Below, one piece after another: positions 1-30,000 of a DNA stretch of 30,000 nt. The notes below the pieces were generated by a model. That model searched no databases, had not been told where the DNA came from, and saw only the letters and a program-made list of their open reading frames with translations. How positions within the stretch are numbered: position 1 is the first letter of the stretch; the number at the start of each line of letters is the position of its first letter. The stretch covers positions 24,349 through 54,348 of the forward strand of contig NZ_WTVQ01000010.1 of NCBI RefSeq assembly GCF_012910955.1, given 5' to 3'. Source of the DNA: Aromatoleum diolicum (GTDB taxonomy: Bacteria; Pseudomonadota; Gammaproteobacteria; Burkholderiales; Rhodocyclaceae). Both the position numbers and the translations under genes were made by a program.

Positions 1-285
1 GCGGTCGGCGGTGAGCTTGCGCCACTTCTGCACGCGCGCCAGCACGCAACGCTCGGGCACCAGCCGGAAGGGATAACGGCGGCCGTCGGCATCGACCTCG
101 CCGGCAACCTCGACCGCCACCGCGCCCTCGTTGTGCACCAGCCGCGCATTGAAGCCCTGCAGGTAGGCGTGCAGCTCGCGGGCGACATCAAGGAGCGCGT
201 CATCGCCTTCCGGATTCTCCCCCGCCGGCACCACCGCTTCGGGATCGATGAAGAAATTCTCGTCCAATTCGCCTGCCCCCGGCAT
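1..285 (-). CDS. hypothetical protein, N-terminal 95 codons (gene runs off the left edge)
   Basis: Absent from the ORF track because it is truncated, so read by hand. ATG at 285-283 (MPGAGELDENFFIDPEAVVPAGENPEGDDALLDVAREL...) stays open to position 1. An in-frame stop lies upstream at 351-349. Third codon positions are almost all G/C, as in neighbouring genes. No family recognised and no clear SD. Confidence 0.4.
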   Translation of the reverse strand, partial: MPGAGELDENFFIDPEAVVPAGENPEGDDALLDVARELHAYLQGFNARLVHNEGAVAVEVAGEVDADGRRYPFRLVPERCVLARVQKWRKLTADR

Positions 286-530
286 CAAAGGGTGGAGGGT
301 CTCATGCCGGGCGCCGTTATGGATACCCCGACCGCCTGCACGCGACGATCACCCAAAATCGGCATGAAACTACGTAAGAAAGCGGACCAGATGGACGTCC
401 TCGAGGAAGACCACACGCGGGTAAGCAACCATGACAAATGTCACGAGCTACGGGGGCATATCCAGCCATAGCGGAAGATGCTGTGCAGGTACTACGGTAC
501 AGGTACTGACAACCCCGTCATGGAGAGATC

Positions 531-1376
531 ATGAAAAACAGCTACGCATTACTCATTCCAGTGGTCGCCGCGCTCGTCGGGTGCGCATCCCCCGCGCCGG
601 TCGCACAGAACTTCCCGCTGTCGTATCAGAAGGTGGCGCGCACCGCGCATCACTGGGACGTGGTTGCCGAGGACGTTGTTGCTCAGACGATGGAGGCGAT
701 TGGAAATACGGCGCAGCTGCAGCGACGCAGTCTCGCCGTCGCGCCGGCGCGCAATACCGCGTTCAATACCGCGTTTCGTGAATTCATGATCACCCACCTG
801 GTTAGTTCGGGCGCCCAAGTGGACGTCTGTAAAGTGAGCGACGGCGTTGGGCGCGGTTTTCAGTCGGATGGGCCCGCAGTGGGCGTTCAGTATGAGACCC
901 AATTGATTGTCCACGGCAAGGACGTGCCGGATTACGCGCCAGGGCGGCTCACCGCCCTTGCTGCTGGGGTGGCTGTCATCCGTAACGCGGTATTTGCCGA
1001 AGAAACAAACGCTGCCCTGATCACTGCCGGGGTTTTGGCTGACATCGGACGCGGGCACGCTGCGCGTGCGACACGCACCGAAATTATCGTCACGACATCG
1101 ATCATCGATCAAAACCGTTTTGTCGCACGCAAGAGCGATATCTACTATGTGCCGGATGCGGATGCGCCGCTCTTCATTCAGCGAGTGGCGCAGCGTTCGT
1201 CGTGCCCGGACGACAAGCGGGTCGCGCTGGATGAACCGATCACAAGCGTGAATCAGGATCCCGCTCGCCAAGAGATTGCACGGCAAGAACTGATTGAGCG
1301 CGAGATGCGTAGGACCAACCCCGCATGGCGCCCAGCCGCAAAGCGCGCGGAACAGTCTGGCGCCTATTCGTACTGA
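531..1376 (+). CDS. putative lipoprotein of unknown function
   Basis: N-terminus MKNSYALLIPVVAALVGCASP is a signal peptide with a lipobox (LVGC). GGAGAG lies 6 nt upstream of the ATG. Coding-like GC3. No family recognised. Confidence 0.7.
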   Translation: MKNSYALLIPVVAALVGCASPAPVAQNFPLSYQKVARTAHHWDVVAEDVVAQTMEAIGNTAQLQRRSLAVAPARNTAFNTAFREFMITHLVSSGAQVDVCKVSDGVGRGFQSDGPAVGVQYETQLIVHGKDVPDYAPGRLTALAAGVAVIRNAVFAEETNAALITAGVLADIGRGHAARATRTEIIVTTSIIDQNRFVARKSDIYYVPDADAPLFIQRVAQRSSCPDDKRVALDEPITSVNQDPARQEIARQELIEREMRRTNPAWRPAAKRAEQSGAYSY

Positions 1377-1496
1377 CTACATTAGTGCCGCCAAGCCCGG
1401 GGAAATTGGGTGACCCCGGGCAAAAAAATCAAAATCGGGGACACCCATTAGCCGTGATCGGCGGCATTTCCAGCCGCGACTTGCGCGCGTGGGTAT

Positions 1497-1796
1497 TCAC
1501 GTCGAGTTCTCAACCGCGACGCATTTTAAGGCGGTCTCGAACGATCCCGGATAGCCGGTCAGCTTGGCCGTGCTGCGTGCCACCTCCGCCACGTTTTCCG
1601 CACGACGGCGTACCGCGGCCTCGGTGAGGCGGTTCTCGACGATCTGGAAGCGCCGGCGCACCAGTTCGTTGCCAGTCTCGAGCGCACAGGAAGCGGGCTC
1701 CTCCGCCTGCACCCGGCGCAGCACGCTGGCGACAAGGCCGCGTACTTCATGCAGCTTCGAACTCGGCCACCGACGCCGCGTGGAGCCGCGCGCCAC
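1497..1796 (-). CDS. hypothetical small protein (75-99 aa), doubtful
   Basis: ORF with about 80% G/C at third positions by my hand count. It has only GTG start options (1796, or internal GTGs). It lies divergent from the DUF445 gene. No family recognised. Confidence 0.3.
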   Translation of the reverse strand: MARGSTRRRWPSSKLHEVRGLVASVLRRVQAEEPASCALETGNELVRRRFQIVENRLTEAAVRRRAENVAEVARSTAKLTGYPGSFETALKCVAVENST

Positions 1797-1890
1797 GTCC
1801 AGGCCTTACCGAATCACGCGCCGCGCGCTACGCTCCCGCCATCTCGGTGCAATACTCGGCGCTTTGACGAGCACCTCACAGGGAGCAGAT

Positions 1891-3186
1891 ATGTCATCCA
1901 GCTTGCGTGACGCCAAGGCGCATCAATTGGCACGGATGAAGCGCCTGGCGGGCGCGCTGCTGCTCGCGGTCACGGCCCTTTTCATCATCGCGCGGCTGCA
2001 GCATGGCGCCGGAATCTGGAGCTGGATCGCTGCGTTTGCCGAAGCCGCAATGATCGGCGCCCTCGCCGACTGGTTCGCCGTCGTTGCGCTGTTCCGGCAT
2101 CCCCTCGGCCTGCCCATTCCCCACACCGCAATCATTCCGGCCAACAAGGCACGCGTCGCCGACAACCTCGCCGGCTTCGTCCGCGACAAGTTCCTTGCCA
2201 CCGACACCCTCGTCCAGAAACTGCACACTTTCAGCCCCGCCGACCGGCTTGCCGGCTGGCTGCGGCAGCCCGACAACGCGGATCTCGTCGCCGACAAACT
2301 GGCCGCGGCCCTTGCCGGATGGCTCGACTTCATCGACGACGCGCGCGTGCGCAGCCTGCTCGCCGCCGGCGTGCGCGAGCGGCTGAAGAAAATCGACGTC
2401 TCGCGCATCGCCGGACAAGTCCTCGACACCCTCACCGTCGACAATCGGCATCAGGAACTGCTGGATGTGGGGCTCCGGCGACTGGCACGCTGGCTCGACG
2501 ACCCCGCAGTGCAGGTCACCTTCGCCACGATGATCGTCGAGATCGCCGGCAAGGAGTACCCGAAAACCCTGAAGGCCGTGGGCCTCGTCACCGACACCGA
2601 AGAATTCTCGCGCAAGATTGCCGCCAGCATCGTCAAAGGCATCAACGGCTGGCTGCACGACATCGGCGACGACCCCGAACACCCGCGCAGGCGGGAGTTC
2701 GACGACACGGTCGCGGAGTTCATCGACCGCCTGAAGAACGACGCCGACTTTGCGGCACGCATCAACGCGGCGAAGCTGGAGATCCTCACCCACCCGGTCC
2801 TCGCCGAATACCTGAACGGCCTCTGGGACGAGCTGAAAGACTGGCTGCATCAGGATCTTCAGCAACCGGACTCGCGCCTGCGCCAGCGGCTCAGCGACGC
2901 CGCCGACGCCTTCGGTACGACTCTCGCCGAAAACCGGGCTTTGCGCACCTCGCTCGACGACCACCTCGAATCCGCGGTCGTCGCCCTCGCGGACGACTTC
3001 CGCGATGCGCTGTCGCGCCACATCGCCGCCACGGTCCGGAGCTGGAAGGACGAGGATCTGGTGCGCGAAGTGGAACTGAGCGTCGGCCGGGATCTTCAGT
3101 TCATCCGGCTCAATGGCACGGTCGTGGGGGGAGGCATCGGACTGGTGCTGCACGGCTTGACCTTGCTCGTTCCGGGCGGATGGTAG
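1891..3186 (+). CDS. DUF445 family inner-membrane protein (YjiN-like)
   Basis: Uses the internal ATG of the 1564..3186 ORF, preceded by GGGAGC. MSSSLRDAKAHQLARMKRLAG..., then the family hallmark AEAAMIGALADWFAVVALFRHPLGLPIPHTAIIPANKARVADNLAGFVRDKFL, and the C-terminal GRDLQFIRLNGTVVGGGIGL. The upstream 109 codons of the track ORF are Arg/Ser/Thr-rich junk. Confidence 0.85.
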   Translation: MSSSLRDAKAHQLARMKRLAGALLLAVTALFIIARLQHGAGIWSWIAAFAEAAMIGALADWFAVVALFRHPLGLPIPHTAIIPANKARVADNLAGFVRDKFLATDTLVQKLHTFSPADRLAGWLRQPDNADLVADKLAAALAGWLDFIDDARVRSLLAAGVRERLKKIDVSRIAGQVLDTLTVDNRHQELLDVGLRRLARWLDDPAVQVTFATMIVEIAGKEYPKTLKAVGLVTDTEEFSRKIAASIVKGINGWLHDIGDDPEHPRRREFDDTVAEFIDRLKNDADFAARINAAKLEILTHPVLAEYLNGLWDELKDWLHQDLQQPDSRLRQRLSDAADAFGTTLAENRALRTSLDDHLESAVVALADDFRDALSRHIAATVRSWKDEDLVREVELSVGRDLQFIRLNGTVVGGGIGLVLHGLTLLVPGGW

Positions 3187-3235
3187 CCCCCGGGCAAGAT
3201 CGTGCGCGGCGTCAGTGCGCCCATGCCGGGTGCAC

Positions 3236-3269
3236 AAGAAAAAGCCCAAGCTCTTGCGAGCCCGGGCTT
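3236..3269 (-). terminator. rho-independent terminator-like hairpin (minus strand)
   Basis: Read on the minus strand: AAGCCC-gg-GCTC-gcaa-GAGC-tt-GGGCTT followed by TTTCTTG. It lies 176 nt downstream of the oxidoreductase stop (3445). Confidence 0.5.
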
Positions 3270-3444
3270 AAATCCACACCAAAGGAGGAGGGTGGAGGAG
3301 ACAAGCGCAAGATTATCGAAACGAATGCTGCACCGCAACAGAGATTTTCTATCGCGTGATTAGTCGCACTTATCGCGCTCGTGTTTGGCGTGAAGCCTCC
3401 CCCTCCGACTCGGTATGCGTCGAGCCAACGGTTCGCGCGCCCAC

Positions 3445-4464
3445 TCAGTGTCGAATGCATATCTTTCCAAAATGCCGGCCACTGGCCAGATGGTGCATTG
3501 CCTCGGGTAACTGCGCGAATTCGAAGACGCGGTCCACCACTGGGCGCATGCCGCTGCGCGCGATTGCACGCGCCATCGCGACAAAATCCTCGCCGCTGCC
3601 CACCGTGATGCCCTGCAGGCGAACGTGACGCGTGACCACCAGTCCCAACGGGGCGTCCATGACGGAACCGGCAAGCACCCCGATCATGCTGATCGTGCCA
3701 CCGGGTCGCACGGCACGCAGTGATTGCGGCAGCGTGCCTTGCCCGCCCACTTCCACCACATGGTCCACCCCGACGCCGCCGGCCATGTCACGCGCGACGC
3801 GTCCCCATTCCGGCGTCGAAAGATAGTTGATGGTGTCGTCCGCACCCAGCGCACGAGCACGTTTGAGCTTTTCGTCGCTGGATGACGTGCAGATGACCGT
3901 CGCGCCCAGCATCTTGGCGAACTGCAAGGCAAACAGCGCTACCCCGCCGGTACCCTGAACCAGCACCGTATCGCCAGGCTTCACCCGTCCTTCGGTGACA
4001 ATGGCACGCCAGGCGGTGACTGCGGCGGTGGGCAGGGTGGCGGCCTCGGCGTCCTCCAGATGGGCTGGCACCGACGCAAGCATGGAAGCCGGAACGACCA
4101 TGTACTCCGCCATGGTGCCGTCAATTTCGCAACCCAGACTGTGCGAAAGGTGGTCGGCGCTGGGATCGCCGGCGGGCCAGCTCGAAAAGAACAGCGGGCA
4201 GACGCGATCGCCGATCCGGTACGCATCCACACCCCTGCCGACCTGATCGATTCGCCCGACGCCATCGCTCAGCACGATCAACGGCAGCGTCTTCATGCGC
4301 GACCCGTAGCCTCGCCGGGGTACCAGCAAGTCGCGATAATTGAGCGCGGAGGCGAGCATTTTCAGCCTGACCTCACCCGGGCCCGCGGTGGGTTCAGGGC
4401 GCTCGCCGATGCGCAAGTTATCGTCCGACCATGCTGTGTCGACTTGAAAGACTCTCATTGGCAT
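3445..4464 (-). CDS. zinc-type alcohol dehydrogenase / quinone oxidoreductase family (MDR superfamily) NAD(P)-dependent oxidoreductase
   Basis: 339 aa. GroES-like N-domain (GEVRLKMLASALNYRDL) and Rossmann motif VLVQGTGGVALFALQFAKMLGA. GAGGAG lies upstream. Start could be 4464 or 4458. Confidence 0.9.
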   Translation of the reverse strand: MPMRVFQVDTAWSDDNLRIGERPEPTAGPGEVRLKMLASALNYRDLLVPRRGYGSRMKTLPLIVLSDGVGRIDQVGRGVDAYRIGDRVCPLFFSSWPAGDPSADHLSHSLGCEIDGTMAEYMVVPASMLASVPAHLEDAEAATLPTAAVTAWRAIVTEGRVKPGDTVLVQGTGGVALFALQFAKMLGATVICTSSSDEKLKRARALGADDTINYLSTPEWGRVARDMAGGVGVDHVVEVGGQGTLPQSLRAVRPGGTISMIGVLAGSVMDAPLGLVVTRHVRLQGITVGSGEDFVAMARAIARSGMRPVVDRVFEFAQLPEAMHHLASGRHFGKICIRH

Positions 4465-4536
4465 CCACTCCTCACCACGTTGTAGTACAGCCGTTCGGCC
4501 GCTTGCTTGCGGCCTGCATCCGGGATACTGAAGGCG

Positions 4537-5454
4537 TCATCGGCGCAATTCGAAGACGAGCGCACGAATCATGCGTTCGGCCTGACCGAGGTAGGCGCGG
4601 CCGAAGAGACTGAGATGGTTCAGCACGTGATACAGGTTGTAGAGCGTCTTTCTTTGCTCGTAGCCTTCGGCCGGCGGCCAGGCAGCACGGTATGCGGCGT
4701 AAAAGGCCGTCGGAAAGCCGCCGAAAAGCTCGCTCATCGCGAGATCCGCATCACGGTCGCCGCGATACACGGCAGGATCGAAGATCGCCGGCCTGCCCTC
4801 GGCATCCATTGCCGCATTGCCGTTCCACAGGTCGCCATGAAGCAGGCTTGGCCGCGGTCGGTAGTCCAGAAACAAGGCTGGCACGCGTTCCAGCAACTGC
4901 TCGGCTTCGCGCAGGACAGCCCCGCCGTAGCCCGCGGAACGCGCCCGCTGCAGTTGCGGAAGCAGCCGGCAGTTCACGAAGAATTGCGCCCAACCGTCGT
5001 GTAGGTCGTTGATTTGTGGATTGGCGCCGATGAAATTATCGCGCGCCCAGCCGAACTGCTCGCCGGTGTCGTGGTGCAGTTGCACCAGCGCCCGGGCGAA
5101 GCGCTGGCCGTCCTCGGTGCTCGCGAGCGGGCGCAGCTGGAGGTGTTCCAGCAACAGGAAGGCCTCGTCGTCGGTGGCGCCGCAGGCCAGGGCGCGCGGG
5201 ACGCGAAAGGCGTCGCAGGCCGTCAGCGCGGCCAGGCCGTCGACTTCCGCCTCGAACATCGGCAGCGTACCGACGCCATTCAGCTTAAGAAAGTAAGGCC
5301 GGCCAGCGGCGCGGACTTCGAGCGCGCGATGGATGCAACCACCGCCGATGGGCCGCGCCTCGGCGCCGGAAAAGTCGATACCGCTGGCGGCCTTGAGGGC
5401 GTGCTCGAGAGCGGCGCTCAGACTGAGAGGGTGCTCCACCACCGGACTCCCCAT
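4537..5454 (-). CDS. fructosamine/ketosamine kinase family protein (YniA-like)
   Basis: Internal ATG at 5454 (MGSPVVEHPLSL...) gives 305 aa, the usual family length. Kinase motif SLLHGDLWNGNAA and the C-terminal LYNLYHVLNHLSLFG are present. Confidence 0.9.
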   Translation of the reverse strand: MGSPVVEHPLSLSAALEHALKAASGIDFSGAEARPIGGGCIHRALEVRAAGRPYFLKLNGVGTLPMFEAEVDGLAALTACDAFRVPRALACGATDDEAFLLLEHLQLRPLASTEDGQRFARALVQLHHDTGEQFGWARDNFIGANPQINDLHDGWAQFFVNCRLLPQLQRARSAGYGGAVLREAEQLLERVPALFLDYRPRPSLLHGDLWNGNAAMDAEGRPAIFDPAVYRGDRDADLAMSELFGGFPTAFYAAYRAAWPPAEGYEQRKTLYNLYHVLNHLSLFGRAYLGQAERMIRALVFELRR

Positions 5455-5482
5455 TTGTGAACGCAGAGCCCTGTAATATAAA

Positions 5483-5494
5483 TCAGCGCGCTGA
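5483..5494. repeat. 12-bp perfect palindrome TCAGCGCGCTGA (member of the ATTCAGCGC motif set)
   Basis: Read directly. It lies in the divergent intergenic region 5455-5688. Related copies at 5534-5543 and 6095-6110. Confidence 0.6.
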
Positions 5495-5688
5495 ATCCTG
5501 GATCCGACCTGCCCAATTGCACCGCTCCATGCCATTCAGCGCGGGCGACCGCGACACGCCATGGGGACCAGGTCAGCCTGCCCGTGAGCAGCTGGCCCGA
5601 TGCTGCCGAATAATCTTCTCGGGCGCGCCGGGAATCTTTTCGTCCCCAGCGGTCCACCTGACACAGCGAGCCACAACCAGGAACATGC

Positions 5689-6042
5689 ATGCAACGCGAC
5701 CCAAGATTCGAGGCCCTTCTCCAAAATCTCAAGAATAACCCGTCCAAGCCGGCCGGATTGCTGCAGAAAATCGGGGCGATAGCCGCCACCATCGTCATCT
5801 TCGGCCTTGCCCTGACCTTCTCGGTGATGCTCTTCGCGGTCGTGTTGGCGGTGGGGGGCGTGATTTTGGGCTACGCCTGGTGGAAAACCCGTGATCTGCG
5901 CAAGGTGATGCGCGAAGCGCAGGCGCAGGCGCGCGCCAGAGGACCGGCCCCGCGAGGCGCGACACCGGGTGAGGGGATCGTGCTCGAGGGCGAGGTCGTG
6001 CGCGAGGTCCGCGAAGAACCGCGCGAACGTCCGCGCGACTGA
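5689..6042 (+). CDS. small membrane protein, two predicted TM helices and a charged C-terminal tail
   Basis: 117 aa. Hydrophobic stretch IGAIAATIVIFGLALTFSVMLFAVVLAVGGVILGYAWW followed by a Arg/Glu-rich tail. Coding-like GC3. No family recognised. Confidence 0.6.
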   Translation: MQRDPRFEALLQNLKNNPSKPAGLLQKIGAIAATIVIFGLALTFSVMLFAVVLAVGGVILGYAWWKTRDLRKVMREAQAQARARGPAPRGATPGEGIVLEGEVVREVREEPRERPRD

Positions 6043-6094
6043 ACCGGGATGCGCCCGCCGGCGTGTTGACCGCGGCCTGCGCAACCGATCCAGT

Positions 6095-6110
6095 GCGCTG
6101 AATTCAGCGC
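6095..6110. repeat. 16-bp perfect palindrome GCGCTGAATTCAGCGC overlapping the hflX stop codon
   Basis: Read directly. It sits between the convergent genes 5689..6042(+) and hflX(-). No U-tract on either side. Confidence 0.6.
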
Positions 6111-7444
6111 GCCTGCTCGAACTGCTCGCGCAGGCTCTCCACGGCATCGCGCTCGCCGCGAACGTGGAAGAAAGCGCCTTCGCCGTCTGCGCGCTCCTCG
6201 ATCACTTCGCAGCTCGCGTAGATGGCCCCGCGCAATTGCTGCGCCGACCAGGGCAGGAAGAGCTCGGCTGCGACCAGATCCTGCTGGAAAAACGCGACGA
6301 TCGTCTGGCGCAGCTTGGCAACGTCGTCCGGACGGCGGGCGCTCATCACGACGCAATCCGGGTATTGCGCACGCAGCGCCGCTTCGCGTTCCGCTTGCGC
6401 CGCGGCGTCGCCGACGTGGTCGATCTTGTTGAAGACGCGGATGCGCGGCACGACATCCGCACCGATCTCCTCGAGCACCTTGTCGGTGACCTCGAGTTGG
6501 CGCTCGAAGCCCGGATCGCTCGCGTCGATGACGTGGAGCAGCAGCGATGCATCGAGCGCCTCGTCGAGCGTTGATTTGAACGACGCGACGAGCCCGTGCG
6601 GCAGGTTCTTGATGAAGCCGACGGTGTCGCTGACGAGCACGCGCGGCACGCTTTCCGGGTAGAGGGTGCGCACGGTGGTGTCGAGCGTGGCGAAGAGCTT
6701 GTTGGCGACCAGCACCTCGCTGCCGGTGAGCGCCCGCATCAGGGTGGACTTGCCGGCGTTGGTGTAGCCGACCAGCGCGACACCGGCGAGCCCTTGGCGC
6801 CCCTGCCGTCGCGCGCGCTGCGTCTTGCGCTCGGCATCCATCGCGATGATCTCCAGCTGCAGTTCGGCGATACGGTCACGGATCTTGCGTCGGTCCAGCT
6901 CGGTGTGCGACTCGCCCGCCCCCCGGCCGCCGGTGCCGCTGCGCTGCCGCCCTTGCGGCCCGGCGAGCTTCGCCGCCTCGCGCAGGCGCGGCGCCATGTA
7001 GCCGAGGCGGGCGATTTCCACCTGCGCCTTGGCGGCGCGGGAGCGCGCGTTGCGATGAAAAATCTCGAGGATGACCATGGTGCGGTCCATCACCGGGCAG
7101 CCGACCTCCTTTTCGAGGTTGCGCGCCTGCGACGGTGAAATCTCGTGGTCGACGAGGATCACGTCGATCTCGCGATCGTCAGGCCTGGCGGCGGCCGGCG
7201 CGGCAAACGCCGGCTCGCTGTTCACGAAGCCCTGTATCTCCTGCCGCTTGCCAACGCCCAGGTAGGCCGTGGTGTCGAAGCCGGCGCGCTTCTGCGTGAA
7301 GGTGCGGACGACCTCGAAGCCCAATGTTTTCGCCAGCTCGCGCAGCTCGGCCAGGGACGCCTCGAACTCGACGTCGCTCACGCTCGGCAGTTGCACGGCC
7401 GCCACGACGGCGCACTGGGGCTGCTCATTCACTTCTCTTCGCAT
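6104..7444 (-). CDS. hflX: GTPase HflX
   Basis: HflX N-domain (GVGKRQEIQGFV, ILEIFHRNARS) and G-domain motifs GYTNAGKST (G1), DTVGF (G3) and NKID (G4). Start taken at ATG 7444 (MRREVNEQ...). The track ORF extends to 7492. Confidence 0.9.
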   Translation of the reverse strand: MRREVNEQPQCAVVAAVQLPSVSDVEFEASLAELRELAKTLGFEVVRTFTQKRAGFDTTAYLGVGKRQEIQGFVNSEPAFAAPAAARPDDREIDVILVDHEISPSQARNLEKEVGCPVMDRTMVILEIFHRNARSRAAKAQVEIARLGYMAPRLREAAKLAGPQGRQRSGTGGRGAGESHTELDRRKIRDRIAELQLEIIAMDAERKTQRARRQGRQGLAGVALVGYTNAGKSTLMRALTGSEVLVANKLFATLDTTVRTLYPESVPRVLVSDTVGFIKNLPHGLVASFKSTLDEALDASLLLHVIDASDPGFERQLEVTDKVLEEIGADVVPRIRVFNKIDHVGDAAAQAEREAALRAQYPDCVVMSARRPDDVAKLRQTIVAFFQQDLVAAELFLPWSAQQLRGAIYASCEVIEERADGEGAFFHVRGERDAVESLREQFEQAR

Positions 7445-7547
7445 TCGGGGATTGCTTCTCTTGACTGGGTAAATGCACATAGTACCCGTCAATGCAATCC
7501 TCGCCGGCGTCGAATGTGCACAGGCCGCCAGGATGTCTGCCGGCGGG

Positions 7548-8429
7548 TCAGGCTTTCCGGGTAAAGCGCTCGGAGTACGCGACGACGATGCCGGAGACGA
7601 CGATGATCAGCATGCCGAACAGCGACGACTGGTCGGGAAAATCGTCGAACACGAGCCAGCCGAGCAAGGTCGCCCACACGAGTTGCGCGTAGGTGAAGGG
7701 GCTCAGCGTCGTCGCCGGCGCGGCGCGCAGCGCCATGATCATCAGCAGGTGGGAGCTTGCGGCGAGCATGCCGAGCGAGGCGATCAGCAGCCAGTCGCGC
7801 GTAGTGAGCGCATCGGGCACCCAGAACCACGGCAGCAGCACGCACATCGTCACCGCGCCGACGAGCGCGGTGTAGAAGAGCTGGCTCACCGAGCGATCGA
7901 CGGCGCTGAGTTTGCGCGTCAGCACCTGATAGACCGAATAGCAGCACGCGCCGGCGAGCACGAACAAGACGCCGACGTTGAGCGAACCGCCCGTCGGCCG
8001 GGCGATCAGCAACACGCCGGAAAATCCCGCCAGCACTGGCAGCCAGCGCCACGCGGCCATCTTCTCGCCAAGAAAAGTCACTGCGAGTAGCGTCACGAGG
8101 AAGGGGGTGACGAAGATCAGCGCGGTGACTTCGGCCAGCGGCATGCGCTGGAAGGCCATCACCACCGCGCCGGTGGTGCCGACCAGCATCAGGCCGCGGA
8201 CCACCTGCAGGCCCGGTCGCGCGGTGTGGAACAGTTCGCTGCCGTGGCGCGGCAGGAAGACCGCGAGGGTAATCAGGAAGTGGGCGAAATAGCGCCCCCA
8301 GACGACGACGGCGACAGGATGGCGCGACGCGAGGTGTTTCGAGATCGTGTCGAGCAGCGCGAACAGCGCGAGTGCGCCCATCATGTAGAGGATCCCGCGA
8401 ACGGGATGCTGGGCGGCGGGGGCGTTCAT
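7548..8429 (-). CDS. DMT superfamily transporter (EamA/RhaT-type, 10 TM)
   Basis: Two EamA-like repeats with a hydrophobic helix pattern throughout. Start taken at ATG 8429 ([24 protein letters not shown]). The track ORF extends to 8525 through an Arg-rich, hairpin-containing stretch. Confidence 0.85.
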
Positions 8430-8465
8430 GCGAATCGGGATCCGGGTGACGTGGGGGGCCGCAGT

Positions 8466-8513
8466 GTGCGCGGTTTTGGCGCACTTGTCGTCCCCGGCGC
8501 GGCCGCGCCGGGG
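8466..8513 (-). other. two GC-rich stem-loops downstream of etfA (possible terminator or RNA-stability element)
   Basis: GTGCGC-ggttttg-GCGCAC at 8466-8484. A 22-nt perfect palindrome CCCCGGCGCGGCCGCGCCGGGG at 8492-8513. No U-tract follows on the minus strand. Confidence 0.3.
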
Positions 8514-8526
8514 AGCGTCGGACACC

Positions 8527-9489
8527 TCAGCTGCGTGCCGCCGCGAGTGCCTGCGTCAGCTCCGGGACGAGCTGGAACAGGTCGCCGACGAGGCCGTAGT
8601 CGGCCACCTGGAAGATCGGCGCCTCCTCGTCCTTGTTGATCGCGACGATGACCTTGCTGTCCTTCATGCCGGCGAGATGCTGGATGGCGCCGGAGATGCC
8701 GACCGCGACATACAGCTGCGGTGCGACGATCTTGCCGGTCTGGCCGACCTGCAGCTCGTTCGACACGTAGCCCGAATCGACCGCCGCGCGGGAGCCGCCG
8801 ATCCCGGCGCCGAGGATGTCTGCGAGCGGTTCGAGGGTCTGGTGGAAGTTTTCCTTCGAGCCCATCGCCCGGCCGCCGGACACGATGATGCGCGCGGCGG
8901 TGAGTTCGGGACGGGCCGACTGCACCAGCTGCTGGCCGACGACCCTGGCCTTGCCACGATCGCCGGTCGCCGCAACCGCTTCGACCGGTGCCGCATTGCC
9001 CCCGGCCTCGACCGCCGGGAAGGCCGTGGCACGCACCGACAGCACGCGCACGCGCTCGGCACAACGCACTTTCGCGAGCAGGCTGCCGGCGTAGATCGGG
9101 CGCACGAAGGTGTCGCGATTTTCACACTCGACGACTTCGGTGATCTCGCTGACCATGCCGACGTCGAGCAGCGCGGCGACGCGCGGCAGCAGGTTCTTGC
9201 CGGCGGCGGACGCGATCGCCAACACATGGGTGTAGCCCCGGCCGGCGAGCTGCACGATCAGCGGCGCGACGTTCTCGGCGGTGAAATGCGCGTATTCCGC
9301 CGCTTCGGACGTCAGCACGCGGGTCACGCCCGGGTAGCTGCGCGCCTGCTCGGCGGCCGCGGCGACACCGCTGGCACCGACGACCAGCAGGTCGATCTCG
9401 CCACCGATCTTCGTCGCCACGGCGACGAGGTTGGCGCTCATCGGCGACAGCTGGCCGCCATTCTGTTCTGCAATGATCAGACTCTTCAT
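8527..9489 (-). CDS. etfA: electron transfer flavoprotein, alpha subunit
   Basis: [14 protein letters not shown]... and the FAD-site signature [19 protein letters not shown]. Three consecutive ATGs (9495/9492/9489). GAGAGGA abuts the first, so the third has the best spacing. Confidence 0.9.
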
Positions 9490-9513
9490 CATCATCCTCT
9501 CGCGTCAGGTGCC

Positions 9514-10263
9514 TTACAGCACCCGCGTGTCATCCTTCAGCTTGTGCACCAGTTCGGCGACCGAACCGACCTTGATGCCGCCCTTGCGCTCCGGCGGTGT
9601 ATAGACCGACAGCGTCGCGACGCGCGGCGCGACATCGACGCCCAGCTCGGCGGCCTTCAGCGTGTCGAGCGGCTTCTTCTTCGCCTTCATGATGTTCGGC
9701 AGCGTCGCGTAGCGCGGCTCGTTCAGGCGCAGGTCGGCGCTGACGACCGCCGGCAGCGCGAGCGCCAAGGTCTCGAGACCGCCGTCGACTTCGCGTGTGA
9801 CTTCGATCGTCCCGTCGGCGACGGACAGCTTCGACGCGTAGGTCGCCTGCCCCCAGTCGAGCAGCGCGGCGAGCATCTGCGCGGTCTGGTTGGCGTCGTC
9901 GTCGATCGCCTGCTTGCCGCAGATCACCAGCTGCGCGCCTTCCTTGTCGGCGACGACCTTCAGCAGCTTGGCGACGGCGAGCGACTGCAGCTCGGCATCA
10001 GTTTCAACGAGGATTGCGCGGTCGGCACCCATCGCCAGCGCGGTGCGCAGCGTTTCCTGACAGGCCGCGATGCCGCAGGACACCGCGATGACTTCGCTCG
10101 CGACACCGGCCTCCTTCAGCCGCACCGCTTCCTCGACGGCGATCTCGTCGAAGGGGTTCATCGACATCTTGACGTTGGCGAGCTCGACGCCCGAACCATC
10201 GGACTTCGGGCGCACCTTGACGTTGTAGTCCGCGACCCGCTTTACCGGAACCAGCACTTTCAT
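9514..10263 (-). CDS. etfB: electron transfer flavoprotein, beta subunit
   Basis: [46 protein letters not shown] is the classic EtfB N-terminus. GGGAGA lies upstream of ATG 10263. Confidence 0.9.
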
Positions 10264-10279
10264 TCGCAATATCTCCCGT

Positions 10280-11809
10280 TCATTCCTTGAAGTGTTCGCC
10301 GCTGATCAGCTTCGGCGCCTGCGGCAGCAGCGGCTTGAAGCCCATGCGGTCGAGGATGTCGCGCTGCACATCGACGCCCGGCGCGATCTCTTCGAGCACG
10401 ATGCCGTCCTGGGTCAGGCGGAACACCGCGCGCTCGGTGATGTACAGCACCTCCTGCCCGCGCAGCACCGCCTGCGGCCCGGAGAAGGTGATCTGGTCGA
10501 CGTCGGCGACGACTTTCGACACGTCACCGTTGCGCTCGACGTGCAACTCGCCGTGGCCGGTCGTGAGCTTCGATCCCTTGGTGTCGAAGTTGCCGCAGAA
10601 CACCACCTTGCGCGCGTTCTGCGCGATGTCGATGAAGCCGCCGGGGCCGACGGTGAGGCCGCCGAGCTTGGACGCATTGACGTTGCCGTGCTGGTCGAAC
10701 TCGCCGAAGCCGAGGAAGGCGATGTCCAACCCGCCGCCCGAGTAGAAGTCGAACTGCGAGGGCGCATCGATCATTGCCGACGCATTGCGCGCGAAGCCGA
10801 ACAGCATGCCGTCGAGCAGGTTGCCGCCGTAGGTGCCGTGCTCGATGGTCTGGTAGTAGCGGTCGATGTCGCCACGCGCCGCGACGAGCTTCGCCACCGC
10901 ATCCGGCACGCCGACGCCGTAGTTGATCACCGCGCCGTCGCGCAGCTCCTCGGCGGCGCGGCGGGCGGTCGCCTGGCGCACCGACAGTGGCTGCGGCGCT
11001 TCGACCGGCACCGGGCCGTGGCGCTCGCCCGAGATCGTCGGGTCATAGACGATGTCGTAGCTCTGCGACTGCGACGGATCGACCACGACCGCATCGACGA
11101 TCGCACCGGGGATGCGCACCGAGCGCGCCGGCAGCGTGCCGACATCGACCGCGGTGCGCACCTGCACGATCACCTTGCCGCCGGAGTTGTGCGCGGCGAG
11201 CGCGACCGCATAGGCGTCGAGGTTCGCCGGTTCCTGGTCCATGCTGATGTTGCCGTGCGCGTCGGCGTAGGAGCCGCGGATGATCGCGACATTCACCGGG
11301 AAAGGCTTGTAGCGCAGGTATTCCTTGCCGCCGAGCTCGACGACCTCGACGAGGTCTTCCTTGGCCGACTTGTTCATCTTGCCGCCGTCGATACGCGGAT
11401 CGACGAAGGTGCCGAGGCCCACGTGCGTCAGCAGACCCGGCCGGCCAGCGCCGATTTCGCGGAACAGCTGCGCGATCACGCCGCCAGGCAGCACATAGGC
11501 TTCGATCTTCTCGTCGCGCGCCAACTCCTGCATGCGCGGCGACCACACCCAGTGGCCACCGATGACGCGCTTGACCATGCCTTCGTAGGCGAAGCAGTTC
11601 ATCCCCTTGGTCTTCTTGTCGCCGATCCCGAGGGCGTGGACGACGGTCAGGTTGCGCGGCTGCGCGCTTTCCTGAAAGCGCTTTTCGAGCGCCGCGAAAA
11701 TGCACGAGGCTTCGACGAGGCCGCCACCACCACCGATCAGACCGACGGTGTCGCCATCCTTGACCAGCGCGACGGCGTCGGCCGCGCTCATGAATTTATT
11801 GATTGCCAT
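10280..11809 (-). CDS. fused-subunit family I acyl-CoA:carboxylate CoA-transferase (YdiF / propionate CoA-transferase type)
   Basis: 509 aa. [52 protein letters not shown] and [36 protein letters not shown] match, from memory, YdiF-type enzymes along the whole length. Confidence 0.9.
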
Positions 11810-11833
11810 TGCTGTTCCCTTCTACCGTCGCGA

Positions 11834-13000
11834 TCAGAGCGTGCCGTACAGCGCTTCGCCGTGCTTCATCGCGCTGCGCGCAACAACGGTGCGGTGGATT
11901 TCGGAGGTGCCGTCGAAGATGCGGTAGATGCGCGCATCGCGGTACATGCGCTCGATCGGCAGATCGGCGCAGTAGCCCATGCCGCCATACACCTGCACGG
12001 CGCGGTCGGCGACGCGGCCGAGCACTTCCGAGACGTAGAACTTGGCCATCGCGATCTTGTCGCGCGCGTCGATGCCGTTGTCGATGTCGCTCGCGGCATC
12101 CAGCACCAGCAGGCGCGAGGCGTTGATCTCGACGACGCTGTCCGCAATCATCTGCTGGATCATCTGGAAGTCGCCGATCGGCTTGCCGAACTGCTTGCGC
12201 TCCTGCGCATACGACACCATCAGGTTGAGCAGGCGCACCGACTTGCCGACGGCGCGCGCACACACCTGCGCCAGCCGCACGCGACCCAGCGTTTCGAGGA
12301 TCAGCTTGAAGCCCTGCCCTTCGCCGCCGAGCAGGTTCTCCGGGCCGACGGGGACTTCGTCAAACGCCAGTTCGACGTGACTGGTGCCGGTGAGACCCAT
12401 CATTTTCTGGTCGCGGCCGATGATGAAGCCCGGCGTGCCCTTGTCGACCAGGAACAGCGAGATGCCCTTCGCGCCGGCGCTCGCGTCGGTGACCACGGAC
12501 ACCACGAAGAAGTCCGAGAACTCGCCGTCGCTGATGAAGTGCTTGCCGCCGGTGATCTTCCAGCCGCCCTTGCCGTCGGGGACCGCGCGCGTCTTGATGG
12601 CCGCGGCATCGGAGCCGGCATTCGGTTCGGTGATCGCGATCGAGCAGGTGCGCTCGCCGCGCACGGTGGGCAGCAGCCAGCGCTCGCGCTGGGCTTCGTT
12701 GCACTTCAGCAGCACTTCATACACGTTGCCGAAGGCGCGGCGGATCAGGATGTCCTTGGCGTGGCCGAACTGTTCCTCGACGAGCATCGTGTCGACCGCC
12801 GACAGCCCGCCGCCACCGAACTCCTCGGGGATGTTCATCGCGTACATGCCGTTCGCGCTCGCCTTCTCGAACAGCGCGCGCGCCTTCTCCGGCGCGAGGC
12901 GGCCGGTCTCCTCGATTTCGTCTTCGAGCGGCAGCATCTCGTTCTCGACGAAGCGGCGCACGGTTTCGACAAGCATTTTCTGTTCGGAAGTCAGGTTCAT
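11834..13000 (-). CDS. acyl-CoA dehydrogenase
   Basis: Internal ATG 13000 (MNLTSEQKMLVETVRRFVENE...), with GGAGA 7 nt upstream, gives 388 aa. ACAD motifs AITEPNAGSD, YAQERKQFGKPIGDFQMIQ and VYGGMGY are present. The track ORF extension to 13477 overlaps iclR and is rejected. Confidence 0.9.
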   Translation of the reverse strand: MNLTSEQKMLVETVRRFVENEMLPLEDEIEETGRLAPEKARALFEKASANGMYAMNIPEEFGGGGLSAVDTMLVEEQFGHAKDILIRRAFGNVYEVLLKCNEAQRERWLLPTVRGERTCSIAITEPNAGSDAAAIKTRAVPDGKGGWKITGGKHFISDGEFSDFFVVSVVTDASAGAKGISLFLVDKGTPGFIIGRDQKMMGLTGTSHVELAFDEVPVGPENLLGGEGQGFKLILETLGRVRLAQVCARAVGKSVRLLNLMVSYAQERKQFGKPIGDFQMIQQMIADSVVEINASRLLVLDAASDIDNGIDARDKIAMAKFYVSEVLGRVADRAVQVYGGMGYCADLPIERMYRDARIYRIFDGTSEIHRTVVARSAMKHGEALYGTL

Positions 13001-13050
13001 GTGGATGTCTCCAGGGGTTTCATTGAATGCCGGAACGGCGGGGGAGCGCG

Positions 13051-13881
13051 TCAGGCCGCGCGCTGTCGGCCCGGCGCGGACTCGGCCACGGTCGGATTGA
13101 TGCTTCTGAGGTATTCGGAAAGCGGGCTGACCGCCGACAACTCGTCGGCCGCCGCAAGAAGTTCGGGGGCCAGCGCGTCCATCGCCGCTTCGGTCAGGCG
13201 CACGGTCGGGCCGGCGATGCTGAGCACGCCGGTGACGCGCGCGGAATGGGGTTCGCGCACCGCGGCGGCCATCGACGACATGCCCGGCCCCCAGGTTTCG
13301 ATCGCGCGGCTGTAGCCCCGCTCGCGCGCATCGGCGACGCAGGCAAGCACTTCGGCGATCGTCTTCGGCACCTTCGGGCCGCGCTGGTCGAGCAGCGTGA
13401 AGCCCTGGCGGGCGACATGCTCGACCGCCTCGTTCTCCGGCAGGCTGGCAAGCCAGATCATGCCGCTCGACGAGCAAAACAGCGCCGCTTCGCCGCCCAT
13501 GTCGGGGTCGAAACGCAGCCCGCTGCGCGCGCCCTGCGCCTTCGCGACGAAAGGCAGGCGACCGTTATCGACGACCGCCAGGCGCACCAGTTCGCCGCTG
13601 ACGGCAGCCAGGCGGTTGAGCACCGGCTGCACCACTTCGACGATGCCGCTGCTGCCGAGCTGCTTGAAGCCCAGCGACATCAGTCGCGTCGTCAGCAGGT
13701 AGCGCGCCGAATCCTTGTCCTGCACCACGTAGTGCAGTTGCGCCAGTTCGGCCAGCAGGCGATGCGCGCCGCTCTTGGGCATGCCGAGGCGGTCGGCAAC
13801 GTCCTGCAGATTCAGGCCGCGCGGATGCTCAACCAGCAGCTCGAGAGCACCCATCGCACGAGCAAGGAGACTTCCAGCCAT
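13051..13881 (-). CDS. IclR family transcriptional regulator (copy 1)
   Basis: 276 aa. N-terminal wHTH (LNLQDVADRLGMPKSGAHRLLAELAQLHYV) and a C-terminal IclR effector domain. GAGGTG lies 5 nt upstream of the ATG. Confidence 0.9.
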   Translation of the reverse strand: MAGSLLARAMGALELLVEHPRGLNLQDVADRLGMPKSGAHRLLAELAQLHYVVQDKDSARYLLTTRLMSLGFKQLGSSGIVEVVQPVLNRLAAVSGELVRLAVVDNGRLPFVAKAQGARSGLRFDPDMGGEAALFCSSSGMIWLASLPENEAVEHVARQGFTLLDQRGPKVPKTIAEVLACVADARERGYSRAIETWGPGMSSMAAAVREPHSARVTGVLSIAGPTVRLTEAAMDALAPELLAAADELSAVSPLSEYLRSINPTVAESAPGRQRAA

Positions 13882-13900
13882 TTCTGCACCTCACGAAAAC

Positions 13901-13915
13901 TTGAACTTGGTTCAA
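13901..13915. promoter_or_regulatory. perfect palindrome TTGAAC-TTG-GTTCAA, candidate IclR operator
   Basis: Read directly. Its centre is 27 bp upstream of the iclR-1 start codon, immediately 5' of the SD. Same core (GAAC-N3-GTTC) as 27931-27943 and 28096-28108. Confidence 0.55.
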
Positions 13916-13919
13916 CTTT

Positions 13920-13932
13920 AGAACTGCCTTCA
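13920..13932. promoter_or_regulatory. imperfect second half-operator AGAAC-TGC-CTTCA
   Basis: Lies 18 bp centre-to-centre from the perfect palindrome. One mismatch to GAAC-N3-GTTC. Confidence 0.35.
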
Positions 13933-13965
13933 AGTCCTGTCAAGGCAAAAATCTGTCCAACAAAA

Positions 13966-14010
13966 TTAAGTTGCGTTTTAGAAAGAAAACGCCGTTGTTA
14001 AGTTGCGTTT
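13966..14010 (+). repeat. 13-bp direct repeat TTAAGTTGCGTTT x2 (13966-13978 and 13998-14010, 32-bp register)
   Basis: Read directly. The second copy supplies the -35 element of the predicted promoter P1. Confidence 0.7.
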
Positions 14011-14031
14011 GTCGAAACACTGTTCTATATT
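14003..14031 (+). promoter_or_regulatory. predicted sigma70-type promoter P1 with embedded operator (drives the TIM-barrel gene 14191..15027)
   Basis: TTGCGT (14003-08), then a 17-nt spacer ttgtcGAAACACTGTTC, then TATATT (14026-31). Same layout as P2 and P3. Confidence 0.45.
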
Positions 14032-14190
14032 TCGCTCATTAATGAATCGATCGGTCGTACCTTGAGCATGAGCCCCCGGTTTCCGCAACACCGCCGGGGT
14101 GCCACTGAAGCCGGAAACTGGCGCCATAAGCCGGCCTCCGGCGAACCGGTGCAGCCGTTCTCTTGTCTTGACTATCTGGAGGAATCCCTC

Positions 14191-15027
14191 ATGGCGCACC
14201 AGTTCTCCCTCGCTCACCTCTCCGTGCTGACGACTTCGCCCGCGGAGATGGTGCAGATCGCCGCGAAAACCGGTTACGACTTCGTCAGCTTCCGCCTCAC
14301 CGCCGTCACGACGACCGAACACGTGTTCGCGCTGCAGAATGCTCGTGCGCTGATGAACGAGACCAAGGCCCTGCTCGCCGCCACCGGCGTGAAGGTGCTG
14401 GATATCGAACTGGCGCGCATGCCCGCGGAGATCGAGCCGGAAACCTACGTCCCGGTGCTCGAAGCCGCCGCCGAACTGGGCGCCCGCCACATCCTCGCGC
14501 AGCTGCCCGACGCCAACCGCGAACGCGCCACCGAGCGCTTCGCCCGCCTGTGCGACCTCGCCCTGCCCTACAAGCTGACCGTCGACCTCGAATACCCGAG
14601 CTGGACCGAGACACCGAACCTCGCCGCCGCCGCCGCCGTCGTGCGCGCGGTCAATCGCCCGAACGCCGGCATCCTGGTCGACACCCTGCATTTCGACCGC
14701 GCCCGCGACAGCCTCGAAGAACTGCGCAAGCTGCCCGCCGAGTGGTTCCATTTCGCCCAGGTGTGCGACGCCCCGGCGGAGATCCCGAGCACCGTCGAGG
14801 GCCTGATCCACACTGCCCGCAGCGAGCGCAACTTCCTCGGCGAAGGCGGTATCGACGTGCGCAGCATCCTCGACGCGATGCCGGCCGGCATCCCCTACTC
14901 GCTCGAAATCCCCACCGACACGCTGGCGCTGACCGTCAGTGCGGAAGAGCGCGCACGTCGCTCGATCCGCGCCGCCGAGGCCTACCTCGACGGTCTGCAC
15001 GGCCAGCGTCTGAAAAAATCGGCCTGA
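14191..15027 (+). CDS. sugar phosphate isomerase/epimerase family (xylose-isomerase-like TIM barrel) protein, copy 1
   Basis: ATG 14191 with GGAGGA 7 nt upstream. 278 aa. Family-typical pattern (VSFRL..., LVDTLHF, SLEIP). The track ORF start at 14062 adds an Arg/Pro-rich leader with no SD. Confidence 0.85.
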   Translation: MAHQFSLAHLSVLTTSPAEMVQIAAKTGYDFVSFRLTAVTTTEHVFALQNARALMNETKALLAATGVKVLDIELARMPAEIEPETYVPVLEAAAELGARHILAQLPDANRERATERFARLCDLALPYKLTVDLEYPSWTETPNLAAAAAVVRAVNRPNAGILVDTLHFDRARDSLEELRKLPAEWFHFAQVCDAPAEIPSTVEGLIHTARSERNFLGEGGIDVRSILDAMPAGIPYSLEIPTDTLALTVSAEERARRSIRAAEAYLDGLHGQRLKKSA

Positions 15028-15037
15028 AGCTCTCCTC

Positions 15038-15087
15038 GCGCGGACGTCGGCAACTCCTCTCCCTCCCCGCCTTCGTCCGCGCTTTTT
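15038..15087 (+). terminator. rho-independent terminator-like element
   Basis: 9-bp perfect stem GCGCGGACG (15038-46) / CGTCCGCGC (15074-82) followed by TTTTTCTT. The loop is large (27 nt). It starts 11 nt after the stop codon. Confidence 0.5.
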
Positions 15088-15188
15088 CTTCTCCGGTGAT
15101 CGCGGCGTCGCCGCTCCAGCCTGCGGCCTGTGATCCCGGTAGCGACGCCCCATCCGCAGCGCCTTTCTCGCCCAGGAGTGCCGGTTTC

Positions 15189-15809
15189 ATGAGCCGTCCC
15201 CCCGTCGTCGCAGACTCGCGCACCGCCCCACACATTGCCCCACCCTCGCTCGGCGAGCTGTTCCGCGCCTGCTCGCGCGTCGGCCTGTCGGGTTTCGGCG
15301 GCGTGCTGCCGCTGCTGCGGCACCTGCTCGTCGACGAGCGTCGCCTGATGAGCGGCGCCGACTTCAACGCGCTGCTGGGTCTGTGCCAGTTTCTGCCCGG
15401 TTCAAACGTCGTGAATCTCGCGGTGTGCGTCGGTGCGCGCTTTCACGGCGCGCGCGGCGCGATCGTCGCGACCGCGGGCCTGCTGCTCGGCCCCTTCCTG
15501 GTGATGATGGCGCTCGCGACCGCCTACGGCCTGTGGGGGCAGCTCGCGATCGTGCAGGACATGCTGCGCGGCATCGCCGCGGCCGGCGCCGGCCTGCTGT
15601 TCGCGACCGCCCTGAAGATGGCGCGCAACGTGCCGGAACGCTGGATCTACCTGCCCTTTTCCGCACTGATCCTCGTCGCGCTGGTGGTCCTGCGCCTGCC
15701 GCTGCCGCCGCTGATGCTCGCCCTGCTCGGCATCACCGGCCTGATCGCATACCGCCGTGCCCGAAACGCCGCGGCGATCGCGACAAGCGCCGGCGAGGAG
15801 CGCGCATGA
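15189..15809 (+). CDS. chrA: chromate ion transporter (CHR) family, short-chain N-type half
   Basis: 206 aa from ATG 15189. LGELFRACSRVGLSGFGGVLPLLRHLLVDERRLMSGADFNALLGLCQFLPGSNVVN is typical of CHR. Its stop overlaps the next start (ATGA at 15806-15809). Confidence 0.85.
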   Translation: MSRPPVVADSRTAPHIAPPSLGELFRACSRVGLSGFGGVLPLLRHLLVDERRLMSGADFNALLGLCQFLPGSNVVNLAVCVGARFHGARGAIVATAGLLLGPFLVMMALATAYGLWGQLAIVQDMLRGIAAAGAGLLFATALKMARNVPERWIYLPFSALILVALVVLRLPLPPLMLALLGITGLIAYRRARNAAAIATSAGEERA

Positions 15810-16330
15810 TCGCGCTGCTGGCCGACCTCTTCCTGCAGTTCAGCGTGCTGACCGTTGTCGCCTTCGGCGGCATCACCGCGATGCTGCCCGAACTGCACCG
15901 CCTCGTCGTCGAACAGCGGCAGTGGATGGACGCCACGACCTTCGCGCACCTTTTCGCGATCGCGCAGGCGGCGCCGGGGCCGAACCTGCTGGTCGTCTCG
16001 CTGATCGGCTGGAAAGTCGCCGGCATCCCCGGCGCGATCGTCGCGACACTCGCGATCAGCCTGCCGATGAGCCTCGTGATCTTCTTCCTCTACCGCCACT
16101 GGGAACGCTTCCGCGATGCCCCTTGGCGTGCGGCGATCCAGACCGGCGTCGCCCCGCTCGCGGTGGGCCTGGTGTGCGCCAGCGGCTGGCTGATCGGCGC
16201 GTCCGCGGGCCTTGGCGTGCGCGGCGTGCTGCTGACGCTGATCTGCACCGCGCTGATGCTGGTCCGTTCCTGGCACCCGCTGTGGTACATCGGCGCCGGC
16301 GCCGCGGCGGGCGCCTTCGGCCTGGTCTAG
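15806..16330 (+). CDS. chrA: chromate ion transporter (CHR) family, short-chain C-type half
   Basis: 174 aa. LTVVAFGGITAMLPELHRLVVEQRQWMDATTFAHLFAIAQAAPGPNLL. Translationally coupled to the preceding half. Confidence 0.85.
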   Translation: MIALLADLFLQFSVLTVVAFGGITAMLPELHRLVVEQRQWMDATTFAHLFAIAQAAPGPNLLVVSLIGWKVAGIPGAIVATLAISLPMSLVIFFLYRHWERFRDAPWRAAIQTGVAPLAVGLVCASGWLIGASAGLGVRGVLLTLICTALMLVRSWHPLWYIGAGAAAGAFGLV

Positions 16331-16437
16331 ATTCGCAGTCCCCGGGTGCCGCGCCGACGCGACACCCGCTTCCGCCACGTCGGCTTGCCGTCCGTGGCCC
16401 GATGTTATGCTCGGCGGCCCGCCACTGGATTCGACGC

Positions 16438-17379
16438 ATGCTGGAAATTTTCACGATCACCGGTCCGGTCTTCATCGTCATCGCGATCGGCTTCGCCGCG
16501 GTCCGCAGTGGCCTCTTCGACAAGGCCGAGACCCGCATCCTCGGCAAGTTCGCGATCAACGTCGCCTTGCCGGCGATGCTGCTGAAGGCGCTGACCGAAC
16601 GCCCGTTCGCCGAGATCATGAACACCGGCTACCTCGCCGCGTACGCACTGGGCTCGCTCGCCGCATTCGCGATCGGCATCGCCGTCGCGCGCTACGCCCA
16701 GCACAAGAGCCTGCAGCTGAGCGCCATCCAGGGAATGGGCATGTCGCTGTCGAACAGCGGCTTCATCGGTTACCCGATCGTGCTGCAACTGCTCGGCCCA
16801 CCCGCCGCGATCGCGCTGGCGCTGTGCTTTCTCGTCGAGAACCTGCTGATCGTGCCGCTCGCGCTGTCGCTCGCCGAGGGCAGCAACGGCAACGGCGACA
16901 AGGTGCACAAGGTCGTGCTCGCCACCTTCGCCCGGCTCGGCAAGAACCCGCTGATCATCGCGATCGTCGCGGGCTTCACGTGCGCGCTGCTGGGCATCCG
17001 CCTGCCGACGCCGGCCGCACGCGCGATCGAAATGCTGTCGCTCGCCGCGGCGGGCATCGCGCTGTTCGTGATCGGCGGCACGCTGGTCGGTCTGAAGGTG
17101 GCGGGCATGCGCCGCGACATGGCGCAGATCGTCGCCGGCAAGCTGTTGCTGCATCCGCTCGCGGTATTCGTGGCGCTGTGGCTGCTGCCGCCGCTCGACC
17201 CGGCGCTGCGGATCGCAGCGATCACCTTCGCATGCATGCCAATGGCGAGCATCTATCCGATCATCGCGCAGAAATTCGGCCACGAACAGCTCGCCGCGGC
17301 AGCGCTGATGGCCGCGACCGTGACCGGATTCTTCTCGATCAGCGCGGTGATCTGGCTGCTGCGGCCGACGCTGGCCTGA
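16438..17379 (+). CDS. AEC (auxin efflux carrier / MdcF-like) family permease
   Basis: 313 aa from ATG 16438 (MLEIFTITGPVFIVIAIGFAAVRSGLF...), about 10 TM. The track ORF 15757..17379 carries a spurious Arg-rich extension. Confidence 0.9.
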   Translation: MLEIFTITGPVFIVIAIGFAAVRSGLFDKAETRILGKFAINVALPAMLLKALTERPFAEIMNTGYLAAYALGSLAAFAIGIAVARYAQHKSLQLSAIQGMGMSLSNSGFIGYPIVLQLLGPPAAIALALCFLVENLLIVPLALSLAEGSNGNGDKVHKVVLATFARLGKNPLIIAIVAGFTCALLGIRLPTPAARAIEMLSLAAAGIALFVIGGTLVGLKVAGMRRDMAQIVAGKLLLHPLAVFVALWLLPPLDPALRIAAITFACMPMASIYPIIAQKFGHEQLAAAALMAATVTGFFSISAVIWLLRPTLA

Positions 17380-17421
17380 CGAGGATGTCCGCTCGCGGCG
17401 CGCGCAGGGCGCCAGCCCGCG

Positions 17422-18171
17422 TCACGCGAACGCATCCCACAGCAGCTTCACGCCCGACAGCCCCAGCATCGCGGTGGCGAACACGTAAAACACCCGCTCG
17501 GGAATCCGTTTCAGCGCCTTCAGACCGATCCACACCCCGACCGGTGCGATCGGCGCGAGCATCAGCGACACCTTGAAGCTCTCCCACGAGAACAGGCCGA
17601 GCGCGACATAGGGCACGATCTTCACCGCGTTCACCACGGTGAAGAAGATCACCGTCGTCGCGACGAAGGTCTCCTTCGCCAGGCCACGGTTCAGCAGATA
17701 CACCAGCAGCGGCGGCGAACCGGCATGCGCGATGGTGCTGGTGAAACCGGACACCGCCCCCCAGAACAGGCCCGCCAGCTTGCCCGGCGGTCCCGACAGT
17801 TTCAGACGGGCACGCAGGCCGAAGATCCGGTCGAGCGAGAACAGTACCGCGATCGCGCCGACGCAGCCCTTGACGGCCCTTTCCGGCATCCACCCGAAGA
17901 CCACCGCCCCGACCAGCATGCCCAGGCCCGCCGCCGGCAGCAGAATGCGGATCTCCGCGACCGACCACTTGCGCCAGTATGCGCGGATGCCGATCCAGTC
18001 GATGAACACCAGCAGCGGCAGCATCACCGCCGCCGCCTGGCCCGGCGTGATCCACATCGCCATGAAGGGCACGGCGAGCCCGCCGAAGGCGCCGCCGAGG
18101 CCGGATTTGGAGATGCCGGTCAGCAGCACGGCAATGCCGGCGACGATCCAGCCGGCGGTGTCGAATGTCAT
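17422..18171 (-). CDS. TauE/SafE (DUF81) family anion permease
   Basis: 249 aa. LTGISKSGLGGAFGGLAVPFM and GFTSTIAHAGSPPLLVYLL form the duplicated family motif. Confidence 0.9.
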   Translation of the reverse strand: MTFDTAGWIVAGIAVLLTGISKSGLGGAFGGLAVPFMAMWITPGQAAAVMLPLLVFIDWIGIRAYWRKWSVAEIRILLPAAGLGMLVGAVVFGWMPERAVKGCVGAIAVLFSLDRIFGLRARLKLSGPPGKLAGLFWGAVSGFTSTIAHAGSPPLLVYLLNRGLAKETFVATTVIFFTVVNAVKIVPYVALGLFSWESFKVSLMLAPIAPVGVWIGLKALKRIPERVFYVFATAMLGLSGVKLLWDAFA

Positions 18172-18183
18172 GGGGAATTCCGG

Positions 18184-18232
18184 AAATCAAAACGCCGCAT
18201 CGGGCCGGCAAGCATGCAGGCCCGATGCGGCG
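18184..18232 (-). terminator. strong rho-independent terminator downstream of aroD
   Basis: 14-bp perfect stem CGCCGCATCGGGCC (18193-18206) / GGCCCGATGCGGCG (18219-18232) with a 12-nt loop. On the minus strand it is followed by TTTTGATTT. Confidence 0.75.
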
Positions 18233-18283
18233 GAGTCGTAAGCAGGGGCGGGATTCCAGAGCGGACGTGCCGCCTCGCGGGGC

Positions 18284-19066
18284 TTACCCGCCCTTCAACG
18301 AACGCTGCAGCACCTCGAGCACCTTCTTCATGTCCTCGATCGGCACCTGGCCCGGCGCGGAGGCCTTCTGGCCGACCGCGAAGCTCACCGACGAGCCGAA
18401 CACCCAGCCGAACAGGCGGGAGAGCGAGCCGTAGGCGCCCATCGACATGCTGATGATCGGCAGCGAAATCTTCTTCTGCCCTTCGAGCGTCGCCTGCAGC
18501 ACCGTCAGCACATCCTCGAGGCCCTGCGGCATCACCGCGACCTTGGCGATGTCGGCGCCGGCCTTTTCCATCGCGACGAACTTCGCGACGATCTCGTCGG
18601 CCGGCGGCGTCTTCTGGAAGTTGTGGAAGGACGCGATCAGCTTGGTGCCGGTCTCGCGCGCCAGTTCCACGGCCTGCTGGAAATGCTTCGGCTCGCTGCT
18701 CAGCTCGTAGTCGATGAAGTCGACCGCACCGGATCGCGCGACCGCCAGGTACAGCGCCAGCACCTGCTCTTCGGAGATGCCGATGGTCTCGCCGCCTTCA
18801 CGGATCGAACGACGCGTGAAGATGATCGGGATGCCGGCCGCGCTCTTGCGGATCTCCTGCGCCATGTCGACCACGCGGCCGGTCTCCGGGATGCCGGCGA
18901 AGAAGTCGACGCGCCATTCGAGCAGATCCGGCTGCTTGGCGACGATCGCGTCCAGTTCGCCCACGACTGCCGCTTCGTCACGGCCGACGAGCGGTGCGCA
19001 GATCAGCGGCTCCTTGCCGCCACCTACCGGCTTGCCTTTCACTTCCAGGGAACGGGTCATTGCCAT
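18284..19066 (-). CDS. aroD: type I 3-dehydroquinate dehydratase
   Basis: 260 aa. LLEWRVDFF. The His of SFHNFQKTP and the Schiff-base Lys of ADIAKVAVMP are conserved, as is the SR of GSLSRLFG. GGAG lies 8 nt upstream. Confidence 0.9.
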   Translation of the reverse strand: MAMTRSLEVKGKPVGGGKEPLICAPLVGRDEAAVVGELDAIVAKQPDLLEWRVDFFAGIPETGRVVDMAQEIRKSAAGIPIIFTRRSIREGGETIGISEEQVLALYLAVARSGAVDFIDYELSSEPKHFQQAVELARETGTKLIASFHNFQKTPPADEIVAKFVAMEKAGADIAKVAVMPQGLEDVLTVLQATLEGQKKISLPIISMSMGAYGSLSRLFGWVFGSSVSFAVGQKASAPGQVPIEDMKKVLEVLQRSLKGG

Positions 19067-19160
19067 GAGTTGACTCCTCGAATTCTCAAACTGATTCAGA
19101 TACCGCCGTGCGGCGGGGAGCCCGCAGGCTCCGCTCGGCCGACAGCATAACGTCGCCGGC

Positions 19161-20021
19161 CTAATCCTTGTAGCCGATCAGCTTGCGGATGCCTTCGGAC
19201 GTATAACCGTCGTAGCCGAACAGGCTCAGATACAAGGGCGCCATCTCGATGAACATCTCGCGGCCCATGTGGATCGTGCAGCCGCGCGCCTGTGCAGCGC
19301 GCAGCAGCGGGGTGAAGTCGGTCTTCATCACGACATCCGCGACCACCGTCGCCGACGCCAGACGTTCCACCGGCACCGGCAGCGGGTCGGTTTCATTCAG
19401 CCCGAGTGGCGTCGCGTTGACGACGAGATCGAAGCCCTGCGGGTCGTTGGTCGCCACGAAAGCCTCGCGGCATGCGGTATACGCGGGCAAACGTTCGGCG
19501 AGGCGTGCCGCGCTCACCGAATTCACATCATTGATACCGAGCGCCGCTGCCGATGCGTCGGCCAGCGCCACCGCAATCGCCGCGCCGACGCCACCGGAGC
19601 CGACAACCAGACAGCGCATACCCGCCGGATCGATGCCGGCGCGCTTGAGGCCGCGCACGAAGCCGACGCCGTCGAACAACTCGCCGAACAAGCTGCCGTC
19701 GGCGCGCTTGACGATCGCATTGCAGGCGCCGGCCGCGCGCACCGCCGGACTCGCCTCGTCGAGGAAGTCGACGCAGGTCGGCTTGTGCGGAATCGTCACC
19801 ATCGCGCCGCGCACATTGCGCACCGCGAACAGCGCCGGGCCGACCCTCGTGAGGTCGACCGGGGCAATTTCCATCGGCACGCAGGCCGCGTCGATGCCGC
19901 TTGCCGCGAACACCTTGTTGAACAGCATCGGCGCCTTCACCTGGCCGACCGGATAACCGATGACCGGGTAAAGGAGCGTCGAACCGGTGATCGACAGCGG
20001 GTCCATTTCTGTAATAGTCAT
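19161..20021 (-). CDS. shikimate/quinate dehydrogenase family (AroE/YdiB-like) oxidoreductase, divergent substrate pocket
   Basis: 286 aa. The catalytic Lys (VTIPHK) and Asp (LFDGVGF) and the Rossmann motif VVGSGGVGAAIA are present. The canonical SxS and NTD substrate-binding residues are replaced. An alternative start exists at M6 (20006). Confidence 0.85.
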   Translation of the reverse strand: MTITEMDPLSITGSTLLYPVIGYPVGQVKAPMLFNKVFAASGIDAACVPMEIAPVDLTRVGPALFAVRNVRGAMVTIPHKPTCVDFLDEASPAVRAAGACNAIVKRADGSLFGELFDGVGFVRGLKRAGIDPAGMRCLVVGSGGVGAAIAVALADASAAALGINDVNSVSAARLAERLPAYTACREAFVATNDPQGFDLVVNATPLGLNETDPLPVPVERLASATVVADVVMKTDFTPLLRAAQARGCTIHMGREMFIEMAPLYLSLFGYDGYTSEGIRKLIGYKD

Positions 20022-20106
20022 CCGAACGTTCCTTCTCGCGACGCCTTGATGTCTGAAAACGCTGTCTGTTGGGGTTGGGGGCCGGTTCGTCCGCGACTGC
20101 TTCGCG

Positions 20107-21867
20107 TCAGTCGGTGCTGACGTGCGACACGCTCGCGTTCGGCGAGTAGATGTCGAGGATGTTCCAGTGGCCGGTCGTCGGCACCGGGTTGTTCTTCATC
20201 GCCACGTCGATCACGAAGGGCTTCTTCGAGGCCACCGCGCGTTCCAGCACCTCCTTGAACTCCTCGGCCGACTCGATCTTCACGCCTTCCGCCCCGTAGG
20301 CGCGCGCCACCGCGGCGAAGTCCGCCTGGTACGGCTCGCCGTCCTTGCGGAACAGCGTGCCGGTGGTGGTGCCGTAGTGCGCCTTCTGCAGGCCGGCGAT
20401 GGTGCCGAACGCGAAGTTGTTCATGATCACCCATACCACCGGGATGTTCTCTTCCACCGCCGTCGCCAGCACCGCCGGGTTCTGGCCGAAGCCGCCGTCA
20501 CCGACCAGCGACACCACCACGCGCTCGGGGAAGGCCAGCTTGGCGCCGAGCGCAGCCGGCGCGCCGAAGCCCATCGTGCAGTAGCCGCCCGGGGTCAGGA
20601 TGCTGCCCGGGGTGTAGATCGGGAACTGCTGGCCGACGCCGTTCTTGTTCCAGCCCACGTCGGTGGTGATGAACGCGTCGCGCGGCAGCACCTCGCGGAC
20701 CACCGACAGGATGCGCTCGGGCATCATCGGGAAGCAGTCGTCCTGGACGAACTTCTGGTTGCCGGCGACGAACTGCTCACGGAACGCGGCGATCTCGGCG
20801 CGCAGCGCGTCGTTCTTGCGGCCTTTCGGCAGCATCTCGCGGGCGACGCGGTTCAGCACCACGAGCGCCTGCTTGAGGTCGGTGACGACGCCGATTTCCG
20901 CCGGGTAGTTGCGGCCGATTTCCGCCGGATCGATATCGATGTGGATCAGCTTGGTCGGCGGGAAGCTGAACGTGAATTCGTTTTCCCACGAACTGCAGTC
21001 GGCTTCGGCGAAGCGCGTACCGAGGCCGATGATCCAGTCCGCGTTGCGGCACTTGTCATTGACCAGCTGGGTGCCCCAGAAGCCGGTCATGCCGAGTACC
21101 AGCTCATGGTCGTCCGGCAGCACGCCCTTGCCCATCAGCGAATGCGCGACCGGCAGGGACAGATGATCGGCGAAGGCCTTCAGTTCTTCGGCCGCGTCGG
21201 CGAGGATCACGCCGCCGCCGGCATAGATCACCGGATTCTTGGCGTCGACCAGGGCCTGCACGATCTTCTTCGCGGTCACGTCGTCGATCGAGGGCTTCTG
21301 CAGCGCCTTGGTGTGATGGCGCAGGCGGGTGAACAGCGAGACATCGATCTCTTTCGAGAACATGTCCATCGGCACGTTCACCAGCACCGGCCCGGGACGG
21401 CCGCTTTCGGCAAGCTGGAAAGCCTTCTCAATGATTTCCGGGAACAGTTCCGGCGTATCCACGCGCCACGCGCGCTTGACAAAGGGACGGTAGATTTCCC
21501 ACTGCGACGCGTCCGCATGCAGGTTGATTTCCTGGTGCGGGTGCTTGCCGTAGTAGTAGCTCGGGATGTCGCCGGCGATGACGACCATCGGGATCGAATC
21601 CAGGGCGGCATTGGCGACGCCGGTCGACGCATTGGTCAGGCCCGGTCCGAGGTGGGAGAGCACCACTGCGGTCTTCTTCGTCGCGCGCGCATAGCCGTCG
21701 GCGGCGTGGGCGGCGATCTGCTCGTGACGGGTATTCACGAAGCGGATCTTGCTGTTTTCCAGCGCCGTCAGCACCGCGATGTTGGTGTGGCCGCACAGGC
21801 CGAAAATGTGCTCGACACCGCGATCTTCGAGGTAGCGCACGAGCTGGTGGGAAATCAGTTGCTTCAT
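20107..21867 (-). CDS. thiamine-diphosphate-dependent enzyme of the acetolactate-synthase/IlvB superfamily, specificity unknown
   Basis: 586 aa. PYR-domain catalytic Glu (TRHEQIAAHAADGYAR). ThDP/Mg motif LVGDGGFGQNPAVLATAVEENIPVVWVIMNN. GGAGG lies 9 nt upstream. Confidence 0.9.
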   Translation of the reverse strand: MKQLISHQLVRYLEDRGVEHIFGLCGHTNIAVLTALENSKIRFVNTRHEQIAAHAADGYARATKKTAVVLSHLGPGLTNASTGVANAALDSIPMVVIAGDIPSYYYGKHPHQEINLHADASQWEIYRPFVKRAWRVDTPELFPEIIEKAFQLAESGRPGPVLVNVPMDMFSKEIDVSLFTRLRHHTKALQKPSIDDVTAKKIVQALVDAKNPVIYAGGGVILADAAEELKAFADHLSLPVAHSLMGKGVLPDDHELVLGMTGFWGTQLVNDKCRNADWIIGLGTRFAEADCSSWENEFTFSFPPTKLIHIDIDPAEIGRNYPAEIGVVTDLKQALVVLNRVAREMLPKGRKNDALRAEIAAFREQFVAGNQKFVQDDCFPMMPERILSVVREVLPRDAFITTDVGWNKNGVGQQFPIYTPGSILTPGGYCTMGFGAPAALGAKLAFPERVVVSLVGDGGFGQNPAVLATAVEENIPVVWVIMNNFAFGTIAGLQKAHYGTTTGTLFRKDGEPYQADFAAVARAYGAEGVKIESAEEFKEVLERAVASKKPFVIDVAMKNNPVPTTGHWNILDIYSPNASVSHVSTD

Positions 21868-21954
21868 TTGTTGTCGCCTCCAAATTTGACTATCGCTGCC
21901 GTGTCGCGGTCAGCATGAAAAAGCCTGTCCTGCCGGATGCCGTGAGTCGTGCGC

Positions 21955-22803
21955 CTATTTCACTTCGGGAACAGCCCGGCGTGCCGGTCCCGCATAGGTG
22001 TAAGGAATGCTCTTGGGCATCGGTCCCTTGATGCGCCCGCCCTGCTGCGATTGCTCCCACGCATGCGCGAGGATGCCGACCGAGCGCGACAGGATGAACA
22101 GGCCGCGCCCGAGTTCGGGCGCGAAGCCCAGTTCGGCGTAGATCACCGCGGTCGCACCGTCGATGTTCATCGGGATGCGCTTGCCCTTGCGCCGCTCGAG
22201 GATCGCCTCGACCTGCTGGCCGATGCGCGAATACAGCCCGCCGACGACACCCTTGGCACGCGCCGCCTCGACCAGTTCGAGCAGCTTGCCCGAACGCGGA
22301 TCGATCGGATGGAAGCGGTGGCCGAAACCCGGAATCACCTTGCCGTTCTCAGCAATATAGGCGTCGAGGGCAGCTTCCACCGCGTCTTCGAGCGTGGCGC
22401 CCTGCTCCATGCGGCGCGCCGCATCCGCATACAGTTCCATGCACTGCTGGCCCGCGCCGCCGTGGATGCCGGCCAGCACGTTGATCGCCGAGGCCATCGC
22501 GTTGTTCAGTTCGACGCCGCAGGTCACCGCCATGCGCGAGATCGCGATTGACGGCGCCTGCGGACCGTGGTCCACCGCCGCGACCAGCGCCGCTTCCAGC
22601 AGGCTCGACTGTTCGGCCGTCGGCAGGTCGCCGCGCACCATCAGCCAGATCATCTGCGGAAAGCTGATCGCGCCGATCAGCTCCTCGATCGGGTAACCGC
22701 GCATCGCGATCTTGCCCGGGTGGATGTCGATGATCTCGGTCTTCCACCACGCTTCGGCTTCGCGGACGATTTCGTCTGACGTCTTTGCGTCTGAATTCTT
22801 CAT
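21955..22803 (-). CDS. citrate-synthase-fold short protein (citryl-CoA lyase-like)
   Basis: About 282 aa from ATG 22803. The track start at 22809 is a GTG overlapping the upstream stop. The citrate-synthase catalytic triad context is kept: LAGIHGGAG, PGFGHRFHP, PMNIDGAT. Confidence 0.85.
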   Translation of the reverse strand: MKNSDAKTSDEIVREAEAWWKTEIIDIHPGKIAMRGYPIEELIGAISFPQMIWLMVRGDLPTAEQSSLLEAALVAAVDHGPQAPSIAISRMAVTCGVELNNAMASAINVLAGIHGGAGQQCMELYADAARRMEQGATLEDAVEAALDAYIAENGKVIPGFGHRFHPIDPRSGKLLELVEAARAKGVVGGLYSRIGQQVEAILERRKGKRIPMNIDGATAVIYAELGFAPELGRGLFILSRSVGILAHAWEQSQQGGRIKGPMPKSIPYTYAGPARRAVPEVK

Positions 22804-22805
22804 GC

Positions 22806-24008
22806 TCACACCACCTTCTGTTCGTGAAGTTCGGCCACTTGCGCCGCGTCGTAGCCGAGTTCGGCGAGCAGCGCGTCGGTATGTTCGCCGAGTACCGGCG
22901 GCGGCGTCGCGATGTCGGGATTGCCACCTGCCATCTTGAAGCCGGCGCGCACCAGACTGAGGTCACGCCCCACGCCCGGCACATCCTCGAACTTCGCCAG
23001 CAGGTCGCGTTCGAGGATCTGCGGATGCTGCAGCACCTGCGGCACGGTCAGCACGCGGCCGGCCGGCACGCCGAGCTTCGCGAGGATCGTTTCCCATTCC
23101 TCCGCCGACTTCGTCGCCAGCCCCGCGTCGACTTCGACCTTCAGCGCCTTGCGGTTGCGCTTGCGCGCTTCGCGCTCGGCGAAACGCTCATCGGTCGCCA
23201 GCTCCGGCCGGCCGATCGCGGCCACCAGTGCCTCGAACTGCTCCTGCTTGTTCGCGGCGATGTTCAGCAGCCCGTTGCCGGTGCGGAAAGTGCCGGACGG
23301 CGCCGCGGTGAAGTTCTCGTTACCCATCGGCACCGGTTCCTTGCCGGCGATCAGGTAGTTCGACACCACCCAGCCCATCGTCACGATCGTCGAATCGAGC
23401 ATCGACACGTCGATGAACTCGCCTTCGCCGGTCTTCGCCTGACGCACCAGCGCGCTCGCCACCGCGAACGCCGCGGTGATGCCGCCGATCGTGTCAGCGA
23501 CCGGGTAGCCCACGCGCAGCGGCGCCGACTCGTTGTCACCGGTGATGCTCATCACGCCGGACATGCCCTGCACGATCTGGTCATAGGCCGGTGCGTGGCG
23601 CATCGGGCCCTGCTGACCGAAACCCGAGATCGCGCAATACACCAGCTGCGGATTGATCTCCTTCAACACCTCGTAACCCAGGCCGAGCCGGTCCATCACG
23701 CCCGGGCGGAAGTTCTCCACCAGCACGTCGGCGCTCTTCACGAGGCGGAACAGCACTTCCTTGCCGGCAGCGGACTTGAGGTTGAGCGTCAGCGACTTCT
23801 TGCCGCCGTTCTGCGCGAGGAAGGACGCCCCCATCTTCCTCTTGTTCAGCTCGGGATCCGCGCCAAGCTGGCGCGCCAGATCGCCCGATTCCGGGACTTC
23901 GACCTTGATCACCTCAGCCCCCAGCAGCGCCAGCTGATAAGCGCAAAATGGGCCGGCGAGCACGTTGGTCAGGTCCAGGACGCGGATTCCGGAAAGCGCT
24001 GCGGTCAT
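22806..24008 (-). CDS. family III (CaiB/BaiF/Frc-type) CoA-transferase
   Basis: 400 aa. LSGIRVLDLTNVLAGPFCAYQLALLGAEVIKVEVPESGD and the catalytic-Asp region GYPVADTIGG. GGGG lies upstream of the ATG. Confidence 0.9.
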   Translation of the reverse strand: MTAALSGIRVLDLTNVLAGPFCAYQLALLGAEVIKVEVPESGDLARQLGADPELNKRKMGASFLAQNGGKKSLTLNLKSAAGKEVLFRLVKSADVLVENFRPGVMDRLGLGYEVLKEINPQLVYCAISGFGQQGPMRHAPAYDQIVQGMSGVMSITGDNESAPLRVGYPVADTIGGITAAFAVASALVRQAKTGEGEFIDVSMLDSTIVTMGWVVSNYLIAGKEPVPMGNENFTAAPSGTFRTGNGLLNIAANKQEQFEALVAAIGRPELATDERFAEREARKRNRKALKVEVDAGLATKSAEEWETILAKLGVPAGRVLTVPQVLQHPQILERDLLAKFEDVPGVGRDLSLVRAGFKMAGGNPDIATPPPVLGEHTDALLAELGYDAAQVAELHEQKVV

Positions 24009-24061
24009 GTGCTACCCCTTACGTGACAGTGGATCGACATCGATCTCGTCTAGTTGGGTAA

Positions 24062-24090
24062 ATAATAGAACGCAATTCTTTCTAGCGCAA
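24062..24090 (-). promoter_or_regulatory. predicted sigma70-type promoter P2 with embedded operator (drives the caiB-like to aroD operon)
   Basis: Minus strand reads TTGCGC (24090-85), then a 17-nt spacer tagaaAGAATTGCGTTC, then TATTAT (24067-62). The operator AGAAC-GCA-ATTCT occupies 24067-24079. Predicted 5' UTR is about 47 nt. Confidence 0.5.
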
Positions 24091-24274
24091 CTGTTTTTAA
24101 AACTGCGTTTTATTTTTAGACGACGCGGTGGATCCGAAGCTCACCAAGGAATGTTGACCATCGGCGCCGTAGGAGCGGCTTCAGCCGCGAACACGCCCGG
24201 CACGAGAGCTTCCCAGCGAAAGCCGCGCCCACGGGCGATTCGCCCATCGGCGAGGTATCGCGTCAGGCTCTCGG

Positions 24275-24314
24275 AAAAAAGGGGAAAGACGGGGAGCGGG
24301 GCACCTGCGCCCCG
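24275..24314 (-). terminator. terminator-like element after the TIM-barrel-2 gene
   Basis: Minus strand reads CGGGGC-gcaggt-GCCCCG, then CTCCCCGTCTTTCCCC, then TTTTTT. The T6 run is 16 nt from the first stem, and alternative GGGG/CCCC pairings are possible. It starts 5 nt after the stop codon. Confidence 0.35.
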
Positions 24315-24318
24315 GTGC

Positions 24319-25167
24319 TCAGGTGTTGCCGGCGGCCACCCTGGCGGCGAGCCACTGCACCGACGCCTGCGCGCGGGCCATCACGAGCGGCAACTGGCTG
24401 TGCTGGTTGTCGTCGCTGAACACATCGAGCGTGTAGTCGCCGCGGTAACCATTGCTTTCGAGCTGCGTCAGCAACTCGGTGATCAGCTGGCCGTGCGCGC
24501 CCTCGCCGGGAAATACCCGTTCGTGGCGCGAGACTTCGACGAACTCCTCGATCTCGGAAATGAAATCGAACTTGTAGTCGGAAAACTGCACGAGGAAGAT
24601 CCGGTCCGCCGGAATGTCCTTCAAGGTATCCGCTGCGGTCTGGCGCATCAGGATCTGGAAGGAATCGATCACCAGCCCGACGTTGCGACGGTTCGCCAGC
24701 TCGACGACGCGCCACGCGTCGGTGTACTCGCTGACCCAGCGTCCCCACGCCAGCGCCTCGTAGCCGATGCGGATGCCGAAGGGAGTCGCCAGCGTGCCGA
24801 GCACCGAAAGATTGCGTGCCAGCAGCACCGGATCGGCAACCGCCGTCGGCGAAGTCGAGGACGACACGATCAGCAGCCGGCAGCCGACCGAGGCCGCCAG
24901 TTCGAGAATCGACTTCGCGGCGTCGAGGCGGTATTCGAACTCCCGCTCCGTATTGCTGCCCATCTCGCGCAACACCTGGAAGGCGCTGACCTTCAGGCTG
25001 CTCTCGCGCACCCGCCGCGCCGCCACCGTCGCCCCTTCGGGATGCGCCAGCAGATCCTTCGCGCTCAGCTCGACCGCCCCGAACCCCGCGGCCAGCGCGG
25101 CGTCGATCTTCTCCTGCAGCGTTCCCGGCAGGGTCGCGCTATTGATCCCGATTCTACGAATATCCAT
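24319..25167 (-). CDS. QsuB/QuiC/Qa-4-type dehydratase domain protein (3-dehydroshikimate-dehydratase-like, xylose-isomerase-like TIM barrel), copy 2
   Basis: 282 aa. INSATLPGTLQEKIDAALAAGFGAVEL, IRIGYEALAWGRWV, DSFQIL, IPADRIFLVQFSD, SRHERVFPGEG and TLDVFSDD mirror the N-terminal DSD domain of QsuB-type enzymes as I recall them. Confidence 0.85.
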   Translation of the reverse strand: MDIRRIGINSATLPGTLQEKIDAALAAGFGAVELSAKDLLAHPEGATVAARRVRESSLKVSAFQVLREMGSNTEREFEYRLDAAKSILELAASVGCRLLIVSSSTSPTAVADPVLLARNLSVLGTLATPFGIRIGYEALAWGRWVSEYTDAWRVVELANRRNVGLVIDSFQILMRQTAADTLKDIPADRIFLVQFSDYKFDFISEIEEFVEVSRHERVFPGEGAHGQLITELLTQLESNGYRGDYTLDVFSDDNQHSQLPLVMARAQASVQWLAARVAAGNT

Positions 25168-25215
25168 ATCGCTGTCTGCGCTACCGCTGGGGAGTGGAGA
25201 GGAGGGTCTCGCGCT

Positions 25216-26106
25216 TCAGGCTGCGGCCGGACGCTGCACGACCTCGAAATAGAACGGCTCGACGACCGGCGCGGTAACCAGGCGCGTGACGCCCGGCCGG
25301 TCCGCATCGGCCTCGGGGTCGCGAGCCAGCGGGATCCCGTTCGCGCGGAAGGCCGCGGCGACGTCCGCCAGCGCGTCAGTCTCGATGCCGATGTCGGCAA
25401 TCCCCTCGGCATTCACGGGCTCGCTTGCCGCGGCACCCGGCGTCGCATCGGCCTCGGGCCGGATGACGATGCGGATCTTGCCGCAGGGGCTCTCCATCCA
25501 GATGCAGCCGCCCGCCGTGGTCTGTGTCGTGCGGAAACCGAAAACCTGCTGGTGGAACTCGATCCACTCCTGCTCGCGGCCGGCGCAGACGGTCAGCGTG
25601 ATGTGTTCGACACGCGTGAGCCCGAGCGGCTTCACCGGCGGCGACATCTGCGGCAAGGGCAGGAAATCGACGTCGTAGATCGTGTGGTCGCCATAGCGAT
25701 CGACAAAGTAGATGTGCGTCCCGCCGACGCTGATGATGGCCGGAATGTTCAGCTCCATCGCGCCCGCGTGCGGTGGAACGTCCCAGGCGCCGCTCGCCAA
25801 CGCCCGCTTGTACGCCGACGCGACGTTCTTCACGCGCACCGCGATCGCGCAGATGCCCGGCCCGTAGCTGCGGTTGAACGTCTGCGCGAAGCTCTCTTCG
25901 TCCGCATTGATCAGGAAATTGATGTCGCCCTGCCGGAACAGCACCACGTTTTTCGATCTGTGTTTCGCAACGGCCGAGAATCCCATCTGCTCGAAATGTG
26001 CTCCCAGCGCAACGGCATCGGGGGCGGCAAATTCGACGAACTCCAGGCCATCCAGCCCCAGAACATTTTCTGGTGCTTCAGAGGTCGAAAAAAACGGGTC
26101 TTGCAT
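25216..26106 (-). CDS. 4-hydroxyphenylpyruvate-dioxygenase-like (VOC superfamily) protein, truncated type
   Basis: 296 aa. The N-terminal half is strongly HPPD-like (GLDGLEFVEFAAPD...GFSAVAKHRSKNVVLFRQGDINFLINAD...MELNIPAI). It ends at YFEVVQRPAAA and so lacks the HPPD C-terminal helix. AGGAG lies 8 nt upstream. Confidence 0.85.
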   Translation of the reverse strand: MQDPFFSTSEAPENVLGLDGLEFVEFAAPDAVALGAHFEQMGFSAVAKHRSKNVVLFRQGDINFLINADEESFAQTFNRSYGPGICAIAVRVKNVASAYKRALASGAWDVPPHAGAMELNIPAIISVGGTHIYFVDRYGDHTIYDVDFLPLPQMSPPVKPLGLTRVEHITLTVCAGREQEWIEFHQQVFGFRTTQTTAGGCIWMESPCGKIRIVIRPEADATPGAAASEPVNAEGIADIGIETDALADVAAAFRANGIPLARDPEADADRPGVTRLVTAPVVEPFYFEVVQRPAAA

Positions 26107-26302
26107 CCTTTGGCTCCTAACTGCCGCAAGGCATCAGACATATGAGGTTTCACAACGCGGCGATGCCGCCACCGCCCTTTTATCATATGCCCGGCAGCAG
26201 ACCCAACACCTTTCTTCGGCCTGCTGTGGCGACAATGAGAAAATGCCGCCGCACACCGCAGCGAAAGCCTTGGCGTGGGGCGGCATGGTCAAGCCGGTCC
26301 GC

Positions 26303-26326
26303 AAAAGCGCCGCTCGCGCGAGCGCT
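26303..26326 (-). terminator. weak terminator/attenuator-like hairpin after the aldehyde dehydrogenase gene
   Basis: Minus strand reads AGCGCTCGCGCGAGCGGCGCTTTTG. It contains the 14-nt palindrome CGCTCGCGCGAGCG and a T4 run. Confidence 0.3.
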
Positions 26327-26346
26327 CCCGGGTCGCGACCCTGGCT

Positions 26347-27837
26347 TCAGCGACGGATGAACGGGTTCGGCACGTCGAGGTCGGTCGAGATCCACACGCA
26401 CTTGGTTTCGAGGTACTCGCGGATTGCGTCGGCCCCCGACTCGCGGCCGATGCCCGAGCGCTTGTAGCCGCCGAACGGAGCGGTGTAGCTCGTCGCGCGG
26501 TAGTTGTTCACCCACACGGTGCCGGCCTTGAGCTTGTCGGTGACGTACATCGCGCGGTGCAGGCTCTTGGTCCACACGGCGCCGGCGAGGCCGTACAGCA
26601 CGTCGTTGCCGATGCGCACGGCGTCTTCCTCGTCCTTGAACGGGATCACGCACAAGACCGGGCCGAACACCTCTTCCTGGGCGATGCGCATCTTGTTGTT
26701 CACGCCGGTGAAGATCGTCGGCTCGACGAACTGGCCGGCGCCGAGGTCGGGGCGCGAGCGGCCACCCAGCACACACTTCGCGCCTTCGCCCTTGGCGATC
26801 TCGATGTAGCTCATGATCTTCTCGAACTGCGGACGCGTCGCGATCGGGCCGACCTGGGTGTCGAGCTGCGAGGGGTCGCCGATCTTGGCGGTGCTGACGA
26901 ATTCGACCAGACGGCGTACGACTTCATCGTGAATGCTTTCCTGCACCAGCAGGCGCGAACCGGCCTGGCAGGTCTGGCCCGAAGCCGCGAACACGCCGGA
27001 CACGATGCCCTTCACGGCCTGATCCAGATCCGCGTCGTCGAACACGATGTTGGGCGACTTGCCGCCCAGTTCCAGCGTCACGGTCTTCAGGCCGCGCGCG
27101 GCCGCTTCGTAGATCTTCTGGCCGGCAATCTCGCCCCCGGTGAAGCCGATGTGCGCGGTGTCGGGATGCTCGACCAGCGGCGCGCCGACTTCATGACCGA
27201 AACCGGTGACGACGTTCACCACCCCCGGCGGGAAGCCGGCTTCGGCGAACAGCTTGGCGAGCTCGATCGCCGAAGCGGAGGTGAATTCGGACGGCTTGAT
27301 CACGATCGTGCAGCCCGCGGCCAGCGCCGGCGCAAGCTTCCAGCTGGTCAGCGTGAGCGGCGAATTCCACGGCGTGATGATCACGACGACGCCCTTGGCC
27401 TCGTACTTCGTGTAGCAGAAGACGCCCTTCTTGTCGGTCGGGATGACGTGGCTTTCGATCTTGTCGGCCAGGCCGGCGTAGTAATGGAAGTACTCGCCCA
27501 GGTACTTGACCTGCGCGACGACCTCCGCAGCCAGCTTGCCGTTGTCGCGGCGCTCGATCTCGGCCAGGTGCTCGGCGTTGGCGACGATCAGGTCGGCGAC
27601 CTTGCGCATCAGTTTGCCGCGCTGGCTTGCGGTCAGCGACGGCCATTCGCCTTCCTCGAAGGCCCGGTGCGCGGCCGCAACGGCCGCATCGACGTCGGCC
27701 TTGTTGCCACGGGCGATCTCGGCCCAAGCTTCGCCGGTATAGGGGTTTTCGGTCGGAAAGTACTCGCCCGAAGCCGGGGGGACGATCTTGCCGTCGATGT
27801 AGTTGCCGTACTTGGGGAGTGCCTTTGCGTTTTCCAT
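26347..27837 (-). CDS. NAD(P)-dependent aldehyde dehydrogenase
   Basis: 496 aa. Catalytic Glu (LELGGKSP) and Cys (GQTCQAGSR) motifs, plus FTGGEIAG and EEVFGPV. GGAGA lies 5 nt upstream. Confidence 0.9.
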   Translation of the reverse strand: MENAKALPKYGNYIDGKIVPPASGEYFPTENPYTGEAWAEIARGNKADVDAAVAAAHRAFEEGEWPSLTASQRGKLMRKVADLIVANAEHLAEIERRDNGKLAAEVVAQVKYLGEYFHYYAGLADKIESHVIPTDKKGVFCYTKYEAKGVVVIITPWNSPLTLTSWKLAPALAAGCTIVIKPSEFTSASAIELAKLFAEAGFPPGVVNVVTGFGHEVGAPLVEHPDTAHIGFTGGEIAGQKIYEAAARGLKTVTLELGGKSPNIVFDDADLDQAVKGIVSGVFAASGQTCQAGSRLLVQESIHDEVVRRLVEFVSTAKIGDPSQLDTQVGPIATRPQFEKIMSYIEIAKGEGAKCVLGGRSRPDLGAGQFVEPTIFTGVNNKMRIAQEEVFGPVLCVIPFKDEEDAVRIGNDVLYGLAGAVWTKSLHRAMYVTDKLKAGTVWVNNYRATSYTAPFGGYKRSGIGRESGADAIREYLETKCVWISTDLDVPNPFIRR

Positions 27838-27919
27838 GTATGTCTCCAGTCATGAACACGAGTCAGTGCTCTGCCTGTCGCAATCACATTCCACCAAACG
27901 GTCAGAAGCCCGGGTTGTG

Positions 27920-27948
27920 TTGCGCTGATCAGAACTGTGTTCTAGTAT
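27920..27948 (+). promoter_or_regulatory. predicted sigma70-type promoter P3 with embedded perfect operator
   Basis: TTGCGC (27920-25), then a 17-nt spacer tgatcAGAACTGTGTTC, then TAGTAT (27943-48). The operator AGAAC-TGT-GTTCT occupies 27931-27943. It points toward iclR-2. Confidence 0.45.
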
Positions 27949-28095
27949 GGGACATGACGGCGCACGATTCAAGCAACTTTTTCAGCGACGCTTGAGATTG
28001 CCGATTCGGTAAGCCCCGGTTACGGCAGAGATACTGCCGCGCCCCGCACGCGATAGAGGTTCACCTGAAAAGGCGGCTATCATGTTCGGAAATCG

Positions 28096-28108
28096 AGAAC
28101 CCGGTTCC
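28096..28108. promoter_or_regulatory. palindrome AGAAC-CCG-GTTCC, candidate IclR operator
   Basis: Read directly. Its centre is 26 bp upstream of the iclR-2 ATG (28128), immediately 5' of the SD GGAG. This mirrors the site in front of iclR-1. Confidence 0.5.
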
Positions 28109-28127
28109 ATTTTTCTGGAGAAGTGAA

Positions 28128-28850
28128 ATGAGCAGCGAAGGCGTCGCATCCGTAGAACGCGCCCTGACCATCCTCGACGTGTTCACCGACCGCGATAGAA
28201 GTCTGACCCTCACCGAGATTTCCAAGCGTGCCGGCTTCTACAAGAGCACGACGCTGCGCCTGGCCGAATCGCTGGAGAAGTTCGGCTACCTGCGCCGGCT
28301 CGAGGACGGCGCCTATCGTCTCGGCCCCAAGCCCTTGTTCCTCGGTGCGCTGTACCAGAAGCATTTCAGCACCGCCGACTTCGTGCCGCAGTTGATGCGC
28401 CGGATGTCGGAAGAGCTGCGTGAAGGCATCTCCTTCTTTGTACGCGACGAAGACCGCCGCGTCTGCCTGCACCGCGTCGAATCACCGCGCGCGATCCGCG
28501 ACGCGATCCACGAGGGTGACGCGTTTCCGCTCAACAACGGCGCTTCGGGCCACGTGCTGCTCGCGTTCAGCGGCCTGTCCGGCGGCAAATACGACCAGAT
28601 TCGCGAACGTTACTACGCGATGTCGGTCGGCGAGCGGGATCCCGAAACCACCGCGGTCGCGGCGCCGGTGTTCGCCGTGCAGCAGCGGCTGGTCGGGGCG
28701 CTGTCCGTGTCCGGGCCGAAATACCGTCTCGACGAGAAGGCGCTCGAGGACATCGTGCCGACGCTGCAGAAATACGCCGCGGAACTCACTCACCTGTTCG
28801 GCGGCGCCTGGCCCGACCTCGGCCAGGCATCCAAGCGTTCGCACGGCTGA
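28128..28850 (+). CDS. IclR family transcriptional regulator (copy 2)
   Basis: 240 aa. wHTH LTLTEISKRAGFYKSTTLRLAESLEKFGYL and an IclR effector domain (GALSVSGP). Confidence 0.9.
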   Translation: MSSEGVASVERALTILDVFTDRDRSLTLTEISKRAGFYKSTTLRLAESLEKFGYLRRLEDGAYRLGPKPLFLGALYQKHFSTADFVPQLMRRMSEELREGISFFVRDEDRRVCLHRVESPRAIRDAIHEGDAFPLNNGASGHVLLAFSGLSGGKYDQIRERYYAMSVGERDPETTAVAAPVFAVQQRLVGALSVSGPKYRLDEKALEDIVPTLQKYAAELTHLFGGAWPDLGQASKRSHG

Positions 28851-28857
28851 GCGCGGC

Positions 28858-28888
28858 GGTTCAGGCCGACGACTGTTCGGCCTGAACC
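28858..28888. other. 12-bp-stem hairpin GGTTCAGGCCGA-cgactgt-TCGGCCTGAACC spanning the convergent gene ends
   Basis: Read directly. It covers the lysR-type stop codon (28861-63) and the last codons. No U-tract. Confidence 0.4.
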
Positions 28889-29754
28889 AGCAGCTGTCTG
28901 ACGACCGGGTGCTCGACCTTGCGCTGCGCCGAGATCGCGTAGAAATGCTCCACCACCTCCGGGCAGCGACCCAGTAGCGAGAGTCCGCGCACGCGCGTCA
29001 GTTCGTCGAACGACCACTCGGTCGCCGGGAAAGCGCCGAAGCCGCTTTCGCCGAAGGTCGCCAGCAAGGCACTGTCCTCGAACTCGCCGACCACCTTCGG
29101 CCGTATGCCGTTGCGTGCCAGCCAGTCGTCGAGACGGCTGCGCACCGCGGAGTCGGTCGTCGGCATCAACAGGGGCAGCTCCGCGAGGCAGGCCGGAAAT
29201 TTCCCCTTCACCCCCTCCAGCAGCGCTGCCGGTGCGTACCAGGCGACCGACGCCTTGCCCATGCGGTGGCTGAACACGCGCAGGTTCGGATTGGCCGGCG
29301 CCGGCCGGTCGGCCAGCACGACATCGAGGCGGTGCAGGGCAAGCTCGGCGAGCAGATCGCCGAAGTCGCCCTCGTGGCACAGCAGGCGCAGGTCCGGGGT
29401 CTGTGCCGCCGGCTGCAGCAGGTGGCGCACCGCCAGCTTCGGCAGCGCATCGGAAATCCCCACCGCGAGCCGCACCCCCTGGGCGTTGGCGGCCTCCCGC
29501 ACGGCAGCCGGCAGCGCCTCCCCCAGCTGGAAGATCTGCTCGGCGAAGCGCGCGGCCGTGGCCCCCGCCTCGGTGAGTTCGATGCTGCGCCCGGCCGAGC
29601 GGAACAGCGTGTAGCCAAGCGCGCGTTCGAGCTCGTGCACCTGCGTACTGACGGTCTGCACCGCCATGTCGAGCCGCTCCGCCGCCCTCGCGATGCCGCC
29701 TTCCTTGGCCGCGACCCAGAAGTAGTAGAGATGGCGATAATTGAGCGGCTGCAT
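28861..29754 (-). CDS. LysR family transcriptional regulator (NhaR-like subgroup)
   Basis: 297 aa. MQPLNYRHLYYFWVAAKEGGIARAAERLDMAVQTVSTQVHELE resembles the NhaR-type N-terminus (NYxHLYYFW). Confidence 0.9.
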   Translation of the reverse strand: MQPLNYRHLYYFWVAAKEGGIARAAERLDMAVQTVSTQVHELERALGYTLFRSAGRSIELTEAGATAARFAEQIFQLGEALPAAVREAANAQGVRLAVGISDALPKLAVRHLLQPAAQTPDLRLLCHEGDFGDLLAELALHRLDVVLADRPAPANPNLRVFSHRMGKASVAWYAPAALLEGVKGKFPACLAELPLLMPTTDSAVRSRLDDWLARNGIRPKVVGEFEDSALLATFGESGFGAFPATEWSFDELTRVRGLSLLGRCPEVVEHFYAISAQRKVEHPVVRQLLVQAEQSSA

Positions 29755-29807
29755 GAGGTGTTCCGTTTTTACGAACTAAACATACTTAAAACTCATCTTA
29801 CTTAGAA

Positions 29808-29819
29808 GTCAAGCTTGAC
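29808..29819. promoter_or_regulatory. 12-bp perfect palindrome GTCAAGCTTGAC in the lysR / tim44-like divergent region
   Basis: Read directly. A second inverted repeat, CGTTC-taaatc-GAACG, lies at 29835-29850. Confidence 0.3.
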
Positions 29820-29887
29820 CTATCCTCGGCGAGCCGTTCTAAATCGAACGATGTTTGCTAAATCAACGCACAGGAGACTCTCCCACC

Positions 29888-30000
29888 ATGAAACGCATCT
29901 TGTTGAGCCTGTTCGCGCTCGTACTGAGCGTCGGGCTGACCGTCACGGACGCCGAAGCGAAGCGCCTCGGCGGCAGCAAATCCATCGGCATGCAGCGCGA
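29888..30000 (+). CDS. Tim44-like domain protein, N-terminal fragment (signal peptide; gene runs off the right edge)
   Basis: MKRILLSLFALVLSVGLTVTDAEAKRLGGSKSIGMQR is the N-terminus pattern (signal peptide followed by KRLGGGxSxGxQR) I associate with bacterial Tim44-like proteins. AGGAGA lies upstream. Confidence 0.6.
   Translation, partial: MKRILLSLFALVLSVGLTVTDAEAKRLGGSKSIGMQR

Follow-up and report, generated by a model that had tools for sequence, protein, structure and literature searches.

The window, that is, the whole stretch of DNA analyzed, comprises 30,000 nt of Aromatoleum diolicum (assembly GCF_012910955.1, contig NZ_WTVQ01000010.1, positions 24,349-54,348, forward strand). The host of the cluster is a denitrifier. 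The features of the window are listed in Table 1. An earlier sequence-only reading of this DNA had named seven minus-strand genes, and all seven are present where it placed them. The aroD and SDH-family genes lie downstream of the ThDP gene in the same direction; the three genes are spaced 85-94 bp apart, and no terminator-like site separates them. The reading frames of the CoA-transferase and lyase genes share 4 bp. Neither the SDH-family protein, which appears to carry an NAD-type signature (GSGGVG...IND), nor the aldehyde dehydrogenase (ALDH) reached an NCBIfam equivalog cut-off.

Table 1. Features of the window in order of position
Feature	Position	Strand	Remarks
IclR1, IclR-family regulator	13051-13881	-	HTH_IclR + IclR_C; NCBIfam PcaR/PcaU/PobR-type below cut-off
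26-nt element, copy 1	14002-14027	+	Upstream of TIM2; homologous sites in Thauera L049 and Azoarcus sp. Aa7 L001
TIM2, xylose-isomerase-like TIM barrel	14191-15027	+	Pfam PF01261; outside the region treated earlier
TauE/SafE (TSUP) permease	17422-18171	-	PF01925, 109 bits; downstream of aroD
Type I 3-dehydroquinate dehydratase (AroD)	18284-19066	-	PF01487, 236 bits; TIGR01093, 208.8 vs. cut-off 139.3
Shikimate/quinate-dehydrogenase (SDH) family	19161-20021	-	PF08501 Shikimate_dh_N; best NCBIfam 173 bits, below cut-off
ALS-superfamily ThDP enzyme, distinct clade	20107-21867	-	Three TPP domains; NCBIfam matches shown all below cut-off
Citrate-synthase-fold citryl-CoA-lyase-like	21955-22809	-	NF004864, 456 bits vs. 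cut-off 261
Family III CoA-transferase	22806-24008	-	PF02515, 414 bits
26-nt element, copy 2	24066-24091	-	Upstream of CoA-transferase operon; kept before that gene in KH32C and Thauera
TIM-barrel half, split QuiC1/QsuB-type dehydroshikimate dehydratase homologue	24319-25167	-	PF01261
HPPD-like VOC protein, 296 aa, C-terminal half of split QuiC-like enzyme	25216-26106	-	Glyoxalase_5
NAD(P)-dependent ALDH, non-acylating	26347-27837	-	PF00171, 594 bits
26-nt element, copy 3	27919-27944	+	ALDH/IclR2 divergent intergenic region; homologous site in Thauera L049 6016-6041
IclR2, IclR-family regulator	28128-28850	+	Pfam HTH_IclR + IclR_C; divergent from ALDH gene

The earlier gene list was incomplete, as it overlooked the HPPD-like ORF (Glyoxalase_5 181 bits, E = 1.8e-53). 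The neighboring TIM barrel matches positions 5-249 of the QuiC model (157 bits) and QuiC1 5hmq (137 bits), and the HPPD-like protein matches positions 287-528, scoring 167 bits against HPPD 1cjx and 124 bits against QuiC1; it has Asp in place of the second metal His. Together, the two ORFs reproduce the two-domain architecture of QuiC1/QsuB, but in split form; in locus L067, the halves are fused into a 627-aa protein. The barrel looks like a homologue of the conventional, aromatizing dehydroshikimate dehydratase, and the split enzyme probably serves a separate aromatizing side branch or has some other role. No member of the pcaGH, ligAB or benzoyl-CoA-reductase families was found among the scanned ORFs of the window, in agreement with the sequence-only reading, but its claim that dioxygenase-type genes are lacking has to be qualified because of the HPPD-like ORF.

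IclR-type regulators, also noted previously, are found on both flanks. IclR1 is divergent from TIM2 and heads an acyl-CoA dehydrogenase/CoA-transferase/ETF operon, while an orthologue of IclR2 lies beside the cluster in 12 loci. A 26-nt promoter/operator-like element, GTTGCGYT-N12-GTTCTA, has three exact matches in the window (0.00 expected), and all three element regions align to each other. The shared element links the promoter region of TIM2 to the cluster, and through it IclR-type regulators would control at least three promoter regions. The minus-strand genes, formerly described as two operons, may instead form three transcription units, given a terminator-like hairpin (26264-26246) between the ALDH and HPPD-like genes and a 310-bp gap with a conserved promoter-like element in front of the CoA-transferase gene.

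We compared 61 genome loci, from 61 species, that carry ThDP orthologues (68-95% identity), scoring partner genes within 10 kb. The hosts belong to Rhodocyclales, Burkholderiales, Alphaproteobacteria, Bacillaceae, Pelosinus, Peptococcaceae and Desulfosporosinus, and the cluster occurs in strict anaerobes too. As can be seen from dozens of species, the same functional set recurs around the ThDP orthologues, and the gene association far exceeds chance. An entry dehydrogenase is present in 48 loci (SDH-family in 29, Zn-ADH in 19); a dehydroquinase, often inside the operon, is of type I in 23 loci and of type II in 6. The physical embedding of the module with dehydroquinase and shikimate/quinate-dehydrogenase genes is likewise backed by comparative genomics.

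These data bear on the possibility that two unrelated functions are adjacent, namely a textbook SDH/AroD/split QuiC-like route to protocatechuate, which would be degraded elsewhere, and a CoA-transferase/lyase/ThDP/ALDH set for another organic acid. All three textbook enzymes are present in the window, pairs of QuiC-like and dehydroquinase genes recur in proteobacterial loci (with the QuiC-like enzyme fused in L067), and the four-gene module stands alone in Caldimonas/Pelomonas loci, which contain solely an IclR gene and the set ALDH - CoA-transferase - lyase - ThDP. We nevertheless consider such a division unlikely, since the SDH, aroD and ThDP genes belong to one co-directional array with short gaps and the units are joined by the common regulatory element. 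Moreover, the ThDP operons of Peptococcaceae L027 and Marinococcus L033 hold a dehydroquinase but no QuiC-like gene, and a type II dehydroquinase substitutes for type I beside the module in L067 and L031.

The genes for activation and lyase functions vary between loci, with non-orthologous enzymes standing in for one another. An acylating ALDH is found in 41 loci, ALDH together with CoA-transferase in 15, either in 52 and both in 4. The lyase is HMG-CoA-lyase-like in 21 loci and citryl-CoA-lyase-like in 27 (either in 48, both in 0), i.e., the two are mutually exclusive. Each activation mode is found with either lyase type, so that all four pairings exist, and in unrelated lineages; it follows that the product of the ThDP enzyme should be an aldehyde that is turned into a 3-hydroxy-3-substituted acyl-CoA. 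The proposal of the sequence-only reading, in which such an aldehyde is converted to an acyl-CoA that a Claisen-type lyase then splits, is in line with this result. Condensation of acetyl-CoA with 2-oxo acids is the reaction of citrate synthase and of the homocitrate, isopropylmalate and citramalate synthases, and both lyase folds are represented among these enzymes; the folds fit the tertiary hydroxy-acid carbon of quinate. We propose that the citryl-CoA-lyase-like protein is a homocitryl-CoA lyase and that the ALDH oxidizes a semialdehyde to homocitrate. An orthologue of the ALDH (83%) heads the operon in Thauera; the absence of an ALDH gene from the corresponding place in the closest relatives of the window counts against the scheme.

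The ThDP enzyme is 35% identical to AHAS IlvI, 33% to Gcl, 29% to cyclohexane-1,2-dione hydrolase (CDH), 24-27% to IolD and 25% to E. coli Oxc, the lowest value among the references with the exception of one IolD. It scores below every ALS equivalog cut-off (442 vs. 538), no small-subunit gene adjoins its gene, and three AHAS hallmarks (the PKD lysine, the FDDR arginine and the QW tryptophan) are conservedly replaced, while the catalytic glutamate (RHEQ) is kept. Across 56 orthologues, His27 of a G-H-T motif is conserved to at least 95%; it is common to IolD and to CDH, where the equivalent His28 is the residue mutated in PDB 4d5g, and is absent from the four other family members compared (IlvI, Gcl, PoxB and Oxc). 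An assignment as AHAS was rejected on the basis of the ALS scores, the missing small subunit, the replaced residues and His27. We propose that the enzyme is a ring-cleaving hydrolase of 1-hydroxy-3,4-dioxocyclohexane-1-carboxylate. The precedents invoked earlier, IolD and CDH, share the histidine, and the enzyme forms a clade of its own; however, judged by overall similarity its nearest relatives are the carboligases IlvI and Gcl rather than CDH or IolD, which counts against a hydrolase.

This relationship, together with the retained glutamate, would also suit a 2-oxo-acid decarboxylase or a carboligase whose substrate is an open-chain product, such as 3,7-dideoxy-hepto-2,6-diulosonate from retro-aldol opening of dehydroquinate, with the resulting aldehyde oxidized and the acyl-CoA cleaved; catabolic pathways commonly pair a decarboxylase with a subsequent aldehyde dehydrogenase. 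We find this improbable, since the enzyme has other residues at the acceptor-binding positions of AHAS and carries the diketone-hydrolase histidine, and since the conserved gene set includes no candidate for a ring-opening aldolase. In addition, the products would lie outside central metabolism and call for further enzymes, none of which is conserved. The sequence-only reading had also allowed for a scheme in which quinate is first activated with CoA and then undergoes HACL/Oxc-type cleavage to formyl-CoA and a trihydroxycyclohexanone. Although a family III CoA-transferase adjoins the ThDP enzyme, as in frc-oxc, this is now hardly credible, given the low identity to Oxc, the predominance of loci that have an acylating ALDH, mostly without a CoA-transferase, and the lack of any role for the lyase.

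TIM2, whose ATG is preceded by GGAGGA at a distance of 8 nt, is a constant partner of the ThDP enzyme (46 of the 61 loci). The closest structures to its model (pLDDT 92.8) are IolI 1i60, Lmo2234 2g0w (TM 0.82) and the N-domain of QuiC1, which is the dehydratase domain. By locus numbering, the Lmo2234 gene should adjoin the regulator gene lmo2233 of the shikimate-regulated qui2 locus. We propose that TIM2 is a 3-dehydroquinate 4,5-dehydratase. It could alternatively be an isomerase or epimerase, as IolI is the top structural match of the model and IolE ranks only 50. The dehydroquinate step had previously been given to the QuiC-like barrel, but TIM2 is the more probable enzyme. The 15 loci with no TIM2 within reach count against the scheme, as do the reduced gene sets of Caldimonas/Pelomonas and Pseudogracilibacillus.

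In the proposed route, quinate would be oxidized to 3-dehydroquinate by the SDH-family dehydrogenase; shikimate would be oxidized to dehydroshikimate and hydrated to dehydroquinate by AroD, the proposed link between the two compounds. TIM2 would then take off the C5 hydroxyl by alpha-deprotonation and beta-elimination, the chemistry of dehydroshikimate dehydratase and IolE, giving 1-hydroxy-3,4-dioxocyclohexane-1-carboxylate, which would be non-aromatic because C1 retains its hydroxyl. Since this diketone equals protocatechuate plus water, it could conceivably aromatize spontaneously, a chemical consideration that counts against the scheme. The ThDP enzyme would attack the C3 carbonyl and cleave C3-C4 hydrolytically, after the model of IolD and CDH, to yield 2-(2-oxoethyl)-2-hydroxyglutarate, the homocitrate semialdehyde whose aldehyde group sits on the shorter arm. 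In the window, ALDH and then the family III CoA-transferase would form homocitrate and homocitryl-CoA, two reactions that a single acylating aldehyde dehydrogenase would cover in most other genomes. The citryl-CoA-lyase-like enzyme (HMG-CoA-lyase-like elsewhere) would finally release acetyl-CoA and 2-oxoglutarate.

We favor, at somewhat better than even chances, a function of the cluster in O2-independent catabolism of quinate, and of shikimate by way of dehydroshikimate and the reversible dehydroquinase reaction, that bypasses protocatechuate. The rings of these plant acids would most likely be opened without oxygen and with no aromatic compound formed. Support for the route comes from gene content and conserved synteny, from enzymes that replace one another between loci and from sequence signatures, and no description of such a route was found in the open literature searched. 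The core of the earlier scheme is backed by the 61 loci, while its dehydratase assignment and ThDP grouping need correction. Proteobacterial ThDP loci also have a QuiC-like dehydratase, so the conventional protocatechuate route is encoded alongside, which counts against the scheme.

In Bacillaceae, a compact operon encodes a TRAP transporter, LacI, HMG-CoA-lyase-like protein, TIM2, Zn-ADH, ThDP enzyme and acylating ALDH; its five enzymes correspond to exactly the five steps from quinate to acetyl-CoA and 2-oxoglutarate. The tie to hydroaromatics is indirect there, since most loci lack a dehydroquinase (present in 3 of 17 full loci) or an SDH gene (1 of 17). These operons, the minimal ALDH - Zn-ADH - ThDP set of Pseudogracilibacillus and the annotation of TIM2 family members merely as sugar phosphate isomerase/epimerase would suit another carboxylated cyclitol or branched sugar acid as the true substrate. 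The enzyme logic (oxidation, dehydration or isomerization, ThDP-dependent C-C cleavage, conversion of aldehyde to acyl-CoA, lyase) would be unchanged, and in proteobacteria the hydroaromatic genes would merely feed in or co-locate. We regard this as a fairly unlikely alternative. The Bacillaceae ThDP orthologues are 71-76% identical to that of the window, which suggests one substrate; many proteobacteria, like the Firmicutes loci L027 and L033, have a dehydroquinase gene within the operon; and both lyase types indicate a tertiary hydroxy-carboxy acyl-CoA, for which quinate is a natural source. The TauE/SafE permease of the window, a possible substrate or anion transporter, has a counterpart at the corresponding place in the annotated KH32C plasmid.

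The genes of the cluster and of its surroundings are listed in the table below. All genes named by the sequence-only reading are present; the HPPD-like ORF next to the TIM barrel gene had been left out and has to be added. No pcaGH, ligAB or praA gene was found among the ORFs scanned in the window, in agreement with that reading. Its division of the genes into two operons may need refinement, since terminator-like hairpins on the minus strand suggest more transcription units. The G+C content of the window is 62–70%.

Genes and hairpins of the cluster region (window positions)
Feature	Position	Strand	Remark
Operon: ETF alpha, ETF beta, 509-aa family I CoA-transferase, acyl-CoA dehydrogenase	8527-13021	-	behind the first IclR gene; divergent from TIM2
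IclR regulator (first)	13051-13881	-	
TIM2, second TIM barrel	14191-15027	+	
Two chromate-transporter-family genes and AEC permease	~15200-17379	+	between TIM2 and the TauE gene
TauE/SafE permease	17422-18171	-	
Terminator-like hairpin	18210-18193	-	between aroD and the TauE gene
Type I dehydroquinase (aroD)	18284-19066	-	TIGR01093 208.8, cut-off 139.3
SDH-family dehydrogenase	19161-20021	-	
ALS-superfamily ThDP enzyme	20107-21867	-	
Citrate-synthase-fold protein	21955-22809	-	meets NCBIfam "citryl-CoA lyase" NF004864
Family III CoA-transferase	22806-24008	-	
Xylose-isomerase-like TIM barrel	24319-25167	-	
HPPD-like VOC protein	25216-26106	-	
Terminator-like hairpin	26264-26246	-	between the ALDH gene and the HPPD-like gene
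Aldehyde dehydrogenase (ALDH)	26347-27837	-	
IclR regulator (second)	28128-28850	+	

Copies of the ThDP enzyme with 94–95% protein identity are encoded in Azoarcus sp. Aa7, Aromatoleum toluolicum, A. tolulyticum and Azoarcus sp. KH32C, which places the window in a denitrifying betaproteobacterium of the Aromatoleum/Azoarcus type. An exact-protein look-up retrieved no record for the window enzyme, and the RefSeq annotation of the KH32C copy is generic only. The KH32C gene is located on a 737-kb plasmid, in an island (18677-25395 of locus L068) that is broken up by IS3 transposase and RHS-repeat genes. The ALDH gene is missing at the corresponding place in the closest relatives of the window (loci L001–L003 and L068), where the HPPD-like gene comes directly after the IclR gene; it is common to the window and Thauera, with 83% identity.

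One genome per species was scanned for the cluster, which yielded 64 loci, 61 of them with a ThDP orthologue at 68–95% identity. These orthologues are found in proteobacteria (Rhodocyclales, Burkholderiales, Casimicrobiaceae and Alphaproteobacteria) and in Firmicutes (Pelosinus, Peptococcaceae, Desulfosporosinus and, among Bacillaceae, Neobacillus, Robertmurraya, Anaerobacillus, Marinococcus and Terribacillus), and the gene set is also present in strict anaerobes. All ORFs of the loci were clustered, and recurrent clusters were annotated, mapped by tblastn and then counted. The most constant neighbour of the ThDP gene proved to be TIM2 (46/61 loci; 33/41 when only loci covering 8 kb or more to either side are counted), whose position in the window is outside the cluster as originally delimited. 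Three recurrent neighbours are absent from the window: an acylating ALDH of the SauS/EutE-like type (41 loci), an HMG-CoA-lyase-like DRE-TIM protein (21 loci) and a Zn-dependent alcohol dehydrogenase (Zn-ADH, 19 loci), whose gene immediately precedes the ThDP gene in Bacillaceae. Genes for TRAP transporters and for regulators of the LacI or IclR type are also found repeatedly. Conservation of the gene set in other genomes, a check suggested by the sequence-only reading, was observed.

Some loci are exceptions. Those of Caldimonas and Pelomonas contain just IclR / ALDH - CoA-transferase - lyase - ThDP. In Castellaniella defragrans, an SDH gene and TIM2 are divergently oriented, beside CoA-transferase - lyase - ThDP. 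Pseudogracilibacillus (L039, L040 and L047) has just ALDH - Zn-ADH - ThDP, accompanied by LacI and an unannotated membrane protein; TIM2 and a lyase were not found there within 10 kb, and the arrangement is similar to the diol-to-diacid logic of the cyclohexane-1,2-diol pathway.

The enzymes expected to act after the ThDP enzyme replace one another across the loci. A lyase is present in 48 loci, HMG-CoA-lyase-like in 21 and citryl-CoA-lyase-like in 27, and never are both present. For the aldehyde, 52 loci encode either an acylating ALDH (41) or an ALDH together with a CoA-transferase (15), and four encode both. All four combinations exist, in unrelated lineages. The acylating ALDH is accompanied by the HMG-CoA-lyase-like protein in Bacillaceae, Peptococcaceae, Rubrivivax and Alphaproteobacteria, and by the citryl-CoA-lyase-like protein in Casimicrobiaceae and other Burkholderiales; the ALDH and CoA-transferase pair occurs with the citryl-CoA-lyase-like protein in the window, Thauera, Caldimonas, Castellaniella and Terribacillus, and with the HMG-CoA-lyase-like protein in Marinococcus and Alkalihalobacillus. 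Since the Firmicutes CoA-transferases are just 31–33% identical to that of the window, they appear to have been recruited independently. The two modes of activation are not strictly exclusive, because L007, L010 and L060 carry the acylating ALDH plus the pair, and L067 carries the acylating ALDH together with a CoA-transferase.

Such a substitution pattern is characteristic of a single pathway in which analogous enzymes fill the individual steps. From the gene contents, the product of the ThDP enzyme is predicted to be an aldehyde; this would be turned into an acyl-CoA, either in one step or through the free acid, and the lyase would then split the acyl-CoA. In every type of locus, the last step is assigned to either a citryl-CoA lyase/citrate synthase fold or a DRE-TIM fold (HMG-CoA lyase, homocitrate synthase). 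Both folds are known from enzymes that link acetyl-CoA with a ketone or 2-oxo acid as carbonyl acceptor in a reversible Claisen-type reaction, among them citrate synthase, homocitrate, isopropylmalate and citramalate synthases, and HMG-CoA lyase. The acyl-CoA should therefore be 3-hydroxy-3-substituted, in the simplest case a homologue of citryl-CoA. The window lyase scores 456.3 against the NF004864 cut-off of 261, with residues 9–282 on profile positions 4–277/278; the name "citryl-CoA lyase" is not known to be backed by experiments in this clade.

A role in sulfonate degradation (Xsc/SauS/TauE) was considered because the acylating ALDH is SauS-like (471 bits, with a cut-off of 600) and a TauE permease gene is present in the window. 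The ThDP enzyme scores 309 with the Xsc model, far below its cut-off of 620, and TauE is limited to the Aromatoleum group and L058 (42% identity), and we rejected this assignment.

The ThDP enzyme was compared with CDH (cyclohexane-1,2-dione hydrolase; sequence identical to PDB 2pgn), two annotated IolD proteins and E. coli IlvI, Gcl, PoxB and Oxc. Overall similarity is highest to IlvI (35% identity) and Gcl (33%), followed by CDH (29%), PoxB (28%), Oxc (25%) and IolD (24–27%). In a neighbor-joining tree, the 68–95% orthologues form a clade alone, next to IlvI and Gcl. The phylogenetic placement called for by the sequence-only reading thus gave, from tree and identities, a clade of its own, grouping neither with IolD and CDH, which that reading had cited as precedents, nor with acetohydroxyacid synthase (AHAS). 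By sequence, the enzyme is placed outside the IolD and CDH families; IolD is absent from its 25 best NCBIfam matches, all of at least 308 bits, and neither the window nor the conserved neighbourhood contains iolB, iolC, iolE or iolG. The best NCBIfam and PDB matches are acetolactate synthases and Gcl, except for the top PDB match, BbmA; on BbmA/CsmA we found nothing useful in the open-access literature.

An assignment to AHAS was rejected on several grounds. The TIGR00118 score (442.4) is below the cut-off (538.35), as are the scores of the other ALS models relative to their own cut-offs. Unlike in E. coli ilvI-ilvH, no regulatory small-subunit gene is adjacent, the neighbours being the lyase and SDH genes, and the operon context is catabolic. 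AHAS is marked by residues for its second substrate, the Lys of PKD, the Arg of FDDR and the Trp of QW; the window enzyme has Met, Ala and Leu instead (VPMD, FAEAD and GLQ), and these replacements are conserved across orthologues. The catalytic glutamate (RHEQ) is kept.

A histidine, His27 in FGLCG-H-TNI, is at least 95% conserved in 56 orthologues. It aligns with CDH His28 (FIG-H-TS), which lines the CDH active site and of which an H28A variant has been deposited as 4d5g, and with a histidine of IolD (FG-H-GN). The same position is occupied by Gly in IlvI, Ala in Gcl, Asp in PoxB and Ile in Oxc. Within this small comparison set, His27 supports ring-cleaving chemistry, and hydrolytic C-C cleavage of a cyclic 1,2-diketone is the predicted reaction. 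The sequence-only reading had also allowed for a HACL/Oxc-type cleavage after CoA activation. This alternative was rejected, given the low identity to Oxc and the fact that most loci encode the acylating ALDH with no CoA-transferase.

The TIM barrel at 24319-25167, to which the sequence-only reading had assigned the new dehydratase reaction, turned out to be something else. Conventional dehydroshikimate dehydratase has a two-domain architecture, as described in PMC7442255. This QuiC1/QsuB architecture (TIM barrel and HPPD-like domain) is found here in two adjacent ORFs, the TIM barrel and the HPPD-like ORF covering positions 5–249 and 287–528 of the QuiC model, respectively. Their matches to the corresponding domains of P. 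putida QuiC1 (5hmq) score 137 bits for the barrel and 124 bits for the HPPD-like ORF. In L067, the fused form is a single 627-aa protein. The TIM barrel is therefore one half of a split homologue of the conventional enzyme, with the pair (157 + 128 bits) below the NF042435 equivalog cut-off of 1200. Because a QuiC-like dehydratase is often kept in proteobacterial loci, an aromatising branch is probably encoded there too. The HPPD-like protein is ca. 60 residues shorter than HPPD. Of the HPPD metal triad it has retained the first His and the Glu, and Asp replaces the second His of P. fluorescens HPPD.

TIM2 belongs to a family of at least 2748 proteins (E ≤ 1e-10), every one of them generically annotated. 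Its AlphaFold model (pLDDT 92.8) is closest to IolI (1i60), Listeria Lmo2234 (2g0w, TM 0.82) and the dehydratase domain of QuiC1, with IolE at rank 50. The regulator gene at the shikimate-regulated qui2 operon of Listeria is lmo2233, which, judging from locus numbering, the Lmo2234 gene should adjoin. Since these are the nearest structures, and given the location of Lmo2234, the model places TIM2 in a subgroup acting on cyclohexanone polyols, as a candidate dehydratase or isomerase. A comparison by eye with the active site of AsbF gave a mixed picture, D-x-x-H being common to both and AsbF His144 being without counterpart in TIM2.

Three intergenic regions of the window could be aligned: the upstream regions of TIM2 and of the CoA-transferase gene, and the stretch separating the ALDH gene from the second iclR gene. 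They contain GTTGCGYT-N12-GTTCTA followed by a -10-like hexamer. The pattern is present exactly three times in the window with 0.00 expected, a partly circular count since the pattern was derived from the same sites. The element was also found upstream of TIM2 in Azoarcus sp. Aa7, upstream of the KH32C CoA-transferase gene and at all three homologous places in Thauera phenylacetica (seven matches, 1.35 expected). Its presence before TIM2 and its recurrence at homologous positions indicate that TIM2 is in the same regulon. A generic sigma-70 scan of the window did not call the three elements as promoters, due to the weak first hexamer, and we therefore refer to them only as a shared promoter/operator-like element.

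Genes of quinate and shikimate metabolism accompany the ThDP gene widely. SDH-family genes occur in 29 loci, often as 2–3 paralogues, and dehydroquinase in 26 (type I in 23, type II in 6); in L067 and L031, the enzyme encoded beside the module is of type II instead of type I. The dehydroquinase gene is often within the ThDP operon. It immediately precedes the ThDP gene in L009 and L027, stands ahead of acylating ALDH - lyase - ThDP - TIM2 in L025, L034, L037 and L058, and comes after TIM2 in L033. In the window, the SDH gene and aroD are downstream of the ThDP gene with gaps of 85–94 bp, and no terminator-like site was found between the three genes on that strand. Dehydroquinase is also part of the ThDP operon in L027 (Peptococcaceae) and L033 (Marinococcus), two loci in which a QuiC-like gene is entirely missing, and a function of the module downstream of protocatechuate was rejected because Firmicutes loci have no such gene. 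An independent link comes from the chemistry: both lyase types point to a tertiary hydroxy-acid carbon, and C1 of quinate supplies exactly this.

The chemistry suggested by the sequence-only reading fits these data and becomes more specific once the acylating ALDH is considered. 3-Dehydroquinate would be dehydrated at C4/C5 to 1-hydroxy-3,4-dioxocyclohexane-1-carboxylate. Attack of ThDP at C3 and hydrolytic C3-C4 cleavage would then yield a semialdehyde with the aldehyde beta to the tertiary carbinol, acylating oxidation of which would give homocitryl-CoA, to be split by the lyase into acetyl-CoA and 2-oxoglutarate. The opposite cleavage polarity would lead to a gamma-hydroxy acyl-CoA, which such lyases could not split. 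The operon of Bacillaceae, with TRAP transporter and LacI genes ahead, encodes HMG-CoA-lyase-like protein, TIM2, Zn-ADH, ThDP enzyme and acylating ALDH, which would be exactly five enzymes for five steps ending in central metabolites. Two other routes were weighed, retro-aldol ring opening with subsequent decarboxylation of a 2-oxo acid and direct acyloin cleavage of dehydroquinate; each would lead to unusual products and require further, non-conserved enzymes. A caveat of the diketone route is that its intermediate corresponds formally to protocatechuate plus water and that spontaneous aromatisation may occur.

The gene association noted in the sequence-only reading is real, and its interpretation is partly supported: once the role of the dehydratase is moved from the named barrel to TIM2, it is the best explanation, to which we give slightly better than even chances. 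The broader proposal, which we regard as evenly balanced between right and wrong, is of a widespread, undescribed O2-independent five-step route from quinate and shikimate to acetyl-CoA and 2-oxoglutarate via a non-aromatic diketone and homocitrate/homocitryl-CoA. Such a route would involve a dehydroquinate 4,5-dehydratase and a clade of ThDP ring hydrolases that are both new, as well as a homocitryl-CoA lyase, and would exist across Proteobacteria and Firmicutes in no fewer than four interchangeable enzyme versions.

Mechanistically, the proposed route resembles the initial half of inositol catabolism, to which a citrate-lyase-like ending is attached. As with IolG, IolE and IolD, a carbinol would be oxidised, a TIM barrel would dehydrate next to the ketone to a 1,2-diketone, and an ALS-superfamily ThDP hydrolase, sharing the N-terminal G-H motif with IolD, would open the ring. 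None of the enzymes is orthologous, however: the ThDP enzyme is in another clade, TIM2 has IolI and QuiC1, rather than IolE, as its closer structural matches, the dehydrogenase is of the SDH family or a Zn-ADH rather than Gfo/Idh/MocA, and CoA activation and a lyase stand in place of IolB/IolC/IolJ. CDH, from Azoarcus sp. 22Lin of the same bacterial group, is likewise a ThDP enzyme, whose substrate, a cyclic 1,2-diketone, is opened hydrolytically to a semialdehyde acid; it differs in having ATELGG instead of RHEQ around the catalytic glutamate, in a deletion at the conserved HPHQE segment of the window enzyme and in gene context. The textbook route (QuiA or QsuD, QuiB/QsuC, QuiC/QsuB) has the same entry enzymes, with the QuiC-like one split here, but lacks the additional ThDP enzyme, second TIM barrel, ALDH, CoA-transferase and lyase. 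In contrast to citryl-CoA lyase and HMG-CoA lyase, the lyase would act on homocitryl-CoA.

The pathway appears to be widespread and undescribed. A non-aromatising quinate/shikimate route was not found in the open-access literature, an absence that is no proof, nor was any mention of "homocitryl-CoA"; the degradation routes found there all proceed via protocatechuate and then oxygenases or anaerobic aromatic machinery. Fermenting bacteria that degrade quinate or shikimate were described, probably in the early 1990s, and we know of no enzymology for them. Few plant-derived alicyclic acids are as abundant as quinate and shikimate, whether free or in the form of chlorogenic-acid esters. If correct, the proposal would explain how these compounds can be used by denitrifiers, fermenters and sulfate reducers. 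It would also bring in enzymes making or cleaving homocitrate and, after IolD and CDH, a third family of ThDP hydrolases that open rings, and would provide functions for thousands of proteins whose annotation is limited to "thiamine pyrophosphate-binding protein", "sugar phosphate isomerase/epimerase" or "citryl-CoA lyase".

The ETF, CoA-transferase and acyl-CoA dehydrogenase genes behind the first IclR gene resemble CarABCDE. The closest structure to the acyl-CoA dehydrogenase is Bcd (5ol2), with caffeyl-CoA reductase CarC (6fah) third; such a dehydrogenase also adjoins the ThDP cluster in L001, L005/L049 and L025, and the CoA-transferase does so in L001 and L025. Chlorogenic acid is caffeoyl-quinate, and the island might, as pure speculation, handle both of its halves. 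In L022 (13543-17475), the acylating ALDH gene is directly followed by genes for a secreted SLH-domain/metallo-beta-lactamase-fold protein and an esterase of the PHB-depolymerase/feruloyl-esterase type (cluster c44, in eight Bacillaceae loci). This pair, seen in closely related genomes only, might set quinate free from chlorogenic acids. An AEC-family transporter gene, yfdV, is found between oxc and yfdE in E. coli K-12 (L075, 2488000-2496000), and the proximity of AEC permeases to ThDP and CoA-transferase genes there and in the window may be a coincidence.

Follow-up and report, generated by a model that had tools for sequence, protein, structure and literature searches.

The closest described counterparts of the sites considered here belong to regulators of the IclR family. 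In the survey by Suvorova & Gelfand 2021 (PMC8222616), IclR groups with an LYKSTxLRL recognition helix (e.g., Rpic_4039, Bcen_5395, Daci_2968, Reut_B4961, and OCAR_4994) are assigned GTTCT-N7-AGAAC sites that lie in tandem, 20-21 nt apart, many of them in divergent regions beside the regulator gene, and three-box sites are described in 32 orthologous groups. The survey also gives the IclR group 2 consensus as TGRAACA-N1-2-TGTTYCA, i.e., GAAC-N3-4-GTTC, and lists predicted GGAAC-N3-GTTCC sites of this group for Methylobacterium Mnod_2088 and M446_4650. It should be noted that these helix-to-motif assignments, including the operators of the LYKSTxLRL groups, are themselves computational predictions.

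The sites of PcaU (and PobR) from Acinetobacter baylyi consist of a palindrome and a third box in alternating direction, placed in a divergent region between regulator and operon; PcaU is chiefly an activator, and its third box is required for binding (as stated in PMC8222616, citing Popp et al. 2002). In Pseudomonas putida, PcaR binds as a dimer of dimers to an operator over the -35 and -10 boxes of pcaIJ and activates transcription from that position with beta-ketoadipate as effector, yet it represses its own gene (bioRxiv 10.1101/2023.07.27.550818). Furthermore, Pseudomonas putida KT2440 has two dissimilar IclR regulators of shikimate-related operons, LigR1 and LigR2, which adjoin shikimate-dehydrogenase-like and sugar-phosphate-isomerase/dehydroshikimate-dehydratase-like genes and cross-bind each other's promoter regions (bioRxiv 10.1101/2025.08.13.670189).

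Here, we analyzed a 30,000-nt stretch of DNA from Aromatoleum diolicum (contig NZ_WTVQ01000010.1), referred to as a whole as the window, which encodes two IclR proteins, IclR-1 and IclR-2, and contains three similar cassettes, P1 to P3. Compared with what PMC8222616 reports for the LYKSTxLRL groups, the cassettes have the same half-sites (GTTCT/AGAAC), share the 17-bp GTT-11-AAC arrangement between boxes 1 and 2, and contain the AGAAC-N3-GTTCT junction that tandem sites create at a distance of 20-21 nt; the recognition helix is likewise the same as that of IclR-2. They differ from these groups in having a degenerate outer box 1 (GTTGC), no fourth box, three boxes rather than two palindromes, and other regulated genes, and none of the supplementary-table entries examined from that paper carries the YKSTTL helix of IclR-2. 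The alternating three boxes also recall PcaU, whose half-site sequence is unlike that of the cassettes, and the dimer of dimers, the operator position, and the negative autoregulation proposed below resemble PcaR, whose operator sequence differs. Against the PcaR/PcaU/PobR subfamily model, IclR-1 scores 114 and IclR-2 105 bits, with a cut-off of 284.75. LigR1/LigR2 adjoin the same kinds of genes as the window's pair; after comparison by motif and gene content, however, they were rejected as the known counterpart because their recognition sequence, the ATTA-centred TGCGATTATCGCA, is different, as is the gene content.

Three cassettes and their gene context

P1 (14002-14031, plus strand) is the putative promoter-operator of the TIM-barrel-1 operon. 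Its hexamers (14003-14031) read TTGCGT ttgtc GAAACACTGTTC TATATT, with box 1 GTTGC at 14002-14006, box 2 GAAAC at 14014-14018, box 3 GTTCT at 14022-14026, and the -10-like TATATT at 14026-14031. The TIM-barrel gene (14062/14068-15027, +) starts 31 nt downstream of P1, and the presumed operon (14062-17379, +), which the shared orientation suggests to be a single unit, comprises this xylose-isomerase-like TIM barrel, two half-size Chromate_transp genes, and an AEC-family transporter.

P2 (24062-24091, minus strand; hexamers 24090-24062, TTGCGC tagaa AGAATTGCGTTC TATTAT) has box 1 GTTGC at 24091-24087, box 2 AGAAT at 24079-24075, box 3 GTTCT at 24071-24067, and the -10-like TATTAT at 24067-24062. 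It is the putative promoter-operator of an operon from CoA-transferase to TauE: the CoA-transferase gene (24008-22806, -) starts 54 nt downstream of P2 and heads a co-directional string that extends to aroD and TauE. This presumed single operon (17422-24008, -) encodes a CoA-transferase III, a citryl-CoA-lyase-like protein, a TPP enzyme, a shikimate-dehydrogenase-like protein, a type I dehydroquinase, and TauE, with intergenic gaps of at most 113 nt. Cyclohexane-1,2-dione hydrolase is known from Aromatoleum diolicum; the TPP enzyme was considered as a candidate for this hydrolase and rejected, its best solved relatives being BbmA and acetolactate synthases (E ~1e-81) with no near-identical chain among them.

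P3 (27919-27948, plus strand; hexamers 27920-27948, TTGCGC tgatc AGAACTGTGTTC TAGTAT) combines box 1 GTTGC at 27919-27923 with a perfect palindrome, AGAACTGTGTTCT, at 27931-27943 and the -10-like TAGTAT at 27943-27948, and is the putative promoter-operator of iclR-2. The aldehyde dehydrogenase gene (-) and iclR-2 (28128, +) diverge from the region that holds P3. The aldehyde dehydrogenase, HPPD-like, and TIM-barrel-2 genes (24319-27837, -) are probably controlled from the P3 palindrome as well. A candidate divergent promoter, TTGAAT-17-CATACT, adjoins this palindrome, from which it appears that P3 probably overlaps a divergent promoter of the aldehyde dehydrogenase operon.

The sequence of all three cassettes reads identically to the positions and letters given in the first-pass annotation, and the gene context described there matches the ORF and Pfam reading of the window. 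A comparison of the three regions revealed likeness over ~30 nt only, plus a distal site common to P1 and P2; therefore, the cassettes are not copies of a longer duplicated segment.

A probable three-box operator over a putative sigma-70-type promoter

The cassette probably superimposes a three-box IclR operator, GTTGC-N7-AGAAC-N3-GTTCT, on a putative promoter of the sigma-70 type. The spacer is 17 nt in all three cases, the -10 boxes match TATAAT at 5/6 (TATATT), 5/6 (TATTAT), and 4/6 (TAGTAT) positions, and within each intergenic region no candidate in the correct orientation is more sigma-70-like than the cassette, P1 being the best in its orientation with 8/12. The shared TTGCGY, previously described as a common -35 hexamer, is indeed conserved, but probably not as a -35 box: it agrees with TTGACA at only 3/6 positions, below the at least 4/6 asked of a -35 box in the promoter scan, so that P1-P3 escape such simple criteria, and it is always preceded by G. 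Together with this G it forms GTTGC, which resembles GTTYC, the half-site of IclR regulators, as a variant and is probably better read as the third half-site of an operator. This box 1 sits 7 nt from the AGAAC box, appears as GTTCG in the non-promoter site O5 (28084) and as GTTCC in the promoters of distant IclR-2 orthologues, and, where it is absent, its position is occupied by TTGACA (P4, see below) or TTGACT (the cassette of locus L008).

Half-site pairs of both IclR groups are present. The inverted GRAAC/GTTYC pair of group 2, with 3-4 nt between its halves, is perfect in AGAACtgtGTTCT and occurs with 1 mismatch in AGAATtgcGTTCT and with 2 in GAAACactGTTCT. The group 1 pair (GTT-11-AAC; GTTYC...GRAAC, 17 bp) is found as GTTGC-N7-AGAAC in P3, GTTGC-N7-AGAAT in P2, and GTTGC-N7-GAAAC in P1, and elsewhere as GTTCG-N7-AGAAC at 28084 and GTTCC-N7-ATAAC in distant orthologues, the match to this group being partial because box 1 carries G at its fourth position, for which the consensus gives Y. 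The complete arrangement of three boxes in alternating orientation occurs in P1-P3, in O5, and at 13 loci that encode IclR-2 orthologues (at least 54% identity). No fourth box downstream of box 3 was found on reading the window and orthologue sequences, and a structure of two complete tandem 17-bp palindromes was therefore dropped.

Statistics and conservation in other genomes

Within the window, the pattern TTGCGY-N5-RRAAN-N4-GTTCTA is matched only by P1-P3, even when up to 2 mismatches are allowed. The 3 observed matches compare with 0.03 expected from dinucleotide shuffles, none of 100 shuffles reaching 3, which bears out the earlier claim that such conservation exceeds chance. Since this pattern was derived after the fact, a weight matrix of 32 columns was built from 11 cassettes, all from other genomes. 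Its top three scores in the window belong to P2 (45.5 bits), P3 (40.5), and P1 (33.6), compared with a maximum of 12.5 bits among 30 shuffled windows, a test that is only partly independent because the training sites had first been found with the pattern of the first-pass annotation. Furthermore, when 21 regulatory regions from other genomes were searched for 4-mer palindromes with gaps of 0-13 nt, the two commonest were AGAA-N5-TTCT (9/21 regions, 0.25 expected) and GAAC-N3-GTTC (6/21, 0.18 expected); no perfect 5-mer palindrome reached at least 4 of the other genomes' regulatory regions.

CoA-transferase orthologues preceded by the cassette were identified in Aromatoleum tolulyticum, Thauera phenylacetica, a Thiobacillus MAG, three Castellaniella genomes, and a Noviherbaspirillum MAG; in Pandoraea, the palindrome lies upstream of the CoA-transferase gene and the full cassette precedes a neighbouring flavoprotein gene. 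It also precedes orthologues of TIM1, iclR2, and the acyl-CoA dehydrogenase gene in several betaproteobacterial genera, with orthologous cassettes upstream of TIM1 at six loci (L002, L006, L007, L121, L137, and L164). In an alignment of the regions upstream of CoA-transferase orthologues, from which the row of locus L165 was left out, the cassette is the only conserved block of otherwise diverged intergenic DNA. A metagenome scan returned 89 exact matches, of which ~30 represent an unrelated low-GC repeat and many others are intragenic, leaving ~20 true relatives, high-GC contigs that carry the cassette beside the same gene families. In relatives, cassettes always lie at promoter distance from the start codon and point at the gene.

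IclR-2 as the candidate regulator

The gene iclR-2 (28128-28850, +) encodes a protein of 240 aa with the Pfam domains HTH_IclR and IclR_C and the recognition helix FYKSTTLRL, and IclR-2 is likely the cognate regulator of the three-box cassette. At 13 loci where the IclR-2 orthologue has at least 54% identity, a three-box site lies within 400 nt of the gene start, pointing at the gene in 12 of them. A relaxed three-box search over 1.38 Mb yielded 34 matches, 16 of which fall within 400 nt of the start of an IclR-2 homologue, compared with ~0.9 expected. The helix (L/F/M)YKSTxLRL is kept in all IclR-2 orthologues, whose genes flank an ALDH/CoA-transferase/citryl-CoA-lyase-like/TPP cluster in many genomes. 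Regulator and site co-occur across genomes for IclR-2, its own promoter included, with the exception of Castellaniella, where three loci have the cassette and no IclR gene within 10 kb, so that linking these loci to IclR-2 presupposes a gene that was not observed. An exact-sequence look-up of the IclR-2 and CoA-transferase proteins returned no record, and homologue and structure searches found no close solved or characterised homologue of either IclR protein.

Phylogenetic footprinting, the co-occurrence of IclR-2, and the published helix-to-motif correlations thus support the co-regulation of the island by an IclR protein through a shared operator. While the first-pass annotation had left this role to one or both IclR proteins, IclR-2 emerges as the consistent partner of the cassette, and homologues of IclR-1, a protein with 25% identity to IclR-2 and a differing recognition helix, are associated with plain tandem GAAC-N3-GTTC palindromes.

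Further sites and the role of IclR-1

The three cassettes are not the full set of sites, since five more are present in the window. P4 (13943-13915, minus strand; TTGACA ggact TGAAGGCAGTTC TAAAGT), the putative iclR-1 promoter, has the same architecture with a canonical -35 box and without box 1. With 10/12, it is the best match of the promoter scan in 13000-30000, its weight-matrix score of 14.6 bits compares with the shuffle maximum of 12.5, and its layout is kept at loci L002 and L003. A second palindrome of this promoter, TGAACTTGGTTCA (13902-13914), lies 18 nt from that of P4, with its centre 27 nt before the iclR-1 start codon, and is conserved as GGAACTAAGTTCA at the same two loci. Distal palindromes accompany P1 (AAAACGCCGTTGT, 13986-13998), 28 bp upstream of the proximal palindrome and aligning with the P2 distal site, and P2 (AAAACGCAGTTTT on the minus strand, 24099-24111), 32 bp centre to centre from the proximal one and kept at 32-33 bp at loci L001, L002, L006, L007, and L010. 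Finally, the three-box site O5 (28084-28108, +; GTTCG gaaatcg AGAAC ccg GTTCC) lies 20 nt before the iclR-2 ATG and extends to the ribosome-binding site; it is not promoter-like, and its 17.5 bits are the fourth-best score in the window.

The gene iclR-1 (13051-13881, -) encodes a Pfam-assigned protein of 276 aa with the recognition helix PKSGAHRLLAEL, 100% identical to an Aromatoleum diolicum protein, and forms an operon with genes for an acyl-CoA dehydrogenase, a CoA-transferase, and ETF. At its promoter, the cassette layout includes TTGACA and two palindromes of the GAAC-N3-GTTC type at a distance of 18 nt, and iclR-1 is probably autoregulated through them. The Methylobacterium nodulans locus is arranged in the same way, with TTGACA followed by tandem palindromes 18 nt apart at the regulator promoter; the sites are predicted in both organisms, and the neighbouring genes differ, being pcaHG in M. 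nodulans. A homologue at locus L172 has the same tandem palindrome layout.

These sites bear on the possibility that IclR-1 binds the cassettes too, or replaces IclR-2, through AGAAC-N3-GTTCT, with IclR-2 using GTTGC-N7-AGAAC, such that two different IclR regulators would share the middle box and two signals would converge on the island. We consider this dual control somewhat unlikely. The PKSGAHRLLAEL helix is near-identical to that of M. nodulans Mnod_2088, whose site is predicted as GGAACcAcGTTC (PMC8222616), and IclR-1 and the M. nodulans protein share 58% identity. GAAC-N3-GTTC palindromes are found at the promoters of IclR-1 homologues in M. nodulans, at loci L172, L170, and L002/L003, and in the window, in tandem and 17-18 nt apart in all but L170; therefore, cross-binding of IclR-1 to the cassettes is conceivable, and IclR-1 is a possible second binder of the AGAAC-N3-GTTCT core. 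Moreover, P1 and the iclR-1 promoter occupy one intergenic region, and since the palindrome of boxes 2 and 3 is of the site type of IclR-1 homologues, the binder is ambiguous in the A. diolicum genome. However, IclR-1 occurs near a cassette only in the window and at L002/L003, and box 2 of the cassettes is often AGAAT or GAAAC, compared with the strict GGAAC/TGAAC core of IclR-1-type sites. Furthermore, loci that have IclR-2 and no IclR-1 within the examined flanks still keep all three boxes, so that IclR-2 alone can account for the cassette. The most far-reaching version, in which two unrelated IclR regulators would share one middle half-site and bring two effector signals to every promoter of an island encoding an undescribed CoA-dependent pathway for alicyclic acids of the quinate/shikimate type in a denitrifying Aromatoleum, is speculative, and we regard it as improbable.

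Mode of action

We regard it as probable that P1-P3 each combine a sigma-70-type promoter with a three-box IclR operator through which IclR-2 represses the units of the island together. This model goes from what was observed (the sequence and its statistics, conservation across genera, the co-occurrence of IclR-2, and a conserved recognition helix) to promoter activity, binder, and repression, which are inferred. Box 1 would overlie the -35 position, boxes 2 and 3 would fill the 17-nt spacer, and the final T of box 3 would be the first base of the -10 box, such that IclR-2, probably as a dimer of dimers, may cover ~30-37 bp from -37 to -10. In the absence of inducer, IclR-2 would hold RNA polymerase off the promoter, and a pathway intermediate acting as inducer would release it. 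The TIM-barrel/transporter operon would be controlled via P1, the operon from CoA-transferase to aroD and TauE via P2, and the regulator's own gene via P3 and the downstream O5, probably together with the divergent aldehyde dehydrogenase operon. Upstream of P1 and P2, at a distance of 28-33 bp or ~three helical turns, weaker palindromes may permit cooperative binding.

Judging by the position of the sites, the regulator most likely acts by repression, blocking RNA polymerase. Alternatively, it might activate transcription, or both activate and repress it, by binding over the -35 and -10 boxes and aiding RNA polymerase when inducer is present, as PcaR does at pcaIJ, since TTGCGY is a poor -35 box and such a weak box would need activation. 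This is unlikely in our view, even though PcaR sets a precedent for both activities in one protein (bioRxiv 10.1101/2023.07.27.550818), both regulators of the window match the PcaR/PcaU/PobR subfamily model below its threshold, and the solved structure closest to IclR-1 is that of a regulator of the Pca regulon. Arguments against activation are the 17-nt spacer, which is optimal as it stands, and the good -10 boxes (4-5/6), and an operator at the promoter of iclR-2 that recurs near its ribosome-binding site (O5) fits negative autoregulation. Furthermore, IclR sites with their centre between the -35 and -10 boxes are mostly repressive.

That the cassettes are instead remnants of a duplication or a dispersed REP- or MITE-like repeat without regulatory role is hardly credible: REP-like hairpins do occur in the genome, e.g., GCGGCTGAAGCCGC ~80 nt upstream of P2, but the likeness ends at the cassette edges, the cassette is kept before orthologous genes across several genera despite diverged flanks, it is always upstream of a gene in the right orientation, and folding z-scores of +0.43, -0.19, and +0.81 give no signal of hairpin stability. 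An RNA element was likewise rejected, with no Rfam family at the sites and folding no better than in shuffles.

A regulon hypothesis for the gene island

Repression by IclR-2 through the cassettes would represent a real and fairly ordinary form of bacterial control, a new example within the known three-box type of IclR operators that leaves the current understanding of bacterial gene control unchanged. It is worth noting that this architecture has so far mostly been predicted, and the cassette offers a clean natural case of it. The presence of a second IclR protein with the same core half-site makes the locus suitable for studying alternative dimerisation and cross-talk, and IclR-2 is a candidate biosensor for the inducer of the island. 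Moreover, the cassettes provide a concrete regulon hypothesis for an uncharacterised set of genes (CoA-transferase III, citryl-CoA-lyase-like protein, TPP enzyme, aldehyde dehydrogenase, and shikimate/dehydroquinate enzymes) that is widespread in betaproteobacteria and whose pathway is not yet assigned. The operator can be used as a search tool for further genes of this pathway, and in other organisms it points to an FAD flavoprotein gene and an HMG-CoA-lyase-like gene.

Three putative operator cassettes and their companion sites

The three promoter-operator cassettes P1 (14003-14031, +), P2 (24090-24062, -) and P3 (27920-27948, +) are present exactly as described in the first-pass annotation, which had also considered their recurrence unexpected by chance. 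Its degenerate pattern matched 3 sites compared to 0.03 expected from dinucleotide shuffles, with 0 of 100 shuffles reaching three, and allowing up to 2 mismatches revealed no further site in the 30 kb. Since this pattern had been composed after the sites were seen, a more independent test was made with a 32-column weight matrix trained on 11 cassettes from other genomes. P2 (45.5 bits), P3 (40.5 bits) and P1 (33.6 bits) were the top three matches on either strand of the window, while 30 shuffled windows reached at most 12.5 bits. Local alignments between pairs of 229-nt segments, each with a cassette at its centre, showed that the likeness ends at about 30 nt, and that between P1 and P2 it extends, with a 4-nt indel, to a distal element. 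Therefore, the cassettes are no copies of a longer segment, whether duplicated or mobile; this argues against the alternative of a sequence duplication without function.

While all three sites are real, the list was incomplete. A fourth cassette, P4 (13943-13915, -; TTGACA ggact TGAAGGCAGTTC TAAAGT), points towards iclR-1 and, at 10 of 12, outscores every other promoter-like site between 13000 and 30000. It is directly followed, 18 nt off, by a second palindrome, TGAACCAAGTTCA, and both are kept in Thauera phenylacetica and a Thiobacillus MAG. Weaker distal palindromes precede the P1 core by 28 bp (13986-13998) and the P2 core by 32 bp (24099-24111); five other genomes retain the P2 one at 32-33 bp. 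A further site, O5 (28084-28108, +), precedes iclR-2.

Other repeats were observed in the same regions. The iclR-1/TIM-barrel 1 intergenic region contains two copies of the 11-nt direct repeat AAGTTGCGTTT 32 nt apart (13968-13978 and 14000-14010, +), the first followed by an inverted repeat GCGTTTT-N6-AAAACGC; a terminator scan flagged this inverted repeat on the minus strand as well. ATCGAT-containing sequences occur 10-25 nt downstream of the -10 box in P1 (ATCGATCGG, 14043-14052, +) and P2 (GATCGATGTCGATCC, about 24026-24041, -), the latter being kept upstream of the CoA-transferase gene of A. tolulyticum (locus L001; GATCGATGTTGATCC); these may represent a leader element, or their occurrence may be coincidental. 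A REP-like hairpin, GCGGCTGAAGCCGC (about 24170-24190, -), sits in the 230-nt gap separating TIM-barrel 2 from P2. The transcription unit upstream may end there; the terminator scan called no terminator at this hairpin.

Predicted operator boxes and promoter elements

The 13-nt core of the cassette is the palindrome AGAAC-N3-GTTCT (boxes 2 and 3), which is perfect in P3. In all three cassettes and most orthologous ones, a G precedes the first hexamer, yielding GTTGC (box 1), and GTTGC-N7-AGAAC has the 17-bp GTT-11-AAC geometry. In the classification of Suvorova and Gelfand (PMC8222616), GTT-11-AAC is IclR motif group 1 and the AGAAC-N3-GTTCT type is group 2, and three-box sites with alternating box direction are predicted for 32 orthologous groups, with PcaU cited as experimental precedent.

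The first hexamer had been described as a shared -35 element. TTGCGY shares just three positions with TTGACA and does not pass the promoter scan, yet its TTGCG core is invariant in all three cassettes. O5 (GTTCG gaaatcg AGAAC ccg GTTCC), the fourth-best matrix match in the window, has all three boxes, yet it reaches the ribosome-binding site of iclR-2 and hence cannot be a promoter. Moreover, box 1 at the promoters of IclR-2 orthologues in more distant genomes is GTTCC, which is perfect as a half-site for IclR proteins and poor as a -35 hexamer. Together, these three points make it likely that box 1 has been retained as an operator box and not as a -35 hexamer. No fourth box was found downstream of box 3 in the window cassettes, the orthologous sequences or the IclR-2 orthologue loci read.

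A promoter at the cassette position is nevertheless very plausible: the proposed 17-nt spacing was seen with -10-like boxes matching at 4-5 of 6 positions, each cassette is the best or joint-best promoter candidate of its intergenic region in the correct orientation, and where box 1 is absent, TTGACA or TTGACT stands at the same position.

Conservation in other genomes

Among 80 loci fetched around CoA-transferase orthologues, three Castellaniella genomes and one Noviherbaspirillum MAG have the strict cassette immediately before the orthologue; in Castellaniella, it precedes the TIM-barrel 1 orthologue as well. In Pandoraea, the strict cassette precedes a neighbouring flavoprotein gene, and the CoA-transferase gene has only the palindrome upstream. 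If the first hexamer may deviate at one or two bases, the same layout also precedes the CoA-transferase gene of A. tolulyticum and A. toluolicum (TTGCAC) and that of Thauera phenylacetica and the Thiobacillus MAG (TTGCGA), as well as TIM-barrel 1 in Thauera (TTGCAT) and the Castellaniella GW247 acyl-CoA dehydrogenase gene (TTGACT). A multiple alignment of CoA-transferase upstream regions (disregarding the L165 row) has a single conserved block, which spans from the distal palindrome to the -10 box. Furthermore, when every 4-mer palindrome with a gap of 0-13 nt was counted in 21 regulatory regions of other genomes, AGAA-N5-TTCT ranked first (9 regions vs 0.25 expected) and GAAC-N3-GTTC second (6 vs 0.18).

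An exact-pattern scan of metagenome contigs yielded 89 matches, about 20 of which lie on high-GC contigs with the cassette adjoining CoA-transferase, aldehyde dehydrogenase, TIM-barrel 1 or IclR-2 orthologues; the others belong to an unrelated low-GC repeat or lie within coding sequence. The high-GC contigs added two kinds of downstream gene, one for an FAD-binding oxidoreductase of 484-487 residues and the other for an HMGL-like lyase. The FAD_binding_2 flavoprotein gene is divergent from the aldehyde dehydrogenase gene and has the cassette upstream; flavoprotein/HMGL-like cassettes occur in loci L090, L105, L107, L154 and L021 (about 2898-4470) and in L088 and L143. Both genes are candidate regulon members not present in the window.

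The low-GC repeat (37-42%; GTTGCGTTCGAsAGAACGCAGTTCTAATCGGGTA) occurs in about 30 metagenome loci (e.g., L093, L097, L100, L103, L114, L115, L161) of one metagenome group (e.g., the Ga0126338/9, Ga0126343 and Ga0099808 series). Its flanks vary, and it fits the cassette pattern without a link to the IclR gene cluster.

Probable assignment of the IclR regulators

The first-pass annotation had proposed co-regulation by one or both IclR proteins. These share only 25% identity, and their recognition helices differ (PKSGAHRLLAEL in IclR-1 vs YKSTTLRLAESL in IclR-2). IclR-2 orthologues are linked to the aldehyde dehydrogenase/CoA-transferase/citryl-CoA-lyase-like/TPP cluster in many betaproteobacteria. 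In 1.38 Mb of fetched loci, a relaxed three-box pattern has 34 matches; for 16 of them, an IclR-2 homologue starts no more than 400 nt away (about 0.9 expected). The three-box site is present in 13 loci with an IclR-2 orthologue of at least 54% identity, where 12 sites point at the regulator gene and are followed by a TATAAT-like box. The (L/F/M)YKSTxLRL helix is kept in every IclR-2 orthologue, and the supplementary tables of PMC8222616 connect LYKSTxLRL-helix groups with GTTCT-N7-AGAAC sites in tandem, 20-21 nt apart, a spacing that creates exactly the AGAAC-N3-GTTCT junction. Based on cluster linkage, three-box co-occurrence, helix conservation and these helix-to-motif tables, we assign P1, P2, P3 and O5 to IclR-2 as the predicted regulator.

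IclR-1 is 58% identical to Mnod_2088 of Methylobacterium nodulans with almost the same helix, and the site predicted for Mnod_2088 in PMC8222616 is GGAACcAcGTTC. Tandem GAAC-N3-GTTC palindromes, 17-18 nt apart, occur at IclR-1 homologue promoters in M. nodulans, locus L172, Thauera and the window, and sit behind TTGACA in M. nodulans, Thauera and the window; locus L170 has one palindrome, upstream of the acyl-CoA dehydrogenase gene. Given these palindromes and the conserved unit of iclR-1 followed by acyl-CoA dehydrogenase, CoA-transferase and ETF genes, P4 would most simply represent IclR-1 autoregulation. As the cores of P1-P3 are the same kind of palindrome, IclR-1 may bind there too, next to the assigned IclR-2; one operator read by two IclR proteins would be the more interesting possibility.

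For neither protein was a close solved or characterised relative found, and neither was found in the published tables of PMC8222616, as far as these were covered. LigR1/LigR2 of P. putida are likewise an IclR pair on shikimate-related genes, but their motif differs.

Proposed mode of regulation

Repression by promoter occlusion is the most likely mode. An IclR-2 dimer of dimers would cover -37 to about -10, aided by the distal site about three helical turns upstream, and would be released by a pathway intermediate. At P3 and O5, IclR-2 would repress its own gene. A candidate divergent promoter, TTGAAT-17-CATACT, adjoins the P3 palindrome and could drive the aldehyde dehydrogenase operon. Repression is inferred from site position only, and activation is a less probable alternative: PcaR, bound as a dimer of dimers over -35 and -10, is an activator of pcaIJ and at the same time a repressor of its own gene (bioRxiv 10.1101/2023.07.27.550818), and IclR-2 might by analogy activate from such a site. 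An RNA-level role is unlikely, as no Rfam family was found at the cassette sites and folding was no better than in shuffles.

Operator type, three-box layout, tandem spacing, autoregulation and promoter overlap have each been established or predicted for IclR-family regulators. The finding is solid and useful for annotation, if unsurprising to a specialist.

Gene content and putative pathway

The gene map, based on third-position GC content and Pfam/NCBIfam searches, agrees with the genes that P1, P2 and P3 had been said to face. IclR-1 is 100% identical to an Aromatoleum diolicum protein, which places the window in that species. On the minus strand, ETF alpha and beta, CoA-transferase and acyl-CoA dehydrogenase genes (8527-13000) are followed by IclR-1 (13051-13881). 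The plus strand encodes TIM-barrel 1 (14062-15027), two half-size Chromate_transp proteins (about 15255-16330) and an AEC-family transporter (to 17379). Back on the minus strand are TauE (17422-18171), a type I dehydroquinase (18284-19066), a shikimate-dehydrogenase-like protein (19161-20021), a TPP enzyme (20107-21867), a citryl-CoA-lyase-like protein (21955-22809), CoA-transferase III (22806-24008), TIM-barrel 2 (24319-25167), an HPPD-like protein (25216-26106) and an aldehyde dehydrogenase (26347-27837), followed by IclR-2 (28128-28850, +) and LysR (28861-29754, -).

The core cluster (window 17422-27837, -; loci L001-L040) comprises aldehyde dehydrogenase, CoA-transferase III, a truncated citrate-synthase-like "citryl-CoA lyase" and an acetolactate-synthase-like TPP enzyme. 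It adjoins IclR-2 orthologues in many betaproteobacteria and is joined by shikimate-dehydrogenase and dehydroquinase genes in the window and Castellaniella. Among solved structures, no chain is near-identical to the TPP enzyme, for which BbmA and acetolactate synthases are the best relatives, and no description of the pathway was found in the literature searched. Possibly, the island specifies a CoA-dependent route for the catabolism of quinate/shikimate-type compounds that is as yet undescribed.

TIM-barrel 2 resembles the N-terminal half of the 3-dehydroshikimate dehydratase QuiC (model positions 5-249 of 635) and the HPPD-like protein its C-terminal half (287-528 of 635), which looks like a QuiC-type enzyme split over two adjacent genes. 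The ChrA-like half-size genes (about 15255-15809 and 15824-16330, +) lie adjacent between TIM-barrel 1 and the AEC-family transporter and were masked by overlapping ORFs. The sole Rfam match in the window is RF02278, a Betaproteobacteria toxic small RNA, at 3236-3303 (-; 59.1 bits, E 1e-9, above the gathering score).

Follow-up and report, generated by a model that had tools for sequence, protein, structure and literature searches.

The 30,000-nt window of Aromatoleum diolicum DNA analyzed here, meaning the whole stretch, contains an ORF encoding an HPPD-like protein followed on the same strand by an ORF encoding a stand-alone xylose-isomerase-like TIM barrel (Table 1). The preliminary description had recognized two separate genes in inverted order across a 48-nt gap, and the ORFs, their Pfam domains, and their positions on an NCBIfam model bear this out. 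The partner ORF matched Glyoxalase_5 (HPPD N-terminal, 1.8e-53) and Glyoxalase, and the barrel ORF matched AP_endonuc_2 (1e-23). On the QuiC model NF042435 (635 positions), the barrel aligned to positions 5-249 and the HPPD-like protein to positions 287-528, confirming that they correspond to the two halves of QuiC1/QsuB with their order reversed. Both scores (barrel, 157.4 bits; partner, 127.6 bits) were below the equivalog cut-off of 1200 bits, and in place of the single-polypeptide, two-domain layout of a 3-dehydroshikimate dehydratase (DSD), the locus has two reversed ORFs, a stop codon, and the spacer. Both proteins were full length relative to their own families, and the partner was 100% identical to an NCBI protein of A. 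diolicum. The database annotation of the two genes reads only 'HPPD family protein' and 'sugar phosphate isomerase/epimerase'.

Table 1. Genes and candidate elements around the HPPD-like/TIM-barrel gene pair in the A. diolicum window
Feature	Position	Strand	Basis or remark
IclR-family regulator, divergent	28128..28850	+	domain matches
Aldehyde dehydrogenase (ALDH)	26347..27837	-	ortholog (74-79% identity) of the ALDH directly preceding the CoA-transferase gene in a widespread module
Terminator-like hairpin and T-rich tail, after the upstream ALDH gene	26246..26264	-	terminator scan; site count not above shuffles
Block TTGGGT...TATGATA upstream of the HPPD-like gene	26181..26206	-	conserved with A. 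evansii and A. tolulyticum
AGGAG Shine-Dalgarno ahead of the HPPD-like gene	26118-26114	-	sequence
HPPD-like partner gene, 296 aa, ATG start	26106-25216	-	ORF listing
Spacer between partner and barrel, 48 nt	25168..25215	-	sequence
Stand-alone xylose-isomerase-like TIM barrel, 282 aa, ATG; predicted catalytic subunit	25167-24319	-	ORF listing
GC hairpin CGGGGC-GCAGGT-GCCCCG directly after the barrel stop, then T-rich stretch	24297..24314	-	weak terminator candidate, sequence reading
Conserved block ahead of the CoA-transferase gene	24031..24117	-	near-invariant in four Aromatoleum species, rest of gap not
A-rich repeats inside the conserved block	24117-24093	-	
TTGCGC-17-TATTAT inside the conserved block	24090-24062	-	
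Inverted repeat GATCGATGTCGATC inside the conserved block	24045-24031	-	
CoA-transferase III	24008-22806	-	
Citrate-synthase-family, citryl-CoA-lyase-like	22809-21955	-	
ALS-like TPP enzyme	21867-20107	-	
Shikimate-dehydrogenase-like	20021-19161	-	
Type I dehydroquinase	19066-18284	-	
Second barrel (TIM2), the module's own usual barrel	14062-15027		present in window

The spacer is in frame with both ORFs, reading as a single TGA and then 16 sense codons (SARPSSPLPSGSADSD), and inspection of its 48 nt found no clear Shine-Dalgarno sequence ahead of the barrel ATG. Because the spacer of other Aromatoleum genomes is 56 nt long and out of frame, the in-frame state in A. diolicum is most likely due to chance (estimated chance about 0.2), and a read-through fusion across the TGA was rejected as the main reading on account of these sister species. 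The single promoter-like hit from the scan, at 25178-25151, was also discarded since it ends downstream of the barrel ATG.

A survey of split versus fused architectures across genomes, as suggested in the preliminary description, placed the stand-alone barrel family in at least 575 species genomes, drawn mainly from Burkholderiales and Rhodocyclales. Of the 80 loci examined, 79 have a short HPPD-like gene upstream of the barrel gene and in the same orientation, usually overlapping or abutting it, and the sole locus without it lies on a contig that begins 37 nt before the barrel gene. About 60 loci have spacings between -23 and +18 nt, including 18 with a 4-nt overlap, and in Oxalobacteraceae a shikimate dehydrogenase (SDH) gene was located between partner and barrel (about 837 nt). 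The pair is thus a real, conserved two-gene architecture in hundreds of betaproteobacteria. The preliminary description had stood on the split not being an assembly or frameshift artifact. Such an artifact, a sequencing error, or the decay of a once-fused gene into a pseudogene would account for two ORFs in one frame parted by one TGA and 16 sense codons, but is effectively refuted by the recurrence of the two-gene layout in 79 independent genomes, which vary in spacing and reading frame, by the full length of both proteins, and by a gene order that is the reverse of the fused enzymes. Furthermore, an HPPD-like-then-barrel fusion would have the barrel C-terminal, and an exhaustive search listed no such protein of >500 residues.

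Partner and barrel are conserved to a similar extent (mean identity 63% and 65%, respectively), and their pairwise distance matrices are correlated (r = 0.89). This correlation, the strict co-occurrence in constant order and strand, the overlapping stop and start codons of many loci, and the existence of fused homologs make it very improbable that the two genes are mere neighbors with independent functions and no complex, despite the intervening SDH gene in Oxalobacteraceae and the 48-56 nt gap in Aromatoleum, where coupling is not obvious. In a neighbor-joining tree, the stand-alone barrels formed their own clade beside the fused N-domains, with the Aromatoleum clade as the earliest branch of the pair family, while bit-score comparison placed the partners nearer to genuine HPPDs than to fused C-domains in 86 of 86 cases. 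Based on this separate clade, the affinity of the partners with HPPDs, and the reversal of gene order relative to domain order, the pair is an old, separate, and widespread two-gene lineage parallel to fused QuiC1/QsuB, not a recent fission. Hence, the term 'split QsuB/QuiC' in the preliminary description captured the match of the two halves but was imprecise with regard to all three of these features. Genes encoding dehydroquinase (DHQase), SDH, or protocatechuate catabolism (pcaHG/pcaB) were located within 6 kb of the pair in 56/80 loci. In locus L007 the pair sits inside a pcaHGBDC operon, and in L004 the order is partner-SDH-barrel-DHQase II, adjoining pcaHG. Except for a fused gene on L007, no other QuiC1-type barrel homolog able to link dehydroshikimate to pca was found in the loci searched.

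Residue-by-residue alignment of the partner with Pseudomonas fluorescens HPPD (1cjx) agreed with the preliminary description on all three ligand positions: the first metal His is kept (VEHITL/IDHLTH), the second is replaced by Asp (EGIADIGIETD/EGIQHVAFLTD), and the Glu is kept (YFEVVQR/FFEFIQR). The triad is therefore H168/D238/E288, unlike the 2-His-1-Glu Fe(II) triad of HPPD. Only 50 residues separate the second ligand from the Glu, versus 80 in true HPPDs, which represents an internal deletion of ~30 residues. The tail was correctly described as short and lacking the C-terminal helix, but comprises 8 residues after the Glu rather than about 5, compared with 36 in true HPPDs. Because the score against TIGR01263 was low (117.7 bits; cut-off, 277), the second His is gone, and the deletion and missing helix affect the C-terminal part, the partner is, on sequence grounds, not a true HPPD, as already suspected. 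Pseudomonas HPPDs (P. fluorescens 1cjx, P. putida 9qmf) are still its best sequence and fold match (167 bits), and the N-terminal HPPD motifs HRSKNV.L.RQGDINF, MELNIPA, and YFVDRYGD..IYDVDF are highly conserved. An AF2 model (pLDDT 86.4, pTM 0.86) predicted the two-barrel HPPD/vicinal-oxygen-chelate fold, with Foldseek TMq values of 0.80-0.84 to the Pseudomonas HPPDs and 0.80-0.82 to QuiC1 5hmq.

Across the family, both metal histidines were lost in 77/85 orthologous partners, in which the triad positions are G/R/E, while the internal deletion and short tail were common to all 85. The other Aromatoleum genomes that were examined have Cys as second ligand. In the family alignment, the N-terminal half of the partner was better conserved than the C-terminal half; in HPPD, the N-terminal half is the noncatalytic domain. 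Since the metal histidines were lost yet the partners are as conserved as the barrels, the family pattern fits a noncatalytic scaffold and not a new metalloenzyme. This agrees with the structural or regulatory partner envisaged in the preliminary description, and in fused QsuB the HPPD-like C-domain has no detected activity and is proposed to drive oligomerization (PMC7442255). QsuB minus this domain is a monomeric enzyme with a lower kcat (PMC7442255). The preliminary description had also offered a distinct metal-dependent isomerase or tautomerase, which is a poor fit given that the triad varies among family members. We regard it as improbable that the HPPD-like protein is an active metalloenzyme that isomerizes, tautomerizes, or oxygenates the dehydratase product at a His-Asp-Glu site: three potential ligands are present in A. 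diolicum and the fold is predicted to be intact, but the catalytic barrel is shortened by about 30 residues, the gating C-terminal helix is absent, conservation is weighted toward the N-terminal half, the second ligand changes within Aromatoleum, most orthologs lack both histidines, and the QsuB C-domain showed no activity. The Aromatoleum partner may keep an H-D/C-E metal site, and catalysis by the partner is possible in this lineage.

In a search of solved structures, the barrel matched residues 7-246 of QuiC1 5hmq (E 5.9e-39), and the barrel family profile scored 216.6 bits (E 3.6e-63) against the same structure, followed by IolI at 78 bits. At about 36-40% identity, the QuiC1-type N-domain is by far the best solved relative. 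The residues invariant among the barrels (R67, D168, D197, R217, F219, E222, H225, Y241, G243, and D252, including the FPGEGxH motif) are all present in A. diolicum, where the predicted site comprises E137, D168, Q171, Q194, D197, E222, H225, and D248. Two of these predicted site residues differ from the family: position 171 is His in 82/88 relatives and Gln in A. diolicum (H171Q), and position 248, a predicted metal ligand, is Glu in 84/88 relatives and Asp in A. diolicum (E248D). Hence, A. diolicum departs from the crown-group signature (E137/H171/Q194/E248 in the barrel; G/R/E in the partner): its barrel carries Q171 and D248, and its partner reads H/D/E. The single-domain DSDs AsbF from Bacillus and the fungal Qa-4 show that one barrel of about 280 aa can suffice as the whole enzyme, and unlike the arrangement proposed here they need no partner protein. 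Structure searches with the single sequence and with the family profile detected no sequence similarity between AsbF and the barrel. AsbF binds metal through the carboxylates of Glu142, Asp172, and Glu253, and His175 and His144 are active-center residues (PMC9324987). When this residue list was transferred to the A. diolicum barrel by motif matching, which is a mapping of motifs and not of structures, E137 and D168 were present, the third carboxylate corresponded to D248, the His175 equivalent was Gln, and His144 had no equivalent.

In pairs that adjoin a TPP enzyme, the barrel deviated at predicted active-site positions in 8/8 loci. The remaining 80 loci keep the barrel signature, one change at the predicted metal ligand excepted (E248A, L007). 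The substitutions differ among the three TPP-linked lineages, with no new signature common to them. Given that the module-linked barrels deviate at these positions, the substrate or product of the pair in A. diolicum may differ.

QuiC1 (Pseudomonas putida, 5hmq) and QsuB (Corynebacterium glutamicum), like the pair, combine a xylose-isomerase-like TIM barrel with an HPPD-fold module that has no known catalytic role, and they share with most pair relatives a neighborhood of DHQase, shikimate/quinate dehydrogenase, and pca genes. Unlike these enzymes, the pair is made as two polypeptides, its barrels carry the invariant FPGEGxH where QuiC1 has FPGQGEMD, and its partner is shorter than the QuiC1 C-domain and has usually lost the metal histidines that QuiC1 keeps. 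We infer a complex, DSD activity, and a product for A. diolicum: the two ORFs probably encode the subunits of a heteromeric DSD-type enzyme. The TIM barrel would be the metal-dependent catalytic subunit, removing water from the 3-keto-4,5-diol of 3-dehydroshikimate to yield protocatechuate by analogy with QuiC1 and QsuB. The HPPD-derived upstream protein would have kept the fold and lost the chemistry, acting as a noncatalytic scaffold or oligomerization subunit as proposed for the C-domain of fused QsuB, and the pair would be synthesized stoichiometrically from one bicistronic unit beside the IclR regulator. Genomic context and homology point to this function for the family, and genomic context suggests that the A. 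diolicum pair itself may convert 3-dehydroshikimate to protocatechuate. Counting for a DSD is that characterized DSDs fuse exactly these two modules (PMC7442255); counting against it are H171Q and E248D, the lack of pca genes in the window, and the location of the pair within a module.

In A. diolicum, the type I DHQase and SDH-like genes are located 5-7 kb downstream of the pair on the same strand, while no pca genes were found in the 30,000-nt window. The order of the downstream block, 18284..24008(-), is shared with four other Aromatoleum genomes. The divergent IclR-family gene is the probable regulator of the region; it directly adjoins the pair in A. evansii, A. tolulyticum, and A. toluolicum, and metagenomic copies of the ALDH-CoA-transferase module have flanking homologs of it (57-66% identity). 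In its canonical form, this widespread uncharacterized module (ALDH, CoA-transferase III, citryl-CoA-lyase-like, TPP enzyme) has the ALDH gene directly beside the CoA-transferase gene; in Aromatoleum the pair is lodged between the two. Pair and module occur together in Aromatoleum (5 genomes), Casimicrobiaceae (L006), Motiliproteus (L032), and a metagenome (L110). The pair may be controlled from the conserved block ahead of the HPPD-like gene, a candidate promoter or operator whose spacing does not match sigma-70. The block ahead of the CoA-transferase gene suggests that the downstream genes have their own promoter, and the pair would therefore be a separate bicistronic unit. In the promoter and terminator scan of the window, sites were no more numerous than in shuffled sequences. 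The ~30-residue internal deletion of the partner, the module location, and the active-site substitutions of the barrel are observations additional to the preliminary description.

The module location raises the possibility, unlikely but worth weighing, that the Aromatoleum and other TPP-linked pairs were recruited into a nonaromatizing, oxygen-independent quinate/shikimate route. Here the barrel would act on 3-dehydroquinate, or on a related intermediate, and form a cyclic 1,2-dione by dehydration. Ring opening would fall to the ALS-like TPP enzyme, as it does to IolD and cyclohexane-1,2-dione hydrolase, and oxidation of the aldehyde by the ALDH would give a homocitrate-like acid. Once the CoA-transferase had activated this acid, the citryl-CoA-lyase-like enzyme would release acetyl-CoA and a 2-oxo acid. 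The insertion between two genes that are otherwise adjacent, the recurrence of the pair-module link in all four groups, the altered predicted active-site positions of all TPP-linked barrels, and a DHQase or SDH-like gene in about half of the long module loci listed are in favor of this route. By chemical inference, opening the quinate ring would also leave a citrate-like skeleton, since C1(OH)(COOH) is placed between two CH2 groups. The known TPP-dependent cyclohexanedione hydrolase of the denitrifier A. diolicum likewise counts for the route, the enzyme in the window being only a distant relative. With TIM2 in the window, however, the pair is not needed for the barrel step of the module, a conserved promoter-like block parts it from the CoA-transferase gene, and the three lineages share no new signature. 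The TPP enzyme was also not specifically near cyclohexane-1,2-dione hydrolase (2pgn, 181 bits, versus 270-278 bits to acetolactate synthases), and its structure hits included no IolD. On the same comparison, its identity with the A. diolicum cyclohexane-1,2-dione hydrolase was rejected. The nonaromatizing reading is modeled on IolE/IolD (inosose dehydratase and the TPP-dependent trihydroxycyclohexane-1,2-dione hydrolase) and on cyclohexane-1,2-dione hydrolase (2pgn): a carbocycle-catabolic cluster in which an AP_endonuc_2 barrel accompanies an aldehyde dehydrogenase and a TPP enzyme of the ALS family. The likeness is one of logic only. Only tentatively, and as a rather doubtful proposition, might the Aromatoleum locus and the soil module (ALDH/CoA-transferase III/citryl-CoA-lyase-like/ALS-like TPP enzyme/second barrel/TRAP transporter) be an undescribed oxygen-independent, nonaromatizing quinate/shikimate route with the altered-site pair as its entry or branch-point enzyme. 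The lyase would then split a homocitrate-like acyl-CoA to acetyl-CoA and 2-oxoglutarate or a hydroxylated analog.

The DSD literature consulted lists four enzyme classes, and a two-subunit form is not among them (PMC7442255, PMC9324987). Within incomplete coverage, which leaves novelty unproven, we found no relevant literature on a split or two-subunit DSD; equally incomplete searches on quinate or shikimate use by Aromatoleum and on a TPP/citryl-CoA-lyase route from quinate, biochemical data included, also returned nothing relevant. Should the heteromeric pair indeed act as the DSD, the catabolic route from quinate/shikimate to protocatechuate would be overlooked in pathway reconstructions for hundreds of Burkholderiales and Rhodocyclales, to which HPPDs would be wrongly added. 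The surrounding module may represent a new carbocycle-degradation pathway. The pair family is a natural experiment on the puzzling HPPD-like module of QuiC1/QsuB, here a separate protein that can be omitted, titrated, or mutated, and its stepwise metal-site loss from H/H/E through H/D/E to G/R/E documents an enzyme turning into a scaffold. DSDs also serve the production of bio-based protocatechuate, vanillin, and muconate, for which a new architecture is of some applied interest.

Each protein of the pair has a 100% identical match among the NCBI entries for Aromatoleum diolicum. The gene transcribed first encodes an HPPD-like protein (the partner) with a Glyoxalase_5 match (HPPD N-terminal domain, 1.8e-53) and a weak Glyoxalase match, and the second encodes an AP_endonuc_2 TIM barrel (the barrel). 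Against the NCBIfam QuiC model, the barrel aligned at positions 5-249 and the partner at 287-528 of 635, both scoring far under the 1200-bit cut-off. The ORF coordinates agree with the preliminary description of separate genes, partner first, with a 48-nt gap. Both ORFs share a frame, with one TGA and 16 sense codons between them, the latter specifying a Ser/Pro-rich, linker-like peptide (SARPSSPLPSGSADSD); read-through of the TGA would give a 579-aa HPPD-like-then-barrel fusion. This shared frame is probably due to chance (about 0.2), since the spacer in the sister species is 56 nt and out-of-frame.

Features of the pair and its surroundings in the window
Feature	Position	Strand	Remarks
Acyl-CoA oxidation-type genes	8527-13477	-	
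IclR gene	13881-13051	-	Divergent from TIM2
TIM2 (the module's own second barrel)	about 14062-15027	+	AP_endonuc_2 family
Two ChrA-like (chromate-transporter-family) genes and Mem_trans	within 13051-17379		Downstream of TIM2; together with it, converge on TauE
TauE	18171-17422	-	
Module genes	18284-24008 and 26347-27837	-	Relatives at loci L088-L167
Conserved block upstream of CoA-transferase gene	24031-24117	-	~87 nt; almost invariant in four Aromatoleum species
Barrel ORF	25167..24319	-	282 aa
Spacer with the partner's TGA	25168-25218	-	
Partner ORF	26106..25216	-	296 aa; AGGAG Shine-Dalgarno upstream

An exhaustive phmmer search with the barrel against 1.84 billion representatives placed about 27 stand-alone barrel clusters at the top ranks (250-154 bits) and, beneath them, QuiC1/QsuB-type fusions of 550-650 aa whose barrel is N-terminal; no protein of >500 residues with a C-terminal barrel was listed. 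Barrel homologs down to about 40% identity were all stand-alone (270-300 aa). When one genome per species was scanned, at least 575 carried a barrel relative, mainly Aromatoleum and Burkholderiales, including Collimonas, Herbaspirillum, Duganella, Massilia, Sphaerotilus, Hydrogenophaga, Polaromonas, and Roseateles. Of the 80 best barrel loci, 79 had a short HPPD-like ORF 5' of the barrel gene and in the same orientation; at the remaining locus the contig begins 37 nt ahead of the barrel gene. In about 60 loci the partner-barrel spacing was -23 to +18 nt (a 4-nt overlap in 18 of these); it was 48-56 nt in Aromatoleum, and in Oxalobacteraceae a shikimate dehydrogenase (SDH) gene was intercalated between them. 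Pairwise distance matrices of partner and barrel were correlated (r = 0.89) and mean pairwise identities were similar (barrels 65%, partners 63%), hence the partner is under selection and not decaying. The two-gene, reversed arrangement noticed earlier is confirmed, and the layout is conserved rather than accidental.

In a neighbor-joining tree rooted on fused N-domains, stand-alone barrels grouped in a single clade from which Aromatoleum branched off first, and they share an invariant FPGEGxH where QuiC1 has FPGQGEMD. Every one of the 86 partners scored better with genuine proteobacterial HPPDs than with fused C-domains (QuiC1 and the fused enzyme of metagenomic locus L007), and the gene order of the pair is the reverse of the QuiC1/QsuB domain order. 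The label "split QuiC/QsuB" is therefore misleading; the pair is an old two-gene lineage parallel to the fused enzymes. The L007 contig carries both versions, a pair at 9046-10855(+) ending a pcaHGBDC operon and, 5 kb away, a fused 642-aa QuiC1-type gene at 15612-17540(-), so the two architectures coexist in one genome.

Alignment with Pseudomonas fluorescens HPPD upheld the reading that the partner keeps the first metal His and the Glu and has Asp for the second His. The chain ends 8 residues past the Glu, rather than about 5 as first described, and the segment from the second ligand to the Glu has lost about 30 residues. This internal deletion and the short tail were common to all partners (n = 85). 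An AlphaFold model of the partner kept the two-barrel HPPD fold (pLDDT 86.4, pTM 0.86); its superposition on Pseudomonas HPPDs (TMq 0.80-0.84) was as good as that on the QuiC1 C-domain (TMq 0.80-0.82). At the three metal positions, 77 of 85 partners (loci L004-L087) have Gly/Arg/Glu, the first His being replaced by Gly and the second by Arg. His/Asp/Glu occurs in A. diolicum alone and His/Cys/Glu in other Aromatoleum partners; His/His/Glu is retained only by the L007 partner, and two others have Glu/Val/Glu and His/Ser/Gly. Given the prevalence of Gly/Arg/Glu, the metal-dependent isomerase or tautomerase once proposed is unlikely family-wide, although such a role may apply in Aromatoleum alone. 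The near-universal Arg might bind a carboxylate ligand, allowing a regulatory or product-binding role. The N-terminal half of HPPD is its noncatalytic domain, and conservation was higher in this half of the partner than in the C-terminal half. Taken together, the altered metal positions, the deletion, the short tail, and this conservation mark the partner as a pseudoenzyme retained for its structure. This agrees with the QsuB C-domain, for which no activity was detected; without it, the mainly octameric enzyme becomes monomeric and kcat falls about three-fold (PMC7442255). The earlier caution that the partner is not a true HPPD was right, and the structural option it raised is the one favored by the comparative data.

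In other genomes the pair's neighbors include genes encoding type II dehydroquinase (DHQase II), shikimate/quinate dehydrogenase, PcaHG, PcaB, and IclR; such genes lay within 6 kb at 56 of 80 pair loci. In Glaciimonas, the order partner, SDH, barrel, DHQase II adjoins pcaHG-pcaB; in Crenobacter, the pair is followed by DHQase II and SDH, with pcaHG 5 kb off; many Comamonadaceae have partner, barrel, pcaB; and in L007 pcaH-G-B-D-C, partner, and barrel form one string. Except for the L007 fused gene, no other QuiC1-type barrel homolog that could link dehydroshikimate to pca was found in the loci searched, which, with the homology to QuiC1, makes a two-subunit 3-dehydroshikimate dehydratase (DSD) the parsimonious reading. 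The best explanation, which we hold with somewhat better than even confidence, is that the pair would constitute a heteromeric DSD-type dehydratase with the HPPD-like protein as pseudoenzyme subunit. Four DSD classes are described (PMC7442255, PMC9324987); no description of a two-gene form was found in the accessible literature, and its novelty is provisional. Beside the Crenobacter pair (L003, 13246-20276) lies an IclR/FAD oxidoreductase/NIPSNAP/AP_endonuc_2/FAD oxidoreductase/SDH-like/MFS set resembling the Pseudomonas putida KT2440 lig1/lig2 region (bioRxiv 10.1101/2025.08.13.670189).

In A. diolicum, the minus-strand order is ALDH, partner, barrel, CoA-transferase III, citrate-synthase-family "citryl-CoA lyase", ALS-like TPP enzyme, SDH-like, type I DHQase, and TauE, with a divergent IclR gene. 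The pair also occurs in Azoarcus sp. KH32C and in A. evansii, A. tolulyticum, and A. toluolicum; at the loci examined in these three, the same genes follow the pair, without an ALDH between it and the IclR gene. The ALDH/CoA-transferase III/lyase/TPP module is highly conserved (65-94% identity). Close relatives of its lyase-like protein (65-87% identity) number >517 in soil and peat metagenomes, where IclR, ALDH, CoA-transferase, lyase, and TPP enzyme make up a conserved unit that is often extended by TIM2 and a TRAP transporter. Of the long module loci listed, roughly half also had a DHQase II or an SDH-like gene. No described function was found for this module; its chemistry would suit a route in which a dione derived from dehydroquinate is ring-opened and a homocitrate-like CoA ester is cleaved. 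In metagenomic loci, including the closest relative (L088, CoA-transferase 91% identical), ALDH lies immediately 5' of the CoA-transferase gene, hence the A. diolicum pair is lodged between two module genes. The pair also adjoins the module in Casimicrobiaceae, Motiliproteus, and metagenome L110.

Barrel residues E137/D168/H171/Q194/D197/E222/H225/E248 were kept in the 80 classical loci, save E248A (a predicted metal ligand) in L007, where the partner is His/His/Glu. All eight TPP-linked loci deviated at predicted metal/active-site positions, and differently from lineage to lineage: H171Q in Aromatoleum (L001/L008/L009 and the window), with E248D in A. diolicum only; E137K, H171D, and E248D in Casimicrobiaceae; and E137L, Q194H, and E248T in Motiliproteus. 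These changes hint that, where the module is present, the barrel has a different specificity or is less constrained. The main rival to a heteromeric DSD, that the Aromatoleum pair was re-tooled for a nonaromatizing quinate/shikimate route via the TPP and lyase module, is in our judgment unlikely, and the near-invariant, promoter-like block separating the pair from the CoA-transferase gene argues against recruitment by the module. This block, with A-rich repeats (AAAAATAAAAC/GTTTTAAAAAC), TTGCGC-17-TATTAT, and an inverted repeat (GATCGATGTCGATC), probably represents a promoter plus operator. Together with a conserved block 5' of the partner gene and a hairpin after the barrel's stop codon, it makes the pair look like its own bicistronic unit.

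The TIM2-ChrA-ChrA unit recurs in metagenome L091, where it is divergent from the CoA-transferase, lyase, and TPP genes; in A. evansii (L001) it lies downstream. Positions 1258-6854 of L001, just upstream of the IclR gene, hold a second hydroaromatic-looking set: ApbA-like reductase, small glyoxalase, MaoC dehydratase, another CoA-transferase III, shikimate dehydrogenase, TRAP DctP, and DHQase II. In the window, genes for ETF alpha and beta, a family I CoA-transferase, and a 547-aa acyl-CoA dehydrogenase form a separate acyl-CoA oxidation cluster, seemingly unrelated to the pair.
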